From positions 4,194 through 68,193 of the forward strand of contig JAZDHZ010000036.1 in the NCBI GenBank assembly GCA_043805415.1: a stretch of DNA of 64,000 nt, written 5' to 3'. The stretch is from Candidatus Omnitrophota bacterium. Its GTDB lineage: Bacteria; Omnitrophota; Gorgyraeia; B26-G9. Shown piece by piece: positions 1 through 64,000 of this stretch (positions are counted from its first letter, which is position 1; every line of letters starts with the position of its first letter). A program made the position numbers and the translations under genes. The notes under the pieces are model-generated. The model was not told the DNA's origin, ran no database searches, and saw only the letters and a list, made by a program, of their open reading frames with translations.

Positions 1-3000
1 TGCCAACCTGATAAACCTGAACTCTGCAGGCAGTGCCAACCATACCCGGAACATCGGGAATAGTCCATAAATACCCTGTACCTGATCCTGGATTAGCGTC
101 TGAAGCCACACCATCAGCAATAAAACCATTATAGTTAGCTCCGCCATCAGTGCTATATCTTATATTTACCATACCAAACGTCGTTGGATCAGCAGTCCAT
201 TTAATGTAAACAACATTTCCGATATTAAACACCAGCCCAGATGCATTGGGATAAACCAAGTCAAGATTTGCCTCAACCGAGAATGTATCACTTTGCCCAG
301 CGGTTCCGGTAAGCAGATTTTCATCTCCGTCTAAAGCAACTTTAATTTTATTATTTGTCCCCATATCTGCTGCTAGCGGACTCCAAGAATACGAAGCAGG
401 GGTAACCGGAACTGTATTAATAAGAGTCAGATAAGATGTCCCGCCATTCTTTGATAAACGGATATTCACATTCCCGGTCATACTGCCGGATACATTCCAT
501 TGAATATTTTTCGTGTCGCCGAGATTAATTATCTCAGACGCATGCGGTTCAGAAACACCAATTGTCCCTTTTATACTAAATGGTCCTACTTCATCATAAA
601 CATTTTCATTGTCTTTATTACATACTCTTAAATATACATTGTTTGTACCAATATTGTCTGGAATAAACCAGGAAAAAATCTGCTCAACCTCAGGAGTTCC
701 CGCAGGCAATAAATCAGCAGGCTCAGCCCCGTTTAAGTATTCAAAATCCCCGGCGCCTACTTTATATTTTATAACCACATAATCCATTGCTCCATGTATG
801 GTCCATTTTACGTCTTCAGTCTGTCCGACCCGCCATACTTCACTGCCTAAAGGACGATTAACATCCAAAGAAGACATAATAGTAAAGCTCGCGCTCTCGC
901 CAGACACAGTCGCGTCACTTGTGCTTACTACTTTAAGTTTAGACAATGGAGCGGAAAGATATGTACTATTGGGAATTGTCCAGTCATATGTTCCGCCTAA
1001 AGCATCTGTACCTGCCGCAACATCGCTGGCTATTGGCATGGATTCATAACTTAAACCGTCATTATATGAGTAATAAATATTCACTGTTCCGTCAGTAATC
1101 CCGGATCCGAAATGCCCTTTTTTCGTCCAGCTTATGGTTTTAGTTTCACCCAGCAGCCACATTTCCTCAGTGATCGGGCTTACTTCATAAATCTGTCCTT
1201 TTAAAGTAAAATTAGTGCTTGTGCTTTCTACTATAGTATCAGGCGTAGAAGGATCATAATTTAATAGGATTTTCAAACGATTAGTTGTAGTAATAAGATT
1301 ATTGCCATCCCAATCAGAAGGAATATCCCAGTTATAACTGCCATTGCCGCTAGCTCCCACGATTTGATTAGCAATAATCGCAGTGGGTAAAAAACTCGAG
1401 CCGTCAGTTGACAAAGTAATTGTTACTGTATTTGGGCTTAAATTTTGCAAATTACCAGTATAAGTCCAGGTAATCGCGTTTGTATCGCCGATTTTCCAAG
1501 TATTTGGCGGCTGATTAATCGTGATCGTTCCTTTAATAATTAAATCATTATTTGACACATCATAATTGCGCACAGTCATATCAGTATCAATAATCTGAAC
1601 TTTTAATTGTTCGCCGATAATATCAGTACCGCTTATTTCTGCCGGGATTGTCCAGGCATAGGTATCCAAAGTCCCGCGTATGCCGGAAATAATAGTCAGC
1701 GGATAATTATCCCCCCCGCTGTTCATGGAAAGTTTAAGATCAACCAAATGATGCCCAACATATCCCGCGTCCACGCATGATCCGCCGGTTTCCAAAGACG
1801 CGGCATGCACCCAGGTAATATCCTCTGTATCTCCCACTTGCCAAACTTCTCCGCCATTGGGAATTTTTAAAGTCAAAGGCGCGAATTCCACGGCAAACCA
1901 GTCAATATCATTGCGGACAACAGATTCTTCACGGGTAAAAGTCACAGTCGTACCATTAGTCTGCGCCACTCGATTTGAGCAATCATCCAGATAAGAGTTT
2001 GTTGTACTGGTTGTATTTGCGTCAACACTCGTAAACACAGCTGTCCGGGTTAAATCCGTAGCTAAACTTAAAGTTGCTGTTCCAGTAAGAGTTCCCCCAT
2101 TAAGCGTGGCTGTTCCTTTTTGCGCTAAGGAGCTTTCATCTGTCAATTCCACCAAATACCATTTAATGTCAACATAATCTGTTGTCCCGCCACTGTTTAA
2201 ACCGCGGACAAAGGTCAAAGTACTTGTATCAGTAATTGTTCCTCTTGGCAGCATTTGCGATTCAACACCATTAAGTCCCGCACCGCCGACAAAATTAAAT
2301 ACTAAAAATGACTTAGTAATATCAGTAATTGCCGGATTAACTGTGGCTGTTTGCGAATACTGATTATAGGCAATTGTATCCAATCCCTTTTTTATCACTG
2401 CGTCAGTCTCAAATTCCACAACCTGATAAGTAATATTAATTGTCCGGGTTATTCCCGCTTCCTGGGCACTGCGCAAGCGTGTCAGCTGGATTTGCGTATC
2501 AGAAATAAGATCAGCTTTTAAAAACAATACTTCTGTATCGCCTGAGGTGGTAATATAACCGCGGGTATAAACAAGCACAAAAGCATTCGCGCTGTTTACT
2601 GAAGAAGGCAGATTAACTGTTTTTACTTTTGTGTCTTTATCCATAGAGGAAAAACCGTGAATAACTTTTACTCCGTCATTAAATTCCACCACCTGAAAAC
2701 TCACATTAGCCGCGCAAGCCCCATAATCCCGCGACAAAGCAATATGCTCAGAATCTTCAAAATACGGAGTAAATAAATAGTTTCCGTCTCTGGTGCTCAC
2801 GCTTCCATCCGCCGAAGTATTGATCAGAATAATACTCTTGGCCGGATCAACCGCGTAAGCGAGAGTTGCTGTATCTACTATATCAATATTAGCATAGGGA
2901 ATCGTCCCTGACTGCACCCGATTGATCTGTACTGCCTGCGCTTGATTCGCCCAAAGCAATACGCCGGCAAACATGCCAGCCAATAGAAACAGCTTACCTG

Positions 3001-3030
3001 AGAAAACTCTTTTTCTAATACCCCACATAT
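1..3030 (-). CDS. Partial giant secreted repeat protein (N-terminal ~1010 aa; C-terminus beyond the window edge). It has a signal peptide followed by tandem ~95-aa beta-sandwich-like repeats with a recurring W-x-x-G-D/E-T-x-x-I-x-W motif.
   Basis: The minus-strand frame is open from the window edge to ATG at 3028-3030, preceded by AGGGAG. It is absent from the ORF track only because no stop lies in the window. The N-terminus MWGIRKRVFSGKLFLLAGMFAGVLLWANQAQA looks like a signal peptide. Repeats include EVWQVGDTEDITW, NTWKIGDTNAITW, EMWLLGETKTISW and EVWRVGQTEDVKW. The only plus-strand ORF here (798..1049) is antisense to this frame. Confidence 0.75.
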
Positions 3031-3039
3031 CAATCTCCC

Positions 3040-3468
3040 TTAGTTCAGCACCCCAGGAGCTGATGTTTCATCTTCCAAAACATCAGTTTCCATTGGTAAT
3101 GGTGCTGCCGGTTTAATAAAAGTGATCACTTTTGCTTTGCGTAATAAAGTCGGTCCTTTTTCTGTTTCCTGAGTTATCTCATCATACTGGATGCTCACAG
3201 TATCACCGACATTAATTTGCTTAATATTTTGTTTGTGGATTATCTGCTCCATCTCGTCTAAAGGCAATAAAATTTCCTCGGCTGTTCCTTTTTCCGCGTC
3301 ACCCTTATACTCCACGGAAATCGAACCATAGCCAATACCGCTGACAATGCCCTGGATTTCCTTACTGGCGATGTCTTTTTTTCCGCCGACAGCTTCGTTC
3401 TCTGCCTGTAAAGGAGAAACACACACACAAACAACTGCTAATAAACCAACTAATAATAAATTTCTCAT
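3040..3468 (-). CDS. Small secreted protein (~142 aa) of unknown function, encoded between the HUH-TM gene and the partial giant gene.
   Basis: The ORF track gives 3040..3594. An internal Met (MRNLLLVGLLAVVCVCVSPLQA) gives a clean signal peptide and is preceded by GGAGAAAAAAA. The earlier in-frame start would encode a non-hydrophobic leader. The stop abuts the giant gene start with a 9-nt gap. Confidence 0.5.
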   Translation of the reverse strand: MRNLLLVGLLAVVCVCVSPLQAENEAVGGKKDIASKEIQGIVSGIGYGSISVEYKGDAEKGTAEEILLPLDEMEQIIHKQNIKQINVGDTVSIQYDEITQETEKGPTLLRKAKVITFIKPAAPLPMETDVLEDETSAPGVLN

Positions 3469-3595
3469 TTTTTTCTCCTGGATTAAATTTTGTATTTTCA
3501 TTTTATTTTCTCCTGTTATTTCGGGCAGGACAAGTCCTGCCCCTACACCCGGCCTCGATATACTATTTTTTATAATTGATCTGGTCTTTTTCACA

Positions 3596-4753
3596 CTATC
3601 TCCTGCGATATTTCAAACTTTTAAACGAAAAATCCTGCGGCTGTTTTCCGTTTAGCTGCAGGCTAAGCATTCCCAGCATCTGGCCATTAACAACTTCCCC
3701 CCGCCATGAAGCGGTTCCCTCTGAAGATGTTTGAATTGTTTCCCAGATAAGTTTATTTCCTTCAATAACACTAGAATAATTAATATTGGGAAATTTAAGC
3801 TGGGAAAGATATCCGGAAATAAATTTTCCCCGGATAAAACTTATAATATCCGCCCGTGCCGGCGAACCGTCAATATTAAACAGTTGAATCTGCCATTCAG
3901 TATTATTAAGATCTTTTAAATCCTGCTCAATTACTGAAACAACTCCAGTATTTTGTTTATTTATATTTTTATTATAATTAAAATATAAATAAACTCCTGA
4001 GGCAGTTAGCGTAACCAGCAATAAAGCAGCTCCCACACTCATAAAATCGTTTTTTACTCCTGATTTTTTTTCTGCTGTTTCCAGCTGATCTATTTTTTTC
4101 CGCTGCATTTCTATCTCGTCTCTAACGCTATTGACAAAATCTCTTGAACCAATTACTCCCTTACGCTGCAGCTTTTTATAATGCTTTTTAAATTCATCAT
4201 CATCCTGCATCCGCTGCATAAACTCGCTGTAATTCTCTCCCACCAATCCATTAATAATGCTTTCTATCTCATTCTTGATATCCAGTCCTCTGTCTGAGGT
4301 TTGAGCATAATCAAGATACAAACCATAACTGCTGTTCTGATCAGTTTGTGCCTGTACTGATAAATTCAACCGCTTAGGATTAAGATGCATATAGGCTGTG
4401 AGATTCAACAGGATTTGCGGATCTTTTTCCACAACCGCTGCCTTGAATCTTTCCCGGAAAAGATGGCCTTTTCGATCATAGCAGCCATTGAAATATTTTG
4501 TATAAGAAGAAGTCAGATCATGCATCAGGGTGGAAACACTTGCTTTTTTATCAACCTCAATTAATAAATGCAAATGATTATACATTAAAGTATAAGCATA
4601 AAGTTTAACTCCGTATTGGTCTTTGTATTTTTTAAGCAATTCAAAATACATCCCGTAATCCCTCGCGTCTTTAAAAATCACCTGGTTTTGCAACCCATTA
4701 CAAGTAATATAATAAACTGAATTTTCAATATACACTCTTGGCAATCTTGGCAT
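3596..4753 (-). CDS. IS200/RAYT-like HUH (Y1) domain protein fused to a linker, a single TM helix and a ~140-aa extracytoplasmic C-terminal domain. The topology resembles a ToxR/CadC-type one-component regulator.
   Basis: The N-terminus YYITCNGLQNQVIF...LYAYTLMYNHLHLLIEV matches the Y1_Tnp/RAYT HUH motif. The catalytic-Tyr region YDRKGHLFRERF matches Y-x2-R-x-G-x-LW-x-R-F. A K/R-rich segment is followed by the TM helix VGAALLLVTLTASGVYLYF and then a C-terminal domain. RBS GGAG precedes the ATG. Confidence 0.8.
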   Translation of the reverse strand: MPRLPRVYIENSVYYITCNGLQNQVIFKDARDYGMYFELLKKYKDQYGVKLYAYTLMYNHLHLLIEVDKKASVSTLMHDLTSSYTKYFNGCYDRKGHLFRERFKAAVVEKDPQILLNLTAYMHLNPKRLNLSVQAQTDQNSSYGLYLDYAQTSDRGLDIKNEIESIINGLVGENYSEFMQRMQDDDEFKKHYKKLQRKGVIGSRDFVNSVRDEIEMQRKKIDQLETAEKKSGVKNDFMSVGAALLLVTLTASGVYLYFNYNKNINKQNTGVVSVIEQDLKDLNNTEWQIQLFNIDGSPARADIISFIRGKFISGYLSQLKFPNINYSSVIEGNKLIWETIQTSSEGTASWRGEVVNGQMLGMLSLQLNGKQPQDFSFKSLKYRRR

Positions 4754-4781
4754 TACTCACTCCGTTTTTATTCCGCTCTTC

Positions 4782-4845
4782 CCTGATTATGCCTGGCACT
4801 TTTTAGGGTTTTACCTGATTATACCTGACACTTTTTAATATTCTC
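4782..4845 (-). repeat. Two tandem copies of a 32-bp element (CCTGATTATRCCTGRCACTTTTTA...) in the promoter region of the HUH-TM gene. On the coding (minus) strand the distal copy has a TATAAT -10 hexamer and the proximal copy has CATAAT.
   Basis: Direct repeat seen at 4782-4813 and 4814-4845. Minus-strand reading gives AAAAAGTGTCAGGTATAATCAGG and AAAAAGTGCCAGGCATAATCAGG immediately upstream of the RBS/ATG at 4753. Confidence 0.5.
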
Positions 4846-4875
4846 AAAAAAAAACCTCAGACAACTCGTCTGAGG
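4846..4875 (-). terminator. Rho-independent terminator: an 8-bp perfect stem (CCTCAGAC/GTCTGAGG, loop GAGTT) followed by a U9 run on the minus strand.
   Basis: The plus strand reads aaaaaaaaaCCTCAGACaactcGTCTGAGG. On the minus strand the hairpin is followed by TTTTTTTTT. It lies downstream of the wecA-small ORF transcription unit. Confidence 0.8.
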
Positions 4876-5114
4876 TAACAGTAACATTATACAGGGCAGC
4901 CTGCCAATCCGCATAAAATCACGGACGCATCAGCTTTGCCACATACCCATAAATACCCAAGGTATGCGATTCCGTAAGATCCAAATAATACAGAATGCCC
5001 TCGCGTTACCACGAGTTTGCCTTTTTCTACTAATATAAGTATACCACGCATTAAAGAATAAGTCAATGCTTTGTAAAAGTTTTTAATAGAACATGCTTTC
5101 AAATATAACTCCTT

Positions 5115-5306
5115 TTATTTGTTTGACTTATCAAGTAAAAGCAATGCTATGGCAGTAAGCAAGCAGGTATCAGTAAACCGCATAAAAGCACTTGCCTCTA
5201 AGCCATACTCTGTTGCAGGAAAAGGCATGACTAAAATACGGGAAACCATGCCCACAACAAAACTAATTCCTGCGATTCCTATCACTAAACCTGCTATTTT
5301 TTTCAT
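5115..5306 (-). CDS. Small hydrophobic membrane protein (63 aa), probably cotranscribed with wecA.
   Basis: Two predicted TM segments. RBS AAGGGAGAAAA directly precedes the ATG. It sits between the wecA stop and the terminator. Confidence 0.45.
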   Translation of the reverse strand: MKKIAGLVIGIAGISFVVGMVSRILVMPFPATEYGLEASAFMRFTDTCLLTAIALLLLDKSNK

Positions 5307-5376
5307 TTTTTCTCCCTTTCTACGCGTATTTATAATTCAAGCAAAGATAAAAAGATTAACTATTATCTAACTTAGA

Positions 5377-6408
5377 TTACTCCAAATCTTTATGGTGTTT
5401 TTTCCCTAATACAATCAATACACCAATAACCCCAAAAATTATTGATGATTGCATTATGGTCATCACTCCCTCAATTGCTGAGTCATTACTGACCATTATA
5501 GCGCTTAATCCCAGGGAAAATGTTATATAGTATATAAATAAAACCGCTCCTTTTTGGCTTAATCCTAAATCAACCAGATAATGATGAAAATGATCTTTTC
5601 CTCCATATTTCAGCCATTCAATAATGTTTTTAATCTTTTGCTCTTTTATCCGCATCACAGTGGTAAATATCATATCAAATATCGGAACTCCCAGGATTAA
5701 AATCGGAATAGATAATCTAACCAGATTATCCCCTGCCCAATCGCCTTGTATCGCGATACAAGCAAGGCAAAACCCGATAAATGTACTGCCAGCATCACCC
5801 AAGAACATTCTTTTCTTTCTTAAAAAATTATATGGTAAAAACCCCAGACAAGAGCCGATAATAATCGCGATTGCTAATCCTAAGGCATATTGATTAGTAT
5901 TATAAAGAATCACAAAAAAACAAAGAAAATTCAGTATTGCTGATCCAGTGGCTAAACCATCTAAACCATCCAGATAATTATAAGCATTAGTTACGCCGAC
6001 AATCCAAATCACGGTAACCAATATTTCCCCGATATTTCCCCAGACATTATGCGGTAAGAAAGTTATCCGCACTCCGTTTAAAATAAGAATCAGCGCTAAA
6101 AGAATTTGAATAAATAACCTTAATCGCGCGGAAAGCCCTTTAATATCATCATATGTGCCCATATATAAGATAATTGTGGCGCAGATAAAAATTGGCGCCA
6201 GGGCACGAAAACTAGTGGCAAAAAAGAAAAATGAGCCAACTACCCCTAAATAAATCGCTAAACCGCCGAGTAATGGAGTGGGATTTGTATGTATTTTTTT
6301 CTGATTAGGAATATCAACTATTTTCATGGATAAGGCCATTTTTCGAAAAAAAGGCGTACTCAGATATGTGATTAAAAACGCGATAACAAAAGCGATGAAT
6401 GTCTGCAC
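5377..6408 (-). CDS. wecA: Polyprenyl-phosphate sugar-1-phosphate transferase of the WecA/MraY (GT4 phosphotransferase) family.
   Basis: Multi-TM protein with the hallmark motifs YDDIKG, NAYNYLDGLDGLATG and FLGDAGS typical of MraY/WecA. Confidence 0.88.
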   Translation of the reverse strand: MQTFIAFVIAFLITYLSTPFFRKMALSMKIVDIPNQKKIHTNPTPLLGGLAIYLGVVGSFFFFATSFRALAPIFICATIILYMGTYDDIKGLSARLRLFIQILLALILILNGVRITFLPHNVWGNIGEILVTVIWIVGVTNAYNYLDGLDGLATGSAILNFLCFFVILYNTNQYALGLAIAIIIGSCLGFLPYNFLRKKRMFLGDAGSTFIGFCLACIAIQGDWAGDNLVRLSIPILILGVPIFDMIFTTVMRIKEQKIKNIIEWLKYGGKDHFHHYLVDLGLSQKGAVLFIYYITFSLGLSAIMVSNDSAIEGVMTIMQSSIIFGVIGVLIVLGKKHHKDLE

Positions 6409-6445
6409 AGGATCAATCCTTTAACATTTAATTTGGATGAACAAA

Positions 6446-7069
6446 CTATTCAATATCCTTTAAAACTCTTACCGCGGAAAACCCTTCCGCGTATTTAACT
6501 CTTGCCTGAAAACCCCGAAAATTTGCCATTGAAGTCGCGATCTCAAGAATAGACAGATCTTCCACTCTAGTCCTGTTCACTTGAGAAGCATGTAATTTAA
6601 GTAAATTTAGTTTTTGCTTAAAAACCTTGCCAATATCAACAAAAATTTCCGGATTAAAATTCTGGGTAGTTGGCACCTCGTAATAAAGCACTTCCTTTAT
6701 ATATCTTGTTGCCGACAAACATGCCTTTGCCAAGGCCCGATGATCTTGATGCACATCATCCAGATAATTGATCAGCACTACCTGGGGATTTACTTTCTGA
6801 ATTATTTGTTCAATTTTATCAATCAGCTCCCGCACATTCATTAAGCGAGTATCTTCAAAGTTGCCCCAAAAAACTTCTTTTGCCCCCATATTTTTTGCGG
6901 ATTCTTCCTGTTCCTGGCAACGCACTTTAGGCTCTCCGCCAACCTCTCCGCAGGTAAGCACTAATAAATAAACATTATGTCCGGCTTGGGCATATTTAAG
7001 CAAACTTCCTCCGCAGCCGATTTCAATATCATCAGGATGCGCTCCGATTCCTAAAACATTCATCTGCAT
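6446..7069 (-). CDS. PIG-L/LmbE-family N-acetylglucosaminyl deacetylase.
   Basis: AHPDDIEIGCGG motif (the HPDDxE zinc site) and the conserved HQDH. The start was moved to the Met preceded by GGGGG (MQMNV...). Confidence 0.82.
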   Translation of the reverse strand: MQMNVLGIGAHPDDIEIGCGGSLLKYAQAGHNVYLLVLTCGEVGGEPKVRCQEQEESAKNMGAKEVFWGNFEDTRLMNVRELIDKIEQIIQKVNPQVVLINYLDDVHQDHRALAKACLSATRYIKEVLYYEVPTTQNFNPEIFVDIGKVFKQKLNLLKLHASQVNRTRVEDLSILEIATSMANFRGFQARVKYAEGFSAVRVLKDIE

Positions 7070-7149
7070 ACCCCCAATGGTCAATAGCTAATAGTTATGA
7101 ATTATGAGTTACAAGTTACGGGTTTTGAGTTTTTTAGAAATTAGTGCAA

Positions 7150-7292
7150 TTAGTAATTTGTTTTCTGTTTTCTGTTTTCTGTTTTCTGTTTTCTGCTTTC
7201 TGCTTTCTGCTTTTTGTTTTTTCTATTAGCTATGAGCTATCAGCCATGAGCCAAGCGCTTTTTGCTTTTCCTAATCGCTAAACGCTAATCGC
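7150..7292. repeat. Composite intergenic repeat element, copy A. It contains tandem heptamer arrays (TTTTCTG)x5-(CTTTCTG)x2-CTTTTTG at 7152-7207, an (AGCYATS)-type array, and the core TTTTTGCTTTTCCTAATCGCTAAACGCTAATCGCTATACGCTG.
   Basis: Read directly from the sequence. The same core recurs at ~24036-24140 and ~33571-33695. Confidence 0.85.
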
Positions 7293-7308
7293 TATACGCT
7301 GTCTTCTA

Positions 7309-8124
7309 TTAGCTCTCAACATCAGAACTTACTTCATTTATCAGATTTTCATCAACAATTTTCGCGTTTTTCCCAAAACCAGCGAATAAAGCTAAGTCAC
7401 ATAAGTGATTAATCCTTCTGGGAATACCCCCGGTTTTTTTATAAATAAGGCTATCTGTACCTTGAGCGAAAATGATTTGGCTTGCCCCGGCGACATTTAA
7501 TCGATGGCTGATATAATCGTTTGTTTCCTGTTCACTTAAAGGCCCAAGATGAAATTTGACTCCAATCCGCTGGGAAAACTGTTTATTAGAATCAATCATT
7601 GCTTTTAATTCCGGCTGGCCCAAGATTAACAGTGTGAGCAGAAACTGATTCTCGATTTGAAAATTTAACAGCAGTCTTAATTCTTCCCAAACCTTTGAAT
7701 CAGTAATAACATGCGCCTCATCAATAACAATAACAGTTTTCTTTCCATCGCGCATATTATTTTCCAGGATTTCACCTAAACGCTCAAGAACAACATTCAC
7801 TAAAACATCCTGCTTGTTTTTAGGCAAATCCCGCGCTCCAAGGCTATAGGCAATATGCATAAGTAATTCGGAATAATTCAAAAAAGGATTGGCAATAAAA
7901 GCGGTTTTATAAATATCCCGGTCAAGTTCTTTAAACAGAGTCTGTCCAAGTAAAGTTTTTCCGCAACCAAAAACTCCGGTAAGCAGCCCTGCCCCTTTAC
8001 CTTCGCTGACAACATAAAGCAATCTGGATAAACCTTCCTCATGCTGCGGAGAATGATATAGAAATTTTGGATCAGGAGTATTTTCAAATGGTTTTACGGA
8101 TAAACCCCAATGCGATTCGTACAT
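7309..8124 (-). CDS. ExeA/GspA-like AAA+ ATPase (AAA_22 family). It is a cytoplasmic domain only, with no peptidoglycan-binding region.
   Basis: N-terminus WGLSVKPF, Walker A GVFGCGKT and Walker B VIVIDEAH, arranged as in ExeA-family ATPases. Confidence 0.75.
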   Translation of the reverse strand: MYESHWGLSVKPFENTPDPKFLYHSPQHEEGLSRLLYVVSEGKGAGLLTGVFGCGKTLLGQTLFKELDRDIYKTAFIANPFLNYSELLMHIAYSLGARDLPKNKQDVLVNVVLERLGEILENNMRDGKKTVIVIDEAHVITDSKVWEELRLLLNFQIENQFLLTLLILGQPELKAMIDSNKQFSQRIGVKFHLGPLSEQETNDYISHRLNVAGASQIIFAQGTDSLIYKKTGGIPRRINHLCDLALFAGFGKNAKIVDENLINEVSSDVES

Positions 8125-8144
8125 AACCTTCCTTGGTTTTAATG

Positions 8145-8846
8145 TTAAGACTTCCCGGCTCTTATAATATCCATACTTTTAGGGCCTTGATTAAACAAAA
8201 GATCAATTACTGACATATACGCAGAGAATTCATGTTTCTCTGATTCGAATTGCTGCAAATATTCAGGATGCGTAAAATTTTGATATTGCAATTTGATATT
8301 ATTTTTAGTAAATTCAGACTCTTCCAAATAATCTTTACCGCCGCGACCGGATAAATAAGTATCAGCGTCAAGCTTTTTACATATTTCTATAAGTCTTAAG
8401 GTACTGACATTCTCGGTTTTTAATTCTGATTCTAAATATATTTCAGTCTTAATCTTAAGCGCGTCTAATATAAATTTAATAATCTGAATATTTAGATCAA
8501 TTAATTTTTCCCATTTTTTCTCATAAACTGTTTTAAAAAAAGGAAAATAATCACTAAAATGCGGGGCAGAGGCATACCAAGTTTGCAGACTATGAATATG
8601 CTCTTTTTGCCAATCTATTTCATTGTCAATCTGCACTTCATTCAGCCTTTGCAGGCTGGCCCCTTTTGTCCTTACCGGTACTGTTAACCAAATAGAACCT
8701 GTTTTGGTGCGAATTTTGTTTCGATTTTGAAATTCTCTCTTTTTATATTGTACCGTATCCAAAAATACAAAGCAATCACTTTTATCAATCTTGTCAAAAT
8801 ATCCAAGCCAGGGTATATATTGGGGTTGATGCGCTGAAAGTATCAT
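8145..8846 (-). CDS. WbqC-like family protein (glycan/O-antigen cluster protein of unknown function).
   Basis: The N-terminus MILSAHQPQYIPWLGYFDKI matches the characteristic QPxYlPWlGYF start of WbqC-like proteins, and the ~230 aa length is typical. Confidence 0.75.
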   Translation of the reverse strand: MILSAHQPQYIPWLGYFDKIDKSDCFVFLDTVQYKKREFQNRNKIRTKTGSIWLTVPVRTKGASLQRLNEVQIDNEIDWQKEHIHSLQTWYASAPHFSDYFPFFKTVYEKKWEKLIDLNIQIIKFILDALKIKTEIYLESELKTENVSTLRLIEICKKLDADTYLSGRGGKDYLEESEFTKNNIKLQYQNFTHPEYLQQFESEKHEFSAYMSVIDLLFNQGPKSMDIIRAGKS

Positions 8847-8871
8847 TGTTTTTCCTTCTTTTACCTGTTTT

Positions 8872-10380
8872 TTAATTTACAAAAATCGGATTAGTGATCA
8901 GATGCAAACCAGTTGATTTAATCTCGATTCGATAAAAATCCTTTTTATCTTTTGATTTTTCCGCGGTAAACTCAATATCAAACAAATCTTTTTCTGAAAA
9001 AATCTTTATAATTTTTCCATTTTTTATCAAATACACTTGAATCACCTGATTTATTTTATTTTTATCAATAAAATGCCCTTTTATTTTAATTTTAATATCC
9101 GGACTATTCGTAATCAAAGTTTGCCCCATGACTTTAACCTCTTGGCTTTCTGGATCTTCGATTGAAAAATTGTCCAAAATAAATTCCGAGGATTTTTGCC
9201 CTCTGATTGCATATACTCTTCCTTGGTTTAAAGCGTCTAAAACCCCTTTATTGCTAAAATCATCAATTAAAACCATATTCCTTAAATCCTTTAGCGATTC
9301 CTTAAGGTCTTTGCTAAAATCAAAAGCCAGGCCAGCAATTGCCCAAACCGGCTTCTGCCTTTTTCCTTCTAAATATTCTTTAAGCACTTTATCCCAAAGC
9401 CCTCCAGGCTTTCCAATTAGCTCATATCCTTCATAAAAAACACTAAAACCCGCATAATTTCGCGTATTATAGAAATCCTGAACATGCTTTTTGGTAATAA
9501 TATCAACATATTGTGTTTTTGAACAATTTTCCGCTTCAGGATGCGCCCAGAATACCATCCCCCCTTGCTTATTCACATAATCAATAACTTTCTGATAAGG
9601 CAATACTCCTCTGTCCCCATGGTATTGGTCAAAGAGCAAAGTTTTAAACGGATAATTGTTCAAACAAAAAATTAAGCCTAAGCAGCTCAGGATAATCGCG
9701 AATATTTTCTTATTCCGATAAGCCTCAATTTCCAGAGAATTTCTAAAATATTTCTTTTTAGAATTAAAAACCAGCAGAAACCCGGTTAATAAAACCAGGA
9801 TCGGCCAAAAATTTATAATACTTTCAAGCTGATAATTTTCATATAAACTAAACCGATTTCCCACTACCGGCAAATTTGCCAAAGCTGTTTGCGAAAGCCC
9901 GATAATTAATAAATGCTTATGCGCATCATTTAGGGTGAAATTTTTAGCAAAAATACTTCCGCTCCAAAAATAAAACGGTGTGGATTCTACTCCCGGAATT
10001 ACAATTATATCTTTTGCTTTCCGGTTTATCTCCTCAATTAATTTAAAGTAGTTTTTAATACCGAAAACAGCCAGGGAATTATTCTCCACGGTTTTTTTAA
10101 TAATATTACGCAAAGGCCAAAGTCCGTATTCCCAGCGCATTATTTCCCGTTCATTAAGAATCACAATCTCAAATCCCGCTTCCCGGGCAATCGCCACTAT
10201 CTGTTCCGGAGCATACAGTCCGTCACTGATTATAGAGCTGATGTGAATCAAGGCCGGAGCTTGCTGATACTGTTCCTGAGCAAAAATATTCTGCGAAAAA
10301 GCAATAACCACAAACATGCTCACTGCCCCAACTATAGGGCCGATTAATTTGGTTTTTATTTTTTGTTTAGTTTTTTGCAT
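8872..10380 (-). CDS. Membrane protein with PHP-like (polymerase/histidinol-phosphatase) metal-dependent phosphoesterase motifs, interrupted by two TM helices. Hypothetical.
   Basis: Signal/TM at the N-terminus. Motifs IHISSIISDG and WAHPE resemble PHP family motifs. Central hydrophobic segments. The call is weak. Confidence 0.5.
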   Translation of the reverse strand: MQKTKQKIKTKLIGPIVGAVSMFVVIAFSQNIFAQEQYQQAPALIHISSIISDGLYAPEQIVAIAREAGFEIVILNEREIMRWEYGLWPLRNIIKKTVENNSLAVFGIKNYFKLIEEINRKAKDIIVIPGVESTPFYFWSGSIFAKNFTLNDAHKHLLIIGLSQTALANLPVVGNRFSLYENYQLESIINFWPILVLLTGFLLVFNSKKKYFRNSLEIEAYRNKKIFAIILSCLGLIFCLNNYPFKTLLFDQYHGDRGVLPYQKVIDYVNKQGGMVFWAHPEAENCSKTQYVDIITKKHVQDFYNTRNYAGFSVFYEGYELIGKPGGLWDKVLKEYLEGKRQKPVWAIAGLAFDFSKDLKESLKDLRNMVLIDDFSNKGVLDALNQGRVYAIRGQKSSEFILDNFSIEDPESQEVKVMGQTLITNSPDIKIKIKGHFIDKNKINQVIQVYLIKNGKIIKIFSEKDLFDIEFTAEKSKDKKDFYRIEIKSTGLHLITNPIFVN

Positions 10381-10400
10381 AAATAAAATTTGGTTTAGAA

Positions 10401-11564
10401 TTAATCTTTGCGTTCAGTTGTTTCCTGGATTAAATCTTCATAAATTTGCGTAATCCTAGCTATGAATACCTCAACCGAATATTTTGCTAGCACATTTTTT
10501 TTCGCGTATTGACCCATTGCTAAGCGCTGGGCAGGATTTTTAATTAACATTTCAATCGCATCAATCAGCGCTTTTCGATCACTGGGATTAACCAGTATGC
10601 CGCTTTTCCCATGTTCAACTATTTCTGGAACTCCTCCAACTTTTGTGGCAATAACCGGCACTCCCAAACTTTGCGCTTCAATAAGTACAAGCCCAACTGC
10701 TTCATTTAAAGATGCCAGCACCATTAAATCCATTGCATGCATATAGTGCATGGGATTTTCCTGCCACCCGGTAAATGTAAACCGGTTGATTAATTTATTT
10801 TCCTTTACTTTTTGTTCTAATAAACCGCGCAGACTGCCTTCGCCGACTAAAACAAACCGCGTCTGGGAAAAATTTTGGGCAACTTCCATTGCCGCTTGAA
10901 TAAAATATTCCACACCTTTGATCGGTTCCAGCCTGCCGACCATGCCGATAACGATTTCCCCTGGCTTAATCATCAGTTTATCCCTGATAGCTGTTTCAAT
11001 CTGAACTTCAGGCATTTCCATTACAGTATTAACAACTTTTATCTTATCCGGACTGCAGATCCTGAATTTCGCCAGATCAATTTTCTCAATTTCAGTAAGG
11101 GTGATAATCTGTGTGGTCAGTTTAGACAAAAATCGCTCAATTACAACAATCAGATTGCTAAACCAGAGATTAAAATATCCGTAAAAGTTATGTCCATGCG
11201 AAGTATGGATAATTACTTTTACTTTAGCCAAAAATGCTGCCACTCTGCCTAAGGCTCCGGCTTTAGCTGTATGCGTGTGCACAATATCAAATTTATGTTT
11301 TCTAAAAATAAAATACAATTCCCAAAAAGCAAGAAAATCAAAAATTGGATTAATATTGCGGCGCAGACTATTTACTTGTATCCGATTAGCTTTAATCGCA
11401 TCAAAAAAAACCTGAGTTTTCTCCGTTAAAAAAGCGCTTGGTCCGCAAATAAACCTTAAGTCAAATCTGTCTTTATCCAGGTATTGGCTTAATATCCGCA
11501 CTATATCCGGCGAACCTCCCCAATCCATGCGCGTAATAACCTGAGCGATTTTTATTTTTTTCAT
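10401..11564 (-). CDS. GT-B fold glycosyltransferase, family 4 (GT4).
   Basis: C-terminal E-x7-E region (EAQSLGVPVIATKVGGVPEIVEHGKSGILV) and an N-terminal Gly-rich donor-binding region. Confidence 0.88.
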   Translation of the reverse strand: MKKIKIAQVITRMDWGGSPDIVRILSQYLDKDRFDLRFICGPSAFLTEKTQVFFDAIKANRIQVNSLRRNINPIFDFLAFWELYFIFRKHKFDIVHTHTAKAGALGRVAAFLAKVKVIIHTSHGHNFYGYFNLWFSNLIVVIERFLSKLTTQIITLTEIEKIDLAKFRICSPDKIKVVNTVMEMPEVQIETAIRDKLMIKPGEIVIGMVGRLEPIKGVEYFIQAAMEVAQNFSQTRFVLVGEGSLRGLLEQKVKENKLINRFTFTGWQENPMHYMHAMDLMVLASLNEAVGLVLIEAQSLGVPVIATKVGGVPEIVEHGKSGILVNPSDRKALIDAIEMLIKNPAQRLAMGQYAKKNVLAKYSVEVFIARITQIYEDLIQETTERKD

Positions 11565-11567
11565 ATT

Positions 11568-12725
11568 TTAATACCTATATAATTCCGTACACCGAATACA
11601 TGTGGCAAACAGCTGATTTGCCTTTAACATTTGGCGATATTGCACTGCTTTTTCACTGTTCCAAATATTTTTAAACTGATCCTCTCTAATATTTCCAAAA
11701 GCATATGTTGAATTAAGGCAAGGCCTTATTCCTCCATCCGGAAAAACATAAGCACATACCCAGGGACTTAAACAACGTTTAGGATATTCCTTGGGCAAAT
11801 AAGAAGGATTGTTATAATACTCTTTCAATCCCTGCTTACTAAGATTAGGATAAAAATCAACGCTAAAAGCATGTTTTTGGTTTAAAATTAACTGCATCTT
11901 AGCATAAAGCCTGTCCGGATCTATTTCCGGAGCAAAAACAAATCCCTGCCAATTATCTGAAGAACATTGTAATTGCTGATCATAAACTTTTTGCTTTTCT
12001 ATCAGATCTTGATTTAAAAAAATCAAATTATGATAAGTCAAGGAATCAGCGCCGATTTCCGCAGCCACATCAATCATTTTCTCTAACTGGAGATAATTAT
12101 ATTTGGTAATTGTGCATTGCAGGTTGATTAAAGGAAATTTAAGCCCTTTGGCTTTTTTATAACTCTGAATTTCTTTTAAGCCATCAGTAATTTTTTCAAA
12201 TAAACCCGGCATGCCGCGAATTTGATCATGCAAATCCTTGGGCCCGTCCAGAGACACATTAAGCTCATCTAAACCTGCCTGAACAATCTCAATTGCCTTA
12301 TCTTTAATCATTGCAGCATTGGTAATCATTAACACATGCATTTTTTTGGTTTTAATATATCTAATCAACTCTATACATTTAGGATAAAGCAGCGGTTCTC
12401 CGCCAAACAAAGTTATACTAGGCTTAAAATAACTTATTTGATCAATAAGATCCTGCAGCATATTAAAATCAAGTTCTTCCTTTACCTCGCCCGCAGATTT
12501 ATTTTTTGTAACTCCGCTTTCCCCCCATTGGCCGCACATCTTACAGCGCAAATTACATTTTTGGGTTAAAAACAAGGTTATTGACTCAGGATTAGGGCTT
12601 TTCCCTTTTCTCAGATAATAGGCTTTTAAAGCCTGGATTCGCTTATAGGCAATAGTTAAAGCATAAACAGGCTGTTTGCAAAATTTCGCCAGAAACCTGC
12701 GCAGATTTTTTAAAGGCAACAACAT
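11568..12725 (-). CDS. Radical SAM protein with a C-terminal SPASM (Cys-rich auxiliary cluster) domain.
   Basis: CNLRCKMCGQWG (CxxxCxxC) plus a C-terminal CLSPWVC...CLNS...CIRC cysteine array. Confidence 0.85.
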   Translation of the reverse strand: MLLPLKNLRRFLAKFCKQPVYALTIAYKRIQALKAYYLRKGKSPNPESITLFLTQKCNLRCKMCGQWGESGVTKNKSAGEVKEELDFNMLQDLIDQISYFKPSITLFGGEPLLYPKCIELIRYIKTKKMHVLMITNAAMIKDKAIEIVQAGLDELNVSLDGPKDLHDQIRGMPGLFEKITDGLKEIQSYKKAKGLKFPLINLQCTITKYNYLQLEKMIDVAAEIGADSLTYHNLIFLNQDLIEKQKVYDQQLQCSSDNWQGFVFAPEIDPDRLYAKMQLILNQKHAFSVDFYPNLSKQGLKEYYNNPSYLPKEYPKRCLSPWVCAYVFPDGGIRPCLNSTYAFGNIREDQFKNIWNSEKAVQYRQMLKANQLFATCIRCTELYRY

Positions 12726-12754
12726 ATCATCTCCTGATTAGATCCAGTTATTTA

Positions 12755-13729
12755 TTAATTTTCCCGCCAATAAATAATTTTTATTGGATCAACTGAGCGA
12801 TCAGCAATCGCAATAATCTGTTTAAAATTTTTCGCTTCATTTACCTTTGCCCAAACAATTATCCTGAATATATCTGAGCGGACAGTAGCCCAGCGCATAA
12901 TAAACTGATTGGTCAGCTTACTAATTGAGGATATGTCCGCGAAATCCTTTTCAGTTTGAAAAGCCTGGGTTTTGCGCTTATTTATAATTGCCTGAGCCCC
13001 TTGCTCCGTCATTCCCGGCAGACTTAAAATAATTTTTTCTGAGACTGTATTTAAATTTATCTTTCCGTCACTATTCACAGTAAAAAAATCTTTTATCCCC
13101 AGCTCTAAAATACCATTTCCATTATCATTCGGCAAGCTATTCGCCTGATCATCTTCCCATTTATCTAAAATGCAATTATCATTGGTATCTTCTCCCCAAA
13201 AAATGTTTTTCTCCATTGATTTTAGGTTTAAAAGCTCATAAACACTTCTTATTATTTGCTTTTCCCCCAAACCGCTTCGATAATCAACAATCGCTTGGAC
13301 CATTTTCGTATTATCTTTTTTTGAGAGTTGATTAATCAGATTGGCGATTATTTCAGATGATATAGTGTTAATATTCAATCTACCATACTCATCAACTATA
13401 TTAATGCTGTATTCTCCGATATCCTGATTCTCACTGTTCTTAAATCTAGAAATTTTTATCCTGTCAAAGTCATGGAATTTTCCATACCATCCATCCTGCA
13501 AACAATCATAATCATTATCTTCTTTATCTGCTTTGAGTTCTGCCAAGGCAAGCAAAACCGCAGACTCCGCGATATTTAAAGACTTTTGATTCTGAACATA
13601 CCTGCTAATAAGTTTTGTATTAATCCGCATTGCGTGTGAAATACTCAAAGCAATACTTGATAAAAAAAAGACAATAAATAATGTAATAATTAAGACCGAT
13701 GCTTGTTTTTCTCTTAAATCTTTTATCAT
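12755..13729 (-). CDS. gspK: GspK-like minor pseudopilin.
   Basis: N-terminal hydrophobic helix, the GKINLNT motif (a GspK hallmark), an HhH-like LPGMTEQGAQAII segment, and a 4-nt overlap with the upstream pseudopilin gene. Confidence 0.7.
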   Translation of the reverse strand: MIKDLREKQASVLIITLFIVFFLSSIALSISHAMRINTKLISRYVQNQKSLNIAESAVLLALAELKADKEDNDYDCLQDGWYGKFHDFDRIKISRFKNSENQDIGEYSINIVDEYGRLNINTISSEIIANLINQLSKKDNTKMVQAIVDYRSGLGEKQIIRSVYELLNLKSMEKNIFWGEDTNDNCILDKWEDDQANSLPNDNGNGILELGIKDFFTVNSDGKINLNTVSEKIILSLPGMTEQGAQAIINKRKTQAFQTEKDFADISSISKLTNQFIMRWATVRSDIFRIIVWAKVNEAKNFKQIIAIADRSVDPIKIIYWREN

Positions 13730-14337
13730 AGACTATTGATTTGCCCTTTATCCGCGCAATGAATCACGGCTACTGTTTCATAAGCATCTTTATAAACGCC
13801 TTGCTGAAAATCAGCTCTGATCTTTACTGCCTGCGGTAATTTTATAGTTGAATCCCATGCTTTTTGCCATTTTTCTCCATCATAAAAAGCAAAAGAAATC
13901 GAACGCATTATATTGGACAGATTTTTTTGTTTAAAATTTTCTTTATTTTTGCCAAGAACATCATAAACTTCATAACTTAAGGCTCTTTGCCCGGTATTTT
14001 GAGCAGTACGCATCATATATGAAACTTTCCGCAAATCAGTCGAATCCGCAACATAGATATCATCATCTATTATCGCGGTTGTTGTAAAGCTAAGTGACGA
14101 CAAGCTTCCCTGAAAACCAAAAGCCGGATCCTGGTCAGGAAAAAGATAAGCACCGCGCAGCTGCCGGGTTAAAGCGATAAGCACTTGGGCGGCATTGTTG
14201 TCATTTTTAGTTTGAACTCTTTTCCAAGTACGCATCGCTAAGGAAAAACTACTATATACGGACATGAGCACAATCCCCATTATTGCTGTTGCTAAAAGCA
14301 ACTCAACTAGACTAAAAGCCTTATTTTTTTTAAGCAA
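13726..14337 (-). CDS. GspJ-like pseudopilin with a prepilin-type N-terminal cleavage/methylation domain.
   Basis: KAFSLVELLLATAIMGIVL prepilin N-terminus. Its length and operon position between the GspI-like and GspK-like genes fit GspJ. Confidence 0.7.
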   Translation of the reverse strand: MLKKNKAFSLVELLLATAIMGIVLMSVYSSFSLAMRTWKRVQTKNDNNAAQVLIALTRQLRGAYLFPDQDPAFGFQGSLSSLSFTTTAIIDDDIYVADSTDLRKVSYMMRTAQNTGQRALSYEVYDVLGKNKENFKQKNLSNIMRSISFAFYDGEKWQKAWDSTIKLPQAVKIRADFQQGVYKDAYETVAVIHCADKGQINSL

Positions 14338-14338
14338 A

Positions 14339-14716
14339 TTATTTCTCCATCAGAGTTGAGACCTGAAGATTTTTCGATTTACCTTGCTGTTGCCACTCAA
14401 TAATCAGATCAACTTTAGCCAAATTGCTAAAATTAGTTCTATCTGTTTTAATCTGCCATTTAAATTGTTCGAATGGTTCTAAAAACTGCCCTTGATTCTC
14501 TACTGTTCTTAGATTACTAAAACTTAAATCAAAAAGCTTTTTTTGGGAAAGAAACATTGCCTTAGTGTAGTTTGATACAGCTGCTTTAGCTGTAATTGCT
14601 TGAGAAAAAGAATAAATAATAACCATTAAAGAAATACTGATAATCGCAAGTGATAACATTACTTCTAAGAGCGTAAATCCTTTTTGATTCTTATTATGCA
14701 TATCAGCGTTTTTCAT
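14339..14716 (-). CDS. GspI/GspH-like pseudopilin (125 aa).
   Basis: KGFTLLEVMLSLAIISISL prepilin N-terminus. It directly follows the platform gene. Confidence 0.7.
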   Translation of the reverse strand: MKNADMHNKNQKGFTLLEVMLSLAIISISLMVIIYSFSQAITAKAAVSNYTKAMFLSQKKLFDLSFSNLRTVENQGQFLEPFEQFKWQIKTDRTNFSNLAKVDLIIEWQQQGKSKNLQVSTLMEK

Positions 14717-15922
14717 TTAAAATGTCTGCAGGTTGAATTGAAAAATTGGAAGAAGTACGGCAGCAACCAATGCGCCAACTATAGCAGCAATAAATAATAT
14801 TATCGCTGGTTCTAAAATATTCAGCATTCGCCTTAGATCTTCTTTTATCTGCTTATCAAATGAATCGGCGACTTTTCGCAATGTTTTTTCCAAACGTCCG
14901 GTTTGTTCTCCGATCGCGATCATATCTACCATAACTAAAGGAAAAACATCTTCTTGCTTCATGCTCGCGGAAAAAGAGCCGCCGCTTTTTATCCGGATGA
15001 TAATCGCATCAACGGCATCTCTCAACATTTTATTTGGTAAAACATCCCGGCTGATATCTAAACAATCAAGGATTGACATTCCATTGGCTGATAAAAGACT
15101 GACAATATAGCAAAACCGGGAAAAAGCGATTTTTTTAAGTATGTCTCCAACCAAAGGCGCTTTATATAAACATCGATCAAAGAATAATTGATTTTTTCTT
15201 TGCGCGTATGATTTTCTTAAAGTGAAAAATAGTACAACCATTATAATAATAAGAACAAACCAGTAATCAGCTAAAAACAGACTAGCGCTAATTAAAAGTT
15301 TCGTAATTAGCGGCAAGGACATATCGCCTTCTTGGAACATAAAAACCATTTTAGGAATGATAAACGTCATTAAAAAAATTACTGTAGCTACCCCGACAAG
15401 CAGAATAATCGCTGGATAAATAAGCATCGAAATTACAGCATCCTTGACTTCTTTTTTTTTCTCAATAAAATCAGCAAGATTACTAAATACACTTTCAATA
15501 TCCCCGCCCATCTCAGCAGCCTTAACCATTCCGACATAAGCCCGAGAGAAAATATCAGGATATTTACTAAGCGCTTCCCAAAGATATCCGCCATCAGCAA
15601 TCTTATTGTATAACTTAGAACATATATTCTTAATTTTTGGATTATTAGTTTGATTAGTTAAAAGATTTAATGCTTGCGCTAGCGGCAGTCCTGAATCTAA
15701 AAGGTGGGAAAGCTGTCTGGTGAAAAACACTCTCTCATTATCATTAAAAACTAGCTTCTTCTTTTTAATCCTTATGTTCTGTTCTGATACTTCTTCTATC
15801 TTTATCGGAAAAAGTCCTGATTGGCGCAATTTAGCCAAAACCTGATTACGATTAGCTGCTTGTTCTATACCGCTAACACTATTACCGGCTTTATCCCGAG
15901 CTTCATATTTGAATTTTTCCAT
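14717..15922 (-). CDS. gspF: GspF/PilC-family inner-membrane platform protein of a T2SS/T4P-like machine.
   Basis: ~400 aa with a duplicated T2SSF-type domain organisation and three TM segments, immediately downstream of the GspE ATPase. Confidence 0.88.
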   Translation of the reverse strand: MEKFKYEARDKAGNSVSGIEQAANRNQVLAKLRQSGLFPIKIEEVSEQNIRIKKKKLVFNDNERVFFTRQLSHLLDSGLPLAQALNLLTNQTNNPKIKNICSKLYNKIADGGYLWEALSKYPDIFSRAYVGMVKAAEMGGDIESVFSNLADFIEKKKEVKDAVISMLIYPAIILLVGVATVIFLMTFIIPKMVFMFQEGDMSLPLITKLLISASLFLADYWFVLIIIMVVLFFTLRKSYAQRKNQLFFDRCLYKAPLVGDILKKIAFSRFCYIVSLLSANGMSILDCLDISRDVLPNKMLRDAVDAIIIRIKSGGSFSASMKQEDVFPLVMVDMIAIGEQTGRLEKTLRKVADSFDKQIKEDLRRMLNILEPAIILFIAAIVGALVAAVLLPIFQFNLQTF

Positions 15923-15948
15923 TAATTTTCATCTCGATTATTATAATT

Positions 15949-17673
15949 CTATTCCTGCTCGGTTACCCTTAAGACCTCTTCTATTGTTGTAATTCCTTGC
16001 TTAACTTTTTCCATACCATCTGCTTTTAAGCTGATCATATTATTCTTAATTGCCTGTTCTTTTAATTGCTGCGCCGAGCCCCCGGCAACAATACAAGCCC
16101 CTAATGTCTCATCCACAATCAAAAGCTCATAAATCCCTAATCTACCGCGAAAACCCGTATCATTACATTCCGCGCATCCGGCTCCTTTATAAAAAATTTC
16201 CGGATAATCACGATTCTGACTAAAACCAACTGCATTAAGAGTGCTTTGATCGGGAATGTATTTTACTTTGCAATGCGTACATATTTTACGTACAAGCCTT
16301 TGGGCAATAACTGCCCTGACTGTTCCGCTAACCAGATATGGCTCAATTCCCAAGTCAAGCAAACGAATTATTGATGATAGCGCGTCATTAGTATGCAACG
16401 TGCTGAACATAAGATGCCCGGTTAAAGCTGCCCGGATAGATATTTGCGCTGTTTCAATATCCCTGATTTCTCCGACCATGATAATGTCCGGGTCCTGGCG
16501 TAAAATTGAGCGCAATCCTGTGGCAAAAGTCAAATCTACCTGCGGATTAATCTGGATTTGATTAATCCCCTGCAGCTGATATTCAATCGGATCTTCTAAA
16601 GTAATAATATTAATTTTCGTATCATTAATATAACTTAAACATGAATAAAGCGTTGTTGTCTTGCCGCAACCCGTTGGCCCGGTAACCAGGATGATTCCAT
16701 TTGTTTTCTTTAAAATATTTTTAAGCTTTTCCATACTTTCCTTAGGAAATCCCAGCTGATCAATTCCAAAATCCAGCATTTTTTTACTTAAAAGTCTAAT
16801 GCTGAGTCCTTCTCCAAATAAAGTCGGAAAAGTCGATAATCGCAGATCAACATCTTCATCAGCAAGCTTTATTTTACACCTGCCGTCCTGAGGCCGCCGG
16901 CGCTCCGCGATATTAATCCCTGCCATTATTTTTAATCGGGAAATAATAAAAACCTGTAACTGTTTTATATCCGGAGATGTTTTAGCTTCTTGCAAAACAC
17001 CATCTATCCGATAGCGAATTCGCAGTTTATCATCAAAAGGCTCAATATGTATATCAGTAGCATTTTTTTGATAAGCTTCCAGCAATATTTGATTTACGTA
17101 GTTTATAATCGAAGCGTTTTCCGCCATTTTTTCCGGAGCATCAGCAACTTGCTTTAATTGGGACAATTCAGCTTGAATACTTTCTTTTGAAGCCTTAACT
17201 AATGTTTCTACTGTCTCGGCCCCAACCCCATAATGCGTTTTAATCGCAGAGGCGATTCCTTCAGTCTTGGCTAATATCGGGGTGATCTTATAATTGGTTA
17301 GCACTTTCAACTCATCAATAACATGAATGCCGAATGGATTTCTCATTGCTACTACAAGACTAAGCCCTTGTTTTTTAATCGCAATGACTTTGTTACGATT
17401 AGCAAATTTTGCGGGTATCAGAGATATTGCTTGCGGATCAATTTCTATTTGAGTCAGGTCAATAATCGGAATATTTAAATGCTTACTATAAGCGCTAAGC
17501 AAATCATTTTCACTCAGCAGACCATTTTGGATAATAAAAGTTTCCAGTTCTTCTTGTGTTTCCGGGAAATTTGATCCGAATTTTTGCTGAAAATCATGTA
17601 CTTGCTCTTGGTTTAAAACAGCTTTTTCAATTAAAATATTAGCAATAAACTGAAAACGGGCATTAATACTCAT
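15949..17673 (-). CDS. gspE: GspE/PilB-family secretion ATPase with an N-terminal GSPII_E_N domain.
   Basis: Walker A GPTGCGKTTT, Asp/His boxes, and the tetracysteine motif CTHCKVKY...CAEC. Confidence 0.93.
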   Translation of the reverse strand: MSINARFQFIANILIEKAVLNQEQVHDFQQKFGSNFPETQEELETFIIQNGLLSENDLLSAYSKHLNIPIIDLTQIEIDPQAISLIPAKFANRNKVIAIKKQGLSLVVAMRNPFGIHVIDELKVLTNYKITPILAKTEGIASAIKTHYGVGAETVETLVKASKESIQAELSQLKQVADAPEKMAENASIINYVNQILLEAYQKNATDIHIEPFDDKLRIRYRIDGVLQEAKTSPDIKQLQVFIISRLKIMAGINIAERRRPQDGRCKIKLADEDVDLRLSTFPTLFGEGLSIRLLSKKMLDFGIDQLGFPKESMEKLKNILKKTNGIILVTGPTGCGKTTTLYSCLSYINDTKINIITLEDPIEYQLQGINQIQINPQVDLTFATGLRSILRQDPDIIMVGEIRDIETAQISIRAALTGHLMFSTLHTNDALSSIIRLLDLGIEPYLVSGTVRAVIAQRLVRKICTHCKVKYIPDQSTLNAVGFSQNRDYPEIFYKGAGCAECNDTGFRGRLGIYELLIVDETLGACIVAGGSAQQLKEQAIKNNMISLKADGMEKVKQGITTIEEVLRVTEQE

Positions 17674-17729
17674 CCTTTGAAAATCCCCCTAAAAACATCC
17701 TTTTTCTTATAATCAAATTTACATATTGT

Positions 17730-17758
17730 ATTATAACAAAATAACTTCAGTCGGTCAA
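17730..17758 (-). promoter_or_regulatory. Sigma-70-like promoter for the gspE operon on the minus strand: -35 TTGACC, 17-bp spacer, -10 TATAAT.
   Basis: Reverse complement of 17730-17758 reads TTGACCgactgaagttattttgtTATAAT, ~55 nt upstream of the gspE ATG. Confidence 0.5.
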
Positions 17759-17779
17759 TGTGATAAAAAAGGACACAAT

Positions 17780-17804
17780 GTCACCAAGACACAAAGTCAC
17801 CAGG
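17780..17804 (-). promoter_or_regulatory. Direct repeat GTCACCAAG-N7-GTCACCAGG (16-bp periodicity) just upstream of the gspE -35. Candidate activator site, shared with 33462-33486.
   Basis: Seen in sequence. A near-identical arrangement occurs upstream of the PQQ/minor-pilin operon. Confidence 0.45.
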
Positions 17805-17884
17805 TAAAAGCGTTGGGTCAATGGCTGATAGTAAAAGCTAATAATGCATAACTAGTAACTATCAAGATGATAGGCAAATTTTAC

Positions 17885-18068
17885 GCTGACACAAATTTTA
17901 TTGATGTAAACATCAATAACGGTAAATCCGCTTTGTATTCTTGGCACTTGCGGAACTCTCCCGCCTAAAAGCGGCGGGAGCAGACAGGTCCTCTCGTACC
18001 CTAAAGGCTCCCAAACGAGACTCACAGCGAACAAATTCAAAAGTCGTAACTGAAAAATTTGTCGAATC
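17885..18068 (-). ncRNA. Candidate structured RNA or rRNA-derived fragment in the znu operon 3' region. It contains a sequence resembling the 23S rRNA domain VI sarcin-ricin loop (GGUACGAGAGGACC inside a GGGAGC...GCUCCC stem), an alternative 8-bp hairpin, and a weak terminator-like hairpin.
   Basis: Minus-strand reading gives ...GUGAGUCUCGUUUGGGAGCCUUUAGGGUACGAGAGGACCUGUCUGCUCCCGCCGCUUUUAGGCGGGAG.... The universally conserved SRL is AGUACGAGAGGACC. The flanks loosely resemble E. coli 23S ~2590-2740. No protein-coding frame is convincing. Confidence 0.35.
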
Positions 18069-18071
18069 ATC

Positions 18072-18929
18072 TTAGTTATTATTGATTATTTTGGGGAATG
18101 TTGCTGCTGCAACTGAAATCACATAAAAGCCCACAGACAATAAAACGATTGTCGCACCGGAGGCAGTGCCCCAATAATAGGATACCACCAACCCGATAAC
18201 TCCTGAAACAAGACTAAAAACAACTGACCAGAATGTGTAATCGCGGGTATTGCGGCTGAAATTACGGCTGGCCGCGGCTGGTAAAATCAGCAAGGAATTA
18301 ATAATCAGCACTCCCACTAAACGAATTGAAAGCATCACTACTATAGCCAGCAATATCGTAAAGCTTGTTTCCAGCCAAAACACTTTTATCCGCCGGCTGC
18401 GGGCTAAGGAGCTGTTCACGCTGGTAAGAATCAAAGCATTTCCCGCGAAAAACCAATAAACCAGCACAATAAAAAACATGCTTACCAGAAACCTGATCTC
18501 CGCGGGGCTGACCGCGAGAATATCTCCGATAAGATAGGTTGTGTATTTTACAAATCCTCCCTGACGGCTTAAGATCGTTATTCCCAAAGCTACCATAAAC
18601 GCGAGTAACACTCCGAGAATTGTATCAGTGGAAGCGCGGGTCAGTCCTTTGAGGATATTAACAAAAACCGCCAAAAATACAGCCAGAATAATCATCGGCA
18701 AAGTCGGGTCATGAAACCCGCATAAAACTCCGATAGCCAGCCCGGCAAGCGCCGAATGGCCAAGCACATCGGTAAAAAAAGCCAGCCGATTGCTGACAAC
18801 CATGGTGCCGAGCAAAGCATAAACCGGAGTAATTACCAGTACAGCCAAAAGCGCGTTTTTCATAAAAATATAACGCGCCCAATCAAAAGGCAGAAACATA
18901 TCAACTAACTTATACCAGATCTCGATCAT
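18072..18929 (-). CDS. znuB: ABC-3 family metal (Zn/Mn) transporter permease, ZnuB-like.
   Basis: ~285 aa polytopic membrane protein in an operon with the ZnuC-like ATPase and the ZnuA-like binding protein. Confidence 0.82.
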   Translation of the reverse strand: MIEIWYKLVDMFLPFDWARYIFMKNALLAVLVITPVYALLGTMVVSNRLAFFTDVLGHSALAGLAIGVLCGFHDPTLPMIILAVFLAVFVNILKGLTRASTDTILGVLLAFMVALGITILSRQGGFVKYTTYLIGDILAVSPAEIRFLVSMFFIVLVYWFFAGNALILTSVNSSLARSRRIKVFWLETSFTILLAIVVMLSIRLVGVLIINSLLILPAAASRNFSRNTRDYTFWSVVFSLVSGVIGLVVSYYWGTASGATIVLLSVGFYVISVAAATFPKIINNN

Positions 18930-19735
18930 AATGGCCTTTCAAAATATAATTCCGGCAAAGAAGAAATATTCCATAAACTTGGACCAAATGCCTTAATCAG
19001 CTTCTCATCGGATAGAACATCTTTCGGCGCGCCTTCAGCCACAACCGATTGATTTAACAGTACAACCCGGTCAACATAACGCGAAATACCCGGCAAATCA
19101 TGGGTAACCAGAATCACTGAAATATCATGCTGTTTTCTTAAATCGCGCACAAGCTGATAAAAAAGCGCCAGGCCTTTTACATCAACCCCGCTGCTCGGCT
19201 CATCTAATAATAACAATTCCGGCCTGTTAGTCATCGCTATGGCCAGCAAAACCCGCTGCAGCTCTCCTCCGGATAATTCTCCGATCTTTCGCTTGATTAA
19301 ATGATCCGCGGAAAATACTTCCAGAATCTTTTTTATATCCTCGATAATTTTCCAGCTAAGCCCCAGCCAAACCGGCTGATTGCTTATTGCCGCGGCAACT
19401 AAATCCGCGACACTGACCGGAGAATCCAGATCAAACTGGAGTTTTTGCGGAACATAACCCATGCGCGGCCTGCGGCGCTGGCCTCCGCCGACAAGAGAAA
19501 CCATTTCTCCGCGATATGGCACTTCGCCTAAGATCGCCCTGAGCAAACTTGTTTTTCCCGCGCCATTTGGCCCGACAATCGCGATGATTTCTCCGCAATG
19601 AATATGCAGGTCAACATTATTTAAAATCAGATTGCCGCCAAGATTAACTGTCAGGCCATTAATCTTGATACAGCAATGCGGGCAAACCGCGGCGCTGGCA
19701 GGCAGAGAATGATTTTGATTATTGGGAGAAGGCAT
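18926..19735 (-). CDS. znuC: Metal ABC transporter ATP-binding protein, ZnuC-like.
   Basis: Walker A GPNGAGKT, LSGGELQRV signature, LLLDEP Walker B. The N-terminal Cys/His-containing extension is uncertain. Confidence 0.82.
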   Translation of the reverse strand: MPSPNNQNHSLPASAAVCPHCCIKINGLTVNLGGNLILNNVDLHIHCGEIIAIVGPNGAGKTSLLRAILGEVPYRGEMVSLVGGGQRRRPRMGYVPQKLQFDLDSPVSVADLVAAAISNQPVWLGLSWKIIEDIKKILEVFSADHLIKRKIGELSGGELQRVLLAIAMTNRPELLLLDEPSSGVDVKGLALFYQLVRDLRKQHDISVILVTHDLPGISRYVDRVVLLNQSVVAEGAPKDVLSDEKLIKAFGPSLWNISSLPELYFERPL

Positions 19736-20624
19736 TTTTTAAAACCTCAAGATTTTTTTCCATAATATTTATATAAGCATTAAGCTCATCAGGCCCGATA
19801 ACCGCCGGATCCAAAGTATAAACCATCGCTCCGGTCTCATTGGCAATTGTTCTGGCTGCCCTGCCGGGATATTGCGGCTCGCTAAACAGTGCTTTAATCC
19901 CGGCTTTTTTAATAATATCCACTGTGTCCGCCAATTCCCTGGCGCTGGGTTCACTTCCCGGCTCTCTTTCAATAACCGCCGCGATCTCAAATCCAAACTC
20001 CTGGGCAAAATAAGGAAATGCTTCATGAAAGGTAATAATCTTTCTTCCTCTATACTTTGCCAGCTCCAATCGCATTTTCTGTAGCAGTGTTTTTAATTTA
20101 GCTACATACTCAGCTGTATTCTTACGGTATATCTGCGCGTGCGCAGGGTCGATTTTTCCCAAATTAGTACCAAGATTATTAACTTCTATAATCGCGTTAG
20201 AAATACTCACCCAGACATGCGGATTATCGCCTTCACCGCCTTCGCCTTTAATCAGCGGGATGCCCTCGGCTAACTGGAATATCTTTATTTGAGGATATTG
20301 AGTAATTATCCGGTTAAGAAAAGATTCCATGCCCGCGCCATTCGCCACAAAAATATCCGCCCCGGACAATTTCTTCATATCATTGGTTGTTATTGTATAA
20401 TCATGCAGACATCCGGTCAGCGGAGGCGTAAGGTTAGTAACTACCACCCCCGGCACATCCTTGGCCACATTCCGCGCCATGATATACATGGGATAAAAAG
20501 ACGCGACAATCTTAAGCGGCTTGCCCTTTGCCTTATCCAAAGATTGGGCGCGCGCGATTAACCCAGACGAAAATACTATTATACTCCCGAAAATTAAACA
20601 TATTGCTATGGTTTTTTTAAGCAT
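19719..20624 (-). CDS. znuA: Periplasmic metal-binding protein of the TroA/ZnuA family.
   Basis: Signal peptide, TroA-like fold motifs, and an acidic/His flexible region GEGGEGDNPHVW. The start was set at the Met preceded by AGGAGG. Confidence 0.82.
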   Translation of the reverse strand: MLKKTIAICLIFGSIIVFSSGLIARAQSLDKAKGKPLKIVASFYPMYIMARNVAKDVPGVVVTNLTPPLTGCLHDYTITTNDMKKLSGADIFVANGAGMESFLNRIITQYPQIKIFQLAEGIPLIKGEGGEGDNPHVWVSISNAIIEVNNLGTNLGKIDPAHAQIYRKNTAEYVAKLKTLLQKMRLELAKYRGRKIITFHEAFPYFAQEFGFEIAAVIEREPGSEPSARELADTVDIIKKAGIKALFSEPQYPGRAARTIANETGAMVYTLDPAVIGPDELNAYINIMEKNLEVLKNAFSQ

Positions 20625-20876
20625 AACTTGCCTCCTATTACGTATTCTCCAGCTGTCTGGTCGGCACACGATGATTTATAAAAACTTCTGTTGGTACAGT
20701 AGTTATCCAAAACGCTTTTTTTCTTTTTTTTCTATTTGGACTACTTTGGCATTATGCACAGTAATCACTAGTTCCCCATACTCCAATTGACTGAGGGCAC
20801 GGGTAATTTCATTCATTATATTTTGATCTGGGGATTTATTATTACTTTTTTCTATCATATTAAATACTTTTCGAAA

Positions 20877-21446
20877 TTATATCTTTTTTCCAACCTGAGC
20901 TTTATTTATGTAAAAAAGCGTATCCAGTCGTTTTTGTCCATCTTCATCAATAAACTGTTCTTTAGTGAAATGAAATATTCCGGTTACTTCCACCAAAGCC
21001 GGAAAAGGCGGCGAAATATTTTTGCCTTCATTCATATCAACTATAACAGCATTAAATATACTCGGGGGATTTCCCCAACTACAGCACGGACAACCATAGG
21101 CATTTTTGCACACAACAAAATTGTTAACCGGATCATTAATATAATAGGCTTCTGGCGGCAGCAAAAGATATCCTGTAATTTTGACCAGTTTACCGTTTAA
21201 TGCTTGAATATTCTGGGGAATCTCTTTTAAGTCAGACTCATCCTCATTAACATACTTTTCTACTTGCCCTAATAAATTAAAATCAATATTAATAATATCC
21301 TGTTTAACCGGCAAAACCTCTTTATTAGAAGCGCCCAAGGCCAATCCATTACAAACGGCTATTAAAAAAATAAACGCAGCGATAAATGTCCGGATATAAT
21401 TGTTTGGGTTTTTAATTTTTAAGTAAATCAACTTTTTTCCTGCCAT
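20877..21446 (-). CDS. Secreted DUF3299-like protein, a family often adjacent to metal ABC transporters.
   Basis: N-terminal signal/TM. The segment KITGYLLLPPEAYY...CPCCSWG resembles the DUF3299 core. Confidence 0.45.
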   Translation of the reverse strand: MAGKKLIYLKIKNPNNYIRTFIAAFIFLIAVCNGLALGASNKEVLPVKQDIINIDFNLLGQVEKYVNEDESDLKEIPQNIQALNGKLVKITGYLLLPPEAYYINDPVNNFVVCKNAYGCPCCSWGNPPSIFNAVIVDMNEGKNISPPFPALVEVTGIFHFTKEQFIDEDGQKRLDTLFYINKAQVGKKI

Positions 21447-22038
21447 GGCTTTCCTTAGGATAATATTTTTGTTCTTCCTGTTCTATTTGTTTTACTTTAA
21501 CCACATTCCCTAATTCTTGATATGACCTTAAAAGTATCGTAAGCGCGCCGCGGTGATAATTCAGGAAATCGCCAGTAGTTGTTTTCCCTTTGTCCGGACC
21601 CGCGACTCTTATTTGTTCAAAATACGGTAAAGCTCTGGCAAATTCTTTTTTCGTGAAATAAGCCATACCCAGATCAAAACAAGCCCCTTTATTCATCGGA
21701 TTTAAAGAAACCACTTTTTCATACGTTGCGATCGCTTCATCTATCTCTCCGTTTTGCTCATAAGCATATCCTAATGATTTCAATGCCGGAATATTTTTCC
21801 GGTCAATAAAAACAATTTTCTTACACACGCGTATCGCGTTATTATAAGAACCGCCATTAAAATACGCGGCTACCCGCGTAAGCATCTGTTGGATTATAAA
21901 CGGCCTTAAAACCAACAACAGTCCTGAAATAATAAACACGCTCATTACCCAACGTATAATCAAACCGGAAAAACGATGACCATGAGCATGCCCACAAGCG
22001 CAGCCTTTTGAATGAGTTTTATGTTCCATATTATTCAC
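21412..22038 (-). CDS. Membrane-anchored TPR-repeat protein with an N-terminal His/Cys-rich metal-binding tail.
   Basis: HKTHSKGCACGHAHGH, one TM helix, then TPR-like repeats (AYEQNGEIDEAIATYEKVVSLNP...). Confidence 0.55.
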   Translation of the reverse strand: MNNMEHKTHSKGCACGHAHGHRFSGLIIRWVMSVFIISGLLLVLRPFIIQQMLTRVAAYFNGGSYNNAIRVCKKIVFIDRKNIPALKSLGYAYEQNGEIDEAIATYEKVVSLNPMNKGACFDLGMAYFTKKEFARALPYFEQIRVAGPDKGKTTTGDFLNYHRGALTILLRSYQELGNVVKVKQIEQEEQKYYPKESHGRKKVDLLKN

Positions 22039-22772
22039 GCGATCATTAAGAGAAATAAACCGGAAACTATCAAAATATTCCCGGCAACAAAACTTATGGC
22101 TTCTTCCAGTTTCTGCGTCCGCGGCCTTATATGCTTTAGGATGCTGGTCGAAAATCCAATCACTAATATCGGGATACTTTGGCCTAGCGCGAAACTAAAA
22201 AAAACCAAGCCTGAATAAAGTAATGAGCCTTTAATCACAACCAAACTGGCTATGACCATTAACACTGCCCCGCAACAAGGACATGCCGGCATTTCCAGAA
22301 AAGCAAACAGCATCCCAAAGATAAATGCCGAATGAAGATTATTTGCCTGCTTTACGGTTGCCGCGCAATGTTTATAAAACCCACTTTTCCCTATAGGAAT
22401 CAGCCCGGAAAAAAACAATCCGCCGCTAATTAATAAAATGCCTAAAGTAAAATAAAGATATTGACTGATCTGAATAAGTTTTCCGGCTAAACCGGAAACA
22501 GTTCCAAATAATAATCCAAGTATCGTGTAACTTACAATCAGCCCGCAGGCAAATGCTGTCGAAAGAAATATCCCTTTCTTTTTCGACTCGGATGTTGCCG
22601 CTACATATCCCCATAGTACCGGAATCCGGGCGATTGTGCAGGAACTCAATGAAGCAACCGCGCCGGCAAAAGCAACCGCGAGCAAAACCACAGGCAATGA
22701 GCCGTGAGCAATTATATTTTGAATAAAAGCAATCAATGAAACCCCCGCACAAATACAATTCCTATATCCCAA
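22035..22772 (-). CDS. DsbD/CcdA-family polytopic membrane protein (thiol-disulfide transporter-like).
   Basis: Six or more TM helices with Cys in TM1 (SSCTIARIP) and a later PACPCC, as in the DsbD_2/CcdA family. Confidence 0.55.
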   Translation of the reverse strand: MGYRNCICAGVSLIAFIQNIIAHGSLPVVLLAVAFAGAVASLSSCTIARIPVLWGYVAATSESKKKGIFLSTAFACGLIVSYTILGLLFGTVSGLAGKLIQISQYLYFTLGILLISGGLFFSGLIPIGKSGFYKHCAATVKQANNLHSAFIFGMLFAFLEMPACPCCGAVLMVIASLVVIKGSLLYSGLVFFSFALGQSIPILVIGFSTSILKHIRPRTQKLEEAISFVAGNILIVSGLFLLMIA

Positions 22773-22915
22773 AAATCCTCTTTTCTCATTTACACTTTTT
22801 CCTAATTCTCATAACCGCTGATTTAAGCATAATCCTCACCCATTTCCAGCCCTTAATTAGAATAGCCCCGTAAAACAAACCGCATAATCCTGTATTCCCA
22901 CAATATTGACACATA

Positions 22916-23332
22916 TCAGCGCTTTTTGGTTAACTCATTAAAAATTTTTTCAGAAACAAATTCCGCGAGTGAATAGTTGCCCGATACCACGACAACCTCC
23001 GAATGGCCTTGATTGACAGGATTAACGAGTATGCAAACTTCAGTGGTATCAATACAGGAATGAAACGATCTGTCAAAACGTTGCGCGACAATCAGAGAAC
23101 GTTTTATATCCTTTTTTATTATTTCGGACTGCATTACTTCTAATATTTTTAGCGTTTTCTCAAATACAGCTTCGCTGCCGGCAGCAAATTCATGCGTATA
23201 TTTTTTCTCAGCATTAGCTATATCGCCAATGGTATATATGCCCAAGAATTCTTGCCGAAGCTCCATCGCAGAACACCCTGAAACAATACCAAACAATCCC
23301 ACCAATAAAATAATTCTAAAATCTGTTTTCAT
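22916..23332 (-). CDS. Predicted lipoprotein of unknown function.
   Basis: Signal peptide with a lipobox-like VSGC. Confidence 0.45.
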   Translation of the reverse strand: MKTDFRIILLVGLFGIVSGCSAMELRQEFLGIYTIGDIANAEKKYTHEFAAGSEAVFEKTLKILEVMQSEIIKKDIKRSLIVAQRFDRSFHSCIDTTEVCILVNPVNQGHSEVVVVSGNYSLAEFVSEKIFNELTKKR

Positions 23333-23389
23333 GATAGACTCTCCATCATAAAATGAAAATAACTTCTATTCAGAAATCAAAAAAATTCT

Positions 23390-23803
23390 TTACTTAAAGC
23401 AAGCGTCACATATGCCGTTAACCTGCATAAAATGGCTAACAACTCTATAACCATTGATCTTCTTGGTGTCATTAATCGCGCAATCATTGATTTCGTCAAC
23501 CTTGCCGCACTTAATACAAGTGATATGATGATGGTGGTAACCGCTGTTAACAGCTGAACAAAGCCCGTAATGCTTCTTGCGATCGAATTGTTGTATACGT
23601 GTTAGGATTCCGCAATTAGCAAGACTCTCAAGATTTCGGTATACGCTCGGCAACCCGCATTGATCAAAATCCTTGCGCAATTCATTCCAGACTTCTTCGG
23701 GTGTTAAATGGCTATCGCAGTAAATAAATAACTCAACAATCGCTTTTCTGCGGGGTGTTAGCTTTAACCCATTCTCTCTTAATCTCTCTAAATAGTTATC
23801 CAT
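23390..23803 (-). CDS. zur: Fur-family metalloregulator, probably Zur.
   Basis: Winged HTH plus HHHHxxCxxCG and a C-terminal CxxC. The start was set at MDNYLERL, preceded by AAGGA. It heads a divergent locus with znuABC nearby. Confidence 0.82.
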   Translation of the reverse strand: MDNYLERLRENGLKLTPRRKAIVELFIYCDSHLTPEEVWNELRKDFDQCGLPSVYRNLESLANCGILTRIQQFDRKKHYGLCSAVNSGYHHHHITCIKCGKVDEINDCAINDTKKINGYRVVSHFMQVNGICDACFK

Positions 23804-24035
23804 GTTTTTCCTTAAATAGAAATTATTTCTGTTTATAATATCACCTAAAAAACACCTTGTCAATTAAATTAAGTTTGTTTTTAGCTTTGTTCGCTCAGTG
23901 TCCAAACTGGCAAAATAAAACCCTTGCAACTTATTACGTTACAGGCTTAGAATTTGACTCCCCAAAAATACAAAACGTATTTACCCCAATTTATGAGAAG
24001 CTTAAAAATTCCCCCATCATCTTTGACAAAGTTCG

Positions 24036-24140
24036 CTTTTCATGCTTTTGTTTTTCTGCTTTTGACCATCAGCCATCGACTATTAGCTATAAGCCAAGCG
24101 TTTTAAGCTTTTGTTTTTCTAAACGCTATACGCTATCCGC
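24036..24140. repeat. Composite intergenic repeat element, copy B (TTTTCTG-type, AGCYAT-type and CGCTAWW-type heptamers with the shared core).
   Basis: TTTTGTTTTTCTGCTTTTG...TTTTAAGCTTTTGTTTTTCTAAACGCTATACGCTATCCGCTATACGCTG matches copies A and C. Confidence 0.8.
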
Positions 24141-24162
24141 TATACGCTGCTTTCTTGAACTC

Positions 24163-24191
24163 AACAAGTTCTTGACAAAACAATCAAAATA
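24163..24191 (+). promoter_or_regulatory. Sigma-70-like promoter (TTGACA, 17-bp spacer, TACTAT) upstream of the merR-like/parA/pilM operon.
   Basis: TTGACAaaacaatcaaaataaggTACTAT, ~60 nt upstream of ATG 24252. Confidence 0.45.
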
Positions 24192-24251
24192 AGGTACTAT
24201 TTTATTGGGTTTAGTACAAAAAGTCGCTAAATTTAACAATTATAGGAAAAA

Positions 24252-24461
24252 ATGAACCTTAAAATTAATAATCTAGCCAAAGAATTAAATGTCTCGATTC
24301 AAACCATTAAGAACTATGAGACTTGGGGGATTTTGCCTAAAGCCAGGCGCGATGAGAAAAAATGGCGCTATTATACAATAGAAGATGTTTTAAAAATAAA
24401 AGCCTTGTTTGCTGAAGAAATAAAACAAGATCTCAATAAACATAAAAAGAGAGCGCAATAA
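24252..24461 (+). CDS. Small MerR-family HTH protein (69 aa, DNA-binding domain only).
   Basis: LAKELNVSIQTIKNYETWGILP...WRYYTIEDV fits the MerR-type HTH. It is the first gene of the plus-strand pilus-machine operon. Confidence 0.55.
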   Translation: MNLKINNLAKELNVSIQTIKNYETWGILPKARRDEKKWRYYTIEDVLKIKALFAEEIKQDLNKHKKRAQ

Positions 24462-25225
24462 TGATTATTGCCGTGACCAATCAAAAAGGCGGAGTAGGAA
24501 AAACCACAACCACAATTAATTTATCTGCCTCTTTGGCTGTCCTGGGATACAGAGTATTAGTTATAGATCTGGATCCTCAGGGCAACTCTTCTGACGGCTT
24601 AGGCATTGATACAAATAAGCTGGACAATACTATTTACGACGCGCTGATAAATGATACCCCCTTAAGTGACATTATTATTCCCAATCAGCTGCGAAATCTT
24701 TTTATTGCTCCGGCGAATATCAGCCTGTCGGGAGCAGAAACTGAACTTGCCTCTGATATTTCTCGGCCGTTTAAATTAAGAAAATCGCTTCGTCCCGAAA
24801 TATCAAAATACGATTATATCATCATTGACTGTCCTCCTTCCCTGGGCATACTTACGGTCAATGCGATTGTGGCCAGTACTGATTTAGTTGTTCCGATAGA
24901 ACCCAGCAGCTATGCTTTAAAAGGCATGAGCATGTTAATGAGCACTATTCTTAAGATAAAGGATGATCTGGAACATTATGTGCGCTTTATGGGTGTGGTT
25001 ATTAATATGTATGACGAATCAATCCCTTTACATTCATCGATTACCGAGGCAATTATCGAGTATTTCACAGCCCGCAAGGTATTTAATTCAAGAATTTATC
25101 GTGACCCCAAAATACCGGAAGCGGAAATTCATGGGCAAAGCATCCAGCAATATGCCCCGGAAAATCCAGCAGCGCAGATGTTTATGGCCCTGGCAAAAGA
25201 AGTGGATAAAAAAGCAAATGAGTGA
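24461..25225 (+). CDS. parA: ParA/MinD/Soj-family P-loop ATPase. No ParB is present.
   Basis: KGGVGKTTTT deviant Walker A and IIIDCPPS. Its stop overlaps the pilM/N start by 8 nt. Confidence 0.88.
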   Translation: MIIAVTNQKGGVGKTTTTINLSASLAVLGYRVLVIDLDPQGNSSDGLGIDTNKLDNTIYDALINDTPLSDIIIPNQLRNLFIAPANISLSGAETELASDISRPFKLRKSLRPEISKYDYIIIDCPPSLGILTVNAIVASTDLVVPIEPSSYALKGMSMLMSTILKIKDDLEHYVRFMGVVINMYDESIPLHSSITEAIIEYFTARKVFNSRIYRDPKIPEAEIHGQSIQQYAPENPAAQMFMALAKEVDKKANE

Positions 25226-27032
25226 TAAAAATAAAGATAAAATCAATGAGGTTGTGAAATCGAAAATTAAAGGATTGGGCCTGGATGCTCTTTTCCATCA
25301 AGTAGATATAACTCAAAAAGATGCGCAAAAAGACACAAGGAAAAAGCCGATTAATTCACAGGATGAGCTAGCGCTTATTAAAAAAATCAGCCGCGGCGTT
25401 CCGCTTAAATATCATAATCCTTTGCCTAAGCTAATTTACACTTTCTTGGCAAATTTTAATGCTAAAAAAACTGATAATAGAATTATCCTTGATATTGGAT
25501 CTAGCAGCATCAAGATAATGATTCTAAAGTATGACAAGCAAAATATTATCCTTCAAGATGCTATTTTCATCCCAATCCCGCATATTGTCACAACAACCGA
25601 AGAAAAATTAAGTAATTTCATCAAAAAAAGCATCATGCCCATAGCCAAGAGTCCCTTATTTAAAAATTCTTCGATTCTCACGCTACTTTCCCGCAACACA
25701 ATGATTGTAAAATTCATTAGTTTGCCGACAATCGAAAAACAAGAAATAGAAAAAATGCTTTCATTTGAAGCAGAACAGCATTTGCCTTTCCCCCTTTCTG
25801 AGATTGAGATGGATTATCAGATTATTTCTCAAGATCCACCTGAGAGCAAAGTGATTCTTATTGCCGCGAAGAAATCTGTAATCAAAGAGCATCTAAACCT
25901 GCTTGAAACTTTAGGTTTATATCCAGATAGCATCAAAGTAAGTTCTATCGCGCTTTATAATAGTGCTTTATCTCGGACAAGAAAATCCGGGCTTTATCTG
26001 CAAGTACATATCGGCGCCGTACATACTGACATAAACATCATTTATAATAATCAATTGAGCTTTTGCCGAAATATTGCCTGGGGATCAAAAGACCTAACTC
26101 TGCGCTTAAGTAAAAACCTTAATCTAAGTTTTGACAATGCCCAAAAATTAAAACATGAAAACGGAATTATTATCACAAAACAAGAAGCAAATGAAATTCA
26201 AAAAAATATTTCTCTAATCTCCGCTAAATGGGCCGATGATCTTATCTTAGAAATTAATCGTACGCTAGAATCTTTTCAGATAAATACTGGTAAAAACGAC
26301 ATCCAACAGCTAAATTTGAGCGGCGGCGGAGCTTGTTTGATAAATTTCAATGAATACTTACGCGAAAAACTAAAAATAAAAACAGCAATGGAAAAGCCTT
26401 TGCCTTTAGAGGGAAACTCTTTGGTTATTAATAATTACGAGAAACATTCTCAAGAATTTCACCTTTGCACTGGACTGATAAACAAAGATCCGCAAGCTGG
26501 TTATTTAAATTTTAATCTTGTTCCTGAGAATATTAAGCATGCGATAAAAGCCAAACAACTAAAAATCAGGCATTTAACCTATATTATTATTTCATTAATT
26601 ATCGGATTGTCTTTGTTTATATTCCCAGCGTGGTTATTATCCTCAAGAGATAATCATATAAAAGATTTAGACAAACAACTAGAGGATTTAGAACCTGATT
26701 TATTAGTTGTTTCTCAATTGCGGGATCGGATTCAAACAATTGAAGATTATGTCGGGGCTAAAAACTCCTGTATGGAAGTTTTACGTGAAATCAGCATAAT
26801 TGTCCCCTATGACATAACAATCAATGATTTTGCCTTTGAAAAAAATGAATCCGTGATTCTTTCAGGCATCGCTCAATCTCATTCTTCGGTGGTAAATTTT
26901 TCTCAACAGTTAAATGAATCAGCTTCATTGACTGATGTGAAAATTGTATTTAGCAGAAAAAAAGGACTGCCTGGAGAAGAAATTATTGATTTTGAGATTT
27001 TTTGTAAAATAAAAAATAACGAGGACAAGTAA
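25218..27032 (+). CDS. PilM (actin-like ATPase fold)-PilN fusion, i.e. a GspL-like assembly protein.
   Basis: The ORF track begins at 24963 inside parA. The start was moved to MSDKNKD at 25218. An N-terminal PilM-like domain (ILDIGSSSIKIMIL...) is followed by a TM helix (LTYIIISLIIGLSLFIF) and a PilN-like coiled-coil periplasmic part. Confidence 0.8.
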   Translation: MSDKNKDKINEVVKSKIKGLGLDALFHQVDITQKDAQKDTRKKPINSQDELALIKKISRGVPLKYHNPLPKLIYTFLANFNAKKTDNRIILDIGSSSIKIMILKYDKQNIILQDAIFIPIPHIVTTTEEKLSNFIKKSIMPIAKSPLFKNSSILTLLSRNTMIVKFISLPTIEKQEIEKMLSFEAEQHLPFPLSEIEMDYQIISQDPPESKVILIAAKKSVIKEHLNLLETLGLYPDSIKVSSIALYNSALSRTRKSGLYLQVHIGAVHTDINIIYNNQLSFCRNIAWGSKDLTLRLSKNLNLSFDNAQKLKHENGIIITKQEANEIQKNISLISAKWADDLILEINRTLESFQINTGKNDIQQLNLSGGGACLINFNEYLREKLKIKTAMEKPLPLEGNSLVINNYEKHSQEFHLCTGLINKDPQAGYLNFNLVPENIKHAIKAKQLKIRHLTYIIISLIIGLSLFIFPAWLLSSRDNHIKDLDKQLEDLEPDLLVVSQLRDRIQTIEDYVGAKNSCMEVLREISIIVPYDITINDFAFEKNESVILSGIAQSHSSVVNFSQQLNESASLTDVKIVFSRKKGLPGEEIIDFEIFCKIKNNEDK

Positions 27033-27033
27033 T

Positions 27034-27561
27034 ATGCATTGGCTAAAAAGTAAACCAATCCTGGTTTTAAGCGCGAGCATCATTGCTATTATTCTGGTTT
27101 ATATCGCCATAATCAGTCCTTTTTTAACAAAATGGAAAGAACAAGATACTCAGATCAAGCAGAAATTAGCCTTGATTGAGAAAAGCCAGGAAATAATTAA
27201 GCAGCAAGGCGATTTGAATGAGTCTTATTCTATTATAAACCGAAAAATACAAGCTAAGCTGCCCTCTGAGCGAGGGCAAAGCAATTTTTTAACTGCCATT
27301 GGAGAAGTTGCCAAAAAAACAGATATTCATATTGAATCGATGAATCCGCAACCCCTAAGAGAGTTGGGGTTTTCTAATGAATTATCCGTAGAAATAAACA
27401 TGGAAGCAAATTTGGGTAATATTGTGCGCTTTCTTTATGAAATGAGAAAATCATCGGTTGTCCTGGTTGCCAACCGTTTAAAGTTACAACCTAAATCAGA
27501 ACGCTCAGCATTATTAAAAGGTCATTTGGTTATTTCAACCATATTTTTAAAGGAGCAATAA
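27034..27561 (+). CDS. PilO/GspM-like bitopic assembly protein.
   Basis: An N-terminal TM helix followed by a coiled-coil and a ferredoxin-like C-terminal region, in the position between pilN and pilP. Confidence 0.55.
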   Translation: MHWLKSKPILVLSASIIAIILVYIAIISPFLTKWKEQDTQIKQKLALIEKSQEIIKQQGDLNESYSIINRKIQAKLPSERGQSNFLTAIGEVAKKTDIHIESMNPQPLRELGFSNELSVEINMEANLGNIVRFLYEMRKSSVVLVANRLKLQPKSERSALLKGHLVISTIFLKEQ

Positions 27562-27562
27562 G

Positions 27563-28156
27563 ATGCCCAGCGATAGAAATAACATGATTAAAAAAATTAC
27601 AAACCAAATTCTCCTGTTTTTGATTTTTCATATCGCGTCTTGCCTTGCTTGTCTTGCTCAATCCGCAGAATCGGATTTATTAGTTGAAAATGACGCGGCT
27701 TTTAATTATTACAAAATAATCGAACAAAGGAATTTTTTCCGTCCTAAAAAAGACCTAAAAAAAGCCGAAACCGAGTTAACGGAAAAAACCCAAAAGCCGG
27801 AAAAAGACAGTTTGGATTTTATTCTTACCGGGGTTATTGAAAGTAAAAATGGATACAAAGCAATTGTTGAGCAAAAAAGCTCAAAAAAAGGATTTTATGT
27901 CTCGGTTAATGAAGCAATTGAAAACTATACAGTTAAAGCAATCATGCCCAATAAAATTTTGATTGAAAAAGATGGTCAGGAATTTGAATTAAAGTTACAG
28001 CAAGGCAGTCAGCAAAAAGAGCAGGCCGCACCTCCCGCGATAACAGCGGCTGATTCTGCTCAACAAACTAATAATGAAGAAACACAACCAACTCCACAAA
28101 CTTTAAGAGAAAATACAATACAACAAATCCGGTCTGGCACTAGGGGGACAAAATGA
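27563..28156 (+). CDS. PilP/GspC-like protein with an HR domain.
   Basis: Signal peptide. The C-terminal segment GYKAIVEQKSSKKGFYVSVNEAIENYTVKAIMPNKILIEKDGQEFELKL fits the PilP/GspC HR-domain pattern. It overlaps the secretin start by 4 nt. Confidence 0.55.
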   Translation: MPSDRNNMIKKITNQILLFLIFHIASCLACLAQSAESDLLVENDAAFNYYKIIEQRNFFRPKKDLKKAETELTEKTQKPEKDSLDFILTGVIESKNGYKAIVEQKSSKKGFYVSVNEAIENYTVKAIMPNKILIEKDGQEFELKLQQGSQQKEQAAPPAITAADSAQQTNNEETQPTPQTLRENTIQQIRSGTRGTK

Positions 28157-29931
28157 AAAAATATAAAATAGTTTTTATTGGGGCATTACTCTTGCTGATA
28201 TTTAATCCCTTAAATATCTTTGCTCAGGAATACACTGAGACAAGCGCGGAATCTGAGGACCTAATTTCTTTAAGTTTTCAGGATGCTGATATAAATCAAG
28301 CGATAAAGGTATTAGGCGATTTAACCGGTACAATAATAATTCCCAATGAAGATCTAAAAGGCACGATTTCCATAGTAAGCATGGAAAAAGTTAAACCAGA
28401 CACAGTAATTAATGTCCTGGAGAGCGCGTTAATGATCAGAGGATTTACCGTGGTAAAATCAGGAGAAGCTTTAAAGATAGTCCCTATCTCTGATATTAAG
28501 CAATCAAATGTCGAAGTTCAAATCGGAAGCTGGCCTGGGTTTATAAAAGATCAGGATATTGTGATTACACAAGTAATGCCGCTGAAATACTCTTCGGCGA
28601 TTAAAATTAAGAATGAACTTCAATCCTTAATCGGAAAACATGGAAATATTCTGGCTAATGAACGCACAAATACTATTATTATAACCGATAGCTCTTCAAA
28701 TATAAAACGCTTAGCTACTATAATTTCCCAGGTTGACCGGCCTTTGCCTGCCGCGATGCAAGTAAAAACATTTGTGGTTAATTATGGCGACGCGGTAAAA
28801 ATAGCAAAAATTTTAAATGACCTTTCCAAAGAAGATAAAGAGGCCAGATATCCGGAATTCAGTGAGCTTGGTTTAGGCGATATTCCTTTAGAGGTTTTTG
28901 GCGGAATAGAAGCTTACTCTGAGGAAGAAACAAATTCGATAGTGGTCGCTACTGCTCTGGTTAACTTCCCGGCCATTGAGCGTTTAATAAATAAACTCGA
29001 TGTCTTCCCTCCGCAAGCAATGATTGAAGTAGTGCTTATGGATGTTACCCTAAGTGATGATTTAACCATGGGAGTTGAATATGGTTCCTCAACTAACCCA
29101 ACACTTACAACCGAAGGAATTAAATCCGGGAGCAATGATCAGAATATATTCCACTCTCTGCTTAATTTATCGACTGAAGCTTCCACGCAAGGATTTACTT
29201 ATCGAATTTTAAGTCAAAATGAGCGGACCAATCTCTTGGGATTTATTTTAAAAACTCAGGAAAATACTAAGGTCCTGTCTACTCCCCGGATTTTAGCATC
29301 AAATAACCAGGAATCTTCGATTACTGTGGGACAGGAAATTCCGATTATTGAATCATCAGTCACGGATTTAGTTAATAATGTTACAACCGTGAATTTTAAA
29401 TACCAGGATGTCGGGCTGGGACTTAAAGTCACTCCGCGCATAAGCCAGGATGGTTTTGTTAATTTAAAAGTTCACGCTGAGTTAAAAGACTTAAGCGCTA
29501 AAACTTTATTTGACGCGAGTATCATTAATAAACGCGAAGCCAATGCCACTGTTATGGTCCCGGATGGATATACGGTTGTCCTTGGCGGGCTAATGCGTGA
29601 CAATGATAGTATAATTGAAAACAAGGTGCCTTTACTTGGGGACATCCCTTTTTTAGGGAATTTATTCAAGAAAACTAAAACCACAACATTAAAAACAGAA
29701 CTGCTTATATTTCTCAGTCCCAAAATACTTAAAAGCATAAAAGAACTTCAGGAAATTACCCAAGCATCTAAAGATAAACTGGATATTATCGGACAAGCGC
29801 AAACAACTCAAGAGTTAAAATCAGCTGTAAAAACTACCGTTGATCCTAAGGCTAAAAAACTAATCAAGGAAAACCAAAAAATAAAGAATAAACATAAGAA
29901 AAATAAACTGGAAAAAGAAGAGAAAAAATGA
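28153..29931 (+). CDS. Secretin (PilQ/GspD family) with a Lys-rich C-terminal tail.
   Basis: Signal peptide, N-terminal secretin domains, and the C-terminal secretin signature VVLGGLMRDNDSIIENKVPLLGDIPFLGNLFK. Confidence 0.9.
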   Translation: MKKYKIVFIGALLLLIFNPLNIFAQEYTETSAESEDLISLSFQDADINQAIKVLGDLTGTIIIPNEDLKGTISIVSMEKVKPDTVINVLESALMIRGFTVVKSGEALKIVPISDIKQSNVEVQIGSWPGFIKDQDIVITQVMPLKYSSAIKIKNELQSLIGKHGNILANERTNTIIITDSSSNIKRLATIISQVDRPLPAAMQVKTFVVNYGDAVKIAKILNDLSKEDKEARYPEFSELGLGDIPLEVFGGIEAYSEEETNSIVVATALVNFPAIERLINKLDVFPPQAMIEVVLMDVTLSDDLTMGVEYGSSTNPTLTTEGIKSGSNDQNIFHSLLNLSTEASTQGFTYRILSQNERTNLLGFILKTQENTKVLSTPRILASNNQESSITVGQEIPIIESSVTDLVNNVTTVNFKYQDVGLGLKVTPRISQDGFVNLKVHAELKDLSAKTLFDASIINKREANATVMVPDGYTVVLGGLMRDNDSIIENKVPLLGDIPFLGNLFKKTKTTTLKTELLIFLSPKILKSIKELQEITQASKDKLDIIGQAQTTQELKSAVKTTVDPKAKKLIKENQKIKNKHKKNKLEKEEKK

Positions 29932-29977
29932 GTTGATGTTTGTTTAAATATAATATATATTAAAACAAGGTGAAATT

Positions 29978-30145
29978 ATGGACAAAAAAGATCAAAAGCC
30001 AAAACAGAAAAAAAAGTATCAGCCGCCACGCGTTGATACTCGGGAAATTTATGAAATAAACGCGTTAGGCTGCGCTAAATGTGTTAATGCTAGCAGCATC
30101 TCGCTGAGTGTCAGCTGTGTTCGCGGATCAAAAAAATATTCCTGA
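29978..30145 (+). CDS. Possible small protein (55 aa): a Lys-rich N-terminus followed by a Cys-containing C-terminus.
   Basis: RBS AAGGTG 5 nt before the ATG. Sequence MDKKDQKPKQKKKYQPPRVDTREIYEINALGCAKCVNASSISLSVSCVRGSKKYS. It is below the ORF-track size cutoff and has no family support. Confidence 0.25.
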   Translation: MDKKDQKPKQKKKYQPPRVDTREIYEINALGCAKCVNASSISLSVSCVRGSKKYS

Positions 30146-30152
30146 ACATAAA

Positions 30153-30710
30153 TCACTGAAACACACCAAAAGCATTCTGCGTATCACTCCAGGAAGTAAT
30201 TGAGTAACTAGTTGCCGCAGAAGCACCTGCTGAGCCTAGCTGAGCATCATAATGAATTCCGCCCTGACCGCTGATTGTAACTGTGTTTCCGACAAAAGCC
30301 CCATACAATGCTCCCTGTCCGGTAAGTTTTAAATCTGAGTCCGGAGCATATATAGCGCCATAAAAATCTCCTTGTCCGGCTAATTTAATATCTTGCGCTA
30401 CGCCAGTGCCGTACATAATCAGATTTGACGGAACGCTGGTTGCGTTAGTTATTCCTTGGCCAGTTAAACTCACATCTCCGTCAAAATAAATATTAACCGG
30501 CCCAGCGCTGGCCGGATCAATATAAACCTGAGCTTGACCAGATATACTTATCGCGGTGGTTCCGGTTAAATAAAGATTTATCGGTCCAGTAAGGGTAACC
30601 GTCTTCTGTCCCGAGAGATTAATCATCCAGTATTGATAATCTCCTGGAGACAAAGTGGTTGTGCTGGAAATACTGCCTAAATTAGTTAATGTAGTTAAAC
30701 TTGTAGGCAC
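30153..30710 (-). CDS. Gly/Gln-rich repeat protein. It is probably the C-terminal part of the PilX-like protein, separated from it by an apparent frameshift.
   Basis: GQG/YGA repeats (LTGQGALYGAF, LAGQGDFYGAIYAP). With a +1 shift near 30712-30741 the upstream PilX-like ORF reads through (..YYS-IQIEEDKPTLTTVSVPTSL..). Confidence 0.45.
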   Translation of the reverse strand: MPTSLTTLTNLGSISSTTTLSPGDYQYWMINLSGQKTVTLTGPINLYLTGTTAISISGQAQVYIDPASAGPVNIYFDGDVSLTGQGITNATSVPSNLIMYGTGVAQDIKLAGQGDFYGAIYAPDSDLKLTGQGALYGAFVGNTVTISGQGGIHYDAQLGSAGASAATSYSITSWSDTQNAFGVFQ

Positions 30711-30741
30711 AGAAACAGTTGTTAAAGTCGGTTTATCTTCT

Positions 30742-31365
30742 TCAATCTGAATAATACGTTGCCGCCGGAGCAGTTTCTCCTACCGGAATATTGATATCCC
30801 CATCAACATAAGCCTGGCCTGAACCGGAAAATTCCGTATTACTGCCCACATCTCCATCTGAACCCACATTACTGCCTCCATACGCGCCTAAAGATGAATC
30901 ATAGCTGTCAGTAGCGCCTTGACCGCTAATCGACATTGTTCCTTCCGCAAAAGCTGCGTACTTAAATAGAGAATTGTTTGCTTTTGCTGCAATTACCTCA
31001 AGCTTACGAGTTAATGGATTTGTTGCTGCTCTGTTTGGGAAAAATCCAGTTGATTCAATCCGGACATTAGAATTCACGTAATCATAAACAGTTATATCAT
31101 AATCACCCGCAGCACCCAAAGATCCTTGCAGGATTTTATTATTTCCCTGAGTTGTCCATCCTGTCCAAGCTCCTGCTCCATTATTAAGCTCATACAAGGC
31201 TGTAGCCAGCCCTGATTCAGCCATCCAAAACGCGCGGGTCTGATCAACAAAACCTTCTGTTCTTTTATTTGCTACTGCTCCTCGCAAAAGCAAAGCACTG
31301 GCCAGAATAGTCAAGATAATAATAATAACCAGATTTAAAGCCATAGCAAAGCCTTTTTTATTCAT
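30742..31365 (-). CDS. PilX-like pilus assembly protein (PilX_N N-terminal domain).
   Basis: MNKKGFAMALNLVIIIILTILASALLLRG matches the PilX N-terminal pattern. Confidence 0.65.
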   Translation of the reverse strand: MNKKGFAMALNLVIIIILTILASALLLRGAVANKRTEGFVDQTRAFWMAESGLATALYELNNGAGAWTGWTTQGNNKILQGSLGAAGDYDITVYDYVNSNVRIESTGFFPNRAATNPLTRKLEVIAAKANNSLFKYAAFAEGTMSISGQGATDSYDSSLGAYGGSNVGSDGDVGSNTEFSGSGQAYVDGDINIPVGETAPAATYYSD

Positions 31366-31376
31366 TATAAACCTCT

Positions 31377-31847
31377 CTAACTTCGTAAAGAAATTTTTTC
31401 TTTTAAAGGAAAAACCATATCCCCTGATCTTAATCTAATCCGTGCCCGGATTTCAATTTCCAGCAGATTTCCGGTTAGGGTAAAAATCAGTGAATCCACA
31501 TTAATTGCTAAAACCTGCTGATTGCCCGGAGGATGCTCCCGGACAATCTGGTTATTAACAATCGAATATCTTATATTGCTTGAATTTACCAAAGGATTAA
31601 CACTTTGGGGAATTATAAAATCAATCTGCGTATTTGCTGAACTTATAGTAATATCCGCCATTTTTGACTGACGCAATTCTTTGACCATTGCCCCCATTGT
31701 TTGCTGGATAATCCGCTGCTTTTCCATTAAAGCCTGATTAGAATCATAAACATTTCTCCCTACTTCAAAAGCCGAGAATAAAGCAATAACCATTCCAGTC
31801 ATAATAAAAACAGAAACTAATAATTCTACTAATGTAAATCCCTTCAT
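31377..31847 (-). CDS. Minor pseudopilin (PilW/GspJ-like) with a prepilin N-terminal domain.
   Basis: MKGFTLVELLVSVFIMTGMVIALFSA. Confidence 0.7.
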   Translation of the reverse strand: MKGFTLVELLVSVFIMTGMVIALFSAFEVGRNVYDSNQALMEKQRIIQQTMGAMVKELRQSKMADITISSANTQIDFIIPQSVNPLVNSSNIRYSIVNNQIVREHPPGNQQVLAINVDSLIFTLTGNLLEIEIRARIRLRSGDMVFPLKEKISLRS

Positions 31848-32255
31848 TTAATCTGTCCTCAGCATTTCTAAAGTATAAGTTCTGTTTGTTCCTCTGCGGT
31901 CCAGCCAGTTTACCTCTAATCTGATTTGCAAAGGATTGCCTGTATTCACCGGCGTTGTAACAATGTTTTCCGCATTCAGACCGGTAAAATTATAGGGATT
32001 TCCCGAAAGCTGATTCGCGTTAAAATCCCAATTATGGTTACTAATATCTGTCTCAAGATTTGTAAACGCAGCATCTCTTATCTCCTCGAGAATGTATTGT
32101 CCGTGCATAGCGGCAAAAGTTTTCTCTTGATTCAATTCATTAAGCAATGCGATATTACTTAATGTGCCTAAAATTGCGACAAGCGCAACTGCCGCGACAA
32201 ATCCAGCTACTAAAATTTCTGCCAGCGTAAAGCCTTTTTTTGATTTTACTTTCAT
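31848..32255 (-). CDS. Minor pseudopilin (PilV/GspI-like).
   Basis: KKGFTLAEILVAGFVAAVALVAILG. The start was set at MKVKSKKGF, preceded by AAAGGA. The longer ORF-track start overlaps the upstream gene. Confidence 0.7.
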   Translation of the reverse strand: MKVKSKKGFTLAEILVAGFVAAVALVAILGTLSNIALLNELNQEKTFAAMHGQYILEEIRDAAFTNLETDISNHNWDFNANQLSGNPYNFTGLNAENIVTTPVNTGNPLQIRLEVNWLDRRGTNRTYTLEMLRTD

Positions 32256-32269
32256 CTCTGTTCCTTTAA

Positions 32270-33403
32270 TCATTCAAATGAATATAACTTCCCATCAATT
32301 GTTGCAATAAATAATTTTCCGTCTGATATTGCCGGAGATGAAAGCACTCCGGCACCTAATTCATGCTGCCATTTCAACTGACCAGTTGTAATTTCAAAAC
32401 CTTTTAGCATTCCTTTAGCTGAAGCAACATAAACAATATCTTCGGTAACACAAGCAGAAGATGAAAATCCATAGCGCGCTGCCGGTCCTAAAACTTGTTT
32501 CCATTGCAAAGCTCCATTTAAAGCATTTAAACAGTAAATATACTGTTGTTCATAGCCAGCAACTATACATAGTCCATTATCTGATACTGCAACCGTGGAT
32601 ACATAATTAGGCGTTGGCTGATTATCTTCAATCGCGTACTTCCATGCCTCAGTTCCTTTATCAATATTAAGCGCGTAAACAGACCAATCAAAATCACCAG
32701 CAGCAATATACAACTTATTTGAATCAATAGCTGGGGATGCCATATAAATACCGCCCTTGGTCTGATATTTCCACACCAAAGCTCCGGTTTCTTTATTTAA
32801 ACAATACACATAACCGTCATTAGATCCAATATATAATTCATCTCCGGATAATGCTGCCGATGAATATACCATTTGATTTGTTTCCACTTTCCATATTTCT
32901 TTTCCAGTTTGACTATCCAAGGCATAAATAAACTTATTCGGAAAACCACTGGCACAAAAAACTTTATTACCTTCAACCAAGGGTGATGAAAAATCAGTGC
33001 CACCAGTTGTATATTTCCATAAAAGCTTTCCATCCTCAAAGTTTAAACAATAGAAATTGCCGTCTCTTGAGCTAATATAAACTTTATCATTAAAAGCAGC
33101 CGGCGAAGCGTCGACCCATCCGCTGGTTTTGAATTTCCAGTTTAAACCGCCGGTTTCGGCATTAACACAATAGATAAACTCATCTCTTGAGCCGATTAAT
33201 ACCGCGTTTTTATAAACACTCGGCGATGAAATAATTTTTCCCTGTGTGCTGAACTGCCACTTTTGTTTTAAAGGCGGCTGCAGGATTTCATTATCCTGAG
33301 CTTTATGCAAAGCATCATTACGGAACATCGGCCAGTCCGCGGCAAATGCCGGTACAGCACACAAGATTACGATTAAAATTAAGACGCAAATAATCCTTTT
33401 CAT
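32270..33403 (-). CDS. Secreted PQQ-like beta-propeller repeat protein (BamB/PilY1-C-terminal-like fold).
   Basis: Signal peptide, then ~7-8 repeats of the ...G.LYaldaxTGkllWky... type (e.g. YCVNAETGGLNWKF, YCLNFEDGKLLWKY, YALDSQTGKEIWKV). Confidence 0.85.
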   Translation of the reverse strand: MKRIICVLILIVILCAVPAFAADWPMFRNDALHKAQDNEILQPPLKQKWQFSTQGKIISSPSVYKNAVLIGSRDEFIYCVNAETGGLNWKFKTSGWVDASPAAFNDKVYISSRDGNFYCLNFEDGKLLWKYTTGGTDFSSPLVEGNKVFCASGFPNKFIYALDSQTGKEIWKVETNQMVYSSAALSGDELYIGSNDGYVYCLNKETGALVWKYQTKGGIYMASPAIDSNKLYIAAGDFDWSVYALNIDKGTEAWKYAIEDNQPTPNYVSTVAVSDNGLCIVAGYEQQYIYCLNALNGALQWKQVLGPAARYGFSSSACVTEDIVYVASAKGMLKGFEITTGQLKWQHELGAGVLSSPAISDGKLFIATIDGKLYSFE

Positions 33404-33461
33404 ACAAACTCCTCGATTATAGTATAAACTCTAAACAGTAAATTATAAACATAAATAACAA

Positions 33462-33490
33462 GTCCCCAGGACAAAAGGTCACCCGGTCAC
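33462..33490 (-). promoter_or_regulatory. Direct repeat GTCCCCAGG-N7-GTCACCCGG(+GTCAC) upstream of the PQQ/minor-pilin genes, the same motif family as 17780-17804. TATAAT-like -10 elements lie downstream of it.
   Basis: Seen in sequence. Same 16-bp periodicity and orientation as the gspE-upstream copy. Confidence 0.45.
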
Positions 33491-33570
33491 AAGTAAACAG
33501 CCAACGGTCGATAGTCAATAGCCGATTCGTTAGGCAAAAATTCTCTTTGAGCGGCGGTCTAGAATCAAGC

Positions 33571-33695
33571 ATTTTTGTTTTTCTGCTTTTCCTAATCGCT
33601 AAACGTTTATCCTGAGCAAAGTCGAAGGGCTATTCGCTAATCGCCGCTTTTTTTGTTTTTCCTAACCGCTAAACGCTAATCGCTATCCGCTGCTT
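33571..33695. repeat. Composite intergenic repeat element, copy C. It has two core copies (...TTTTTCTGCTTTTCCTAATCGCTAAACG... and ...TTTTTGTTTTTCCTAACCGCTAAACGCTAATCGCTATCCGCTG) and abuts the giant gene stop.
   Basis: Read directly from the sequence. Matches copies A and B. Confidence 0.8.
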
Positions 33696-36600
33696 TATTT
33701 TACCGCTTTAAATGAATATATTTTACCAGAATCTGGACCAACAAGGACATAAGTCTCTTGCACATCCCAGGTCTCAGTATTATATATCAAATGCAACGCT
33801 GCTCCGCCTTTAATCGCAGCGCCTGTATCATAAGGCCATCCTGGGACAATCTGGCCTGTAGCTACATCAACCGCATAGAATTTACCATTATCCGCGCCAA
33901 AATAAACTATGCCGTTCTCAACCAGCGGCCAGGAATCAATTGGCGAACCAACATCAACTGGAAAATTCGGTTTCATACTGCCATCCGTAATACTGACCGC
34001 GTACAGTTTTCCATCCTGCGATCCAAAAAATACATAACGGGATCCTGTATCAAACCAGGGAGCTGAGTAAACCGCGCCGCCTACAGAGATTGGATTAACT
34101 GTCCAGCCTGTATCAGCACTGTCTGAGCTTAAATTTGAGGTATTAACCGCATAAAATTTCCCATTTGTTGTACCAAATAGCATTAATCGCCTTGAACTGC
34201 CGACACTTGGGTTTTGCAAAGTAATAGTTGGTGCTGTTTTAATTGCCCCTTCTGAGCCAAACCCTGTATCAAATGTGCGTGCGCCTGTTCCATCAACTGC
34301 TTTAAAACCATAAACTTTTCCGTCACTGGCCCCAAAATATATTTCATCATAATCTAAAGTTGGAACATAAATCATGGCTGGGGATGATTCAATAGCACCG
34401 CCGACAGCAGCCGGAGCTCCCCAGGCATCTGTTCCATCGGCAGAATCAATACAATAGATATTATTCGCGGTTGTGCCAAAATATACCCCAGAAACATAGT
34501 CATACAAGACTGTGGTTGTAAGCGACTCACCCATTACTCTATTCCATCTAAGCGTATTATCTGCCCATAATCCATATACTGTCTTGCCTACAGTTCCAAA
34601 ATAAACAATATCTTTTAAATCCGCGCCGTCAATATCAGTTGATGGATATGGCAAGCCTCTAATCTTTCCGGAAGTTGTGAAACTAGTCTCAAGTTCATGT
34701 GTATCGCCATTTAAGATATATAGATTATTATCATCTGATCCAATATATATTTTATTTTCCATTCCCCAATAAGCTATCGGAATACTGCGTATTGGGCCAA
34801 GCACATTCGCCCCTGTAGGATATATCCAATCCGCGTTTAGGGTGCTAATACTCACATTGGCCGATACATTAGCTATTGAACTTACATCTGCTTGAGAGCT
34901 TGAATCCACACCCGATGCATTTCCCGTAAAATTAACTGTTCCGGAAGTTATCCCTGCTTTATATGTCCAAATAAAATTTTGCTGCGTCTGGGGAGCTATA
35001 TTCGCAGTTAATGGTATCGGGCCAGTTAAAAGATTTGCCGCAGCACTAGTCCCCCCAATAGTTATGATAGATGGAGATACTCCCTGTGCTGTAGCACCTC
35101 CTGTGTTTGCAGTATTAGTTACAGTCATTGTCACTGTTATTGTCGCGTTAGTAAGCAAAGACGATGGAGTTGCCGCAATTGAAGATGTCAAAGCTGCTGA
35201 TTCAGTTAAAATTCTGATATCGCTTGATGCTGAAGCAGCAGACGCTGTTTCGGTTGCATTAGCATGCCCGGTAAAGTTAACAATGCCTAATGTGCTTCCG
35301 GCATTATAAGTCCAGCTGAATTGCTGTGTTGCTCCTGATCCAAGAGTTGCAATACTTGCTGGAATCGGCCCTGTGGCATAAAGCGCGTCTGAAGAACTGC
35401 CTCCCACAGCCAAGCTGGATGGCGTAATATTGTTTAATATACTGCCGCCTGTATTTTGCACATTCATCGTTACTGTGATTGTATCAGATGGTTGAACTGA
35501 ACTCGGAGTTGCACTTATTGATGAAGTCATGGCATATGAAGGCGGTGATTGCACAGTTACTGAATCTTGAGCTTGAGTTGCCGTTAAAACAGCATTAGAA
35601 TTCGCATCTATTCCCTGCGCGATTCCTGCTGCAAAATTCGCAACTCCTGCCCCTGATCCATGACCAATAAATATAAATTCTTTTGATCTGCCGCCTTTTA
35701 TTGTTGCTGTTGTAGGACTTGGCCCAGAATCAATAATTGGATTAGCCGAACCAGAGGGAATAAGTACTGGAGCTACATTTAATGCATCCGCTTGCCCTGG
35801 ATTAGAAACTGTTACTTTAATAGTTATATTTTCATTTGTATTTACTGTTGCCGGCGCAGCATAGACATTTAAAGTTAAACTCGCTTTTTGTACAATCGTA
35901 ATATCATTTGAAGAAACTGTGGTTGATTTAATGATTCCATCTGTATCCGTACCCTGGGCATATCCAGCAAAACTAACTGTGCCGGCACTTGCGCCAGCGG
36001 TATATGTCCATTGAAATTGTTTTTGACCTGCTGGATCAATATTTTGCGCGCTGGGATTTGAACTTGTTGTAGCTGTTGCGCCTCCTGTTGAGCTGACAGT
36101 TAATACACTGGGGTCAACATCATTAACTAAGGAACTTCCAGTATTGTTTACTGTCATAGTAACCGTAAACTGTTGATCTGTGCTGACAATATTTTTTGAA
36201 CTTGCAACTGCAGCTGTTAGATTTCCCCTGCCGATTATGTAAGGTCCTGCATGAGTAACTGTACTTGACCAATTACCCACATTATCCACACTGCGAATAT
36301 GCCCATAATAACTTCCCGAGGCCAGATCATTTGCCGTATATGTGCCTTGACCTTGATCAACATTAATATATTGCGGAGGAATGGTTGTGGGACTTGTATT
36401 CACGATAATACTGTACCCGGCAACCCCTGATTGAGTATCCGTAACATCAGACCAGGTAAATTGGATATCATTATTAATTGATGGAACTCCCTGAGTATGG
36501 GATGAGGATGTAAGCGTTGTTACAAAATTAGGAGCAGTACTATCCAGGACTACACTAAAAGGCACATTAGCCGTGTTTCCAGCATTATCATAAACAACTG

Positions 36601-39600
36601 CATTAACATTATTATAATTTGCTCCAGATGAGGATATCTCATATGTATATAAATACTGATAAGCACCTGCATCTTCAGTTGTGTCAACACCTCCAGTACT
36701 TGTTGTTGTCGGAAATAAAGCTTCTTTTAATCCTGATGCTGCATCGCTTGCGCTAACACAAACCCGGAAAGCCGAATAAGCTAATCCGGAATAATAAATC
36801 AGATTACCGCTTACACTTAAGTAATCTCCGCCGGCATATTCAGTTATTTGGTAAATAGACGTTGCTGTGGGCGCTTGAGTATCTATGTAAAAAGGTCCAA
36901 GATGCGCGGCAGTTAAAGCCCAGTTACCTACATTATCTACACTTCTGATATGCACATAATGCGTATTGCCATTTGCTAGAACAGGGCTTGTCGCTGTATT
37001 CTGTGTTTGTTCTATATCTTTTATATTATCCGGAATTGTTGTTGGATTATTATCCCATAGAACAGAATAACCATCCAAGCCGCTGTCCGCGTCAACAGCC
37101 GGAGTCCAGCTTACAGCCACAGTATTATCTTTTGACTGAGGGTCACTCCACATACTAATCGCATTATTATGCGAGTTTGTAGCCAGGCCGGAAATATTGC
37201 CCGGAACCACAGAATCAACAATATAACTTCCCGTTGAATTCAAAACACTGTCTTCAGCTGTTGGTGAAAATTCAAAACTAATCCCATTTACCGGAACACT
37301 TAGGTCTACTGTTGCCCCATTAGTAACAGTCCCGGCTAAATCCACGGTTGCATACAATTCTTCTGTTCCGGCAATTGGAATATTCACATTAAGATCAGCA
37401 AACGTTGCTGTTCCACTTGAAAAAGTTTTTATTCCAATTTGTGAATCAACCCCTAATTCAAACTCACCTGAATTATTACTATCATAATAAAGTTTTACCG
37501 CGCTTATTTGCGCATCGAAAATTGTTCCGCTATTATTAATCGTAAAGCTCTTAACCGTATCTAAAGCCAAGACATTATTATTCGTAAGCGTAAGGTCTAA
37601 GACTAATTTATTACTTTCTCCCTGTTTTATATATCCGCTGCTAAGCGCGTTAGCAGTAATATCTACAGTAAGCGAAGAAGCCTGGACAACAAGCACTCCC
37701 TCTGTATTATCATCGGTTATTAAGCTGTCAGTGACATCAATATTCAGAGTCTGCGCTGTATTGTCTGTCAGATCAAAAGAAGCGACTCCATTGTCCTGCT
37801 GCGCGAATGTATACATTGCCGTATCCACACTTGCTCCGCCTTCTGTAAAATACCCTGCTCCGCTATGCAGCAACCAGCTGATATTATTCACATCCCCATC
37901 AGTATCTAAAATAATTGTTCCGACATAATCTATTTTTATATTGCCATATTGATCTTTTGCTGTTACATTTATCTCTTCTCCCACAGATTGAACCGCGGTT
38001 CCATCATGACTTATTGTAAAATAATTTAAGACATTTGGATTTACGGTTAAGCCCCCTTCTGTATCATCATCAAATTTACCATCACCGCTAACCGAAATAT
38101 TTAAAATTTCCGCGGTGGTATCATTAAGCGAAAGGCTAACTACCCCATTGTCTGCTGGAGCATAAGTATAAGTCGCGGTATCAGCATTTGCTCCGCCATC
38201 AATAAATGTGCCATTGCCAAAAACATTTGCCCAGGTAATTGTTGTCACGGTCCCGGTTGTATCCAAAGTTATAGTTCCGCTATAATCATTTTGGGTATTA
38301 TTATAATAATCCTTTGCGTAAATACTGATGTTTTCCGCGATACCGGCTGTAGCGCTGGAGTCATGAACAATCTTAAAATGATCTAAACCGCTGGGAGAAA
38401 CTACCATATTTCCTTCTGTATCATCATCAAATTTACCTGAACCGGAAATATCTATGTCTACAGATTCAGCAAATGTATCAGTAAACATCAGCACAACCAA
38501 ACCATTATCTCCGGCAACAAAATTATATGTTGCTGTATCAACCGATGCTCCTCCGTCATTTAAAACGCCTAATCCAGAATCCAAAGCCCAGGCAATAGAA
38601 GTCGCAGAGCCATTAGTATCTATGGTTATGGTCCCTATATAGTTAGTTTTAATGTTCGCGTATATATCATATGCTTTTACTGTAATCAATTCTCCAATAC
38701 CAGCATATGCCGCGGCATCATGACTGATGATAAATTTATCTAAAGCTCCAGCACCGACAACCAAAATACCTTCAGTATCATCATCTGCTTTGCCATCACC
38801 GTTTGCCGAGATATTCAAATTTTCTACTGTAGTATCCGTAATACTTAAAATAACTATCCCATTATCCGCTAAACTAAATGTATAATCAGCAGTATCAACC
38901 AATGCTCCATTATCATTAAATACTCCATGCCCGGAAACATTTGACCAGGTGATTGTTGTGGCTGTACCATTTGTATCTACAGTGATTGTTCCGGTATAAT
39001 TTGTAATTGTGTTGGCATAGGCGTCTTTGGCTGTGATTGTTATATTTTCGGCGACTCCGGCCTGGGCGCTGGCATCATGGTTAATCACAAACTTATTCAG
39101 CGTATTAGGAATAACAGATATATTCCCTTCCGTATTATCATCTGTCTTTCCATCCCCTGACACGGAGATATTAAATGATTCGGTTTTAGTATCCGCTATT
39201 CCCAAAGTAACTGTACCATTATCCGCGGCCGCGAATGTATAAGTCGCGGTATCAACTGTCGGCCCGCCATCATTAAATATGCCATTACCCGAAATATTTG
39301 ACCAGGCAATTGTTCCAGCAGTGCCGTTTGTATCTAAAGTTATCGTACCTGTATAATTTGCAACCGGATTATTATTCGCGTCATGGGCAATAATCGTAAT
39401 ATTCTCAACTACTCCGGCTATTGCATTAGCGTCATGGTTTATTGTAAAGTGATTTAATCCCAAAGGATTAAAAATTAAATTCCCTTCGCTATTATCATCG
39501 GTTTTCCCGCTGCCGCTGGCACTGATATTAATTGTCTGTGTCTGGGTATTAGTAATTGTCAGAACAACAATACCATTATCACTGGAGTTAAAAGTGTAGG

Positions 39601-39868
39601 TTGATGTATCAGCATTTGCCCCATTATCATTAAATATCCCGGCTCCTGATTGCAAAGCCCAGGTTATTTCCGTAGCAGTTCCATTTGTATCCAGCGTCAT
39701 GGTTCCGGTATAATTAGTAACTGTTACATCACTCGCGTCTTTAGCGATTACCGTGATCTGCTCCGGCACACCGGCAATCGCATTGCCGTCATGAATGATT
39801 TTAAAATGATGAAATCCCGCGGCAACTACTTCCAAAACCCCCTTCATAATCATCATCTGTTTTTGCAT
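33695..39868 (-). CDS. C-terminal ~2057 aa of the giant adhesin, as currently framed after the homopolymer frameshift. It has ~8 Ig-like 119-aa repeats, FN3-like modules, DUF11-like repeats and a C-terminal PQQ-type beta-propeller.
   Basis: The repeat signature HF.I.HDG.A.AG...YTG.ITLDTNGT...DTATYTF...DNG.V.L...GDGKTDD continues from the upstream ORF. The C-terminal 600 aa contain YFG..DG.LY/FYAV propeller-like repeats. The apparent start MQKQMMIMKGVLEVV lies mid-repeat. Confidence 0.8.
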   Translation of the reverse strand: MQKQMMIMKGVLEVVAAGFHHFKIIHDGNAIAGVPEQITVIAKDASDVTVTNYTGTMTLDTNGTATEITWALQSGAGIFNDNGANADTSTYTFNSSDNGIVVLTITNTQTQTINISASGSGKTDDNSEGNLIFNPLGLNHFTINHDANAIAGVVENITIIAHDANNNPVANYTGTITLDTNGTAGTIAWSNISGNGIFNDGGPTVDTATYTFAAADNGTVTLGIADTKTESFNISVSGDGKTDDNTEGNISVIPNTLNKFVINHDASAQAGVAENITITAKDAYANTITNYTGTITVDTNGTATTITWSNVSGHGVFNDNGALVDTADYTFSLADNGIVILSITDTTVENLNISANGDGKADDDTEGILVVGAGALDKFIISHDAAAYAGIGELITVKAYDIYANIKTNYIGTITIDTNGSATSIAWALDSGLGVLNDGGASVDTATYNFVAGDNGLVVLMFTDTFAESVDIDISGSGKFDDDTEGNMVVSPSGLDHFKIVHDSSATAGIAENISIYAKDYYNNTQNDYSGTITLDTTGTVTTITWANVFGNGTFIDGGANADTATYTYAPADNGVVSLSLNDTTAEILNISVSGDGKFDDDTEGGLTVNPNVLNYFTISHDGTAVQSVGEEINVTAKDQYGNIKIDYVGTIILDTDGDVNNISWLLHSGAGYFTEGGASVDTAMYTFAQQDNGVASFDLTDNTAQTLNIDVTDSLITDDNTEGVLVVQASSLTVDITANALSSGYIKQGESNKLVLDLTLTNNNVLALDTVKSFTINNSGTIFDAQISAVKLYYDSNNSGEFELGVDSQIGIKTFSSGTATFADLNVNIPIAGTEELYATVDLAGTVTNGATVDLSVPVNGISFEFSPTAEDSVLNSTGSYIVDSVVPGNISGLATNSHNNAISMWSDPQSKDNTVAVSWTPAVDADSGLDGYSVLWDNNPTTIPDNIKDIEQTQNTATSPVLANGNTHYVHIRSVDNVGNWALTAAHLGPFYIDTQAPTATSIYQITEYAGGDYLSVSGNLIYYSGLAYSAFRVCVSASDAASGLKEALFPTTTSTGGVDTTEDAGAYQYLYTYEISSSGANYNNVNAVVYDNAGNTANVPFSVVLDSTAPNFVTTLTSSSHTQGVPSINNDIQFTWSDVTDTQSGVAGYSIIVNTSPTTIPPQYINVDQGQGTYTANDLASGSYYGHIRSVDNVGNWSSTVTHAGPYIIGRGNLTAAVASSKNIVSTDQQFTVTMTVNNTGSSLVNDVDPSVLTVSSTGGATATTSSNPSAQNIDPAGQKQFQWTYTAGASAGTVSFAGYAQGTDTDGIIKSTTVSSNDITIVQKASLTLNVYAAPATVNTNENITIKVTVSNPGQADALNVAPVLIPSGSANPIIDSGPSPTTATIKGGRSKEFIFIGHGSGAGVANFAAGIAQGIDANSNAVLTATQAQDSVTVQSPPSYAMTSSISATPSSVQPSDTITVTMNVQNTGGSILNNITPSSLAVGGSSSDALYATGPIPASIATLGSGATQQFSWTYNAGSTLGIVNFTGHANATETASAASASSDIRILTESAALTSSIAATPSSLLTNATITVTMTVTNTANTGGATAQGVSPSIITIGGTSAAANLLTGPIPLTANIAPQTQQNFIWTYKAGITSGTVNFTGNASGVDSSSQADVSSIANVSANVSISTLNADWIYPTGANVLGPIRSIPIAYWGMENKIYIGSDDNNLYILNGDTHELETSFTTSGKIRGLPYPSTDIDGADLKDIVYFGTVGKTVYGLWADNTLRWNRVMGESLTTTVLYDYVSGVYFGTTANNIYCIDSADGTDAWGAPAAVGGAIESSPAMIYVPTLDYDEIYFGASDGKVYGFKAVDGTGARTFDTGFGSEGAIKTAPTITLQNPSVGSSRRLMLFGTTNGKFYAVNTSNLSSDSADTGWTVNPISVGGAVYSAPWFDTGSRYVFFGSQDGKLYAVSITDGSMKPNFPVDVGSPIDSWPLVENGIVYFGADNGKFYAVDVATGQIVPGWPYDTGAAIKGGAALHLIYNTETWDVQETYVLVGPDSGKIYSFKAVK

Positions 39869-42800
39869 CTCCGCTGACTGCGATATTGATAATCTCTGAA
39901 ACCGTATCAGTCAGCAATAAAGTAACCTGCCCATTATCTGCGCCCGCAAATGTATAAGTCGCGGTATCCACACTTGCCCCGCCATCATTAAACACTCCAT
40001 TTCCCGTGCTAAGCGCCCAGTTTATGGCATTAGCGGTGCCGTCAGTATCAACAGTTATCAAACCAGTATAATCAGTTTTAATATTATTATAAGCATCATA
40101 AGCTTTAATAATAATCGACTCCGGTTGATTCTGTAAAGCAAACCCATCATGGACAATAGAAAAATGGTCGATAATTCCTGGTCCTACATTAAGCATTCCT
40201 TCGGTATCATCATCTGTTTTGCCTGACCCGGATACGGAAATATTTAATTGCTCAAGAGTTGTATCTTGCAAAGATAATACAACCACTCCATCATCCGCTA
40301 AACTATAAACATAAGTAGCTGTATCTACTGATAAACCGCCATCAACAAAAGTACCATTGCCGCTGATTTTTGCCCAGGTTATGGTTGAAACTGTTCCATT
40401 GGTATCCAAAGTAATTTGTTCAGTATAATTTTTTTTCGTATTTCCATACTGATCCTTGGCAGTTATTGTAATTGTATCCAGTATTCCTGCTTGAGCAGCA
40501 CCGTCATGGGCTAGCAAAAAGTGATCCAGCACTGCGGCAGAAACAACAAGATTCCCTTCAGTATTATCATCCGACTTACTATCACCGGTTACCGCGATAT
40601 TCAGACTCTCCGCTGTAGTTGAGGTCAAGGCAAACGTGGCTGTTGAATTATCTGAAGCATTAAACGTATAAGTAGCTGTATCTACTCCCTGTCCACCATC
40701 AGTAAAAATTCCAAAACCGGTTAACAATTGCCAGCTTATTCCAGCGGCAGTGCCATTTGTATCTAAATTAATTTGTCCTGTATAATTAGACACTGTATTA
40801 TTAAAAGCATCCTTTGCTGTTACAGTTACATTTTCGGCAATACCGGCAATAGCCGCGGCATCATGGGTGATCAGAAAATGATCAATCCCTCCGGAAGCAA
40901 TAACTAAATTACCCTCAGTATTATCATCGGTTTTAGCATCGCCGCTGGCAGATATATTGATTGACTCTGCTTTATTGTCAACCAGACTAAATACCGCGGT
41001 TCCATTATCCGAAGCTGAAAAAGCATAAGTAGCAGTATCCACAGATGCTCCGCCCTCTGTAAATATTCCATTGCCTGTTACCTTTGCCCAGGTTATTGCC
41101 GTAGCTGTTCCGGTTGTATCCAAGGTAATTGTTCCGCTATAAGAAGTTTTAATATTTCCATAAATATCCCGGGCTGTCAGAGTAATCTGTTCCGGGATAC
41201 CGGTTATTGCTGATTGGTCATGCTGGATTACAAAATGATCTAGGGCCAAAGATACCGGGATGATCCCCGCTGAATTCAGCACTGTATCTTCTATCTGAAC
41301 GCCATAAACAAAACTTATCCCATTAACCGGAATCTGGATATCCAGCGTATCAGCATCATTAACAGTTTGCGCCAGAGCGCAAACTACAAAAATATCTTCA
41401 GAACCGCTAGCCGGAACACTAATATTTAAACCTGTAAATGTTTTAGTGCCAGAGTTAAACACTCCGGAACCAACCTGATTATCAACACCCGTTGTATAAT
41501 CATTAGAATTATTGCTGTCATAATATAATTTTAATGAAGAGATTTCCGTATCTGATAGCGTTCCGGTATTATTAATCACCAGGGAATTTATTACTCTTGC
41601 CTGGCTGGCAGTATTAGTTACCGTAACATCAAGACTTAAAACATTACTGGCCCCGGCAGCTATCGGAGTTGTGCTAACCGCATTAGCAATCGCGTCCGGA
41701 GGAAGTTCATAATAAATCCGCGCTGGTATCCAATCCAAATATAAATAAATAGTTGTGCTGGGAGTGCTGGCATTAATTCTCACCCGGAAATTAGCATTTG
41801 TAAAATTATCAACTGTCCAGGTTCTGCCCCAAACATCAGTTGGCCCGCCCAGAACATATGTTACTTCTGATGTAATCATATCCGGCGTAATTTTTCCTGT
41901 TGTAGTAAAGCTGGTTCCGCCATCCCAGGAAAGTTCAACCAAACCTTGGGTCAAGCCAGTAGTACTGGACGCATAGGCATCAAGCTGAACCGCAATACCC
42001 AAAATCGTTGACCCAGCCGGAATATTAACCCCATAATTATAGTACTGCTGTGATTGTCCATTGTATGAAGTAGCACGCGAAGCATCATTCGCGTAAGCAT
42101 TTGCAGGGCTGGTAAAATTACCGCTATTAGCTGTTGGCGACAAATACCCGGTATTCAATCCGCCTACTGGATTTATAACTAAATTACTTTCAGTATTATC
42201 ATCACTCTTGCCATCACCGCTAACTAAGATATTTATTGTTTCAGCCGTGCTATCATTTAAGGAAAGCACAACCATTCCATCATCAGCATCACTAAATGTG
42301 TACAAAGCTGTATCAAGTGATGCCCCTCCATCCTGGAACACTCCCACACCAGCGGTTAATGTCCAATCAATCGCTGTCGGCGTTCCATTGGTATCAAGAG
42401 TTATCTGTCCGGTATAATTATCCTTAATATTTTCCCAAACATCTTTAGCATAAATCGTAATTGATTCTCCCAGATTAACAACCGCTGAACCGTCATGGAA
42501 AATTGTAAAATGGTCAATTAGTGACGGTCCGATAATTATATCTCCTTCGGCATTAGTATCATTTTTTCCATCCCCGAAAACCGCGAGATTAATTACTTCT
42601 TTTTTCGTATCAGTAATTGCTAAAACCACAATCCCATCATCAGAGTCAGCATAGGTATATGTCGCTGTATCAACCAAAGCGCCTCCGTCGGCTAATGTAC
42701 CATTGCCAGTTATTTTTGACCAGGTAATTGTTGTCGCTGTTCCATTTGTATCCAAGGTTATTGTCCCGGTATAATTATCTTTGATATTTGAATACAAATC

Positions 42801-45800
42801 ATATGCTCTTACTGTGACATTTTCCGCTACCCCGGCTTCGGCATTTCCATCATGAATAATTACAAAATGATCAATACTGGTCGGGCCGACAATTAAATTA
42901 CCTTCTGAATCATTGTCAGTTTTCCCTCCGCCAAAAACATCAATATCAATATTTTCCTTTTTTGTATCACTAACGCTTAAAACCACAATCCCATCATCAG
43001 AGTCAGCATAAGTATATGTCGCTGTGTCAACCAAAGCTCCGTTATCAGTAAACACCCCATTGCCGGTAATTTTAAGCCAGGTAATCGTTGTCGCTGTTCC
43101 ATTTGTATCCAAGGTTATTGTCCCGGTATAATTATCTTTGATATTTAAATATGAATCATAGGCTTTTATCGTAACAGTCTCCGCTACTCCGGCCTCGGCA
43201 TTACCATCATGATTAACTACAAAATGGTCGATACTGGTCGGCCCAACAATTAAATTACCTTCTGAATCATTGTCAGTTTTCCCGTCCCCGGTTACGGAAA
43301 TATTTAGACTTTCCGCGGTTGTGTCAGTTATCTTTAGTATACATTGACCATTATCTGCCGCTAAGAATGTATACGTAGCTGTATCAACTGATGCTCCGCC
43401 GTCAACAAAAGTTCCCAAGCCAGTAGCTTTAGCCCAGGTTATTGTTCCGGCTGTGCCATTAGTATCCATACTGATCTGCCCGGTATAATTTGTCTTAATA
43501 TTGCCATAGGAGTCATAAGCAACTATTGTTATATTATCCGCAATACCGGCAACCGCGCTTCCATCGTGATTAATGGAAAAATAATCAATCGCTCCTGGCC
43601 CGACGGTTAAGGTTCCTTCTTTATCATCATCAGATTTTCCCGCTCCGCTTACTGATATATTTAAGCTTTCGACTATTGTATCAGTTATACTCAGCACGCA
43701 GGTTCCATTATCACTAGCTACATATGAATATGTTGCTGTATCAGCCAAAGCTCCGCCATCACTAAAACTGCCGTTTCCGGTAATTTTCGCCCAGCTAATA
43801 GTTGTCGCAGTGCCGGTTGTATCCAAATCAATCTGTCCGGTATATGCGGTTAATGTATTATTATTCGCGTCTTTTGCCGCGATTGTTACTGTATCAGCGA
43901 TTCCCGCGACAGCATTACCATCATGCGTAATTGTAAAATGATGCAGGCCCGCGGGATTGAACACAAGATTTCCTTCTGTATTATTGTCAGACTTGCCTTC
44001 TCCGGAAACTGAGATATTTACTGATTCTTCGGAAGAATCAGTAATTGTTAAAACCACTACCCCTAAATCTGAATCATCATACATATAAGAACAGGTATCT
44101 GCATCCGCGCCAGAATCATTAAAAGTTCCATTCCCGGATTGTAATGCCCAGGCAATAGTCCCAGAGGTTCCGGTTGTATCAATGGTTATCTGTCCGCCAT
44201 AACTTGTTAAAGTATCCCCATTAGCATTTTTCGCGTAAATTGAAATACTTTCCCCAATACCGGCAATCGCGTTACCGTCATGGACAATCAGAAAATGGTC
44301 AATCCCGGAAGAAACAAATACTAAATCACCCTCGTTATTACTATCATTCTTCCCGTCACCGGACACAGAGATATTTACAGATTCAGCAGTATAATCAATT
44401 ATACTTAAAATCACGATTCCGGCATCAGCAGGCACAAAAGTATAAGTTGCTGTATCTGCTGAAGAACCCGCATCATTAAAAACTCCTTCTCCGCTGATAA
44501 GTGTCCAGCTGATTGTAGTCACAGTTCCTGTGGTATCAAGAGTAGTCACTCCAGTATAATCATCTTTGATGTTTTCATAAGCGTCATAGGCAGTTATCAT
44601 AACTTGTTCTGATACATCTGTTGTGGCAATCCCATCATGATTAATCACAAAATGATCAATATCTCCAGAAGTAATAACTAAATTTCCTTCTGTATTATCA
44701 TCAGTCACACTACCGGCACTAACCGATATATTAATTGTCTCTGTTTTTGTATCAGTAAGGTTAAACACTGCTGTTCCATTATCCAAAGCATTAAAAGTAT
44801 AAGTTGCCGTGTCTAAGGATGCTCCGTTGTCAGTAAAAATACCATTTCCAGTATTCAGCGCCCAGGTTATTTTGGTCGCTGTCCCGGTTGTATCTAAATT
44901 TATTGTACCAGTATAATTATTTTTTATATTGCCAAACCCATCCAAAGCTGTTATTGAAATAGCTTCGGCATTTCCAGCAATAGCCTGCCCCTCATGACTA
45001 ATCACAAAATGATTAAGTTCTCCAGGAGCAATTATCAGATCCCCTTCACTATCATCATCGTATTTTCCATCTCCGACAGCGATAATATTTAATGTCTCTG
45101 CCTTATTGTCAACAATCTCAAACCTGGCTAAGCCAGTATCACTGGGGTCAAAAGTATAGATTGCTGTACCCGCGCCAGCTCCATTGTTAAAAAACACACC
45201 TGATCCTGAGTCTAGAGTCCAGTTAATATCATCCACAGAACCGTTTGTTCCCAATGTTATCTGTCCGGAGTAATTATTAACTGTATTGCCAAAACTATCT
45301 TTTACCGTAACTGAAATTATTTCTCCCGCACCAGCTATTCCTGAGCCATCATGACTAACTATAAAATGATTCACAAGCCCGGCGGAAACCGTAAGATCAG
45401 TCTCAGTATTATCATCACTTTTACCATCACCGCTTGCTGAAATATTTATTATCTCAGCGATTTCATCACTAATGTTTAATACTACCACACCCGCATCAGA
45501 CTGAGTAAATGTATATATTGCTGTATCTAAACTTACGCCGCCATCATTAAAAACCCCGCTCCCAGCATATTTTGACCAGGTAATTGATTCAGGAGTTCCA
45601 TTAGTATCAACAGTTATTGTTCCAGTATAATCGGTTTTTGTATTGCCATAAGCGTCTTTAGCAATAATCGTAATGTTTTCATCTAAGCCGGCAATTGCCG
45701 CCCCATCATGGCTAATCAAAAAATGATCTAATCCAATATATGTCTGGCGTGTACCGCTGGAGTTTAATACAGCGCTGCCGAGTTTTTTGCCATTAGAAAA

Positions 45801-48800
45801 ACCAATCCCTGAGATCGGAATTGCCACATCAAGCAGTTTTCCTGACGCGCAGGCTGAAGACAAATCAATAACCGCGAATAAATATTGGGTTGCTCCAGCA
45901 GGAATATCAATATTAAAACCTGAAAAAATTTTACTTCCTGAGGAAAAACCGCTATTGCCTACCTGGGTATCTACTTCCGGGGTGTAATCCAAAGAATTAT
46001 TTGAATCATAATACAATTTTACTGCTGAAATCTCGCTATCACTGACTGTTCCTACATTATTTAAGGTAACACTGTTTATCGTTAGCGTGCTCCCTTCATT
46101 ATTCGTAACTGAAACATCAAGAATTAAATTGCCTGTTTGGCCTACTGGGATAGTATCAGTTATTACTGGATTTGCTGTTGCTGTTGCCGCTAAGCCTACG
46201 CTAATAAAAGTCGTTGGTGAATTCTGATTATTATATTCTGTGGCAATCCATTCCGGAGAACGCGCGGTAATTGCGTAGCGTACCTCATCCAACTTTCCAA
46301 GCCAGTATTCCGTGCTATAATTTGACCAGCCAATCAAAGCTGATGTTGCTGTAGGAAATGTTGCGCTATGCGTCCCGGTTCCATGCAGAGCTCCGTCAAC
46401 ATAAAAATAAACCATTGTCCCGACTCTGCGGAAATCAACCTTATGCCATTGACCATCATTATGCGTAGCTGTTCCGCTGGAAGTAATCAATCCATTATGA
46501 TAAACCATGGCCACGCTTTGATTATAAAAACCAAATTGCGGCGCGTAATTATTATGGTCATAAATCGTTGAATATGATGCCGGAGAAGAAATATAATTAA
46601 ACCACGCGGAAATAGTATAATCCCCGGGAGTGCCCACTCCCACCGGACTGGTCTTCTTAAAGTAATCATTACTGCCGTCAAAATCTATTCCTTTGCCGAT
46701 TTTAGCGTCAATCAAATCCGTATTAGTCATGGTTCCGTAAGAAGTCATCGCGTTATTATTGGAAGTTGAATCTTTTTCCTGCGGAGCGGTTGCTGAAGGA
46801 TCATTATTTAAATGCCAGACGCCTTTATATGATGTATCCCATACTCCGCTTTTATTCTGCTGATCACTGGCAGCGCTATTTCCATAATACATATAAATCT
46901 TTGTATCTGCTGATGATAAAAGACTGGGAATTTTTACCCAGGCCACAAGGATTCCGGTTGTTTTATCAAAGCTTTCTATTTCATGATCTAATTTTGTATT
47001 TCCGTCACTGGCAGTAAAAACAATATCAAAACCATCGCTGCGGGCATTATCCCGCAATGCTGTATCTGTAATACTTATCAGTACTGGAAAATTAGTCAGA
47101 TTAGCCATGACTTTTGTCCGGTCAATTGTGATCTCTTTATGAAAAGACCAATTTGCTAGTAAAAACTGAGTGATCACTAAATTGCCTTCAGTATTATCAT
47201 CAGTCATGCCGCCGCCGCTTACCGAAATATTTATTGTCTCCGCGGTTGTGTCGGTCAAATCAAGAGTTACCACTCCGAAATCCGCGGAACCATATGTATA
47301 AGTCGCGGTATCAACACTGGCTCCGCCGTCAACAAAAGCTCCTGCGCCTTGATATTTTGACCAGGTAATTGTTGTCGCGGTTCCGGTTGTGTCAACGATT
47401 ATCGACCCGGTATAATCTGTCTTAATATTATTAAAACCATCATACGCGGCTATCGTAATATGCTCCGGCTGTCCGGTAAAAGCATTATTATCATGAGAAA
47501 TAATAAACTTAGTTAATGCCCCGGGAAGCACCTGCAATAATCCTTCACTATTATCATCAGAAGCACTGCCGGACACAGCAATATTTATTGTCTCAGTAAA
47601 AGTATCAGCCATTGCCAAAACAACAACTCCATTATCCGCAGCGCTAAATGTATAGGAACAGGTATCTGCTGATGATCCGTCATCTACAAATGTTCCGCTT
47701 CCGCTAATTTTCGTCCAATTGATTGTACTAGCTGTTCCATCAGTATCAATATATATGGTTCCAGTATAATCAGTTTTGGTCTGGCCTAATGTATCTTTAG
47801 CCGTAATTGTAATATTTTCATTTGTTCCGGCAATAGCCTGACCGTCATGCGCGATCAGGAAATGATGCAGCAATGCTGTATCAATATTCAGCAGGCCCTC
47901 GCTATCATCATCAGTTTTTCCGCTGCCGCTAATATCAATATCAATATTTTCCACCACATTATCCGTTATTGCCAGGGTTACTACCCCATTATCTAAAGCG
48001 GAAAATGTATATACAGCTGTATCCACAGCTGTACCGCCGTCATTAAATGTCCCATTACCGCTTATCTTAGCCCAGCTGATTGCCGCGGGAGTTCCGCTGG
48101 TATCGATTGTTATGGTTCCAGTATAATCTGTCTTTATCTGACCAATACTGTTTAATGCCGTAATCGTAACAGTTTCCGCTACCCCGGCATTACCCGCTCC
48201 ATCATGTACTACCCGAAAAGACCAAATAATCGCAGGCCCAACCACTAAATTTCCCTCAGCATTATTATCAATTTTTCCATCGCCGGAAACTGAAATATTA
48301 ATTGATTCCGCTGTAATATCAGTTATCGCGAAAACCGCGATGCCATTATCTGCTGAATCAAAAGCATATGTCGCGGTATCGACACTTTCTCCATTATCAT
48401 TAAATATGCCATTGCCTGTTGTTTTTGCCCAGCTGATTGCTGATGCCGTGCCATCTGTATCTAAAGTAATTGTTCCGCTATAATCACTTTTTGTATTGCC
48501 ATAGATGTCTTTTGCTGTCACTGTTACTTGCTCGGAAACTCCGGATGATGCCGCATTATCATGGCTTATCAGAAAATAATCAATTGCCGCGGCACTGACC
48601 ACCATTGTCCCTTCAGCATCAGTATCAGTTTTTCCCTCAGCACTGGCATCAATATCAATTGTTTCTTTTTTTGTATCCGTAATACTCAAAACAACAGCAC
48701 CCGCGTCAGAAAGCACAAAACCATATGTCGCGGTATCAACCGAACTGTCTCCGTCAGTAAGCACGCCATTTCCGCTTATTTTCGCCCAGCTGATTGTTGT

Positions 48801-51800
48801 CGCCGTGCCATTAGTATCCACAGTCATTGTCCCGGCATAATCGGTTTTAATATTATTATAAATATCATACGCGATAATCGTAACATTATCCGCTATGCCG
48901 GCTATGGCTTGAGCATCATGGCCAACAATAAAATGATCCAAAGCTGTTGGAGCAATCACTAGATTTCCTTCAATATCATTATCATGAATCCCTGAATCAT
49001 CAACCAAAATATTCAGCGTTTCGGCTTTAGTATCCTTAATAGTAAATATAGCCACACCATTATCATTGGGATTAAAAGTGTATTGAGCTGTATCAACGCT
49101 TGCCCCGCCTTCGCTAAAAGTTCCCAGTCCAGTACTAATCGTCCAGGAAATAGTTGTCGGAGTACCATTTGTATCAAGATTAATCGTGCCCACATAATCA
49201 GTTTTTGTCTGACCATTTGTATCTTTTGCTGTGACTTTTACGTTTTCTTTAACCCCGGCAACTCCGGCATTATCATGTTCAATAACAAACCAGCCTAAAG
49301 CAGTTGTCGAAACAACCAATGTTCCTTCAGCATCATCATCACTATGCGTTCCATCAGTTACCTCAATATCCAGATTATTTGCCGCGCTGCATGTAAGCTG
49401 CAAAACAACAACCCCATTATCCGCGGCATTAAAAGTATAAGTCGCGGAATCATTATCAACCCCATTATCCACAAAACTACCGCTGCCGCTAACCAATGTC
49501 CAGGTAATCTGGTTTGTTTCATTTAAAGTACTCAGTGTTATCTGCCCGGTAAAATCATTAACCGTACAATTGGTAATATTTTTCGCTGTAATTGTTATGG
49601 TTTCCAAAGTATTAATCAATGCTGAGCCATCATGCGTAATCACAAAATGATCTATTGCTGTATCAATAGTAAAAGTATCATTAGTATCATTAAGCATAAT
49701 ATTTCCGGCAATATCCTTTGCCGCGCTTATTGCTATTGCTGCTGTCCCATCTCCTGTAGCACTATTTATCGCGCTGCTATTATAGACAGTATATGTATCA
49801 TTCGGATTATTCGTGGTTGACCAATAACCATTAAGACTCGCGTTCTGCACGCCGGTTGCTCCGCTAGGATCATAAGTTACAATCGGATTTGTGCCGGTAT
49901 CCATTGACTCGGAAAAAAGCAGAGTAAATGTTAACTCTCCTGGCGCCCGGTGACCGCTGGGATCAGGCAAAACTCCCACACTTACTGTGGGCTTTGTTGA
50001 ATCAAATATAAAAGTAAATAATGTCGCCGCCGGTTCACTATAATGTCCCAAAGCATCAAAAGTCCGTACGCGCAAATAGTAAGTAGTACCTTCATTAGCA
50101 TCAGAAATAACATTATACTGCGCTGTAGCTTGTTCCTGAACTGTTGCCGGATTACCTTCAGGATTAATTCCCCAATAAACTGAATAACCGCTGACTCCTT
50201 GTCCATTGCCGTCAGCAGCTCCGGTCCATTCAAAATAAGGAGTTGAGTCAATTCCCTGCGGAGTATTATCCGAAATAAGCGTGTTTTTTGACGCGGAATC
50301 CCAGGCATTACACGGAATAGCAGGATTTAGCGGAGCAGTGGCATCATATTTAAAAGTAAACAAAGTAACCGGAGTGCTATAATGATTCAGATTATCAAAA
50401 GTTCTTATCCTTAAATAATAAGTACCATCTCCCATAGGAGTACTAACTTCATAATTCGCATTGCCCTGTTCTTGGTTAGTTCCAGGTGCTCCATTTATAT
50501 CAGTGCCCCAATAAACAGAATAACCGCTTAGTCCTGAACCACCGCTGTCATTGGCTCCGGTCCATTCAAAATATGGAGTATCATCCGCTTCCTGCCAGGT
50601 ATTATTACTGATCGGATTTATTTTTAAATTTGTTTGCCATGCCGCACAAGGGATATCTGGATTTAAAGGAGCGCCAACATCATAGCGAAAAGTGAACAGA
50701 GTTATCGGTTCACTGTAATTTCCGATAACATCAAAAGTTCTGACTCTTAGAAAATATACACCGTCTTCAGTTCCGGAAGAAACATTATAATTGCTAGCAG
50801 TCTGGCCTTGAGTCAAGCCTGGTTCGCCGTTCGCGTCATTTCCCCAGTAAACAGAATAACCGCTGACTCCTGTGCCGCCCGTATCAGTTGCTCCTGTCCA
50901 TTCAAAATAAGGAGTATTATCTGATTCCTGCCATGTATCATTAGATATTGGGTTTATTTTACTGCTGGAATCCCATGCGCTGCAAGGTAGCGTAGGATTA
51001 ATCGGAATAGTAGTATCAATAAAAAAAGTATCATTCCCATCCGCGACCATGATATTAGCAGCTAAATCCTGCGCGGCACTCACGCTAACTACCGCGGGGC
51101 CGTCTCCGGTTTGGGCGGTTATTGCATTATCATTATATACGGTATAAGTATCATTCATTTCCGAAGTAGTTGACCAGATGCCCCCGGTACACGGCTGAGC
51201 CAGGGTGTCTCCTTGCGGATCATAAGTTACCGACGGAGTAACTCCTGTATTCATTGTCTCGCTGAATACCAGCTTTATTTCCAGAGAACCTGATGAAATC
51301 TCCCCTACCGGGTTGGGCGTAACACTTATATTTACCGTGGGTTTAATATAATCTGCCGGCCTTCTGATCGCGAAAAGTTCCACATCCTTGGAATATACCG
51401 TTCCTCCACTGGCACGGTGCCATGCCTTTACTTCATGCTGGTTGGCATCAAAGTTAACAATAGCCATATAATTGGCATTCATATAATCCGTCAAATCTTT
51501 ATAGTCTCTGTATTCAGTTGCCTGTATAACATCTGTTGCCGGATCAGCCGCGTCATGCGAAAATTCGTGGTATTGTAGGTAAGAAAGACTGCTTGTCCGT
51601 CCAAATGCCTGGCCGATAATCAGATACTCTCCAGGAGTATCTGCCGGGATTGTTGCCGTAGCCAAAAGCTGGTTTGATGTTGAGGCTGTAGAAGCTTGTG
51701 AGCTTGCGTACTGTTGATCCAAAAAGAAATCATATATTCCGGACAACCGCATAGCAAATATTCTCTGTTTACGGATAGTGCCACTAGTCGCGTCATCCAT

Positions 51801-52640
51801 CCTCGACTCAAGGCCTATGCTATGCGAGCCCGCGCTAAGATTTACCACTGAAGTTATAAATACCGGCTGCCAGTCAGTAGTATCCTGCGCTTCCAGCATA
51901 TAGTGCCGATTTGCCGCATCCGCGTAAGGCTTATACGTACTGTTATCAATATTTATCCTTATTTGCGAAGAGTCTGAGACATTATTAACATCCAGTTCAC
52001 AATACCCCATAATCAGATACTGTCCGGCAGAAGCGGGACTGATACTTAAAGAAGCTCCCAGATTTTCCCAGACCATGCTGGAAGTCATCGCATAACTTGC
52101 CGCGCCGGCATCAGTATCATAAGCATATTGATAACCGGTTTGCGAATTAATCGGGATCGCGATAAGCCGGGAACGCTTTACGCGAGTCGTGGTACCATCA
52201 TCATTGCGGTGGTCAAAATCAACGTACTGCGAACCACTTAAATTTTGCGCCACATAAAATCCGGAAACAGTTGTATAATTAGTTATGTTTACTGTTTCAA
52301 TTTTAACCGCGTCATTAGCTGAATATCCCATCAACTGAATACTGTTATTCAATTGAACCTGCAATTCCACACTATCAGCAGCAGTAGCTCCTTGCCACTC
52401 CAATTCCCACATGATCAGCCAATCAGTATTCGGCTCGGCAGTCCATCCCAAAGTATTATGTTCCGTCCAGGTTGTTGTGCTTGTACTGGTTTGTTCATTG
52501 AGGTTTTCACTGCTATACCATACATCATAAGCTCTAGCAGAGGGAGAAAATGCGCCTATCAGCAAAAAACAAAACAAAATTAAAAAGAGAATTCTGTGGG
52601 ATTTAGCAATCTTAAGTTTTTTAAAAAAATAATTTCTCAT
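39801..52640 (-). CDS. N-terminal ~4280 aa of the giant secreted adhesin. It has a signal peptide, two ~200-aa N-terminal beta-rich domains, three FN3-like modules, ~21 Ig-like 119-aa repeats, and an embedded DUF2341+LamG (MshQ-like) module.
   Basis: The start was set at the second Met (MRNYFFKK...), preceded by GGGGAAGGG. Signal peptide RILFLILFCFLLIGAFSPSARA. The repeats are seen directly. The DUF2341-like segment is WSFHKEITIDRTKV...NFPVLISI...IYMYYGN and the LamG-like segment is ...ISAWFNY...QWHKVDFRRVGTMVYFYVDG. The frame ends at a TAA 37 nt after a C5 tract. Confidence 0.85.
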   Translation of the reverse strand: MRNYFFKKLKIAKSHRILFLILFCFLLIGAFSPSARAYDVWYSSENLNEQTSTSTTTWTEHNTLGWTAEPNTDWLIMWELEWQGATAADSVELQVQLNNSIQLMGYSANDAVKIETVNITNYTTVSGFYVAQNLSGSQYVDFDHRNDDGTTTRVKRSRLIAIPINSQTGYQYAYDTDAGAASYAMTSSMVWENLGASLSISPASAGQYLIMGYCELDVNNVSDSSQIRINIDNSTYKPYADAANRHYMLEAQDTTDWQPVFITSVVNLSAGSHSIGLESRMDDATSGTIRKQRIFAMRLSGIYDFFLDQQYASSQASTASTSNQLLATATIPADTPGEYLIIGQAFGRTSSLSYLQYHEFSHDAADPATDVIQATEYRDYKDLTDYMNANYMAIVNFDANQHEVKAWHRASGGTVYSKDVELFAIRRPADYIKPTVNISVTPNPVGEISSGSLEIKLVFSETMNTGVTPSVTYDPQGDTLAQPCTGGIWSTTSEMNDTYTVYNDNAITAQTGDGPAVVSVSAAQDLAANIMVADGNDTFFIDTTIPINPTLPCSAWDSSSKINPISNDTWQESDNTPYFEWTGATDTGGTGVSGYSVYWGNDANGEPGLTQGQTASNYNVSSGTEDGVYFLRVRTFDVIGNYSEPITLFTFRYDVGAPLNPDIPCAAWQTNLKINPISNNTWQEADDTPYFEWTGANDSGGSGLSGYSVYWGTDINGAPGTNQEQGNANYEVSTPMGDGTYYLRIRTFDNLNHYSTPVTLFTFKYDATAPLNPAIPCNAWDSASKNTLISDNTPQGIDSTPYFEWTGAADGNGQGVSGYSVYWGINPEGNPATVQEQATAQYNVISDANEGTTYYLRVRTFDALGHYSEPAATLFTFIFDSTKPTVSVGVLPDPSGHRAPGELTFTLLFSESMDTGTNPIVTYDPSGATGVQNASLNGYWSTTNNPNDTYTVYNSSAINSATGDGTAAIAISAAKDIAGNIMLNDTNDTFTIDTAIDHFVITHDGSALINTLETITITAKNITNCTVNDFTGQITLSTLNETNQITWTLVSGSGSFVDNGVDNDSATYTFNAADNGVVVLQLTCSAANNLDIEVTDGTHSDDDAEGTLVVSTTALGWFVIEHDNAGVAGVKENVKVTAKDTNGQTKTDYVGTINLDTNGTPTTISWTISTGLGTFSEGGASVDTAQYTFNPNDNGVAIFTIKDTKAETLNILVDDSGIHDNDIEGNLVIAPTALDHFIVGHDAQAIAGIADNVTIIAYDIYNNIKTDYAGTMTVDTNGTATTISWAKISGNGVLTDGDSSVDTATYGFVLSDAGAVVLSITDTKKETIDIDASAEGKTDTDAEGTMVVSAAAIDYFLISHDNAASSGVSEQVTVTAKDIYGNTKSDYSGTITLDTDGTASAISWAKTTGNGIFNDNGESVDTATYAFDSADNGIAVFAITDITAESINISVSGDGKIDNNAEGNLVVGPAIIWSFRVVHDGAGNAGVAETVTITALNSIGQIKTDYTGTITIDTSGTPAAISWAKISGNGTFNDGGTAVDTAVYTFSALDNGVVTLAITDNVVENIDIDISGSGKTDDDSEGLLNIDTALLHHFLIAHDGQAIAGTNENITITAKDTLGQTKTDYTGTIYIDTDGTASTINWTKISGSGTFVDDGSSADTCSYTFSAADNGVVVLAMADTFTETINIAVSGSASDDNSEGLLQVLPGALTKFIISHDNNAFTGQPEHITIAAYDGFNNIKTDYTGSIIVDTTGTATTITWSKYQGAGAFVDGGASVDTATYTYGSADFGVVTLDLTDTTAETINISVSGGGMTDDNTEGNLVITQFLLANWSFHKEITIDRTKVMANLTNFPVLISITDTALRDNARSDGFDIVFTASDGNTKLDHEIESFDKTTGILVAWVKIPSLLSSADTKIYMYYGNSAASDQQNKSGVWDTSYKGVWHLNNDPSATAPQEKDSTSNNNAMTSYGTMTNTDLIDAKIGKGIDFDGSNDYFKKTSPVGVGTPGDYTISAWFNYISSPASYSTIYDHNNYAPQFGFYNQSVAMVYHNGLITSSGTATHNDGQWHKVDFRRVGTMVYFYVDGALHGTGTHSATFPTATSALIGWSNYSTEYWLGKLDEVRYAITARSPEWIATEYNNQNSPTTFISVGLAATATANPVITDTIPVGQTGNLILDVSVTNNEGSTLTINSVTLNNVGTVSDSEISAVKLYYDSNNSLDYTPEVDTQVGNSGFSSGSKIFSGFNIDIPAGATQYLFAVIDLSSACASGKLLDVAIPISGIGFSNGKKLGSAVLNSSGTRQTYIGLDHFLISHDGAAIAGLDENITIIAKDAYGNTKTDYTGTITVDTNGTPESITWSKYAGSGVFNDGGVSLDTAIYTFTQSDAGVVVLNISDEIAEIINISASGDGKSDDNTETDLTVSAGLVNHFIVSHDGSGIAGAGEIISVTVKDSFGNTVNNYSGQITLGTNGSVDDINWTLDSGSGVFFNNGAGAGTAIYTFDPSDTGLARFEIVDNKAETLNIIAVGDGKYDDDSEGDLIIAPGELNHFVISHEGQAIAGNAEAISITALDGFGNIKNNYTGTINLDTTGTATKITWALNTGNGIFTDNGASLDTATYTFNALDNGTAVFNLTDTKTETINISVSAGSVTDDNTEGNLVITSGDIDHFVINHDGIATTDVSEQVMITAYDAYENIKDDYTGVTTLDTTGTVTTISWTLISGEGVFNDAGSSADTATYTFVPADAGIVILSIIDYTAESVNISVSGDGKNDSNNEGDLVFVSSGIDHFLIVHDGNAIAGIGESISIYAKNANGDTLTSYGGQITIDTTGTSGTIAWALQSGNGTFNDSGADADTCSYMYDDSDLGVVVLTITDSSEESVNISVSGEGKSDNNTEGNLVFNPAGLHHFTITHDGNAVAGIADTVTIAAKDANNNTLTAYTGQIDLDTTGTATTISWAKITGNGSFSDGGALADTATYSYVASDNGTCVLSITDTIVESLNISVSGAGKSDDDKEGTLTVGPGAIDYFSINHDGSAVAGIADNITIVAYDSYGNIKTNYTGQISMDTNGTAGTITWAKATGLGTFVDGGASVDTATYTFLAADNGQCILKITDTTAESLNISVTGDGKTDNDSEGNLIVGPTSIDHFVVNHDGNAEAGVAETVTIKAYDSYLNIKDNYTGTITLDTNGTATTITWLKITGNGVFTDNGALVDTATYTYADSDDGIVVLSVSDTKKENIDIDVFGGGKTDNDSEGNLIVGPTSIDHFVIIHDGNAEAGVAENVTVRAYDLYSNIKDNYTGTITLDTNGTATTITWSKITGNGTLADGGALVDTATYTYADSDDGIVVLAITDTKKEVINLAVFGDGKNDTNAEGDIIIGPSLIDHFTIFHDGSAVVNLGESITIYAKDVWENIKDNYTGQITLDTNGTPTAIDWTLTAGVGVFQDGGASLDTALYTFSDADDGMVVLSLNDSTAETINILVSGDGKSDDNTESNLVINPVGGLNTGYLSPTANSGNFTSPANAYANDASRATSYNGQSQQYYNYGVNIPAGSTILGIAVQLDAYASSTTGLTQGLVELSWDGGTSFTTTGKITPDMITSEVTYVLGGPTDVWGRTWTVDNFTNANFRVRINASTPSTTIYLYLDWIPARIYYELPPDAIANAVSTTPIAAGASNVLSLDVTVTNTASQARVINSLVINNTGTLSDTEISSLKLYYDSNNSNDYTTGVDNQVGSGVFNSGTKTFTGLNISVPASGSEDIFVVCALAQTVNDADTLDIQIPVNGISFVYGVQIEDTVLNSAGIIPVSLALDHFVIQHDQSAITGIPEQITLTARDIYGNIKTSYSGTITLDTTGTATAITWAKVTGNGIFTEGGASVDTATYAFSASDNGTAVFSLVDNKAESINISASGDAKTDDNTEGNLVIASGGIDHFLITHDAAAIAGIAENVTVTAKDAFNNTVSNYTGQINLDTNGTAAGISWQLLTGFGIFTDGGQGVDTATYTFNASDNSTATFALTSTTAESLNIAVTGDSKSDDNTEGNLVVSAAVLDHFLLAHDGAAQAGILDTITITAKDQYGNTKKNYTEQITLDTNGTVSTITWAKISGNGTFVDGGLSVDTATYVYSLADDGVVVLSLQDTTLEQLNISVSGSGKTDDDTEGMLNVGPGIIDHFSIVHDGFALQNQPESIIIKAYDAYNNIKTDYTGLITVDTDGTANAINWALSTGNGVFNDGGASVDTATYTFAGADNGQVTLLLTDTVSEIINIAVSGDAKTDDDYEGGFGSSCRGISSF

Positions 52641-52702
52641 TTTACCCTTCCCCACCAACATATTTAAATACTATTTATAATTGATATAAAACACTAAACT
52701 AA

Positions 52703-52722
52703 TCAAGCAATTAATGTGCCAA
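52703..52722 (-). promoter_or_regulatory. Sigma-54 (-24/-12) promoter for the giant gene: TTGGCAC-ATTAA-TTGCT on the minus strand.
   Basis: Reverse complement of 52705-52724 reads TATTGGCACATTAATTGCTT. It has the GG-N10-GC spacing and a near-consensus TGGCAC/TTGC. It lies ~65-80 nt upstream of the MRNYFF start codon (52638-52640). An NtrC-type activator is encoded 1.2 kb upstream. Confidence 0.6.
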
Positions 52723-52883
52723 TATGGATTATAAAAACATGTTTTACCAAACTCATAACATCTTAATTTTAAGCACTTTATGAATAGCGATTTTTAGTAA
52801 ATAATTTACAATTCAAATTAAATTAAATAAGTGTGTAAATATCACCTCATTGTGTATTATTTTACACGCTTAACACAGTAAAA

Positions 52884-52914
52884 CTAACATTTCAAGCAAT
52901 GCTCATTATGTTAT
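52884..52914. promoter_or_regulatory. 29-bp imperfect palindrome TAACATTTCAAGCAATGCTCATTATGTTA (left copy). It overlaps the 3' end of the HUH-HTH gene, ~180-210 nt upstream of the giant-gene sigma-54 -24 element.
   Basis: Outer TAACAT/ATGTTA and inner AGCAATGCT dyad symmetry. A 28/31 match to the copy at 53844-53874. Confidence 0.5.
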
Positions 52915-53801
52915 ATTTGGTTATTATGGCTGGTAGCAGGATTACTGATTAGCTTGCGGGAAATAAGCTGTCGGCTTTTGTGTAACATTTTGGCGATTTC
53001 TGAAATTGTACAGCCGTTAGAAAGTAGCTGCTCCCCTAGATATTTTATAGCCGCTACATCTTCCGGTTGGGTAAAGTGCTTGATTTTTTTAGTTCTTTCT
53101 ATTTCATCACATAGCTTCAAGGTATCTTCATCTACGTTATCTACCTTATTTTTTGACTTCATGTAATATGCAAATTCCAGCCTAAACTTATTTAAGGCAT
53201 TTAAATCCTGAGAGATAGTATTTAGTTGTACATTTATAGCATCGTTTATTAAATTAATATATATTTCTTTTGATTTCTCAGTATTGGCGTTTAACATATT
53301 TAAGATAAAATCGCAATCAACAAAACTTTGCCTGCTAATTCTGTCTACAAATAAATTTAAAGAACTCCACCTGTATTTACCTAATTCCTTTATTAACCTT
53401 GCTTTAAGCGGATTCAAATGAATATACAAAGATATAGCAAGCAAATATTTCTCTTTTAAACATAAACACGCCCTAAAAGGCTTACAAAAAACCGGACCTT
53501 TTCTTGAGTATTTCGCATTAAGATATTTAGCGTATTTTTCAAATAAATATTTTGCTCCCAACGAAAGATTTTCATCTTCTATTTGAACCAATAAATGCAA
53601 ATGATTAGGCATCAAGCAAAATGAGAATATCTTCCAGTTAAATTTCTGCGGAATACTTTTTAACAATGAAAGCATGTAAAGATAATCGCTATCTTCTAGG
53701 AATAGCACCTCTTTCCCCGGCGCCCGGTGAGTAATATGATAAATAGCATTAGGATAGATTATTCTGTCCCTGGACAGCGGAACCCCTTCTATCTTTCTCA
53801 T
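52911..53801 (-). CDS. IS200/RAYT-like HUH (Y1) domain protein with a C-terminal DnaA-domain-IV-like HTH. Possibly a domesticated regulator or a small IS200-like element.
   Basis: YHITHRAPGKEVLF...FCLMPNHLHLLVQIE for the HUH motif, and KYSRKGPVFCKPFRA for the Tyr motif. The C-terminus CTISEIAKMLHKSRQLISRKL is HTH-like. Confidence 0.78.
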   Translation of the reverse strand: MRKIEGVPLSRDRIIYPNAIYHITHRAPGKEVLFLEDSDYLYMLSLLKSIPQKFNWKIFSFCLMPNHLHLLVQIEDENLSLGAKYLFEKYAKYLNAKYSRKGPVFCKPFRACLCLKEKYLLAISLYIHLNPLKARLIKELGKYRWSSLNLFVDRISRQSFVDCDFILNMLNANTEKSKEIYINLINDAINVQLNTISQDLNALNKFRLEFAYYMKSKNKVDNVDEDTLKLCDEIERTKKIKHFTQPEDVAAIKYLGEQLLSNGCTISEIAKMLHKSRQLISRKLISNPATSHNNQI

Positions 53802-53824
53802 TCATCCTCCTTTCTCTCGATATA

Positions 53825-53874
53825 ATTTTAAACTAGATTTCGTAACATTTCAAGCATTGCTCGTTTTGTTACTT
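53825..53874 (-). promoter_or_regulatory. Right copy of the 29-bp palindrome (TAACATTTCAAGCATTGCTCGTTTTGTTA), overlapping a sigma-70-like promoter (-35 TTGAAA, 17-bp spacer, -10 TAAAAT) for the HUH-HTH gene.
   Basis: On the minus strand: ...GAGCAATGCTTGAAATGTTACGAAATCTAGTTTAAAAT... followed by RBS AAAGGAGGA and the ATG. Confidence 0.45.
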
Positions 53875-53882
53875 GTAGGGAA

Positions 53883-55262
53883 TTAGCGGGGTTTTAGCTT
53901 GTGGGTTTTTAATTTCTTGTGCAGGTTCCTTCTGTCCAGGCCTATCTCTTTTGCTGCCCGGCTCACATTTCCTTCATGCCGCATAAGGGCCTCTGTTAAG
54001 AATCTCTGCTCAAAAGCCTCGATCGCCCTTTGCTTTGCTTTTTTAAAATTAAGCGTCCGCGACTTATCTCTTAGCTCAGCAGTCTGAGCAGTTCTCACAA
54101 CCTGCGGCAAATCAGCCAAATCAATCTTATTTTCTGTAGCCATAACCACAGCACGATGCACAATATTTTCTAATTCCCGCACATTGCCAGGCCAGGAATA
54201 ATCCATAAGAATTTTCAGCGCCGCACTGGTCATTCCCTCGACTTTTTTTGCTTCAATCCGGTTATACTTTAAAATAAAATGCTCCACCAGCATGGGAATA
54301 TCTTCCGCTCTATCCATAAGCGGTGGAATCCATAAAGGCACGACATTTAAACGATAGAAAAGATCCTCCCGAAAAGTACCTTTTTTTACCGCGTTTTCAA
54401 TATTTTCATTACTTGCCGCGATTAGCCGCACATCAACTGTCCGATTTAAGGCCTCGCCAACCCGCTTAATCTGCCCGTCCTGAAGAACTCTTAACAGTTT
54501 TGCCTGCACTTCTTTGGAAATATGCCCGATTTCATCCAGGAAAATTGTTCCGCCATCAGCCACTTCAAACAAGCCTTTTTTATCCTGACTTGCTCCGGTA
54601 AAAGCACCCCGGATATGGCCAAATAATTCACTTTCCAGTAAACTTTCAGTTAAAGCCGCGCAATCAACCGGCACAAAACTCTTTTCTTGTCTTGGACTTA
54701 AAGCATGGATTGCCCTGGCAACCAGTTCTTTTCCTGTGCCAGTCTGGCCTTGAATTAAAACCGTGCTTTTCGTGGGAGCTACTTTCTTAATCAATTCAAA
54801 CATTTTAAGCATAAACGCATTTTCCGAAATAATATCAGAAAAAGTATATGTTTTTTTAAGCTCTTGGCGCAAAGCTAAATTTTCCGCTTCCAGCCGCTTC
54901 TTTTCCAAAGCTTTATCTATAACAATCAATATTGCCTCAATCTCAAAAGGCTTTGAAAGATAATCATATGCCCCGGATTTTATTGCCCGGATAGCGTTTT
55001 CCATTGTGCCATATGCTGTCATCATAATAACTATTACCTGGGGAAACTTGGCTTTTATTTTACTTAAAAGCTGCAAACCATCCATACCCGGCATCTTAAA
55101 ATCAATTATTGCCAAATCCGGAACCTGCTTTTCAATTAATTCCAGGGCAACATTGCCATTTTCAGCAGTTGTAACTTTATAACCATTATCAATAAGCAAT
55201 TTATTTAAAAACTGCCTCATGCCTTGCTCATCATCTACAACTAAAATATGCTCTTTTTTCAT
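53883..55262 (-). CDS. Sigma-54-dependent response regulator (NtrC/PilR family: REC + AAA+ + Fis-type HTH).
   Basis: REC domain (DDEQ...D in IIDFKMPGMDG), Walker A GQTGTGKE, GAFTGA motif, ESELFGH, and a C-terminal HTH. Confidence 0.93.
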   Translation of the reverse strand: MKKEHILVVDDEQGMRQFLNKLLIDNGYKVTTAENGNVALELIEKQVPDLAIIDFKMPGMDGLQLLSKIKAKFPQVIVIMMTAYGTMENAIRAIKSGAYDYLSKPFEIEAILIVIDKALEKKRLEAENLALRQELKKTYTFSDIISENAFMLKMFELIKKVAPTKSTVLIQGQTGTGKELVARAIHALSPRQEKSFVPVDCAALTESLLESELFGHIRGAFTGASQDKKGLFEVADGGTIFLDEIGHISKEVQAKLLRVLQDGQIKRVGEALNRTVDVRLIAASNENIENAVKKGTFREDLFYRLNVVPLWIPPLMDRAEDIPMLVEHFILKYNRIEAKKVEGMTSAALKILMDYSWPGNVRELENIVHRAVVMATENKIDLADLPQVVRTAQTAELRDKSRTLNFKKAKQRAIEAFEQRFLTEALMRHEGNVSRAAKEIGLDRRNLHKKLKTHKLKPR

Positions 55263-55271
55263 TATTAATAT

Positions 55272-57227
55272 TTATCCCTTAATTGGTAACAATACTTCTA
55301 CTGAGGTACCTTTACCCCATTGACTTTCAATTTTTATATCTCCTCCATGAGCCTGGACTATGCCATAGCTTAAAGATAATCCCAATCCTGATCCCTTACC
55401 CTGATCTTTTGTGGAAAAGAATGGCTCAAAAATTCTATTTAGATTCTCTTTGGGAATTCCTTCCCCAGTATCTTTAAACAAAACTTTTATTTGATCACCC
55501 GCTCTTTGGGTTGAAATTTTAAGACTGCCGCCTTGCGGCATACTTGCTTCTGCATTCAGAATAATATTTATAAACACCTGCTCAAGATGGATCTGATCAG
55601 CTAAAACACTTGGTAAATTTTCCCCTAGGATTTTAGTAATTTCGATATTTTTATTTAAAATCCGGTTTTGGGTAAAGATTAAAGCATTTTCAATTGCCTG
55701 ATTAATATCCACAAAAACCATCTGCATTTGCTTTTCGCGGGCAAACTGGATTAAACTGTTTACAATATATGAGCAACGTCTTGTATAGCTTTCAATTGTC
55801 TCAAGCAGCTGGATTGATTCCTGAGGATTAGCTAAAGATTTTTTTTCTTTTAATTCTTTTATCAGCATTTGCGCGTGCCCCAAAATTACACCCAAGGGGT
55901 TATTAATTTCATGCGCAATCCCTGCGGATAGCACCCCGAGTGAAGCCATTTTTTCCGATTCAATCAGCATTTGCTGTTTGGCATTAAGATCCTTGGTTAC
56001 TTGTTCAATTTTATCTTGCAAACGCAGATTCCAATCTTCAATTTCTTTTTTAGAACCAGCTAATTCATCGGACATATGATTAAACGCGCGGGTTAAATCA
56101 CCAATCTCATCATTAGAAAAGATCATAACTTTTTTGGAAAAATCTCCCTGAGCAATGGCTTTAGTCATCTTTATAAGCTCATGAATTGGTCCAATAATCG
56201 ACAGCTTGAAAAATATTCCGATTATAAGCACAAACGCGCAAATAATCACAAAACTCATTAGAATAATCGAATTTCTCCGCGCGCGAATCAAGGAAAACAC
56301 TTGCTCTGATGAAATCAAAATCCCTACCGCGCCCAGTGATTTCTTTTGATTGTCTAAACTAATATAAAGCGGACTAATAATCTCCGTTAAATATTCCTTT
56401 TCCCCCACTTTATGCTTTATTACTTTTTCATCTTGCATCACCTTAAGATAAATTGATTTTTCTTGCTCGTTTAGCGCTAAATTACCGCGCCCTTTAGTCG
56501 CGGATATTAAAAACTGCAAATCTTTTAAAAATATTTTTATATCGCGGATTTCTTTATCTTTGAGCATATTACCGATTAAGTCTTCCAAATAAGTAGAATT
56601 TCTTTTAACCTCAGCTAAAACAAGTTCCAAAGATTTTGAAAGTGATGTCGCAAATCTTAAAGCTTCCTCTTTGTAGTAGGCATTGCGATTTTTTCTTAAG
56701 GCTGTAACAATCTCTCCTTTTTGCGAAGGAAACCTTGCTTTCATCTGCATAATCCCCAGCAGCTCATTCTTATTTATATCAGAGGCAAATAAAGGCAGAA
56801 AATGGATAACAATCTCCCGCCCCAACTCAGATTTAACAATAGCTCTTGAGCGCTTAGTTTTAAGCACATCATCAATTATTGATATATACTGAACCTCTGG
56901 CACTGATCCAATTTGATGTTCAGAACTAGCGGCAATAACAACTTTTTCTTGGGCAATAATTACAATTTCTTCAATATCTTCATTGCTCTGAGTTAATTTT
57001 TCTACGTTTTGTTGCAAAGCCTCATAGGCTCGCAAATTACTTCCCAGGATATTATCAAGATGCGCCCCGAGAATAGACGAGAATAACCCAGCCTTATCCA
57101 GGATGCGAGCTTTAAGCTCTTTGGTCTGCATACTGATTAGAAAGGAAAATACTGCGGCAATAATCACCACAATAATAACTATCTGGATTGTAAGTTTTTG
57201 AATCAGCCGATTATTCATAGCCCTCAC
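55272..57227 (-). CDS. Sensor histidine kinase with two TM helices flanking a ~280-aa periplasmic sensor domain, then HAMP, HisKA and HATPase_c domains.
   Basis: H-box HEINNPLGVI. N, D/G boxes (LNAEASMPQGGS, DTGEGIP, GSGLGLS). Confidence 0.9.
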   Translation of the reverse strand: MRAMNNRLIQKLTIQIVIIVVIIAAVFSFLISMQTKELKARILDKAGLFSSILGAHLDNILGSNLRAYEALQQNVEKLTQSNEDIEEIVIIAQEKVVIAASSEHQIGSVPEVQYISIIDDVLKTKRSRAIVKSELGREIVIHFLPLFASDINKNELLGIMQMKARFPSQKGEIVTALRKNRNAYYKEEALRFATSLSKSLELVLAEVKRNSTYLEDLIGNMLKDKEIRDIKIFLKDLQFLISATKGRGNLALNEQEKSIYLKVMQDEKVIKHKVGEKEYLTEIISPLYISLDNQKKSLGAVGILISSEQVFSLIRARRNSIILMSFVIICAFVLIIGIFFKLSIIGPIHELIKMTKAIAQGDFSKKVMIFSNDEIGDLTRAFNHMSDELAGSKKEIEDWNLRLQDKIEQVTKDLNAKQQMLIESEKMASLGVLSAGIAHEINNPLGVILGHAQMLIKELKEKKSLANPQESIQLLETIESYTRRCSYIVNSLIQFAREKQMQMVFVDINQAIENALIFTQNRILNKNIEITKILGENLPSVLADQIHLEQVFINIILNAEASMPQGGSLKISTQRAGDQIKVLFKDTGEGIPKENLNRIFEPFFSTKDQGKGSGLGLSLSYGIVQAHGGDIKIESQWGKGTSVEVLLPIKG

Positions 57228-58239
57228 TTATTAAGAATTGTTTTTGTTTTATTGTCTCATAAACTGCTGCATTAAGGCAAGCAATGCTTGATATCCCAAA
57301 AGCGTCACCGTCTTCAAGATAGGCTAAGCCAGGGCATCTTGTGCAAAAACATGATAGCTTGCAATTATTACATTGCTCAATATTTATTTTTTTTCTCAGC
57401 TTAGTTAAAAATTTCGAATTTGCCCAGATGTCTTTAAAATCAGCTTCAAAAACATTGCCTAATTTTTCCGGAAGCTGAATACAAGGATAAACATCGCCTT
57501 TGGCCGAAATACTGGCCATAACAGTCCCCGCAGGACAAGTAAAATCATCCGCAACTTGATTTTGAAAAACAGCTTTTTGCTTTAATAATGCATCTTGATA
57601 AAAAGCACCCAGCTGCTCCTCAGATAAGCGGTAAATTAAAACATCCTTTGATCCGTCATCTTTAGGCGAAACAATTGGGTCAATAATATAAGGCACCTTA
57701 AGCTCATTTGCCAGTTTAATCACATCTTTATACTCAGCAAAGTTGTCTTTCATTAATGTGCATTTTAAATTAACCGGAATTTGCTCATTTTTTAATAAGC
57801 TTATCGCGTTTATTGATTTAGCAAAAGCTCCTTGGCAGCCAGTAATCTTGTCATGGGTTTTTGCCGACGCGCCTTGAATACTTATCCCTACTTCACTTAG
57901 ATTTAATTTCTGAATAGTCTTAATATTACTCTGATTTATTAAAGTACCATTAGTAAACAGTGATAAGTCAAAGCCGCTTTGGCGCAAATAAAAACATATA
58001 TCAAAAATATCCTGTTTTGTAAAAATCTCACCGCCAGTTAGCGATAAAAACAAAGTCCCTGCCTGCCTTAATTGCCTGGCAATATCCTTAACCTGAGCAA
58101 AACTAAGTTCGGCATTATCTTTAAAATTATAACAGTGACAACAACTAATGTTGCAGCGCCTGGTCAGCTCAAGAACAACACTAATTGGGATTGCTTTTTT
58201 CTTTAAATCTTCTTTTACTTTATCCCAGATAGTTTTCAT
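57211..58239 (-). CDS. Radical SAM/SPASM-domain enzyme (peptide-modifying maturase type).
   Basis: CNISCCHCY (CxxxCxxC) plus the C-terminal SPASM cysteines CPAG...CIQL...CNNCKLSCFCTRCPG. Confidence 0.88.
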   Translation of the reverse strand: MKTIWDKVKEDLKKKAIPISVVLELTRRCNISCCHCYNFKDNAELSFAQVKDIARQLRQAGTLFLSLTGGEIFTKQDIFDICFYLRQSGFDLSLFTNGTLINQSNIKTIQKLNLSEVGISIQGASAKTHDKITGCQGAFAKSINAISLLKNEQIPVNLKCTLMKDNFAEYKDVIKLANELKVPYIIDPIVSPKDDGSKDVLIYRLSEEQLGAFYQDALLKQKAVFQNQVADDFTCPAGTVMASISAKGDVYPCIQLPEKLGNVFEADFKDIWANSKFLTKLRKKINIEQCNNCKLSCFCTRCPGLAYLEDGDAFGISSIACLNAAVYETIKQKQFLISEGYE

Positions 58240-58243
58240 TTAA

Positions 58244-58519
58244 TTATCCAGTTATTTCAATTATCGATTTTTCTGATAATTCTTTTAGAAAAATCTCAAC
58301 ATCTTCTTGTATTTGCCAAGGCGGAGCATCATACTCTGCTTGGATTTGTTCGAGCAATTCTTTCTGCTTTATTGGATTTTCAATCAATTGCCAGATTCTT
58401 CCTCCTACACCTTCGAGAATATGCATTTTTCTAGTTTGGCTTGTTACTACAATAATATTCTCTTCAACCTGCTGCCAAGCTGCTTGGCTGTTCCGCACTA
58501 TTGTTTTTGCTGATTCCAT
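58244..58519 (-). CDS. PqqD-family protein (RiPP recognition element-like peptide chaperone).
   Basis: The 91-aa length and the pattern ...AAWQQVEENIIVV...MHILEGVGGRIWQLI...ELLEQIQAEYDAP...EDVEIFLKELSEKSII fit the PqqD fold signature. Confidence 0.68.
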   Translation of the reverse strand: MESAKTIVRNSQAAWQQVEENIIVVTSQTRKMHILEGVGGRIWQLIENPIKQKELLEQIQAEYDAPPWQIQEDVEIFLKELSEKSIIEITG

Positions 58520-59285
58520 TAATTATCCTCCTAAGATCAAAATTGAATAAATCAACCCTATATCCGCGAATACAATCGCATACAGACTTAACCTGATTGA
58601 TTAACTTCTGATTAGATTCATCATCCCAGGCAAAAAAGAAAATATTTGCCAATAGATTAGAAAACGTTTCCATTTTACTTAAAACCCTAAAACCATTAGG
58701 TATATTTTTACTTAAAAATGATATCATCTGCAAATAAACACATTGACTTGATATTGGCCCATCAAATTCACCTTTAAACGGAGTTGAAAAAAGATAAACC
58801 TTGCCATTCACGTGTCTGATAATAACTAGTTCATCACTCAGAACTTGAAAATCTTTGGCCATTTTTGCTGTGGTTGTTTTCCCGCTTTCTGATGCCCCGG
58901 CAAATAAATAACCATTATCTTGGCAAGCCAGCCCAACCGAATGCACAAGAAAACCATTATTTTCTAATAATACAACGGAATAAAATACCCGTAAAAAACA
59001 ATTAAAAACCCCTGCTAAATCAGCTAAATGCACTTTTGCGGTCTTATGCTCCACATTTATGCTGCCGATAAACTCATCGCCTTGTACTTTAAACACCGCT
59101 TTTTTTTTAAAAACACTGATTGAATCTATTTCTTGAGGGGTATAATCATGGATGACTTCAATTAAAAAATAATCACTGCTGTCTTTGGCTTGGACAAATG
59201 CGCTAAATTCCTGGGCGATTTTTTTAATAAAATCAAGATCGTCACTTTTGATTTTTAAGCATATCCCGCCAATTGATAAATACAT
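58464..59285 (-). CDS. HprK-related kinase-like P-loop protein (HPr kinase C-terminal-domain-like), a family often clustered with PqqD and radical SAM genes.
   Basis: P-loop AGASESGKTTTA and the ~270 aa length. The 56-nt overlap with pqqD suggests translational coupling or a later start. Confidence 0.62.
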   Translation of the reverse strand: MYLSIGGICLKIKSDDLDFIKKIAQEFSAFVQAKDSSDYFLIEVIHDYTPQEIDSISVFKKKAVFKVQGDEFIGSINVEHKTAKVHLADLAGVFNCFLRVFYSVVLLENNGFLVHSVGLACQDNGYLFAGASESGKTTTAKMAKDFQVLSDELVIIRHVNGKVYLFSTPFKGEFDGPISSQCVYLQMISFLSKNIPNGFRVLSKMETFSNLLANIFFFAWDDESNQKLINQVKSVCDCIRGYRVDLFNFDLRRIINGISKNNSAEQPSSLAAG

Positions 59286-59312
59286 AGATGAGCTCGCTTT
59301 GCTTTTAATAAC

Positions 59313-60470
59313 TTAGACCCCAATAAGCTTAAACATTTTTCTGATTCCGTATAAGCTCATTGCGAAAAATCGCTTTAAATAATGCCAGAATGTTATTTTT
59401 TCAACTGCTAAATGAAAAAATTGCTTATCAATAAATATTGACTGCCAAAGGCATTTTAGTTTAGCAATAAATCCTTTTTTTGAAAACAAATAAAGCAGTT
59501 CTCCAGAGACATCTCTTCGTCTATTGTGCATTAACATATCTAGTGACCTTTTCTCAAAACTATTTAGTTTCAAGCATGAGAATTCCTTAATTAGCTTTTG
59601 AGGAACAGGCAAAATTCCATTAGCATCCAGATATTTTAATATGTAAAAAACAGGCTTTTCCAAACCATACTGCCGGGATTTTAAAACTAACTTATCCCAA
59701 TCAAAGTTATCTTTGCAATCAGATATAAGATTGCGAATATCATAAAACCAGATCAGCCTTGAAAATGAATGCTCTTGTAAATGCGCGCAACAATTAATTA
59801 CCGCGTCGTAAACTGATAAGGTTTTCACATAAACACTATTGCTTTTAGAAGCAATTGCTTCCAGCCAAATAACCGTGTTTTTTATATTTGGAGAATAAGG
59901 ATTTTGCGCTAATTTGTAAGAGCAGATATAATCCGCATGTAAATCAATAAATAAAGCACTATTATCAAACAAGTAGGGATAGCCTTTCGGGTGCTGATAT
60001 CCCAGACTTTCCAGTAAATTTTTAACTTTAGATATATCCTCTTTATGAATAACCAGATCCACATCACTCATACTTCGACTGCCCAGGGGATATATTCTAT
60101 TCAAAAAATCAGCACCCCGCAGTAATAATACCGCTATTTGATGCTCTTCAAAAGCTTGGATCACATTTTCCAGATGCGTAGTAATTAATAAATTTCTACC
60201 AAGATTACGCATATAATTCTGTTTAATTTCATACAATACCCATTCAGGCAATTTACTATTCAGCCCCCATTTACTAAGGTTATCAAACAATAAGCCATCA
60301 ACTCCTTCGGCAAAAACCTTTTTTAAAAACAAATGCCAGTTAAAATAAGGCAGATTAACTCGGTCTATTGCCTGTTGACAGTCAGAAGGATTGCGCAAAC
60401 AAGCAATAAGCATCTTGTCTATGGCCGCGGCAGAATTTACAGCATTTCTATAAATATTCATATTATTCAA
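59313..60470 (-). CDS. NTP_transf_5-family (uncharacterised nucleotidyltransferase) protein.
   Basis: LLLRGADFLNRIYPLGSRSMSDVDLVI matches the characteristic G-x-R-x-M-x-D-x-D-L-L-V core. ~385 aa. Confidence 0.65.
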   Translation of the reverse strand: MNNMNIYRNAVNSAAAIDKMLIACLRNPSDCQQAIDRVNLPYFNWHLFLKKVFAEGVDGLLFDNLSKWGLNSKLPEWVLYEIKQNYMRNLGRNLLITTHLENVIQAFEEHQIAVLLLRGADFLNRIYPLGSRSMSDVDLVIHKEDISKVKNLLESLGYQHPKGYPYLFDNSALFIDLHADYICSYKLAQNPYSPNIKNTVIWLEAIASKSNSVYVKTLSVYDAVINCCAHLQEHSFSRLIWFYDIRNLISDCKDNFDWDKLVLKSRQYGLEKPVFYILKYLDANGILPVPQKLIKEFSCLKLNSFEKRSLDMLMHNRRRDVSGELLYLFSKKGFIAKLKCLWQSIFIDKQFFHLAVEKITFWHYLKRFFAMSLYGIRKMFKLIGV

Positions 60471-60473
60471 TTC

Positions 60474-60956
60474 TTAGGTTTGTCTTTGATAAGATAAAAA
60501 AGAGATTAAGCCTCTGACTATCTTTCTTAGCAGTCTTATCGGAATATAAAGAAAAGCTCCTATAATCATAAATCTCGAGATCAAAAAACCAGAGCGTCTT
60601 GCAGAATTAGTATCTAATCTTATTCTTTTCCTACCACTTTTTTTTTCAGCCACTTTCCCGATTAAATCTTGTTCGCGAACCGGCAAGTCAGGAAAAATCA
60701 AAGCATCTGCTTTGGTTTGAAAACTAGCCTTGTTGATTTTAAAAACCCGATGACAAAGCATCCGGCTTCCATTATAAGTTAAAACTATTTCTCCCACAGC
60801 AAGTTGTTCGACTCGGCAAGGAACAAGCTGGATAATATCCCTGCTTTTTAAAAAAGGATACATCGAATTGCCAATAACTGTTATCTGAAGATTACCTTTT
60901 CTTAGGATATCACGCTTATATGTTTCTGCCCGCGCAGCCTGAATAGCATTTTCCAT
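60474..60956 (-). CDS. S24/S26-family serine peptidase (signal peptidase I / LexA-like catalytic domain).
   Basis: VIGNSMYPFLKSRDIIQLVP Ser-nucleophile motif, a later Lys, and a C-terminal hydrophobic helix. Confidence 0.6.
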   Translation of the reverse strand: MENAIQAARAETYKRDILRKGNLQITVIGNSMYPFLKSRDIIQLVPCRVEQLAVGEIVLTYNGSRMLCHRVFKINKASFQTKADALIFPDLPVREQDLIGKVAEKKSGRKRIRLDTNSARRSGFLISRFMIIGAFLYIPIRLLRKIVRGLISFLSYQRQT

Positions 60957-60958
60957 TA

Positions 60959-62359
60959 TTATTTAATATATACTTTTATTGCCGCTTTTTTCTTATAGTC
61001 ATCGACCCATTGCTGGTACATATCATACTGTTTGATCATTTTTACTTTTTTAAGGTAATCCGCTTTTTTATTCTCAAATTCAGCTGGATCAGCCTTGCGG
61101 ATTTTCATTATTTTAAACACTCCATAGCCTTTATAAATCGAAGCCGGGGGATAAAATGCTCCAATTTGTTCATCGAGCATTTTATAAGCATCTTCTTTAG
61201 TAAAACCCCACATATGGATAAGAAAATCCAGCGCCACAAATCCCGGAACTTTAAAAGATCCAGGATCTTTTCTTTTTTCATCTTCCCAGAAACCAGGCAC
61301 TCTCCCTGACGCTGCATAAAATTTCTTTGCTTGGCTTTCCGAACCGAATCTCAGAACATCCGCTCCGCCTTCGGCAAATGTGTCAAAAAAGAAATTATAA
61401 GCAATCGCTACGGTTCTATTCTTTTTTAGAAAATCAGCATATTTCGATTTATCAACAATTTCCGGCTGCTCTTTTGCCGCTATTTTGCGCATTAGTTCAT
61501 CGCTTGTGGTAAAACCAGTAATATATTTTCTGAAATCAGCCGGTTCTACGCCAAATTTGTCCTTGATCCACTGATTATACTTATCAGTTTCCTCTTTCCA
61601 TTTAAAATTCACCTCATTATCGCGTAATAATCCCTCTATTGCTTTATCCACATCCGCGTCTTGCGCTTTGAATTTACGAATTCCTGCTTCATAAGAATAA
61701 ACCAGATCATTCCAAATTAAGTCATCATTCGCTTTTTGCGTAACTGGAATTATAGACTTTTCATAAAACTCTTGAGCTTGTTCTTTATCATCAAACTGCT
61801 TTAATTCAACCATAAGCGTATTGTACTCATTAAGAAACTTGTCATAAGCCTCTTCGTCTGACACTTCCGGATTAAAACCATCAATTATCTGATTTCTAAG
61901 TTTTTCCAGCTTTACCAAATGCTCCATCTGATTGCGAAAAACTTCCACTGGCTCGCCTAATTTTTCTTTAACCCATTGCTGATACTTTTCTTTATCGACT
62001 CTAAAGCTAAAATCAACCTTATTTGTTTGCAAAATCTTCTCGATTTCTGAATCTATCTCATTATCCGTTACAGTAATTCCCCGGTTAAATGACTCATAAG
62101 AAAAAAGCAGTTCTTGCCAAACAAGCTCTTCAAGCTCTGCTTCATCCTTGGGCGAGCCTCTCCATTTAGCGCCAAATGTCATTACTACCCTTTTAGCAAA
62201 ATAGTAATTCCCGACTGAAACTGGCACGCCAAAAAACTCACCCGCAACTTGAGATTCTTCATCCTGAGCATTCTGAGCTAAAACACTAGTGATATTGATT
62301 GTAGTTATTAGACAAATTGCTAAAAAACAAGCAATCCCGTTGCGATATGATTTACCCAT
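60959..62359 (-). CDS. Secreted protein with two SurA-N-terminal-like chaperone-type modules. Hypothetical.
   Basis: Signal peptide. Duplicated segments ...KYQQWVKEKLGEPVEVFRNQ... and ...KYNQWIKDKFGVEPADFRKY.... Confidence 0.45.
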   Translation of the reverse strand: MGKSYRNGIACFLAICLITTINITSVLAQNAQDEESQVAGEFFGVPVSVGNYYFAKRVVMTFGAKWRGSPKDEAELEELVWQELLFSYESFNRGITVTDNEIDSEIEKILQTNKVDFSFRVDKEKYQQWVKEKLGEPVEVFRNQMEHLVKLEKLRNQIIDGFNPEVSDEEAYDKFLNEYNTLMVELKQFDDKEQAQEFYEKSIIPVTQKANDDLIWNDLVYSYEAGIRKFKAQDADVDKAIEGLLRDNEVNFKWKEETDKYNQWIKDKFGVEPADFRKYITGFTTSDELMRKIAAKEQPEIVDKSKYADFLKKNRTVAIAYNFFFDTFAEGGADVLRFGSESQAKKFYAASGRVPGFWEDEKRKDPGSFKVPGFVALDFLIHMWGFTKEDAYKMLDEQIGAFYPPASIYKGYGVFKIMKIRKADPAEFENKKADYLKKVKMIKQYDMYQQWVDDYKKKAAIKVYIK

Positions 62360-62541
62360 AATAATCCCTCCTTAGAAAACTAACTTGAACCGCCCTATTC
62401 AAAAAATCTAAATCTTTATTGTGCTTTATTTTATCATACATCGTAATATTTTTTCAAGTCATATTAGAATAAGAAATATTGCTGCTCTGGGATAAAAAAA
62501 CATCTCTTGACTGCTAATTCGCTATCTGCTAATTTAATTAA

Positions 62542-63333
62542 ATGAGTAATTCAGATATTATACAAGTCAGGAATGTCGAGAAATCTTTCTTTCCCGTGCT
62601 AACTCTAGGGGATATCCTGGGAATTAGACTAAAAAGAAAACCGCCTGTTAAAGCTTTGGAGGATATCAGCTTTCAGTTAACTGCCGGCAAAATATTAGGC
62701 ATTCTCGGACCAAACGGAGCGGGTAAAACCACTTTATTAAAATGTCTTTGCAATTTAATTATTCCGGATAAAGGCACAATACTTATCGATCAATATTCTG
62801 GCGATAAATACCCGGCTAAAATAAAATCCCTGATTGGTTTAGTGGACAATGAGGAACGAAGTTTTTATTGGCGCTTAAGCGGCATGCAAAACCTAGAGTT
62901 TTTCGCTGCTTTGTACGGGTTAAGCCCTAAACAGACAAAACTTAGGATCACTGAGCTTTTATCTATTTTCAATATAGATTTCATGCTCAAACGTTTTGAT
63001 ACTTACTCGACTGGAATGAAAAGAAAGCTTTCGCTATTAAGAGCAATCATCCACAAACCTAAAATACTTTTAGTTGATGAGCTGACTAAAAGCCTTGATT
63101 TTGATACAGCCTTAAGCTTATATAAATTTATTAAGAATTTAAGCAATAATGGCACGACGATTATCTTAACCAGTCACAATATTCCTGAAGCAGAAAATCT
63201 CTGTAATACATTCATGCTGCTGGTGAAAGGAAAAATCTCAGCCATGGGCAATCTTGAAGATTTACGCCGGAAATTTAAAACCGCAAACGCGTCCTTAACT
63301 GATATTTACAAGATGGTGATGGAAAATGCTTAG
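62542..63333 (+). CDS. ABC transporter ATP-binding protein (ABC-2 exporter type).
   Basis: Walker A GPNGAGKTT, signature TGMKRKLSLL, Walker B LLVDEL. Confidence 0.88.
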   Translation: MSNSDIIQVRNVEKSFFPVLTLGDILGIRLKRKPPVKALEDISFQLTAGKILGILGPNGAGKTTLLKCLCNLIIPDKGTILIDQYSGDKYPAKIKSLIGLVDNEERSFYWRLSGMQNLEFFAALYGLSPKQTKLRITELLSIFNIDFMLKRFDTYSTGMKRKLSLLRAIIHKPKILLVDELTKSLDFDTALSLYKFIKNLSNNGTTIILTSHNIPEAENLCNTFMLLVKGKISAMGNLEDLRRKFKTANASLTDIYKMVMENA

Positions 63334-64000
63334 AAAAATTTTCGCGCTGCTTAAAAAAGATTTTTTACTGGAATCAAGCTATAAATTAGCTTTTATTATG
63401 AATATTTTCAGTGTCTGCGCGTCGCTGTTAATATATTTCTTTATTGATAAATTATTTGGTAACAATATGAACAAATACTTGGAAAAATTTGGGGTGAATT
63501 ATTTTTCTTATGTTTTATTAAGCATGGCTTTTTTCAGCTATATTGGAGTCGGAATCGGATCTTTTTCATCCCGGATTCGATTTGAACAATTACAAGGAAC
63601 GCTCGAATCCCTGTTCCTAACGCCCACAAAAACTGAAGTAATCCTATTAAGCATGACCATCTGGAATATTATCTTTGCCACAATAGATGTTATAATCTAT
63701 TTTATTTTTGGTGTATTTTTATTTAAAATAAATTTTAGCAGCATTAACCTAGTCTCGACATTTACCACACTTGTTTTAACTATTATTTCTTTCAGCAGTT
63801 TGGGAATTCTTTCAGCTAGCTTTATTTTAATTTATAAAAGAGGCAATCCCACAGCATGGTTAATCAGTACTTTAGAGGGTGTGGTTGGCGGAGTTTACTT
63901 TCCGATTAGTGTTTTACCAGGGTATTTGCAAATAGTTGCGCATTGTTTGCCGGTGACTTATGCGATCCGCGCCATAGAACTAGCGGTTTATCAAGGTTAT
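63326..64000 (+). CDS. ABC-2 family transporter permease (partial; continues beyond the window).
   Basis: The frame is open from ATG 63326 (8-nt overlap with the ATPase stop) to the window end. Translation MLRKIFALLKKDFLLESSYKLAFIMNIF... contains multiple TM helices. It is absent from the ORF track because it has no stop. Confidence 0.72.
   Translation, partial: MLRKIFALLKKDFLLESSYKLAFIMNIFSVCASLLIYFFIDKLFGNNMNKYLEKFGVNYFSYVLLSMAFFSYIGVGIGSFSSRIRFEQLQGTLESLFLTPTKTEVILLSMTIWNIIFATIDVIIYFIFGVFLFKINFSSINLVSTFTTLVLTIISFSSLGILSASFILIYKRGNPTAWLISTLEGVVGGVYFPISVLPGYLQIVAHCLPVTYAIRAIELAVYQGY

Follow-up and report, generated by a model that had tools for sequence, protein, structure and literature searches.

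A membrane-anchored HUH protein of Omnitrophota giant-gene operons: a putative domesticated RAYT/TIRYT relative with its own leader as binding site

Domesticated HUH proteins of the Y1 type, the RAYTs and TIRYTs, are widespread, and their cellular roles are mostly obscure. Inverted repeats on both sides of the gene characterize the REPtron and TIRtron arrangements (PMC3733652; PMC6006769), and in REPtrons these repeats are what the encoded enzyme acts on (PMC8266576). How the giant genes of Omnitrophota are regulated and their products exported is an open question, and PilZ genes have already been reported downstream of them (10.1101/2023.11.21.568195). In the literature we found no HUH protein anchored by a transmembrane (TM) helix, and neither a riboswitch nor a transposase upstream of Omnitrophota giant genes. 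Here we describe a HUH lineage with a membrane address, a fixed slot as the first gene of the phylum's giant-protein operon and one retained pair of repeat boxes, in which the question of cellular role becomes directly testable.

Protein architecture and operon context

The window, the 64-kb stretch of DNA analyzed here, encodes a 385-aa protein at 3596..4753 of the minus strand, according to its open reading frame list (Table 1). We refer to this protein and its full-length homologues as HUH-TM. Pfam Y1_Tnp matches the protein at aa 30-112 (E=1.7e-12). Two NCBIfam models score below their cut-offs: REP_Tyr_transpos (NF047646) reaches 54.1 bits over aa 4-132 (cut-off 80 bits), and the IS200 family model NF033573 reaches 21.5 bits (cut-off 55). 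A profile of 38 homologues matches the E. coli TnpA-REP structure (PDB 4er8) with E=0.0011. In the profile alignment the HUH motif of 4er8 falls on H60-L-H62, in agreement with the first-pass annotation, which had read the motif as NHLHLL. The catalytic Y115 of 4er8 aligns with Y121 in AYMHLNP, and not with the tyrosine of Y-DRKGHLFRERF that the annotation had named. The Tyr-x3-Asn-Pro form at Y121 is of the RAYT type, as opposed to the Y-x3-Q of IS200. The domain also holds the invariant block YTKYFNxxYxRKGHLFRER, and the linker carries a conserved motif, HKKLQRxGxxGSxxF, common to HUH-TM and soluble homologues.

In 152 of the homologues of at least 360 aa, the TM segment lies at position 241 ± 13. 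A survey of TM and signal segments in the homologue set found no N-terminal signal sequence, and K/R residues differ little between the two sides of the TM helix (3.45 vs 2.86). We infer an N-in/C-out topology, with the HUH domain predicted to be cytoplasmic and the barrel periplasmic; standalone paralogues of the barrel have signal peptides. The modeled barrel (aa 273-385) has a pLDDT of 93.4; its fold is generic and suggests no particular ligand or signal. A Pfam search returned no match to a helix-turn-helix (HTH) domain in HUH-TM, the C-terminus being made up of the TM helix and the β-barrel. The second HUH gene of the window has a TIRYT-type C-terminal HTH, as do the soluble relatives L081, L082 and L156.

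The homologue search found 228 proteins, of which over 100 span the full length with 39-100% identity. The count of full-length homologues exceeds 170; nearly all are from Omnitrophota, and they occupy a single syntenic slot. Genomes hold one or two copies, placed between a glycosylation/secretion cluster and the giant gene, with the proteins diverging down to ~30% identity. The operon runs from a promoter through a c-di-GMP-I-type riboswitch with terminator and two AAAGTGCCAGGCA boxes to the genes for HUH-TM, an OB-fold partner and the giant protein, and the gene order is fixed in 61 barrel-type loci. The core of the partner is an OB fold of ~90 aa, and its gene directly follows that of HUH-TM in 47 of 56 loci. 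The giant protein begins with a signal peptide, contains Ig-like Kre9_KNH repeats and extends beyond 1000 aa without a stop in the window; of 41 orthologous loci, 40 have a reading frame of 1000 aa or more that begins within 3.5 kb. The layout described in the first-pass annotation (HUH domain, single TM helix, C-terminal domain, secreted partner, giant surface-protein gene) is thereby borne out.

Table 1. Features of the HUH-TM locus in the window.
Feature	Position	Strand	Remarks
HUH (Y1) domain, aa 1-145	4319..4753	-	predicted cytoplasmic; H60/H62, Y121, N125
Linker, aa 146-236	4046..4318	-	helical; K/R/E-rich ahead of membrane
Single TM helix, aa ~237-259	3977..4045	-	hydrophobic segment, Kyte-Doolittle 1.8
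Meander β-barrel, 8-stranded, aa 273-385	3599..3937	-	predicted extracytoplasmic; structure model
Secreted partner, 153 aa as annotated	3040..3501	-	signal-peptide Met at 3468
Giant secreted protein gene, 5' part, 1009 codons	1..3028	-	start at 3028; runs off window
Box 1, AAGTGTCAGGTA	4822..4833	-	two mismatches to AAGTGCCAGGCA
Box 2, AAGTGCCAGGCA exact	4790..4801	-	46 nt ahead of ATG, 32 bp downstream of box 1
Sigma70-like promoter TTGACT-17-TATACT with TG	5038..5066	-	consensus match only
c-di-GMP-I (GEMM-I)-type aptamer	4891..5030	-	orthologous loci and weak covariance match
Intrinsic terminator, 10-bp stem, 9 T	4845..4876	-	predicted riboswitch expression platform

The leader: riboswitch, terminator and paired boxes

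The promoter at the head of the leader would drive the leader RNA, and orthologous loci likewise have TTGACA/TGnTATACT promoters ahead of their aptamers. The window aptamer is a weak match to RF03167 (20.5 bits; gathering threshold 59), and a search at gathering threshold gave no match, because a two-hairpin insertion of 58 nt (~4941-4998), which folds at -14.9 kcal/mol, splits it at the GACGCAAAG junction. About half of the aptamers carry G in place of A at this junction. RF01051 (cut-off 35) scores 53-66 bits in 13 of 18 short orthologous loci; at the same position, 16 other loci score 40-66 bits with RF01051 or 60-61 bits with RF03167 (cut-off 59), single loci giving 60.1 (L004), 58 (L006) and 40 bits (L008). 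A hairpin with a T-run occupies the terminator position in 53 of 57 orthologous loci. The ORF at 4887..5102 overlaps the aptamer RNA and is probably spurious. An antiterminator pairing, GGCAAAC:GUUUGCC, can be formed in only 14 of 44 leaders, and in none of the 44 is it more stable than aptamer plus terminator; the ON/OFF logic is not readable from the pairing. The riboswitch and its terminator, absent from the first-pass annotation, are the sole regulator predicted here with confidence.

The repeat downstream of the terminator (4768-4831) is a 32-nt direct repeat in two copies. The tandem repeats that had been noticed upstream of the gene are thus real, and each contains a copy of the near-invariant box. 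The 12-mer by itself is statistically unremarkable in the 64-kb window, and its significance derives from conservation across species rather than from window counts. The core GTGCCAGGCA is near-invariant among loci whose proteins are just 30-45% identical, while the flanks have diverged. At up to one mismatch, 1.19 Mb of loci contain 137 box matches, nearly all directly upstream of a HUH-TM gene, against a chance expectation of ~5 by arithmetic estimate. The gap between T-run and box 1 is always 13-14 nt, in the window as in the orthologous loci. Spacing between the boxes clusters at 20-23, 30-33, 42-43, 53 and 63 bp, a period of ~10.5 bp (Rayleigh R 0.87, n=46; R 0.71, p ~0.001 for unique values). 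The window and the 1.19 Mb of orthologous loci contain no 3' repeat and no dispersed boxes.

The position of the boxes allows roles other than protein binding to DNA. As they sit in the transcribed leader, with box 2 often ending 12-15 nt ahead of the ATG in orthologous leaders, a role at the RNA level is possible. Box 1 could likewise be part of a promoter, because in many loci it has a -35-like TTGAnn on one side and a weak -10-like CAYAAN on the other. We did not adopt a second sigma70 promoter over box 1, since the -35-like hexamer is not universal and CAYAAN has no conserved final T. A sigma54 promoter (TGGCAC on the opposite strand) was rejected on inspection of the leaders: the orientation is wrong, and there is no TTGC at the required distance.

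The box also occurs away from HUH-TM. On the unrelated metagenome contigs L136, L156, L182 and L191, the palindrome AAAGTGCCWGGCACTTT is found on both sides of soluble HUH genes as inverted doublets. This arrangement is that of REPtrons and TIRtrons, and the HUH clade to which HUH-TM belongs therefore most likely has its cognate DNA in the leader boxes. The first-pass proposal that the N-terminal domain might read the upstream repeats thus gains comparative support. The outer right arm of the palindrome is lost in Omnitrophota leaders, so that only a 4-bp stem is left in their boxes. Among 131 box pairs in metagenomes, 26 precede a HUH-family gene, 25 of these of the HUH-TM type, and the rest are mostly dispersed or in tandem arrays. 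The box pair is therefore not exclusive to HUH-TM, which leads to its interpretation as a REP/TIR-like element. Since 105 of the 131 pairs have no HUH-family gene downstream, some other widely conserved factor could also read the box.

Domestication, DNA binding and the alternatives

The HUH fold has been domesticated, as the first-pass annotation supposed, because it is conserved throughout the phylum in fixed synteny and is not mobile. Our preferred explanation, about evenly poised between right and wrong, is that HUH-TM is a domesticated RAYT/TIRYT-type protein that would bind the leader of its own operon at the membrane, a putative system resembling ToxR in layout only. In its evolution the C-terminal HTH would have been lost, with a membrane anchor and a periplasmic β-barrel taking its place, and the leader boxes would be the retained 5' half of an ancestral REP/TIR flank. 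The cytoplasmic HUH domain would bind the two boxes and thereby keep the beginning of the giant-gene operon close to the membrane. Bound HUH-TM might act on RNA polymerase as a roadblock or modulator just past the riboswitch terminator, or alternatively serve as a tether coupling transcription to export. The periplasmic barrel and the OB-fold partner may determine how far the boxes are occupied. Box binding by HUH-TM and any regulatory or tethering effect are putative.

The pattern of residue conservation bears on what the HUH domain might do. Y84, N89 and R102 never vary across 177 non-redundant family members, whereas K86, Y92, G96 and H97 have one to four exceptions each; with these seven invariant or near-invariant non-catalytic residues, the HUH domain is the best-conserved region of the protein. 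The HUH motif, the catalytic tyrosine or both are gone in 35 of 159 barrel-type members and, by a second count, in 20 of 41, most of these loci keeping their boxes. The tyrosine is replaced by H, F, I or L, and the HUH motif by QLN, RLE, SVN and others. Catalytic loss amounts to 22-50% of lineages, in which boxes, partner and giant gene are retained. The persistence of boxes despite this loss suggests binding rather than cutting, and HUH-TM has probably not been conserved for DNA cleavage. The complete HUH/Tyr/Asn set in most members, including that of the window, is unexpected under a role confined to binding.

A different role, which we regard as unlikely while granting it a real share of the probability, is that of an accessory factor serving the giant protein in the envelope or in secretion. 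The barrel and the OB-fold partner would then do the work, as chaperone, adaptor or sensor for a type II/IV-like secretion apparatus; the boxes would be relics or be read by RNA polymerase, another regulator or the mRNA, and the HUH domain would be vestigial or otherwise employed. Standalone barrel paralogues with signal peptides form 1268 clusters, mostly of 180-250 aa, and lie in secretin/ExeA/TPR/PPIase clusters adjoining giant genes. Together with the co-encoded partner (47/56 loci), the decay of catalytic residues in many lineages and the abundance of metagenome box pairs lacking a HUH gene, this speaks for such a role. However, the HUH domain can hardly be vestigial, as it is the best-conserved part of the protein with its seven non-catalytic residues (n=177). 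The boxes accompany the HUH-TM gene at set distances, and the box also flanks soluble HUH homologues. Apparent 'short HUH paralogues' in orthologous loci are standalone barrel proteins with no HUH domain.

The retained active site raises the prospect of a membrane-tethered, relaxase-like nickase or strand-transferase that cuts site-specifically at the boxes, for instance to relieve supercoiling from membrane-coupled transcription of the giant gene or for other DNA processing. The HUH motif, the tyrosine aligned with Y115 and the asparagine at +4 are all kept in the window protein and in ~78% of barrel-type members, and in its ancestral form the box is a palindrome that can fold into a hairpin such as Y1 enzymes cleave. 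Such an enzyme is nevertheless rather improbable: the catalytic residues are replaced in lineages that keep boxes, partner and giant gene (22-50%), the Omnitrophota boxes are down to a 4-bp stem, and neither dispersed copies nor rearrangements occur in the 64-kb window or the 1.19 Mb of loci.

Databases annotate these proteins as 'transposase' or 'RayT', and the Pfam Y1_Tnp match and the repeats on the 5' side would suit an active IS200/IS605-like or RAYT-type mobile element with an odd C-terminus. We consider this very improbable, since one or two copies per genome always occupy the same syntenic slot, the window and loci contain no 3' repeat or dispersed boxes, and the scores fall below the curated IS200 and RAYT equivalog cut-offs. 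Erroneous merging, by frameshift or at assembly, of a transposase gene and a membrane-protein gene, suggested by nothing more than the unusual architecture and raised in the first-pass annotation along with a non-conserved TM segment, is next to impossible, as the full-length architecture recurs in more than 150 independent assemblies (NCBI, JGI, ENA, Logan) and the homologue set contains neither the artefact nor the lack of conservation.

HUH-TM, read as a box-binding membrane protein, is a promising candidate for a DNA-binding regulator or tether of a new, membrane-bound kind. If the binding is true, a transposase fold and its repeat would have been jointly co-opted as a membrane-tethered cis-regulatory system. 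The leader would hold two unreported control elements for Omnitrophota giant genes, the c-di-GMP-I-type riboswitch and the box pair. A more elaborate version, tentative and a good deal short of likely, joins both effects: HUH-TM, anchored in the inner membrane, would at the boxes gate read-through into the giant gene and also dock the transcribing locus at the secretion site. The REP-like boxes would lie exactly one RNA-polymerase footprint past the terminator of the c-di-GMP riboswitch, and HUH-TM might recognize them as duplex DNA or, as RfaH does at ops sites, in the exposed non-template strand. Second-messenger sensing by RNA, envelope sensing by the barrel and OB-fold partner, and co-transcriptional export would be integrated at one leader. 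If true, this version would add a new class to the membrane-bound regulators or tethers of bacteria, one built by domesticating a transposase along with its own repeat.

Comparison with known systems

The RAYT/TnpA-REP of E. coli (YafM, 4er8) and HUH-TM have in common the Y1 HUH fold, the HUH motif, Tyr-x3-Asn-Pro and a WQxRF-type strand. Both are of low copy number and domesticated, with the gene adjacent to a short palindromic repeat, and the repeat of the wider HUH-TM clade likewise occurs as gene-flanking doublets and dispersed arrays. By contrast, HUH-TM loci have no GTAG-type REP and carry a 5' direct doublet only, the protein has a 240-aa C-terminal extension (TM helix and predicted periplasmic barrel), and the catalytic residues are dispensable in many of its lineages. 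The two-sided inverted REPs with a dispersed family that define a REPtron were not found for HUH-TM in the window or in 1.19 Mb of loci.

TIRYTs and TIRtrons (TnpA-Y1 subclass 2.1; Di Nocera 2013, PMC3733652; Quentin 2018, PMC6006769) are similar in their long RAYT-like protein, the GSxEF linker motif and a Ser motif after the catalytic tyrosine (YPYSS; WSS in relatives). The HUH-TM family consensus is YPYSSY after AYIHLNP, and the window protein has QNSSYG. Relatives are also flanked by clade-specific inverted repeats that are not classical REPs. The HTH/DnaA_C-like C-terminus of TIRYTs (Bac_DnaA_C/HTH_23/HTH_28) is, however, replaced in HUH-TM by the TM helix and β-barrel, and the HUH-TM gene has a set place in a riboswitch-preceded operon, with a one-sided repeat in direct orientation.

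The first-pass annotation had likened the locus to ToxR/ToxS, and of this likeness the architecture stands and the homology does not. As in ToxR/ToxS, TcpP/TcpH and CadC, HUH-TM is predicted to have an N-terminal nucleic-acid-binding domain in the cytoplasm, linked through one TM helix to a domain in the periplasm; as in ToxR/ToxS, a small periplasmic partner is encoded directly downstream. Directly repeated boxes lie near the target, a surface/virulence-type gene, regulation in the case of HUH-TM being putative. The module is nevertheless HUH and not an OmpR-type winged helix (Pfam and NCBIfam searches of the N-terminal region returned Y1_Tnp only), and there is no homology in sequence or fold. 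The locus encodes an 8-stranded barrel as periplasmic domain and a partner with an OB fold, and the boxes sit in the transcribed leader past a terminator instead of upstream of a -35 element.

Adhesin and surface-protein operons under c-di-GMP-I riboswitches (RF01051/RF03167) resemble the locus in having an aptamer and terminator ahead of an operon for a huge surface protein. The Omnitrophota operon differs from them in what follows the terminator: two boxes of the protein-recognition type at a fixed distance, and then the HUH-TM gene.

Domain structure and leader of HUH-TM

The membrane-anchored HUH protein HUH-TM begins with a Y1 HUH domain (residues 1 to ~145), which Pfam Y1_Tnp matches at E=1.7e-12; its NCBIfam scores lie under the cut-offs (54 bits against 80 for REP_Tyr_transpos, 21.5 against 55 for transpos_IS200). 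A profile of 38 HUH-TM homologues matches E. coli TnpA-REP (4er8) at E=0.0011. H60-L-H62 aligns with the HUH motif of 4er8, as the first-pass annotation had assigned it, and Y121 (LTAYMHLNP) aligns with Y115, whose mutation to F leaves TnpA-REP catalytically dead (PMC8266576). The tyrosine named in that annotation is non-catalytic and belongs to a separate conserved block. N125 is the equivalent of the Asn four residues past the catalytic Tyr.

Features of the two giant-gene loci in the window
Feature	Coordinates	Strand	Description
HUH-TM gene	3596-4753	minus	385 aa
Partner	3040-3501	minus	signal-peptide protein; OB-fold core ~90 aa
Giant gene	starts 3028	minus	signal peptide; Ig-like Kre9_KNH domains; 1009 codons to window edge, no stop
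Terminator	4854-4876		in HUH-TM leader
Aptamer insertion	4941-4998	minus	58 nt
Two-helix membrane protein	5115-5306	minus	63 aa
Second HUH-family gene	52911-53801 (with repeats 52885-53871)	minus	soluble, 296 aa
Very large gene pair	39801-52661; 33695-39868		4286 aa; 2057 aa; directly downstream of second HUH-family gene
Sigma54-type promoter	~52706-52722	minus	TGGCAC-N5-TTGCT, perfect
Regulatory genes	53883-55262; 55272-57227		NtrC-type sigma54 activator/response regulator and HAMP histidine kinase, adjoining

In orthologous loci a c-di-GMP-I riboswitch lies 130-150 nt before the start codon and scores above the Rfam gathering threshold. Twelve of 18 short loci score 53-66 bits against RF01051 (cut-off 35 bits), locus L045 reaches 60.9 bits against RF03167, and the aptamers of loci L004, L006 and L008 too exceed the threshold; a hairpin and T-run directly follow the aptamer in 53 of 57 loci. 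The window leader has the same blocks (GGCAAAC...GCAAAGC...GGCAGGCUGCC). Its aptamer gives a weak 20.5-bit match, with none at the Rfam gathering threshold, because an insertion containing two hairpins splits it exactly at the junction that reads GACGCAAAG in canonical c-di-GMP-I RNAs. This insertion, common to the window and two orthologous loci (L003, L005) and missing from L004 and L006, represents a tolerated expansion or else the decay of the aptamer. Recognisable aptamers read GAC-GCAAAG in 18 cases and GGC-GCAAAG in 22, about half having G for the canonical A of the junction. The G-type junction fits Rfam's GGC variant, L004 and L045 score best against c-di-GMP-I-GGC, and ligand specificity may, to judge from these sequences, differ between lineages.

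The terminator and its orthologues have arms CCCAGGCA...TGCCTGGG in several clades. These arms hold the box heptamer CCAGGCA, of which a leader has up to four direct or inverted copies, and the terminator loop with the 3' arm (GTTTGCC) is complementary to the aptamer GGCAAAC in 14 of 44 leaders. The gene of the two-helix membrane protein has the MraY-like glycosyltransferase gene on one side and the riboswitch on the other; at least 10 other loci conserve it in the same place. A 71-aa ORF (4887-5102, minus strand) overlaps the leader promoter, aptamer and terminator and is almost certainly no gene.

In nearly all loci, two direct copies of AAA-GTGCCAGGCA-(C/T)AA, here called box 1 and box 2, lie between terminator and ATG. 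The tandem repeat spotted in the first-pass annotation is real; the riboswitch and terminator that precede it had been overlooked. Over 108 instances ten core positions are 87-100% conserved and the flanks are free, the core being the palindrome GTGCC-A-GGCAC. Box 1 starts 13-14 nt past the T-run in all loci, and start-to-start spacings cluster at 20-23 bp (9 loci), 30-33 (29), 42-43 (3), 53 (3) and 63 (1), a period of ~10.5 bp (Rayleigh R 0.87; unique values R 0.71, p ~0.001). Two proteins bound to one face of B-DNA would impose this phasing, which would be unexpected for an RNA element; since box 2 is often very close to the ATG, the boxes may have an RNA-level role. Allowing one mismatch at most, the 1.19 Mb of loci contain 137 copies of the box 12-mer, nearly all immediately upstream of HUH-TM; the 64-kb window has only the two leader copies.

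Box repeats beyond the leader

A scan of metagenome contigs finds the paired box beyond Omnitrophota. Of 131 pairs, just 26 are followed by an HUH-family gene, which in 25 cases is of HUH-TM type; most other pairs belong to arrays, tandem or dispersed, in which the full palindrome AAAGTGCC(A/T)GGCACTTT recurs on unrelated, often high-GC contigs. Soluble HUH genes (213-317 aa) with palindrome doublets on both sides, the 3' copies inverted, are found in contigs L136, L156, L182 and L191, and less clearly in L173; some of the encoded proteins have a DnaA_C-like HTH. These genes match the arrangement of a REPtron or TIRtron, in which the gene of a RAYT or TIRYT (REP- or TIR-associated Y1 HUH protein) is flanked by its own inverted repeats (PMC3733652; PMC6006769). 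A REPtron enzyme binds and cuts the repeat that flanks its gene (PMC8266576). By this analogy, the boxes are most simply read as the cognate repeat and putative binding DNA of HUH-TM's HUH clade; HUH-TM would have kept the 5' doublet only, trimmed to left arm and core with a 4-bp stem.

Across metagenome loci L084-L203 the palindrome forms tandem arrays with periods of 11, 19-25 and 34-50 bp, as well as dispersed copies, on contigs with GC from 0.36 to 0.74. L134 holds 25 core copies in 9.9 kb, with further examples in L113, L098 and L100, and some copies adjoin GGGGACAG-type motifs resembling the published TIRYT consensus GGGGWSAS. The palindrome appears to represent a REP/TIR-type repeat family, very widely shared and so far undescribed.

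A 29-nt repeat (90% identical, partly palindromic, core AGCAWTGCT) lies on either side of the second HUH-family gene of the window, much as in a TIRtron; the gene product matches Y1_Tnp at 1.7e-8 and has a weak C-terminal HTH and both the HUH motif and the Tyr. Since the gene lies directly upstream of the very large gene pair, both giant-gene loci of the window are preceded by an HUH-family gene. The sigma54-type promoter lies upstream of the 4286-aa gene, and a two-component/sigma54 system, not a riboswitch, seems to control the second giant gene.

Binding, cleavage and the predicted periplasmic barrel

The likeliest reading, at about even odds, is a ToxR-like layout built from non-homologous parts, in which the cytoplasmic HUH domain would bind both boxes of its own leader at the membrane. 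As box 1 lies about one RNA-polymerase downstream footprint past the U-tract, box-bound HUH-TM could act on polymerase at the riboswitch terminator, either halting it or letting it go; it could also simply anchor the locus where export takes place. Box occupancy would be set by the C-terminal beta-barrel and the OB-fold partner.

An exhaustive profile search of a representative library places 1268 clusters in the barrel family (E up to 0.001), mostly standalone proteins of 180-250 aa, and we found no Pfam family or name for it. Sequences once read as short HUH paralogues match the barrel alone and are signal-peptide proteins, and that reading was dropped. Because such standalone copies are encoded within secretin/ExeA-like/TPR/PPIase clusters upstream of giant genes (for example L034 6979-7602 and L083 7017-7649), the barrel is predicted to serve in the periplasm as a module of the machinery that surrounds giant proteins. 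Positive-inside bias across the TM helix is weak; the signal peptides of barrel paralogues and the absence of an N-terminal signal sequence from HUH-TM support a putative N-in/C-out topology. A rival that we consider less likely gives HUH-TM a purely periplasmic accessory role, with something else reading the boxes. Many partners (L002, L012, L014, L017-L031 and others) end in the conserved motif (S/P)L(S/P)LKG(V/L)K, preceded by a variable tail that is acidic or rich in Pro. This motif, which the window's partner lacks, may serve for docking or sorting.

Among 177 non-redundant family members Y84, N89 and R102 are invariant, and K86, Y92, G96 and H97 have 1-4 exceptions each; the HUH histidines and catalytic Tyr are not invariant. 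The complete catalytic set, which would suit a site-specific nickase, is kept by window HUH-TM and by 123 of 159 barrel-type proteins (15 of the 159 have Y to H with the HUH motif intact, and in ~20 the motif is broken). In the species-representative set a catalytic residue is lost in 20 of 41 barrel-type genes (HUH to QLN, QLD, RLE or SVN; Y to H/F/I/L), and 17 of these 20 loci still have at least one box, 10 at least two. A sister family of 304-342 aa (L064-L070, L074-L076, L080), likewise near giant genes, has a coiled coil (EKYRADMVSYQAMQKRLEIEK) at the C-terminus, after an HUH-like domain and a TM helix. Replacements (QVN, AVY, FIH, IIY) often destroy the HUH motif of its members, and some of these loci have palindromic boxes nearby. 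Since catalytic residues decay while the boxes stay, and the sister family is often HUH-destroyed, the conserved activity of HUH-TM is more likely binding than cleavage, and a nickase appears improbable.

Neighbourhood and descent

Neighbourhoods were surveyed at 80 loci from species-representative genomes, with additional look-ups. Gene order is fixed, running from an upstream cluster through HUH-TM and the partner to the giant ORF; the small signal-peptide protein and giant gene annotated earlier are both present in the window. The cluster is either of radical-SAM/GT4/WbqC/ExeA-like/PIG-L/MraY-like type, as in the window, or of secretin/ExeA-like/TPR/PPIase type. At the 61 barrel-type loci, 47 of 56 have the partner directly after HUH-TM, and 40 of 41 have the start of an ORF of at least 1000 aa within 3.5 kb. 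Genomes hold 1-2 copies of HUH-TM, and no dispersed repeats were seen around it in the surveyed loci. HUH-TM is therefore a vertically inherited host gene, which bears out the proposed domestication of the HUH fold; the same observations rule out a mobile element, and an active transposon is scarcely credible. The 228 database homologues, named 'transposase' or 'RayT', come nearly all from Omnitrophota MAGs; more than 100 are full length (39-100% identity). In 152 homologues of at least 360 aa a TM-grade segment lies at residue 241 +/- 13. The homologue set rules out a fusion artefact and leaves the chance of any artefact negligible.

Two Omnitrophota giant-gene preprints mention secretion loci, a PPIase and PilZ genes, and the riboswitch and HUH-TM gene are in neither; the flanking transposases and integrases of the 2026 preprint are other, IS-family ones. 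A literature search of limited coverage found no membrane-anchored HUH protein.

Among Y1 HUH proteins, HUH-TM belongs by descent to the RAYT/TIRYT radiation. Its scores lie under the curated family cut-offs, and it has neither a two-sided repeat flank nor a dispersed repeat family; unlike TIRYTs, it has no C-terminal HTH. HUH-TM is not a ToxR homologue, and the ToxR/ToxS-like regulator of the first-pass annotation survives as a layout, in which a predicted cytoplasmic domain, a TM helix, an outside domain and a partner are assembled from unrelated parts.

Follow-up and report, generated by a model that had tools for sequence, protein, structure and literature searches.

Heptad-periodic repeat modules in an Omnitrophota contig and their likeness to the arms of PF05635 gene cassettes

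Described systems with tandem heptamers

PF05635 is a very common small gene, known mainly from insertions in 23S rRNA and as a homologue of the DGR accessory protein Avd; its product is the '23S rRNA intervening-sequence protein', an Avd-like four-helix bundle. We know of no function for it, and, to our knowledge, neither the origin of heptanucleotide repeats nor the meaning of their 7-nt unit has been explained. Among other dispersed repeats, REPs are, as Bertels and Rainey reportedly argued, lineage-specific partners of their RAYT. The SDRs of Nostoc punctiforme, which Elhai and colleagues are said to have described in 2008, are reportedly ~20-30 nt long, dispersed between genes and often embedded in tandem heptamer tracts, with mobility inferred from presence or absence at orthologous sites and no associated gene proposed; they belong to another phylum than the module described here and differ from it in sequence.

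In the 23S intervening sequence (IVS) of Coxiella, the terminal stem is cut by RNase III, and a heptamer run of strain-variable number precedes the ATG of the S23p gene (PMC4990558). The heptad elements considered here, found in a 64-kb window (the whole stretch of Omnitrophota DNA that was analysed) and in related loci, share several traits with such sequences. The gene-bearing cassettes described below, like 23S IVSs with an S23p/PF05635 ORF (Coxiella, Leptospira, Brucella, Xanthomonas-type protein), have a ~120-aa ORF for a four-helix bundle between complementary terminal repeats; copy A of the window, like the Coxiella IVS, combines an A/G-rich leader with tandem heptamers (GACAGAT/GACAGAA, ahead of the ATG, in Coxiella; PMC4990558), the unit of the window VNTR on the gene strand, AACAGAA, being one base from GACAGAA; and both kinds of element are regarded as selfish. 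They differ in that the elements here lie in protein-coding operons instead of helix 25 or 45 of 23S rRNA, all window copies being between protein genes with no rRNA; in that their arms are overtly heptad-periodic along the whole length; and in that the window copies lack the ORF and the second arm, so that they cannot form the RNase III-cleavable stem.

The cyanobacterial STRRs and the TAACTGA repeats of Beggiatoaceae, Cyanobacteria and Bacteroidetes are likewise intergenic tandem 7-nt units, often heptamer mosaics, which often adjoin coding regions, have a scattered phylogeny and are suspected of horizontal spread and of a role in rearrangement (PMC4679880, PMC4692102). The former also relays the suggestion of Mrazek (2007) that heptanucleotides may dominate as a result of ~7 nt interacting with the polymerase. 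No link between these repeats and PF05635 was found in the sections consulted. Unlike them, the core described here is a discrete module with a fixed number of units, conserved 5-nt cores and two free positions (nn), and heptad elements occur as single arms, inverted doublets and gene-bearing cassettes.

Heptad modules in the window

The module, a T-rich leader plus CTAWn(CGCTAWn)3CGCTG, has exactly three copies in the window, and fragments lie nearby (Table 1). Matches to CGCTAAACGCTAATCGCTATNCGCTG lie at 7276-7301 and 33667-33692 without mismatch and at 24124-24149 with three mismatches, all on the plus strand; none is expected in shuffles, and the predicted dispersed composite heptamer element in three copies was borne out. 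A profile search of the window returned the three full copies (E 2e-13 to 1.5e-12, scores that follow by construction, as these copies are among the 18 from which the profile was built) and two fragments, 33584-33605 and 33630-33644; its informative part is that no copy was found elsewhere in the 64 kb. Lag-7 tracts are confined to 7062-7324, 24097-24158, 33413-33469 and 33641-33699, plus a low-complexity stretch at 29866-29919 that was flagged at several lags. The T-rich part TTTTGTTTTTCTGCTTTT is an exact match common to copies B and C only and, taken by itself, does not exceed chance (12 of 100 shuffles); in copy A this part is the expanded TTTTCTG run.

On the minus strand, core module A reads CAGCG(nnTAGCG)3nnTAGG + AAAAGCAAAAA and begins 7 nt past the upstream stop codon, and core module C begins 2 nt past the stop codon of a 2057-aa repeat protein. 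Copy D is a fourth, inverted and partial copy of the (AGCYATN)n-GCCAAGCG-TTTT part; copies D and B bracket a 6.4-kb Fur-family/znuABC block that is absent from the site in relatives. The separate MITE-like element of which an end fragment is listed in Table 1 co-occurs with the heptad module in relatives. Rfam gave no match at the gathering threshold or at E<=1 in the window, nor any in 18 related loci; no tRNA or tmRNA was found in the window, and a literature search on the literal repeat strings yielded chance primer matches only.

Table 1. Repeat features and related sites in the 64-kb window (positions count from the first nucleotide of the window)
Feature	Position	Strand	Composition or context
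Copy A spacer	7085..7308	+	32 heptamers in a single register; from the AAA_22 stop (7309) to the PIG-L RBS/start region
(TTTTCTG)5(CTTTCTG)2CTTTTTG	7161..7216	+	TTTTCTG x5 at 7161-7195, then CTTTCTG x2 and CTTTTTG x1
(AGCYATS)-type quasi-palindromic heptads	7224..7258	+	TATTAGC TATGAGC TATCAGC CATGAGC CAAGCGC
Core module A	7259..7301	+	T-rich leader TTTTTGCTTTTC + CTAAT CGCTAAA CGCTAAT CGCTATA CGCTG
Empty site	11564..11568	-	Between a radical-SAM/SPASM gene and a GT4 gene; PF05635 cassette with heptad arms in L132, L213, L221, L222
Partial inverted copy D	~17806..17860	-	Only the (AGCYATN)n-CCAACGCTTTT part
Copy B	24036..24149	+	Divergent spacer between a Fur-family gene (minus) and merR-parA (plus)
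Copy B parts		+	T-rich 24046-24063; AGCYATN heptads 24064-24105; core module 24107-24149
End fragment of a separate ~125-nt MITE-like element	33533..33556	+	GGCAAAAATTCTCTTTGAGCGGCG
Copy C', truncated leader + module	33573..33611	+	TTTTGTTTTTCTGCTTTTCCTAATCGCTAAACGTTTATC
Core module C	33650..33692	+	Leader + CTAAC CGCTAAA CGCTAAT CGCTATC CGCTG

The repeat tract ahead of the glycan genes

The spacer of copy A is 224 nt of tandem 7-nt units beyond chance in non-coding DNA, unbroken in register and with units that shift gradually along the tract, including (TTTTCTG)5(CTTTCTG)2, which on the gene (minus) strand reads (CAGAAAG)2(CAGAAAA)5. Identity at lag 7 rises to 0.93, where the background is 0.26, and Tandem Repeats Finder reported 7159-7220 with period 7, 8.9 copies and 94% matches. 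The count of eight perfect or near-perfect units in the original prediction was correct, and slippage on this substrate, with its homogeneous blocks of five and two units, is plausible; the limits of 7150-7292 are slightly narrow, since the register fills the whole spacer. The TTTTCTG run arose by local expansion of the leader heptad GTTTTTCTGCTTTT, of which copies B and C have one each. It is absent from all 212 loci compared, the closest relatives (91-92% protein identity) lack it, and orthologous spacers are wholly different at 89-96% protein identity; among close relatives, the copy-bearing spacers are hypervariable. The run may be a recent expansion, parallel to the GACAGAT/GACAGAA run of the Coxiella 23S IVS, and slipped-strand mispairing would make the tracts around the modules grow and drift by 7 nt at a time.

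The tract sits within a long cluster of genes on the same (minus) strand, between the co-directional AAA_22 and PIG-L/WecA-like genes, and ~20 nt separate its end from the RBS of PIG-L, the next gene, whose true ATG was placed at 7063 by orthologue alignment. The prediction that the repeat retunes promoter spacing is not supported: the tract is intercistronic, no sigma-70-like hexamers flank the repeat on the gene strand (6800-7600), and in more distant orthologous loci (68-72% identity) AAA_22 and PIG-L are joined by a spacer of only 15-35 nt. At copy B, the sole promoter-like site is a plus-strand TTGACA-17-TACTAT, 22 nt past the module end, which is intact in relatives without any array. 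A promoter or terminator role of the modules was rejected on these grounds, the gene strand at copy A having no such site.

Copy A might act as a phase-variation device in which the PIG-L/WecA-like glycan genes change expression with the number of TTTTCTG units. Phase variation often targets surface-glycan genes, 98 nt separate the perfect tandem run of five plus two units from the PIG-L start codon downstream of it, and the spacer is completely different in relatives at 91-92% protein identity. However, the run is neither between -35 and -10 hexamers nor in a reading frame, where phase-variable SSRs are placed; the genes are ancestrally one operon; the gene strand at copy A showed no terminator-like site; it is not obvious how an untranslated spacer between cistrons would switch anything on or off through 7-nt steps; and no second example of the run exists among the 212 loci. 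Such a device is therefore very unlikely, and nothing indicates that the TTTTCTG run tunes a glycan-gene promoter. If copy A affects these genes at all, it would do so by lengthening the intercistronic mRNA and not through promoter geometry, and the repeat in front of them is probably a passenger and no purpose-built switch.

PF05635 cassettes and gene-less arms

When the genes neighbouring 118 CGCTAnn loci were clustered, one family recurred most, at seven loci from at least six lineages; it is PF05635 (E 1e-35 to 1e-37), and in all seven it lies between inverted heptad arms. In L029 and L115, for example, the order is nuoC-arm-gene-arm-nuoD, and in L103 the 5' arm CAGCGgtTAGCGttTAGCGaaTAGCGtaTAGAAATA stands directly before the ATG, with CTAAACGCTACACGCTAATCGCCATACGCT as the 3' arm. 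Nine PF05635 loci sampled without the CGCTA pattern were all likewise between inverted heptad arms, at five distinct insertion sites; of this sample, L132, L213, L221, L222, L218, L223 and L225 were reached through synteny or protein similarity, and L173, whose arms were read by eye, came from a control heptad scan and so is not fully unbiased. Every PF05635 gene examined is bracketed in this way, across several phyla and five or more operon contexts that are unrelated to each other. The arms of eight PF05635 loci are 365-495 nt apart and 70-93% complementary, and their heptad cores vary by lineage (TAGGG, GGTTnTC, CGTAAAT, GCCTA). The leaders are alike: those of L132 (GTAGGGAAAAGATAAAAGCA-ATG), L213 and L103 are similar to the leader of the window module (TTAGGAAAAGCAAAAAG in copy A), and L119 has TTAGGAAAAGCAAAAGATAAAACAGG.

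In the window, no PF05635 gene was found by tblastn with five to nine PF05635 proteins, and no ORF of this family lies between arms; two complementary arms forming a long stem occur in relatives and other phyla and not in the window. Searches for a remnant in the four spacers gave tblastn noise only (best E 0.06), and a candidate at 17940-18071, with a weak LGTCGTL / LGSCGEL resemblance at that value, was lost at default settings. A 5' arm and A-rich leader are present, as CAGCG(nnTAGCG)3nnTAGG + AAAAGCAAAAAG, followed in copy A only by the TTTTCTG run; read on the minus strand, the window module is built like a 5' arm plus leader.

The window also holds two Y1_Tnp genes (3596-4753 and 52911-53801), and the family had been suggested to be the REP-like partner of these RAYT-like HUH proteins, that is, REP/REPIN sequences mobilised by Y1 (HUH) transposases. 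Heptad elements do resemble REP/REPIN-RAYT systems in being short repeats outside genes, found within operons and at the 3' ends of genes, in occurring as singlets and as hairpin-forming inverted doublets, and in being paired with a small vertically inherited gene between inverted copies. Arrays lie preferentially at 3' gene ends, a trend only, as the ORF-based orientation statistics are crude and noisy in high-GC loci; the first Y1 gene is syntenic in L119, L120 and L132, and domesticated RAYTs tend to be conserved in synteny; and the inverted module doublets of relatives fold like REPINs (z -3.2 to -3.8). That folding, however, comes from arm-to-arm pairing and not from palindromic units; the window copies are unstructured (DNA fold z +0.12, +0.93, +2.33; RNA fold z +0.67, -0.94), no palindromic hairpin exists within one unit, and heptad periodicity is absent from REPs. 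No module lies within ~2.4 kb of any Y1/HUH gene in the window, and no CGCTA/TAGCG pairs occur near either window Y1_Tnp gene or the syntenic gene in L119, L120 and L132; in L120 and L132 the Y1 gene is present with no module in 8.8 kb. The same core occurs in many phyla, against the lineage specificity of REPs, and the gene between the arms is PF05635, never Y1. The RAYT/REP link failed the Y1 flank test and is extremely unlikely.

The arrays themselves fall into 17 gene-less doublets with arms 23-128 nt apart, two gene-holding arrays with arms 380-433 nt apart (counted with strictly matching arms) and, for the rest, single arms, ~80% of CGCTAnn arrays being single arms with no gene nearby. 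Among the mixed arrays, 52 of 57 have exactly three CGCTAnn units and a preceding CTAnn without CG, in which C is conserved in 49, T in 44 and A in 42 of the 57. Full cassettes, and in several cases gene-less arms, stand directly after stop codons inside operons; an arm begins 2-8 nt after the upstream stop in window copies A and C and in L119, L077, L100, L053 and L118, as do 24 of 122 arrays overall. Between close relatives, cassettes and arms are present, absent or replaced. At locus A, L120 has no module and L124, L125 and L129 have spacers of 15-35 nt; locus B is without a module in L211, and in L209 it holds two modules and an inverted arm. The cores of the heptads are conserved, unlike their two n positions and the whole of the spacer around them. 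Window A and L119 are identical at 38 of 41 positions, including all 33 non-n positions, against a background in which third codon positions of the flanking genes are 56-63% identical and the rest of the spacer is unalignable; the nn series AA, AT, TA/TC is common to window A, window C and L119.

These data bear on the proposal that the copies are ordinary STRR or long-SSR heptanucleotide tracts, shaped by slippage and drift and alike through composition or gene conversion, with no relation to PF05635 and no function. The single unbroken register over 224 nt with gradually changing units, the homogeneous blocks of five and two units and the absence of a PF05635 gene from the window all fit it, and among the long SSRs of prokaryotes heptanucleotides are reported to be the most abundant class (Mrazek 2007, as given in PMC4679880). 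A period of 7 nt is by itself generic, because viral contigs hold arrays with other cores at least as often (five loci for CGCTA against 34 and 10 for two control heptad patterns), and the idea of CGCTA as a specially favoured universal motif was dropped. But the length of the core module is fixed and its 5' boundary sharp across phyla; all non-n positions are identical to those of a relative with ~40% third-codon-position divergence; the nn series recurs at three places; and the same architecture brackets PF05635 genes. Free slippage and neutral decay predict none of these, and we regard the proposal as rather unlikely.

Another proposal, which we hold improbable, is that the module works like an operator with a host function at gene ends. 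A protein of the host that binds DNA or RNA would place one subunit on each 7-nt unit, much as in the heptad operators of the omega repressor or in the UAG-N4 repeats to which HutP binds. The conserved 5-nt core with two free positions per unit, the fixed unit number, the strong conservation against a neutral background and the occurrence of both direct and inverted arrangements accord with such an array, but the module is dispensable at all orthologous sites that were examined and varies in its orientation to genes, and no candidate regulator recurs beside arrays except PF05635. Moreover, PF05635 lineages use unrelated heptads, which fits element-specific recognition better than a single host factor. 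The notion of one pentamer subunit per heptad, and hence five units, is no more than speculation, CGCTA modules having five CTA/CTG units and arms of other cassettes ~3 to 7.

With a confidence somewhat above even, we regard the three copies as gene-less members of a heptad-periodic element family whose full form is the PF05635 cassette. A full cassette comprises a 5' arm of tandem heptads, an A-rich leader, a ~120-aa PF05635 gene and a reverse-complement 3' arm; the modules would spread as non-autonomous copies of it or remain as its leftovers. As single, unpaired arms, the window copies would offer no RNase III-sensitive stem and so are probably passengers. The link to PF05635 rests on architecture, leader similarity and the CGCTA cassettes of other phyla, because the nearest Omnitrophota cassettes have CCCTA-type or other arms, not CGCTA; L209 mixes CGCTAAT and CCCTAAT units in one arm. 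Single CGCTA arms could, against the cassette reading, be an independent phenomenon that PF05635 genes merely exploit. The window has no PF05635, the modules are not uniformly oriented relative to neighbouring genes in other genomes, and heptad periodicity is generic, all of which also count against it.

More broadly, comparison of the sequences ties heptanucleotide repeats and the PF05635 gene together, the gene-less window arms sharing architecture and strong sequence constraint. If this holds, two loose ends, the heptad repeats and PF05635, would become one testable element system, which would also explain heptad tracts at hypervariable operon junctions and rearrangement points. It is possible, and we put it forward only tentatively, that heptad-armed PF05635 cassettes are pan-bacterial small selfish elements outside rRNA that insert after stop codons in operons and spawn gene-less doublets and single arms as ISs spawn MITEs or RAYTs maintain REPINs, with a pentameric Avd-like protein recognising lineage-specific heptads. 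Were that true, part of the bacterial heptanucleotide repeats (STRR-like tracts) would be debris and raw material of the PF05635 system, and RNase III would process operon transcripts at paired arms, e.g., those of atpD-atpC and nuoC-nuoD in Alphaproteobacteria.

Heptamer tracts of the window

The three copies of the repeat family put forward in the original prediction were confirmed by string matches and a profile search of the window, and the family is real and well observed. The 26-nt string CGCTAAACGCTAATCGCTATNCGCTG occurs exactly at 7276-7301 and 33667-33692 and with three mismatches at 24124-24149, all on the plus strand, where shuffled sequences are expected to give no match. The profile search recovered three full module copies (E about 1e-12 to 1e-13) and two module fragments inside copy C, with no further module in the window; having been trained on 18 module copies, the three window copies included, this profile is informative for the absence of further copies. 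Strong lag-7 periodicity was found only at the three loci and in a low-complexity stretch (29866-29919) flagged at several lags.

Copy A is present as predicted, but its limits had been drawn too narrowly; it extends over 224 nt as 32 heptamers in one register, with a unit that shifts stepwise along the tract (TATGAGT..., TTTTCTG, CTTTCTG, TATNAGC, CGCTAWn). Within it, Tandem Repeats Finder reported 8.9 copies with 94% matches at 7159-7220, reading as five perfect TTTTCTG units, two CTTTCTG and one CTTTTTG, and the leader heptad expanded in this run occurs once each in copies B and C. The window copies were linked to no Rfam family or tRNA and showed no stable fold. The window (38.5% G+C) was assigned to Omnitrophota; ParA-like homologues (75-85% identity) carry the label Candidatus Omnitrophota. 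Orthologue alignment placed the true start of the PIG-L gene at the ATG at 7063, preceded by a GGGGG ribosome-binding site.

Heptamer copies, neighbouring genes and associated elements (window coordinates unless a comparison locus is named)
Feature	Position	Strand	Setting
Y1_Tnp gene (IS200-like HUH)	3596-4753		long C-terminal extension
PIG-L deacetylase gene, then WecA-like GT4 gene		minus	other flank of copy A
Copy A	7085-7308		
AAA_22 gene	7309-8124	minus	one flank of copy A
Partial copy D, AGCYATN part	~17806-17860		fourth copy, inverted
Copy B	24036-24149		between Fur-family gene and merR-parA operon
MITE-like element, end fragment only	33533-33556		in copy C
Copy C	33573-33692		between 2057-aa repeat protein gene and PQQ-propeller gene
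Y1_Tnp gene (IS200-like HUH)	52911-53801		long C-terminal extension
MITE-like element, ~125 nt	L119:4917-5040 and L119:~200-326		two copies
MITE-like element, ~125 nt	L120:~4830-4956		one copy, opposite orientation, spacer orthologous to that of L119

Several other features were seen near these tracts. A 16-nt tandem repeat, GACACAAAGTCACCAA x1.9 (17772-17802), adjoins partial copy D, and the same spacer holds a GC-rich hairpin, CTCCCGCC-TAAAAGC-GGCGGGAG (17940-17990). Two adjacent, overlapping giant minus-strand ORFs of 2057 and 4286 aa (33695-52661) consist of a 357-nt (119-aa) repeat present in over 25 copies at 60-87% identity; a frameshift or an assembly error may have split a single gene into these two.

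Orthologous spacers and the module core

The comparison at locus A drew on 41 retrieved loci that each encode a relative of the AAA_22 protein. In L124, L125 and L129 (68-72% identity), the AAA_22 and PIG-L genes are joined by only 15-35 nt, a spacing taken as the ancestral operon junction. In L119 (92%), CAGCGgATAGCGATTAGCGaaTAGCGATTAGGAAAAGCAAAA lies 7 nt past the stop codon, a position as in the window, and beyond it come unrelated heptamers and a MITE-like element of ~125 nt. L120 (91%) has the MITE-like element alone, in the opposite orientation and without the module. The TTTTCTG run is absent from locus A in all five of these relatives. Slipped-strand variation of the run, as first proposed, is reasonable, but its supposed retuning of promoter spacing finds no support in the short ancestral junction or in the gene strand at copy A, on which neither a sigma-70-like promoter nor a terminator-like site was found.

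At locus B, L211 (ParA 89%) lacks any array, L209 (96%) has an inverted arm and two tandem modules at the same place, and the window has one module plus an extra 6.4-kb Fur-family/znuABC block (17766-24150), with inverted copies of the AGCYATN heptad part on either side. From these differences among relatives at loci A and B, it follows that module-bearing spacers turn over rapidly while the module core does not. The core is constrained: between window copy A and L119, 33 of 33 non-n positions are identical and all three differences fall at n positions, despite third codon positions of the flanking genes that are only 56-63% identical and a remaining spacer that is unalignable, which points to purifying selection or recent copying; neutral decay in place does not fit.

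The 6.4-kb block encodes a Fur-family regulator, a DsbD-like protein, a TPR protein, ZnuA, a ZnuC-like ABC ATPase and an ABC-3 permease, and separates the T2SS-E ATPase gene from merR-parA, the two being directly adjacent and divergent in L209 and L211. The MITE-like element has terminal inverted repeats GGCAAAAA...TTTTTGCC and adjoins a heptad module in all three places having both.

The module in other genomes and the Y1_Tnp genes

A scan of one genome per species found CGCTAnn x3 followed by CGCTG at no fewer than 118 loci in many phyla. Among the matches listed, 57 of 122 arrays had mixed nn, and in 52 of these 57 exactly three CGCTAnn units follow a CTAnn without CG, the C, T and A of which are present in 49, 44 and 42 of the mixed arrays, respectively. 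Given this fixed unit number, the repeat unit is a discrete module, CTAnn(CGCTAnn)3CGCTG, rather than a repeat of open-ended length. Omnitrophota modules have W at the first n and frequently a T-rich leader. Also among the matches listed, 24 of 122 arrays start (CAGCG end) 2-8 nt past the stop of an ORF 100 aa or longer, and an inverted arm is on the expected side in 19 and on the wrong side in only 3; the arms of those 19 are 23-128 nt apart in 17 and 380-433 nt apart in two. CGCTA was rejected as a special motif, two control heptad patterns having matched or exceeded its frequency in viral contigs.

Folding was seen for the short doublets (z -3.2 to -3.8) and not for the singlets of the window; the fold and Y1-flank checks both went against the suggestion that the family is the REP-like partner of the RAYT-like HUH proteins. 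The Y1_Tnp gene at 3596-4753 keeps its synteny in L119, L120 and L132 (69-84% identity), and therefore behaves like a resident, vertically inherited gene, not an active IS. Its C-terminal extension appears by eye to include a hydrophobic segment. Upstream of this gene, a ~200-nt non-coding stretch (~4790-5100, minus strand; GGCAAACTCGTGGTAACGCGAGGGCA...GGCAAAGCTGATGCGTCC...GGCAGGCTGCCC) is highly conserved in the same three loci and closes with a strong terminator hairpin, CCTCAGACGAGTTGTCTGAGG + T9; two direct repeats, AAAAAGTGYCAGGYATAATCAGG, come next. The stretch had no Rfam match and may be an undescribed structured RNA.

PF05635 cassettes and the window copies

When all ORFs lying no more than 2.5 kb from an array were clustered, a single top recurrent neighbour family emerged, present among the matches listed at seven loci (Microgenomates, Nitrospira, two Alphaproteobacteria, Saprospiraceae, Gemmatimonadales and Kaiserbacteria). 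It is PF05635 ("23S rRNA intervening-sequence protein"), with a weak bAvd-like match besides, and the gene is flanked by inverted heptad arms in 7/7 loci; in L103, the 5' arm CAGCGgtTAGCGttTAGCGaaTAGCGtaTAGAAATA directly abuts the ATG and the 3' arm is CTAAACGCTACACGCTAATCGCCATACGCT. A second PF05635 sample was drawn by protein similarity or synteny to avoid the bias of starting from CGCTA arrays: L132, L213, L217, L221 and L222 have their cassette at one shared site, with a radical-SAM/SPASM gene on one side and a GT4 gene on the other, and L218, L223 and L225 carry PF05635 genes at three other sites. L173 is a viral contig from the GCCTA control scan, and thus itself found via a heptad pattern. 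Heptad-periodic inverted arms are present in all of these, 365-495 nt apart and 70-93% complementary in the eight loci measured, and read by eye in L173; the heptad varies by lineage (nnTAGGG, GGTTnTC, CGTAAAT, nnTAGGC), and the 5' arm of the second-sample PF05635 loci starts at or just past the upstream stop codon. The window has the empty form of the radical-SAM/SPASM-GT4 site, a 3-nt gap between 11568-12725 and 10401-11564, and the arm-to-ATG leader of L132, GTAGGGAAAAGATAAAAGCA, resembles the window module tail, TTAGGAAAAGCAAAAAG.

In L213 (JAGLQQ01, Omnitrophota RS_8_62), translation runs through the 3' arm (1157-1210) and gives the downstream GT4 glycosyltransferase a new N-terminus, MISSTPNPKLQTLSPK, with a start codon that overlaps the PF05635 stop (ATGA). 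This is a case in which an inserted element rebuilt the start of a gene. In three alphaproteobacterial genera (L027, L044, L052), atpC (ATP-synthase epsilon subunit) is immediately preceded by a gene-less hairpin doublet, (GCGAATA)n ... (TATTCGC)n; the gene before the doublet is presumably atpD, judging by the customary operon order and a C-terminal motif seen by eye. With arms as in these doublets, the PF05635 gene of two further such genera (L029 and L115, both among the seven array loci) lies directly upstream of nuoD, the gene before the cassette being taken as nuoC from operon order. The arms upstream of atpC and nuoD may serve as sites of intercistronic processing in these core bioenergetic operons.

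The main rival reading, plain slippage tracts unconnected to any cassette, would account for the periodicity and the VNTR of the window, but would leave the fixed module, its conservation and its gene association unexplained, and such tracts are an unlikely source of the family. The best-supported reading, favoured by a modest degree, is that the copies in the window belong to the PF05635 cassette family as arm-plus-leader modules that carry no gene, and that the tracts around them would grow via 7-nt slippage, the TTTTCTG run being a putative private, recent expansion of the leader heptad. Counting against this cassette reading, the window holds no PF05635 gene or remnant, the cassettes of the nearest relatives carry CCCTA-type arms, and most arrays are single arms; CGCTAAT and CCCTAAT units occur together in one arm of L209. 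Single arms may descend or be mobilised from cassettes, the PF05635 protein may recognise the heptads, paired arms in mRNAs would be processed by RNase III, and the window copies are probably neutral.

A published account treats the Coxiella 23S IVS as a selfish element; its terminal inverted repeats form a stem cut by RNase III, and in its 5' region an A/G-rich putative Shine-Dalgarno sequence and then tandem heptamers (GACAGAT, then GACAGAA), variable in number among strains, precede the S23p start (PMC4990558); its GACAGAA is one base apart from the window VNTR unit on the gene strand, AACAGAA. PF05635 is also a recognised homologue of the DGR accessory protein Avd (PMC10053308). The literature search found no description of heptad-armed PF05635 cassettes outside rRNA, nor of gene-less derivatives. 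The element overlaps the known class of heptanucleotide repeats, documented in general as abundant and unexplained (PMC4679880, PMC4692102), and is best classed as a variant of the IVS/PF05635 cassette system that is extra-ribosomal and carries no gene. The repeat family of the window is itself of moderate interest; the general relationship between cassettes and arms is the part worth following.

Follow-up and report, generated by a model that had tools for sequence, protein, structure and literature searches.

The two pilus operons and their upstream arrays

The stretch of DNA analysed here, a 64-kb window from a Candidatus Omnitrophota bacterium, carries on its minus strand two operons with pilus-type genes, the first encoding the ATPase, platform and pseudopilin, with gspF and pseudopilin genes after gspE, and the second a propeller protein and minor pilins. 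An initial annotation, made from the sequence, had placed a promoter TTGACC-17-TATAAT before the gspE operon, nine-mers with a 16-bp period just upstream of it and a second site of the same kind at 33462-33486. The promoter is present at 17758-17730 on the minus strand, and direct reading together with TRF, which returned a period of 16, bore out the coordinates, the period and the second site. The features at gspE are as follows.

15949-17673, minus strand: gspE/pilB-like ATPase gene (MshEN and T2SSE in a Pfam scan), the first gene of its operon
17730-17758, minus strand: gspE promoter TTGACC-17-TATAAT (11/12 matches, TG before the -10)
17759-17770, minus strand: T-tract spacer TTTTTTATCACA between the array and the -35, read from the sequence
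17771-17802, minus strand: site 1 array, on the gene strand (17802 to 17771) TGGTGACT TTGTGTCT TGGTGACA TTGTGTCC
17803-17811, minus strand: leader GCTTTTACC, kept in the window, L001 and L099

Site 1 is composed of a 16-bp unit present twice, or an 8-bp subunit present four times, each 16-mer being made up of the subunits TGGTGACn and TTGTGTCn on the gene strand, and the consensus of the unit on the coding strand is TGGTGACC-TTGTGTCC. TRF described 17772-17802 as 1.9 copies of period 16 with 93% matches, and a repeat finder gave 15-nt copies with 93% identity. The plus-strand letters of 17780-17804 are GTCACCAAG-ACACAAA-GTCACCAGG, and the nine-mers seen at first are cores inside the longer 16-bp unit. 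The consensus proposed for them, GTCACCNGG, held in part: two of the four nine-mers fit it literally, whereas the first ends in AAG and one has GTCCCC. The array contains direct repeats only, with no inverted terminal repeats, and the leader looks like a degenerate edge unit of it.

The 17-nt spacer of the gspE promoter is GACTGAAGTTATTTTGT, and the promoter is kept in 7/7 genomes compared, including the spacer core GAAGTTATT. The full core GAAGTTATTTTG is found in six of the seven, with one T->C change in L104. Such conservation of the core (window 17736-17752; L001, L095, L097, L099, L102, L104) is unusual for a promoter spacer, and GTTATTTATG, similar to the gspE spacer, stands before the TATAAT of the propeller gene; the spacer core may be a second shared operator inside both promoters.

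The second array lies upstream of the propeller gene.

32270-33403, minus strand: PQQ-like beta-propeller protein, 377 aa, with pilin-like genes following down to 30153
33442-33447, minus strand: TATAAT, the inferred best -10 candidate of the propeller/minor-pilin operon, preceded by GTTATTTATG
33461-33492, minus strand: site 2 array, from 33492 to 33461 TTGTGACC GGGTGACC TTTTGTCC TGGGGACT
33493-33501, minus strand: leader GCTGTTTAC, counterpart of the site 1 leader GCTTTTACC by direct reading

Site 2 has the same orientation as site 1 and each consists of four 8-bp subunits; the plus-strand letters of 33462-33486 are GTCCCCAGG-ACAAAAG-GTCACCCGG. The end of site 2 is 59 nt from the start codon of the propeller gene and 14 nt from the TATAAT (33447-33442), upstream of which no -35 element is recognisable. 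The pentamer centres lie near -51, -59, -67 and -75 relative to the -10 at site 1, and near -29, -37, -45 and -53 relative to the best -10 candidate at site 2. This offset of ~21.5 bp corresponds to two helical turns, which may or may not be meaningful.

A degenerate and weak candidate for a third copy is found in the upstream region of the mini-MerR operon, which is described below.

24016-24031, minus strand: candidate third copy GCGAACTTTGTCAAAG

Its counterpart in the related genome JAHITE (L001) reads CTGTGACCTTGTTAAAG. The 9-mer GTGACCTTG occurs three times in 21 kb of JAHITE, always intergenic, in the pilus cluster and on one strand, and the third of these copies is in the mini-MerR/gspE spacer. 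Two of the GTGACCTTG copies in L001 were considered as a target-site duplication and rejected, since they do not abut the ends of an element.

Specificity of the repeat within the window

The pattern of the initial annotation, for which 0 occurrences are expected in shuffles, was built post hoc from the same data. As an independent probe we took from the related assemblies L100/L102 the exact 16-mer TGGTGACCTTGTGTCC, which stands upstream of gspE there. In the window this probe scored 15/16 and 14/16 at site 1 and 14/16 at site 2, and a score of 14 was reached in 5/300 block shuffles of the whole window. When it was compared with 12 other upstream regions on the sense strand, the propeller region gave 14/16 and the remaining 11 gave no more than 10; a score of 14 was reached in 0/3000 shuffles. 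The pattern GTGAC-N2-4-[GT]TG[AT]C occurs in the 64-kb window at sites 1 and 2 only, in both cases on the gene strand, and 500 kb of unrelated gspE loci contained no more than two occurrences of a two-pentamer pattern. Within the sequence examined the motif is limited to the spacers of the pilus cluster. A plain 32-mer comparison of site 1 with the window was not significant (21/32, matched by 35/200 shuffles), and an unbiased enumeration of 7-mers in the upstream regions was dominated by the generic TAGCG and AGCAGAA repeat families and not by the array motif. The resemblance between site 1 and site 2 is real and non-random.

The flanks of the two sites had also been described as similar, and this point did not stand, as the similarity comes from low-complexity period-7 families that are common in the intergenic regions of the window and are not promoter-specific.

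7146-7302, 24117-24150 and 33661-33692: period-7 repeat families, intergenic in the window

Arrays in related genomes

The closest genomes are Candidatus Omnitrophota MAGs, and the comparison at gspE covered the window, L100/L102, L001 (JAHITE), L099 (JAHITY), L095, L097 and L104. A metagenome scan with the GspE alignment and generic peptide patterns returned only relatives of 46% identity or less. In the relatives the pilus cluster runs in one direction through the giant protein, the propeller and the minor pilins, the convergent part holds the secretin, pilO, pilMN, parA-like and mini-MerR genes, and gspE is divergent from the mini-MerR gene. In the window, znuABC and other genes separate gspE from the mini-MerR operon (24252-29931). 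The arrays, with the GspE identity of each relative, are listed below.

Window, upstream of the gspE -35: two 16-bp units
L100/L102 (GspE identity 82%): TAGTGACT TGTGACA TGGTGACC TTGTGTCC
JAHITE, L001 (85%): TGGTGACC TTGAGTTCC
JAHITY, L099 (86%): TTGTGACC TTTGTCC
L095 (90%): a different 8-bp array (CGTKAAC), CCGTGAAC TCGTTAAC CCGTTAAC TCGCGAAC
L097 (89%): array absent, a dispersed-repeat fragment abuts the -35
L104 (74%): array absent, palindrome GTTCTTTACT-N12-AGTAAAGAAC
JAHITE, upstream of the propeller gene: TTGTGACC TTGTAAC TTGTGTG
JAHITY, upstream of the propeller gene: TTGTGTCC TTGTGAC TTGTGAAC, then TTGTTATTTA as in the window

Four of the seven genomes have the motif upstream of gspE, in a varying number of copies (1, 1, 2x16 bp and 3+1 subunits), and three have it before the propeller gene. 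The four subunits of the window and those of L100 arose by different duplications, and neither L100/L102 nor L095/L096, two pairs of near-identical assemblies, shows any difference in array or copy number within the pair. Where an array stands at the gspE position, it is 12 nt from the -35 in 4/5 genomes. All three relatives without the motif (L095, L097 and L104) retain an intact gspE promoter, and judged by these sequences the array is dispensable for it. Upstream of the propeller gene, clusters of TTGTGAC-like heptamers were detected in the window (P=0.0005), JAHITE (P=0.007) and JAHITY (P=0.008); they are absent there from L012 (72%) and L014 (59%) and, over 83 nt of propeller upstream sequence, from L103. 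The distance from the site 2 array to the ATG is 59 nt in the window, ~155 nt in JAHITE and ~17 nt in JAHITY.

The conservation of the array exceeds the neutral level. When the window is compared with JAHITY, JAHITE and L102, the four-fold degenerate sites of gspE show an identity of only 48-51%, which is near saturation. The proximal unit (17771-17786) is identical at 15/16 positions between the window and L100/L102, and the promoter together with the proximal unit shows 93% identity over 57 nt. At site 2, BLAST could not align the rest of the spacer between genomes and the array persists there, and the GTGAC/GTGTC core is retained at both loci in three genomes. Because the silent sites are nearly saturated while the unit is conserved, and because the site 2 array outlasts a spacer that is otherwise unalignable, the core unit appears to be under selection.

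Candidate binding proteins

Inside the conserved pilus cluster only one DNA-binding protein is encoded, a very small MerR-type protein that we call mini-MerR.

24252-24461, plus strand: mini-MerR winged-helix protein, 69 aa (MerR_1/MerR match), heading the operon of the parA-like, pilMN, pilO and secretin genes

For this reason it is the only candidate binder within the cluster, and we treat its binding to the array as a candidate interaction only. The model of mini-MerR has a winged helix and one C-terminal helix (pLDDT 77), and its best structural matches in Foldseek are canonical MerR heads and the RacA DNA-binding domain. The protein has 69-72 aa, with 93-97% identity among close relatives and 63% in L014, the most distant, and among the close relatives it is more conserved than GspE (93-97% vs 81-90%). 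Whether or not a genome has the array, the sequence of mini-MerR is the same and its recognition helix is invariant; since the protein is unchanged in the genomes that lack the array, no co-variation backs a link between the two.

At 24252-25225 the mini-MerR gene is directly followed by one for a ParA/MinD-like ATPase, and the two genes head the pilMN-pilO-secretin operon. Just after the secretin there is a conserved Cys-containing small ORF of ~55 aa (window ~29975-30145, plus strand), the counterparts of which are called genes in L011, L012, L014, L098 and L101-L103. Radical SAM/SPASM genes are found at 11568-12725 and 57211-58239, and the ~55-aa ORF may be the precursor of a modified peptide.

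The initial annotation had named the NtrC-type response regulator among its candidate regulators.

53883-55262: NtrC-type regulator, with an adjacent histidine kinase (the pair spans 53883-57227)

It is unlikely to be the binder, since the gspE promoter is of the sigma-70 type and not of the sigma-54 type that is needed; a canonical sigma-54 promoter, TTGGCACATTAATTGCTT, stands instead before the giant gene. This promoter, next to the genes of the NtrC-type regulator and the kinase, is located in 52662-52910 (minus strand), ~40 nt before the 4286-aa giant ORF, and the palindromes GTGTAAAATAATACAC lie ~110-150 nt further upstream. The window also encodes a Fur-family protein.

23390-23863: Fur-family gene near znuABC, ~200 bp upstream of znuA, four ORFs between

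No ribbon-helix-helix gene was found among the Pfam-scanned genes of the window and no LytTR gene was seen in the window.

Comparison with known systems

BldC of Streptomyces, a 68-aa MerR-like winged-helix protein, binds variable numbers of direct repeats in a head-to-tail manner (PMC5859096). The array resembles its sites in being made of tandem direct repeats whose number varies between promoters (here one to four subunit pairs, over sites and genomes), and the pilus cluster likewise encodes a MerR-type winged-helix protein that is very small and has neither an effector domain nor a long coiled coil. The repeat sequences differ, as the BldC repeat is AATTNNNN(C) and that of the array T[GT]GTG[AT]Cn. 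A phmmer search of mini-MerR against PDB sequences (E<=1) gave no match to BldC, and BldC was outside the top 50 Foldseek matches. In our view BldC may serve as a useful working model for mini-MerR, which is not a claim of membership.

Operators with tandem units of 7-8 bp are also known for ribbon-helix-helix proteins, such as the met-boxes of MetJ, the tetramer boxes of ParG with their 8-bp period and the omega heptads. The array shares with these operators the short tandem subunits of 8-bp period, the variable number and the location at or next to promoters, but MetJ boxes are palindromic whereas the array units are directional, and the unit sequences are unrelated to those of ribbon-helix-helix operators.

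The PilR sites upstream of Pseudomonas aeruginosa pilA are tandem N4-6(C/G)TGTC repeats, and PilR acts on sigma-54 promoters; in PilR/NtrC enhancers generally the tandem sites are 80-150 bp upstream of the sigma-54 promoter. The window similarly has tandem (G)TGTC repeats upstream of a pilus gene and encodes an NtrC-type regulator, but the period here is 8 bp and not 9-11 bp, the gspE promoter TTGACC-17-TATAAT is of the sigma-70 type and no GG/GC element follows either array. We also considered the repeat itself as a sigma-54 promoter, which has GG at -24 and GC at -12 (e.g. TGGCAC-N5-TTGC), and rejected it, since TGGTGAC-TTTG-TGTC has TC where GC is required.

AlgR, which belongs to the LytTR type, controls the fimU-pilVWXY1E minor-pilin operon and, as an idea, offers a parallel for a propeller (PilY1-like) and minor-pilin operon with a regulator site of its own. 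LytTR sites (AlgR/AgrA), however, are two 9-bp direct repeats separated by 12-13 bp with a period of ~21 bp, whereas the nine-mers here are 7 bp apart and have a period of 16 bp. The direct repeats of OmpR/PhoB-type response regulators are one helical turn (10-11 bp) apart, in contrast to the subunit period of 8 bp and unit period of 16 bp of the arrays.

Interpretation of the arrays

The proposal of the initial annotation that the motif is a common activator site for both operons was upheld in part, for the sharing of the site but not for the activating role. A tandem motif in the same orientation that is shared beyond chance, recurs at both loci in the relatives and is conserved in comparison with silent sites is what a shared cis-regulatory site predicts. 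On the other side, the two sites lie at different distances from the -10, the JAHITY array ends ~17 nt before the ATG and three relatives are without the motif; the 8-bp period, which does not match the helical repeat, is a further point against an operator. We infer from the sequence that the repeat is probably a protein-binding control site, and we consider the chances evenly balanced that the two pilus operons share in it a tandem operator of 8/16-bp period that is restricted to this lineage.

The operator would consist of head-to-tail 8-bp subunits T[G/T]GTG[A/T]Cn, paired into the 16-bp unit, and would adjoin the promoters of the ATPase/platform/pseudopilin and propeller/minor-pilin operons of one pilus/type II-like machine. 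A DNA-binding protein would probably load on the tandem subunits as a cooperative, directional multimer, and the bound multimer would modulate RNA polymerase at both promoters, by activation or by repression, so that the motor and the tip module would be expressed together. The number of units would change by replication slippage, and the two 16-bp units of the window would represent one such duplication. A more specific version, which we regard as improbable, is that mini-MerR, like BldC or Xis, builds a head-to-tail polymer along the 8-bp subunits and forms, with the ParA-like ATPase, a partition-like module coupling the transcription of motor and tip, and possibly their placement; if true, this module would act in a host-attached nanobacterium. 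The Omnitrophota are uncultured and to our knowledge nothing is known of their gene regulation, while pili and giant surface proteins are believed to serve them in attaching to hosts. If true, a conserved operator of motor and tip would provide a synthesisable DNA probe for the first regulator of the pilus machinery and a sequence tag for the prediction of regulons in related MAGs.

The main rival is that the arrays are neutral by-products of slippage, with the two sites alike through one duplicated spacer segment and no regulatory role, an explanation that we consider unlikely. Slippage products are common here, because these genomes have intergenic regions packed with further short tandem arrays and with dispersed fragments, including many other period-7/8 arrays in the window. 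The copy number differs among the relatives, the site 1 duplication is 93% identical, both arrays have degenerate edges, and the leaders GCTTTTACC and GCTGTTTAC are similar too, which suggests common descent; in addition, L095 has a different 8-mer array at the gspE position, and the three relatives without the array keep their gspE promoter. If the arrays were neutral, however, one would expect those lying 16 kb apart to drift to different units, yet three genomes still have the GTGAC/GTGTC core at each of the two loci. The window and L100/L102 agree at 15/16 positions of the proximal unit, where silent sites are only ~50% identical, and in the sequence examined the motif occurs in pilus-cluster spacers only. 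It is mainly because the core unit seems to be kept by selection that we place a functional site above neutral slippage. Should the arrays be neutral repeat DNA after all, they would be a warning that short tandem arrays filling spacers can resemble binding sites.

Variation in the number of units among the relatives, the location upstream of genes for a surface organelle and a perfect (CTTGTGT)x4 inside the JAHITY pilus operon (L101 9465-9490) are features that a contingency repeat could also account for, in which gain or loss of an 8- or 16-bp unit would shift upstream elements relative to the promoter and switch pilus expression in a phase-variable or graded manner. A close example is the 7-bp repeat upstream of the hmw adhesin genes of Haemophilus influenzae. 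Contingency repeats are characterised by a long perfect run and polymorphism within a population, whereas the arrays have 2-4 imperfect copies, too few for high slippage rates, and the agreement in copy number within L100/L102 and within L095/L096 argues against rapid phase variation; we regard this explanation as quite improbable. We give slightly less credence still to the units being promoter elements, that is, -35-like hexamers or alternative sigma sites in stacked or decayed promoters. GTGACC is one base from the gspE -35 TTGACC, the JAHITE propeller upstream region has TTGTGA 16 nt before TATTAT, and site 2 of the window has no other -35, but none of the units in the window is 16-18 nt from a -10-like hexamer and the gspE array lies wholly upstream of a complete promoter. 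For sigma-54 the spacing fails, as TGGTGAC-N4-TGTC is without the -12 GC, and the canonical sigma-54 promoter is elsewhere in the window. Finally, we find it most improbable that the array is a piece of a larger mobile repeat of the MITE/REP type, inserted by chance upstream of both operons, a possibility that the initial annotation had raised against its own reading. The spacers do contain mobile material: both are mosaics, the pieces 33531-33556 and 33650-33692 are found again, in either orientation, in the window and five relatives, the relatives match 17863-17958 at 95-98% identity, with a fragment of it inverted in L102, and the window has two genes for IS200-like Y1 transposase-domain proteins. 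The array segments themselves, unlike these neighbouring pieces, have no dispersed copies by BLAST, they are direct repeats lacking inverted terminal repeats, and they stay attached to the promoter while the mobile pieces around them come and go.

Dispersed repeats and other features of the spacers

The non-coding block 17863-17958, within 17850-18071 on the minus strand, is 95-98% identical in JAHITE and JAHITY, far above silent sites. The region 17850-18071 has inverted-repeat-like ends (17866-17882 and 18055-18071) and a hairpin at 17958-17980 in place of which the relatives have a different one, and it is a 37-nt fragment of 17863-17958 that is inverted in L102. With no Rfam match and a fold z-score of -2.4, the block could be a small RNA or a MITE. 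A 72-aa ORF at 17852-18070 was rejected as a gene, as it has no Pfam match and its frame is broken by indels in L001. Rfam gave no match in the window at gathering thresholds and none in 17600-18120 at E<=1, and a tRNA search of the window found none.

Period-7 arrays (CTAAnCG x4, TGTTTTC x9) occur directly after stop codons at 7146-7302, 24117-24150 and 33650-33692 and in L095 at 10672-10715; they share 93% identity between loci and constitute a dispersed low-complexity element. The piece of 24-26 nt at 33531-33556, GGCAAAAATTCTCTTTGAGCGGCG, is found in both orientations and in L095, L097, L101, L102 and L104, and is part of a ~170-nt MITE-like element seen in L099, L100 and L104. The perfect (CTTGTGT)x4 of L101 9465-9490 has the same core as the TTGTGTC subunit and is placed between pilO and the next gene, or within the N-terminus of a 205-aa ORF call. 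The window has no REP elements of the TGTAGGGGCG type, which were seen in L011, L014 and L101. GC-rich palindromes starting with TGTAGGG, for example TGTAGGGGCGGTCCTTGTGCCCGCCC, are present at L011 ~9810-9840, L101 15290-15390 and L014 9880-9970; they are REP-like, lie upstream of the propeller gene in these relatives and have no copy in the window.

The two IS200-like Y1 transposase-domain proteins are encoded on the minus strand at 3596-4753 (385 aa) and 52911-53801 (296 aa, plus an HTH), and a link between them and the dispersed repeats is possible. Just ahead of the first of these genes, within 4754-4850, AAAAAGTGYCAGGYATAATCAGG is present twice in tandem.
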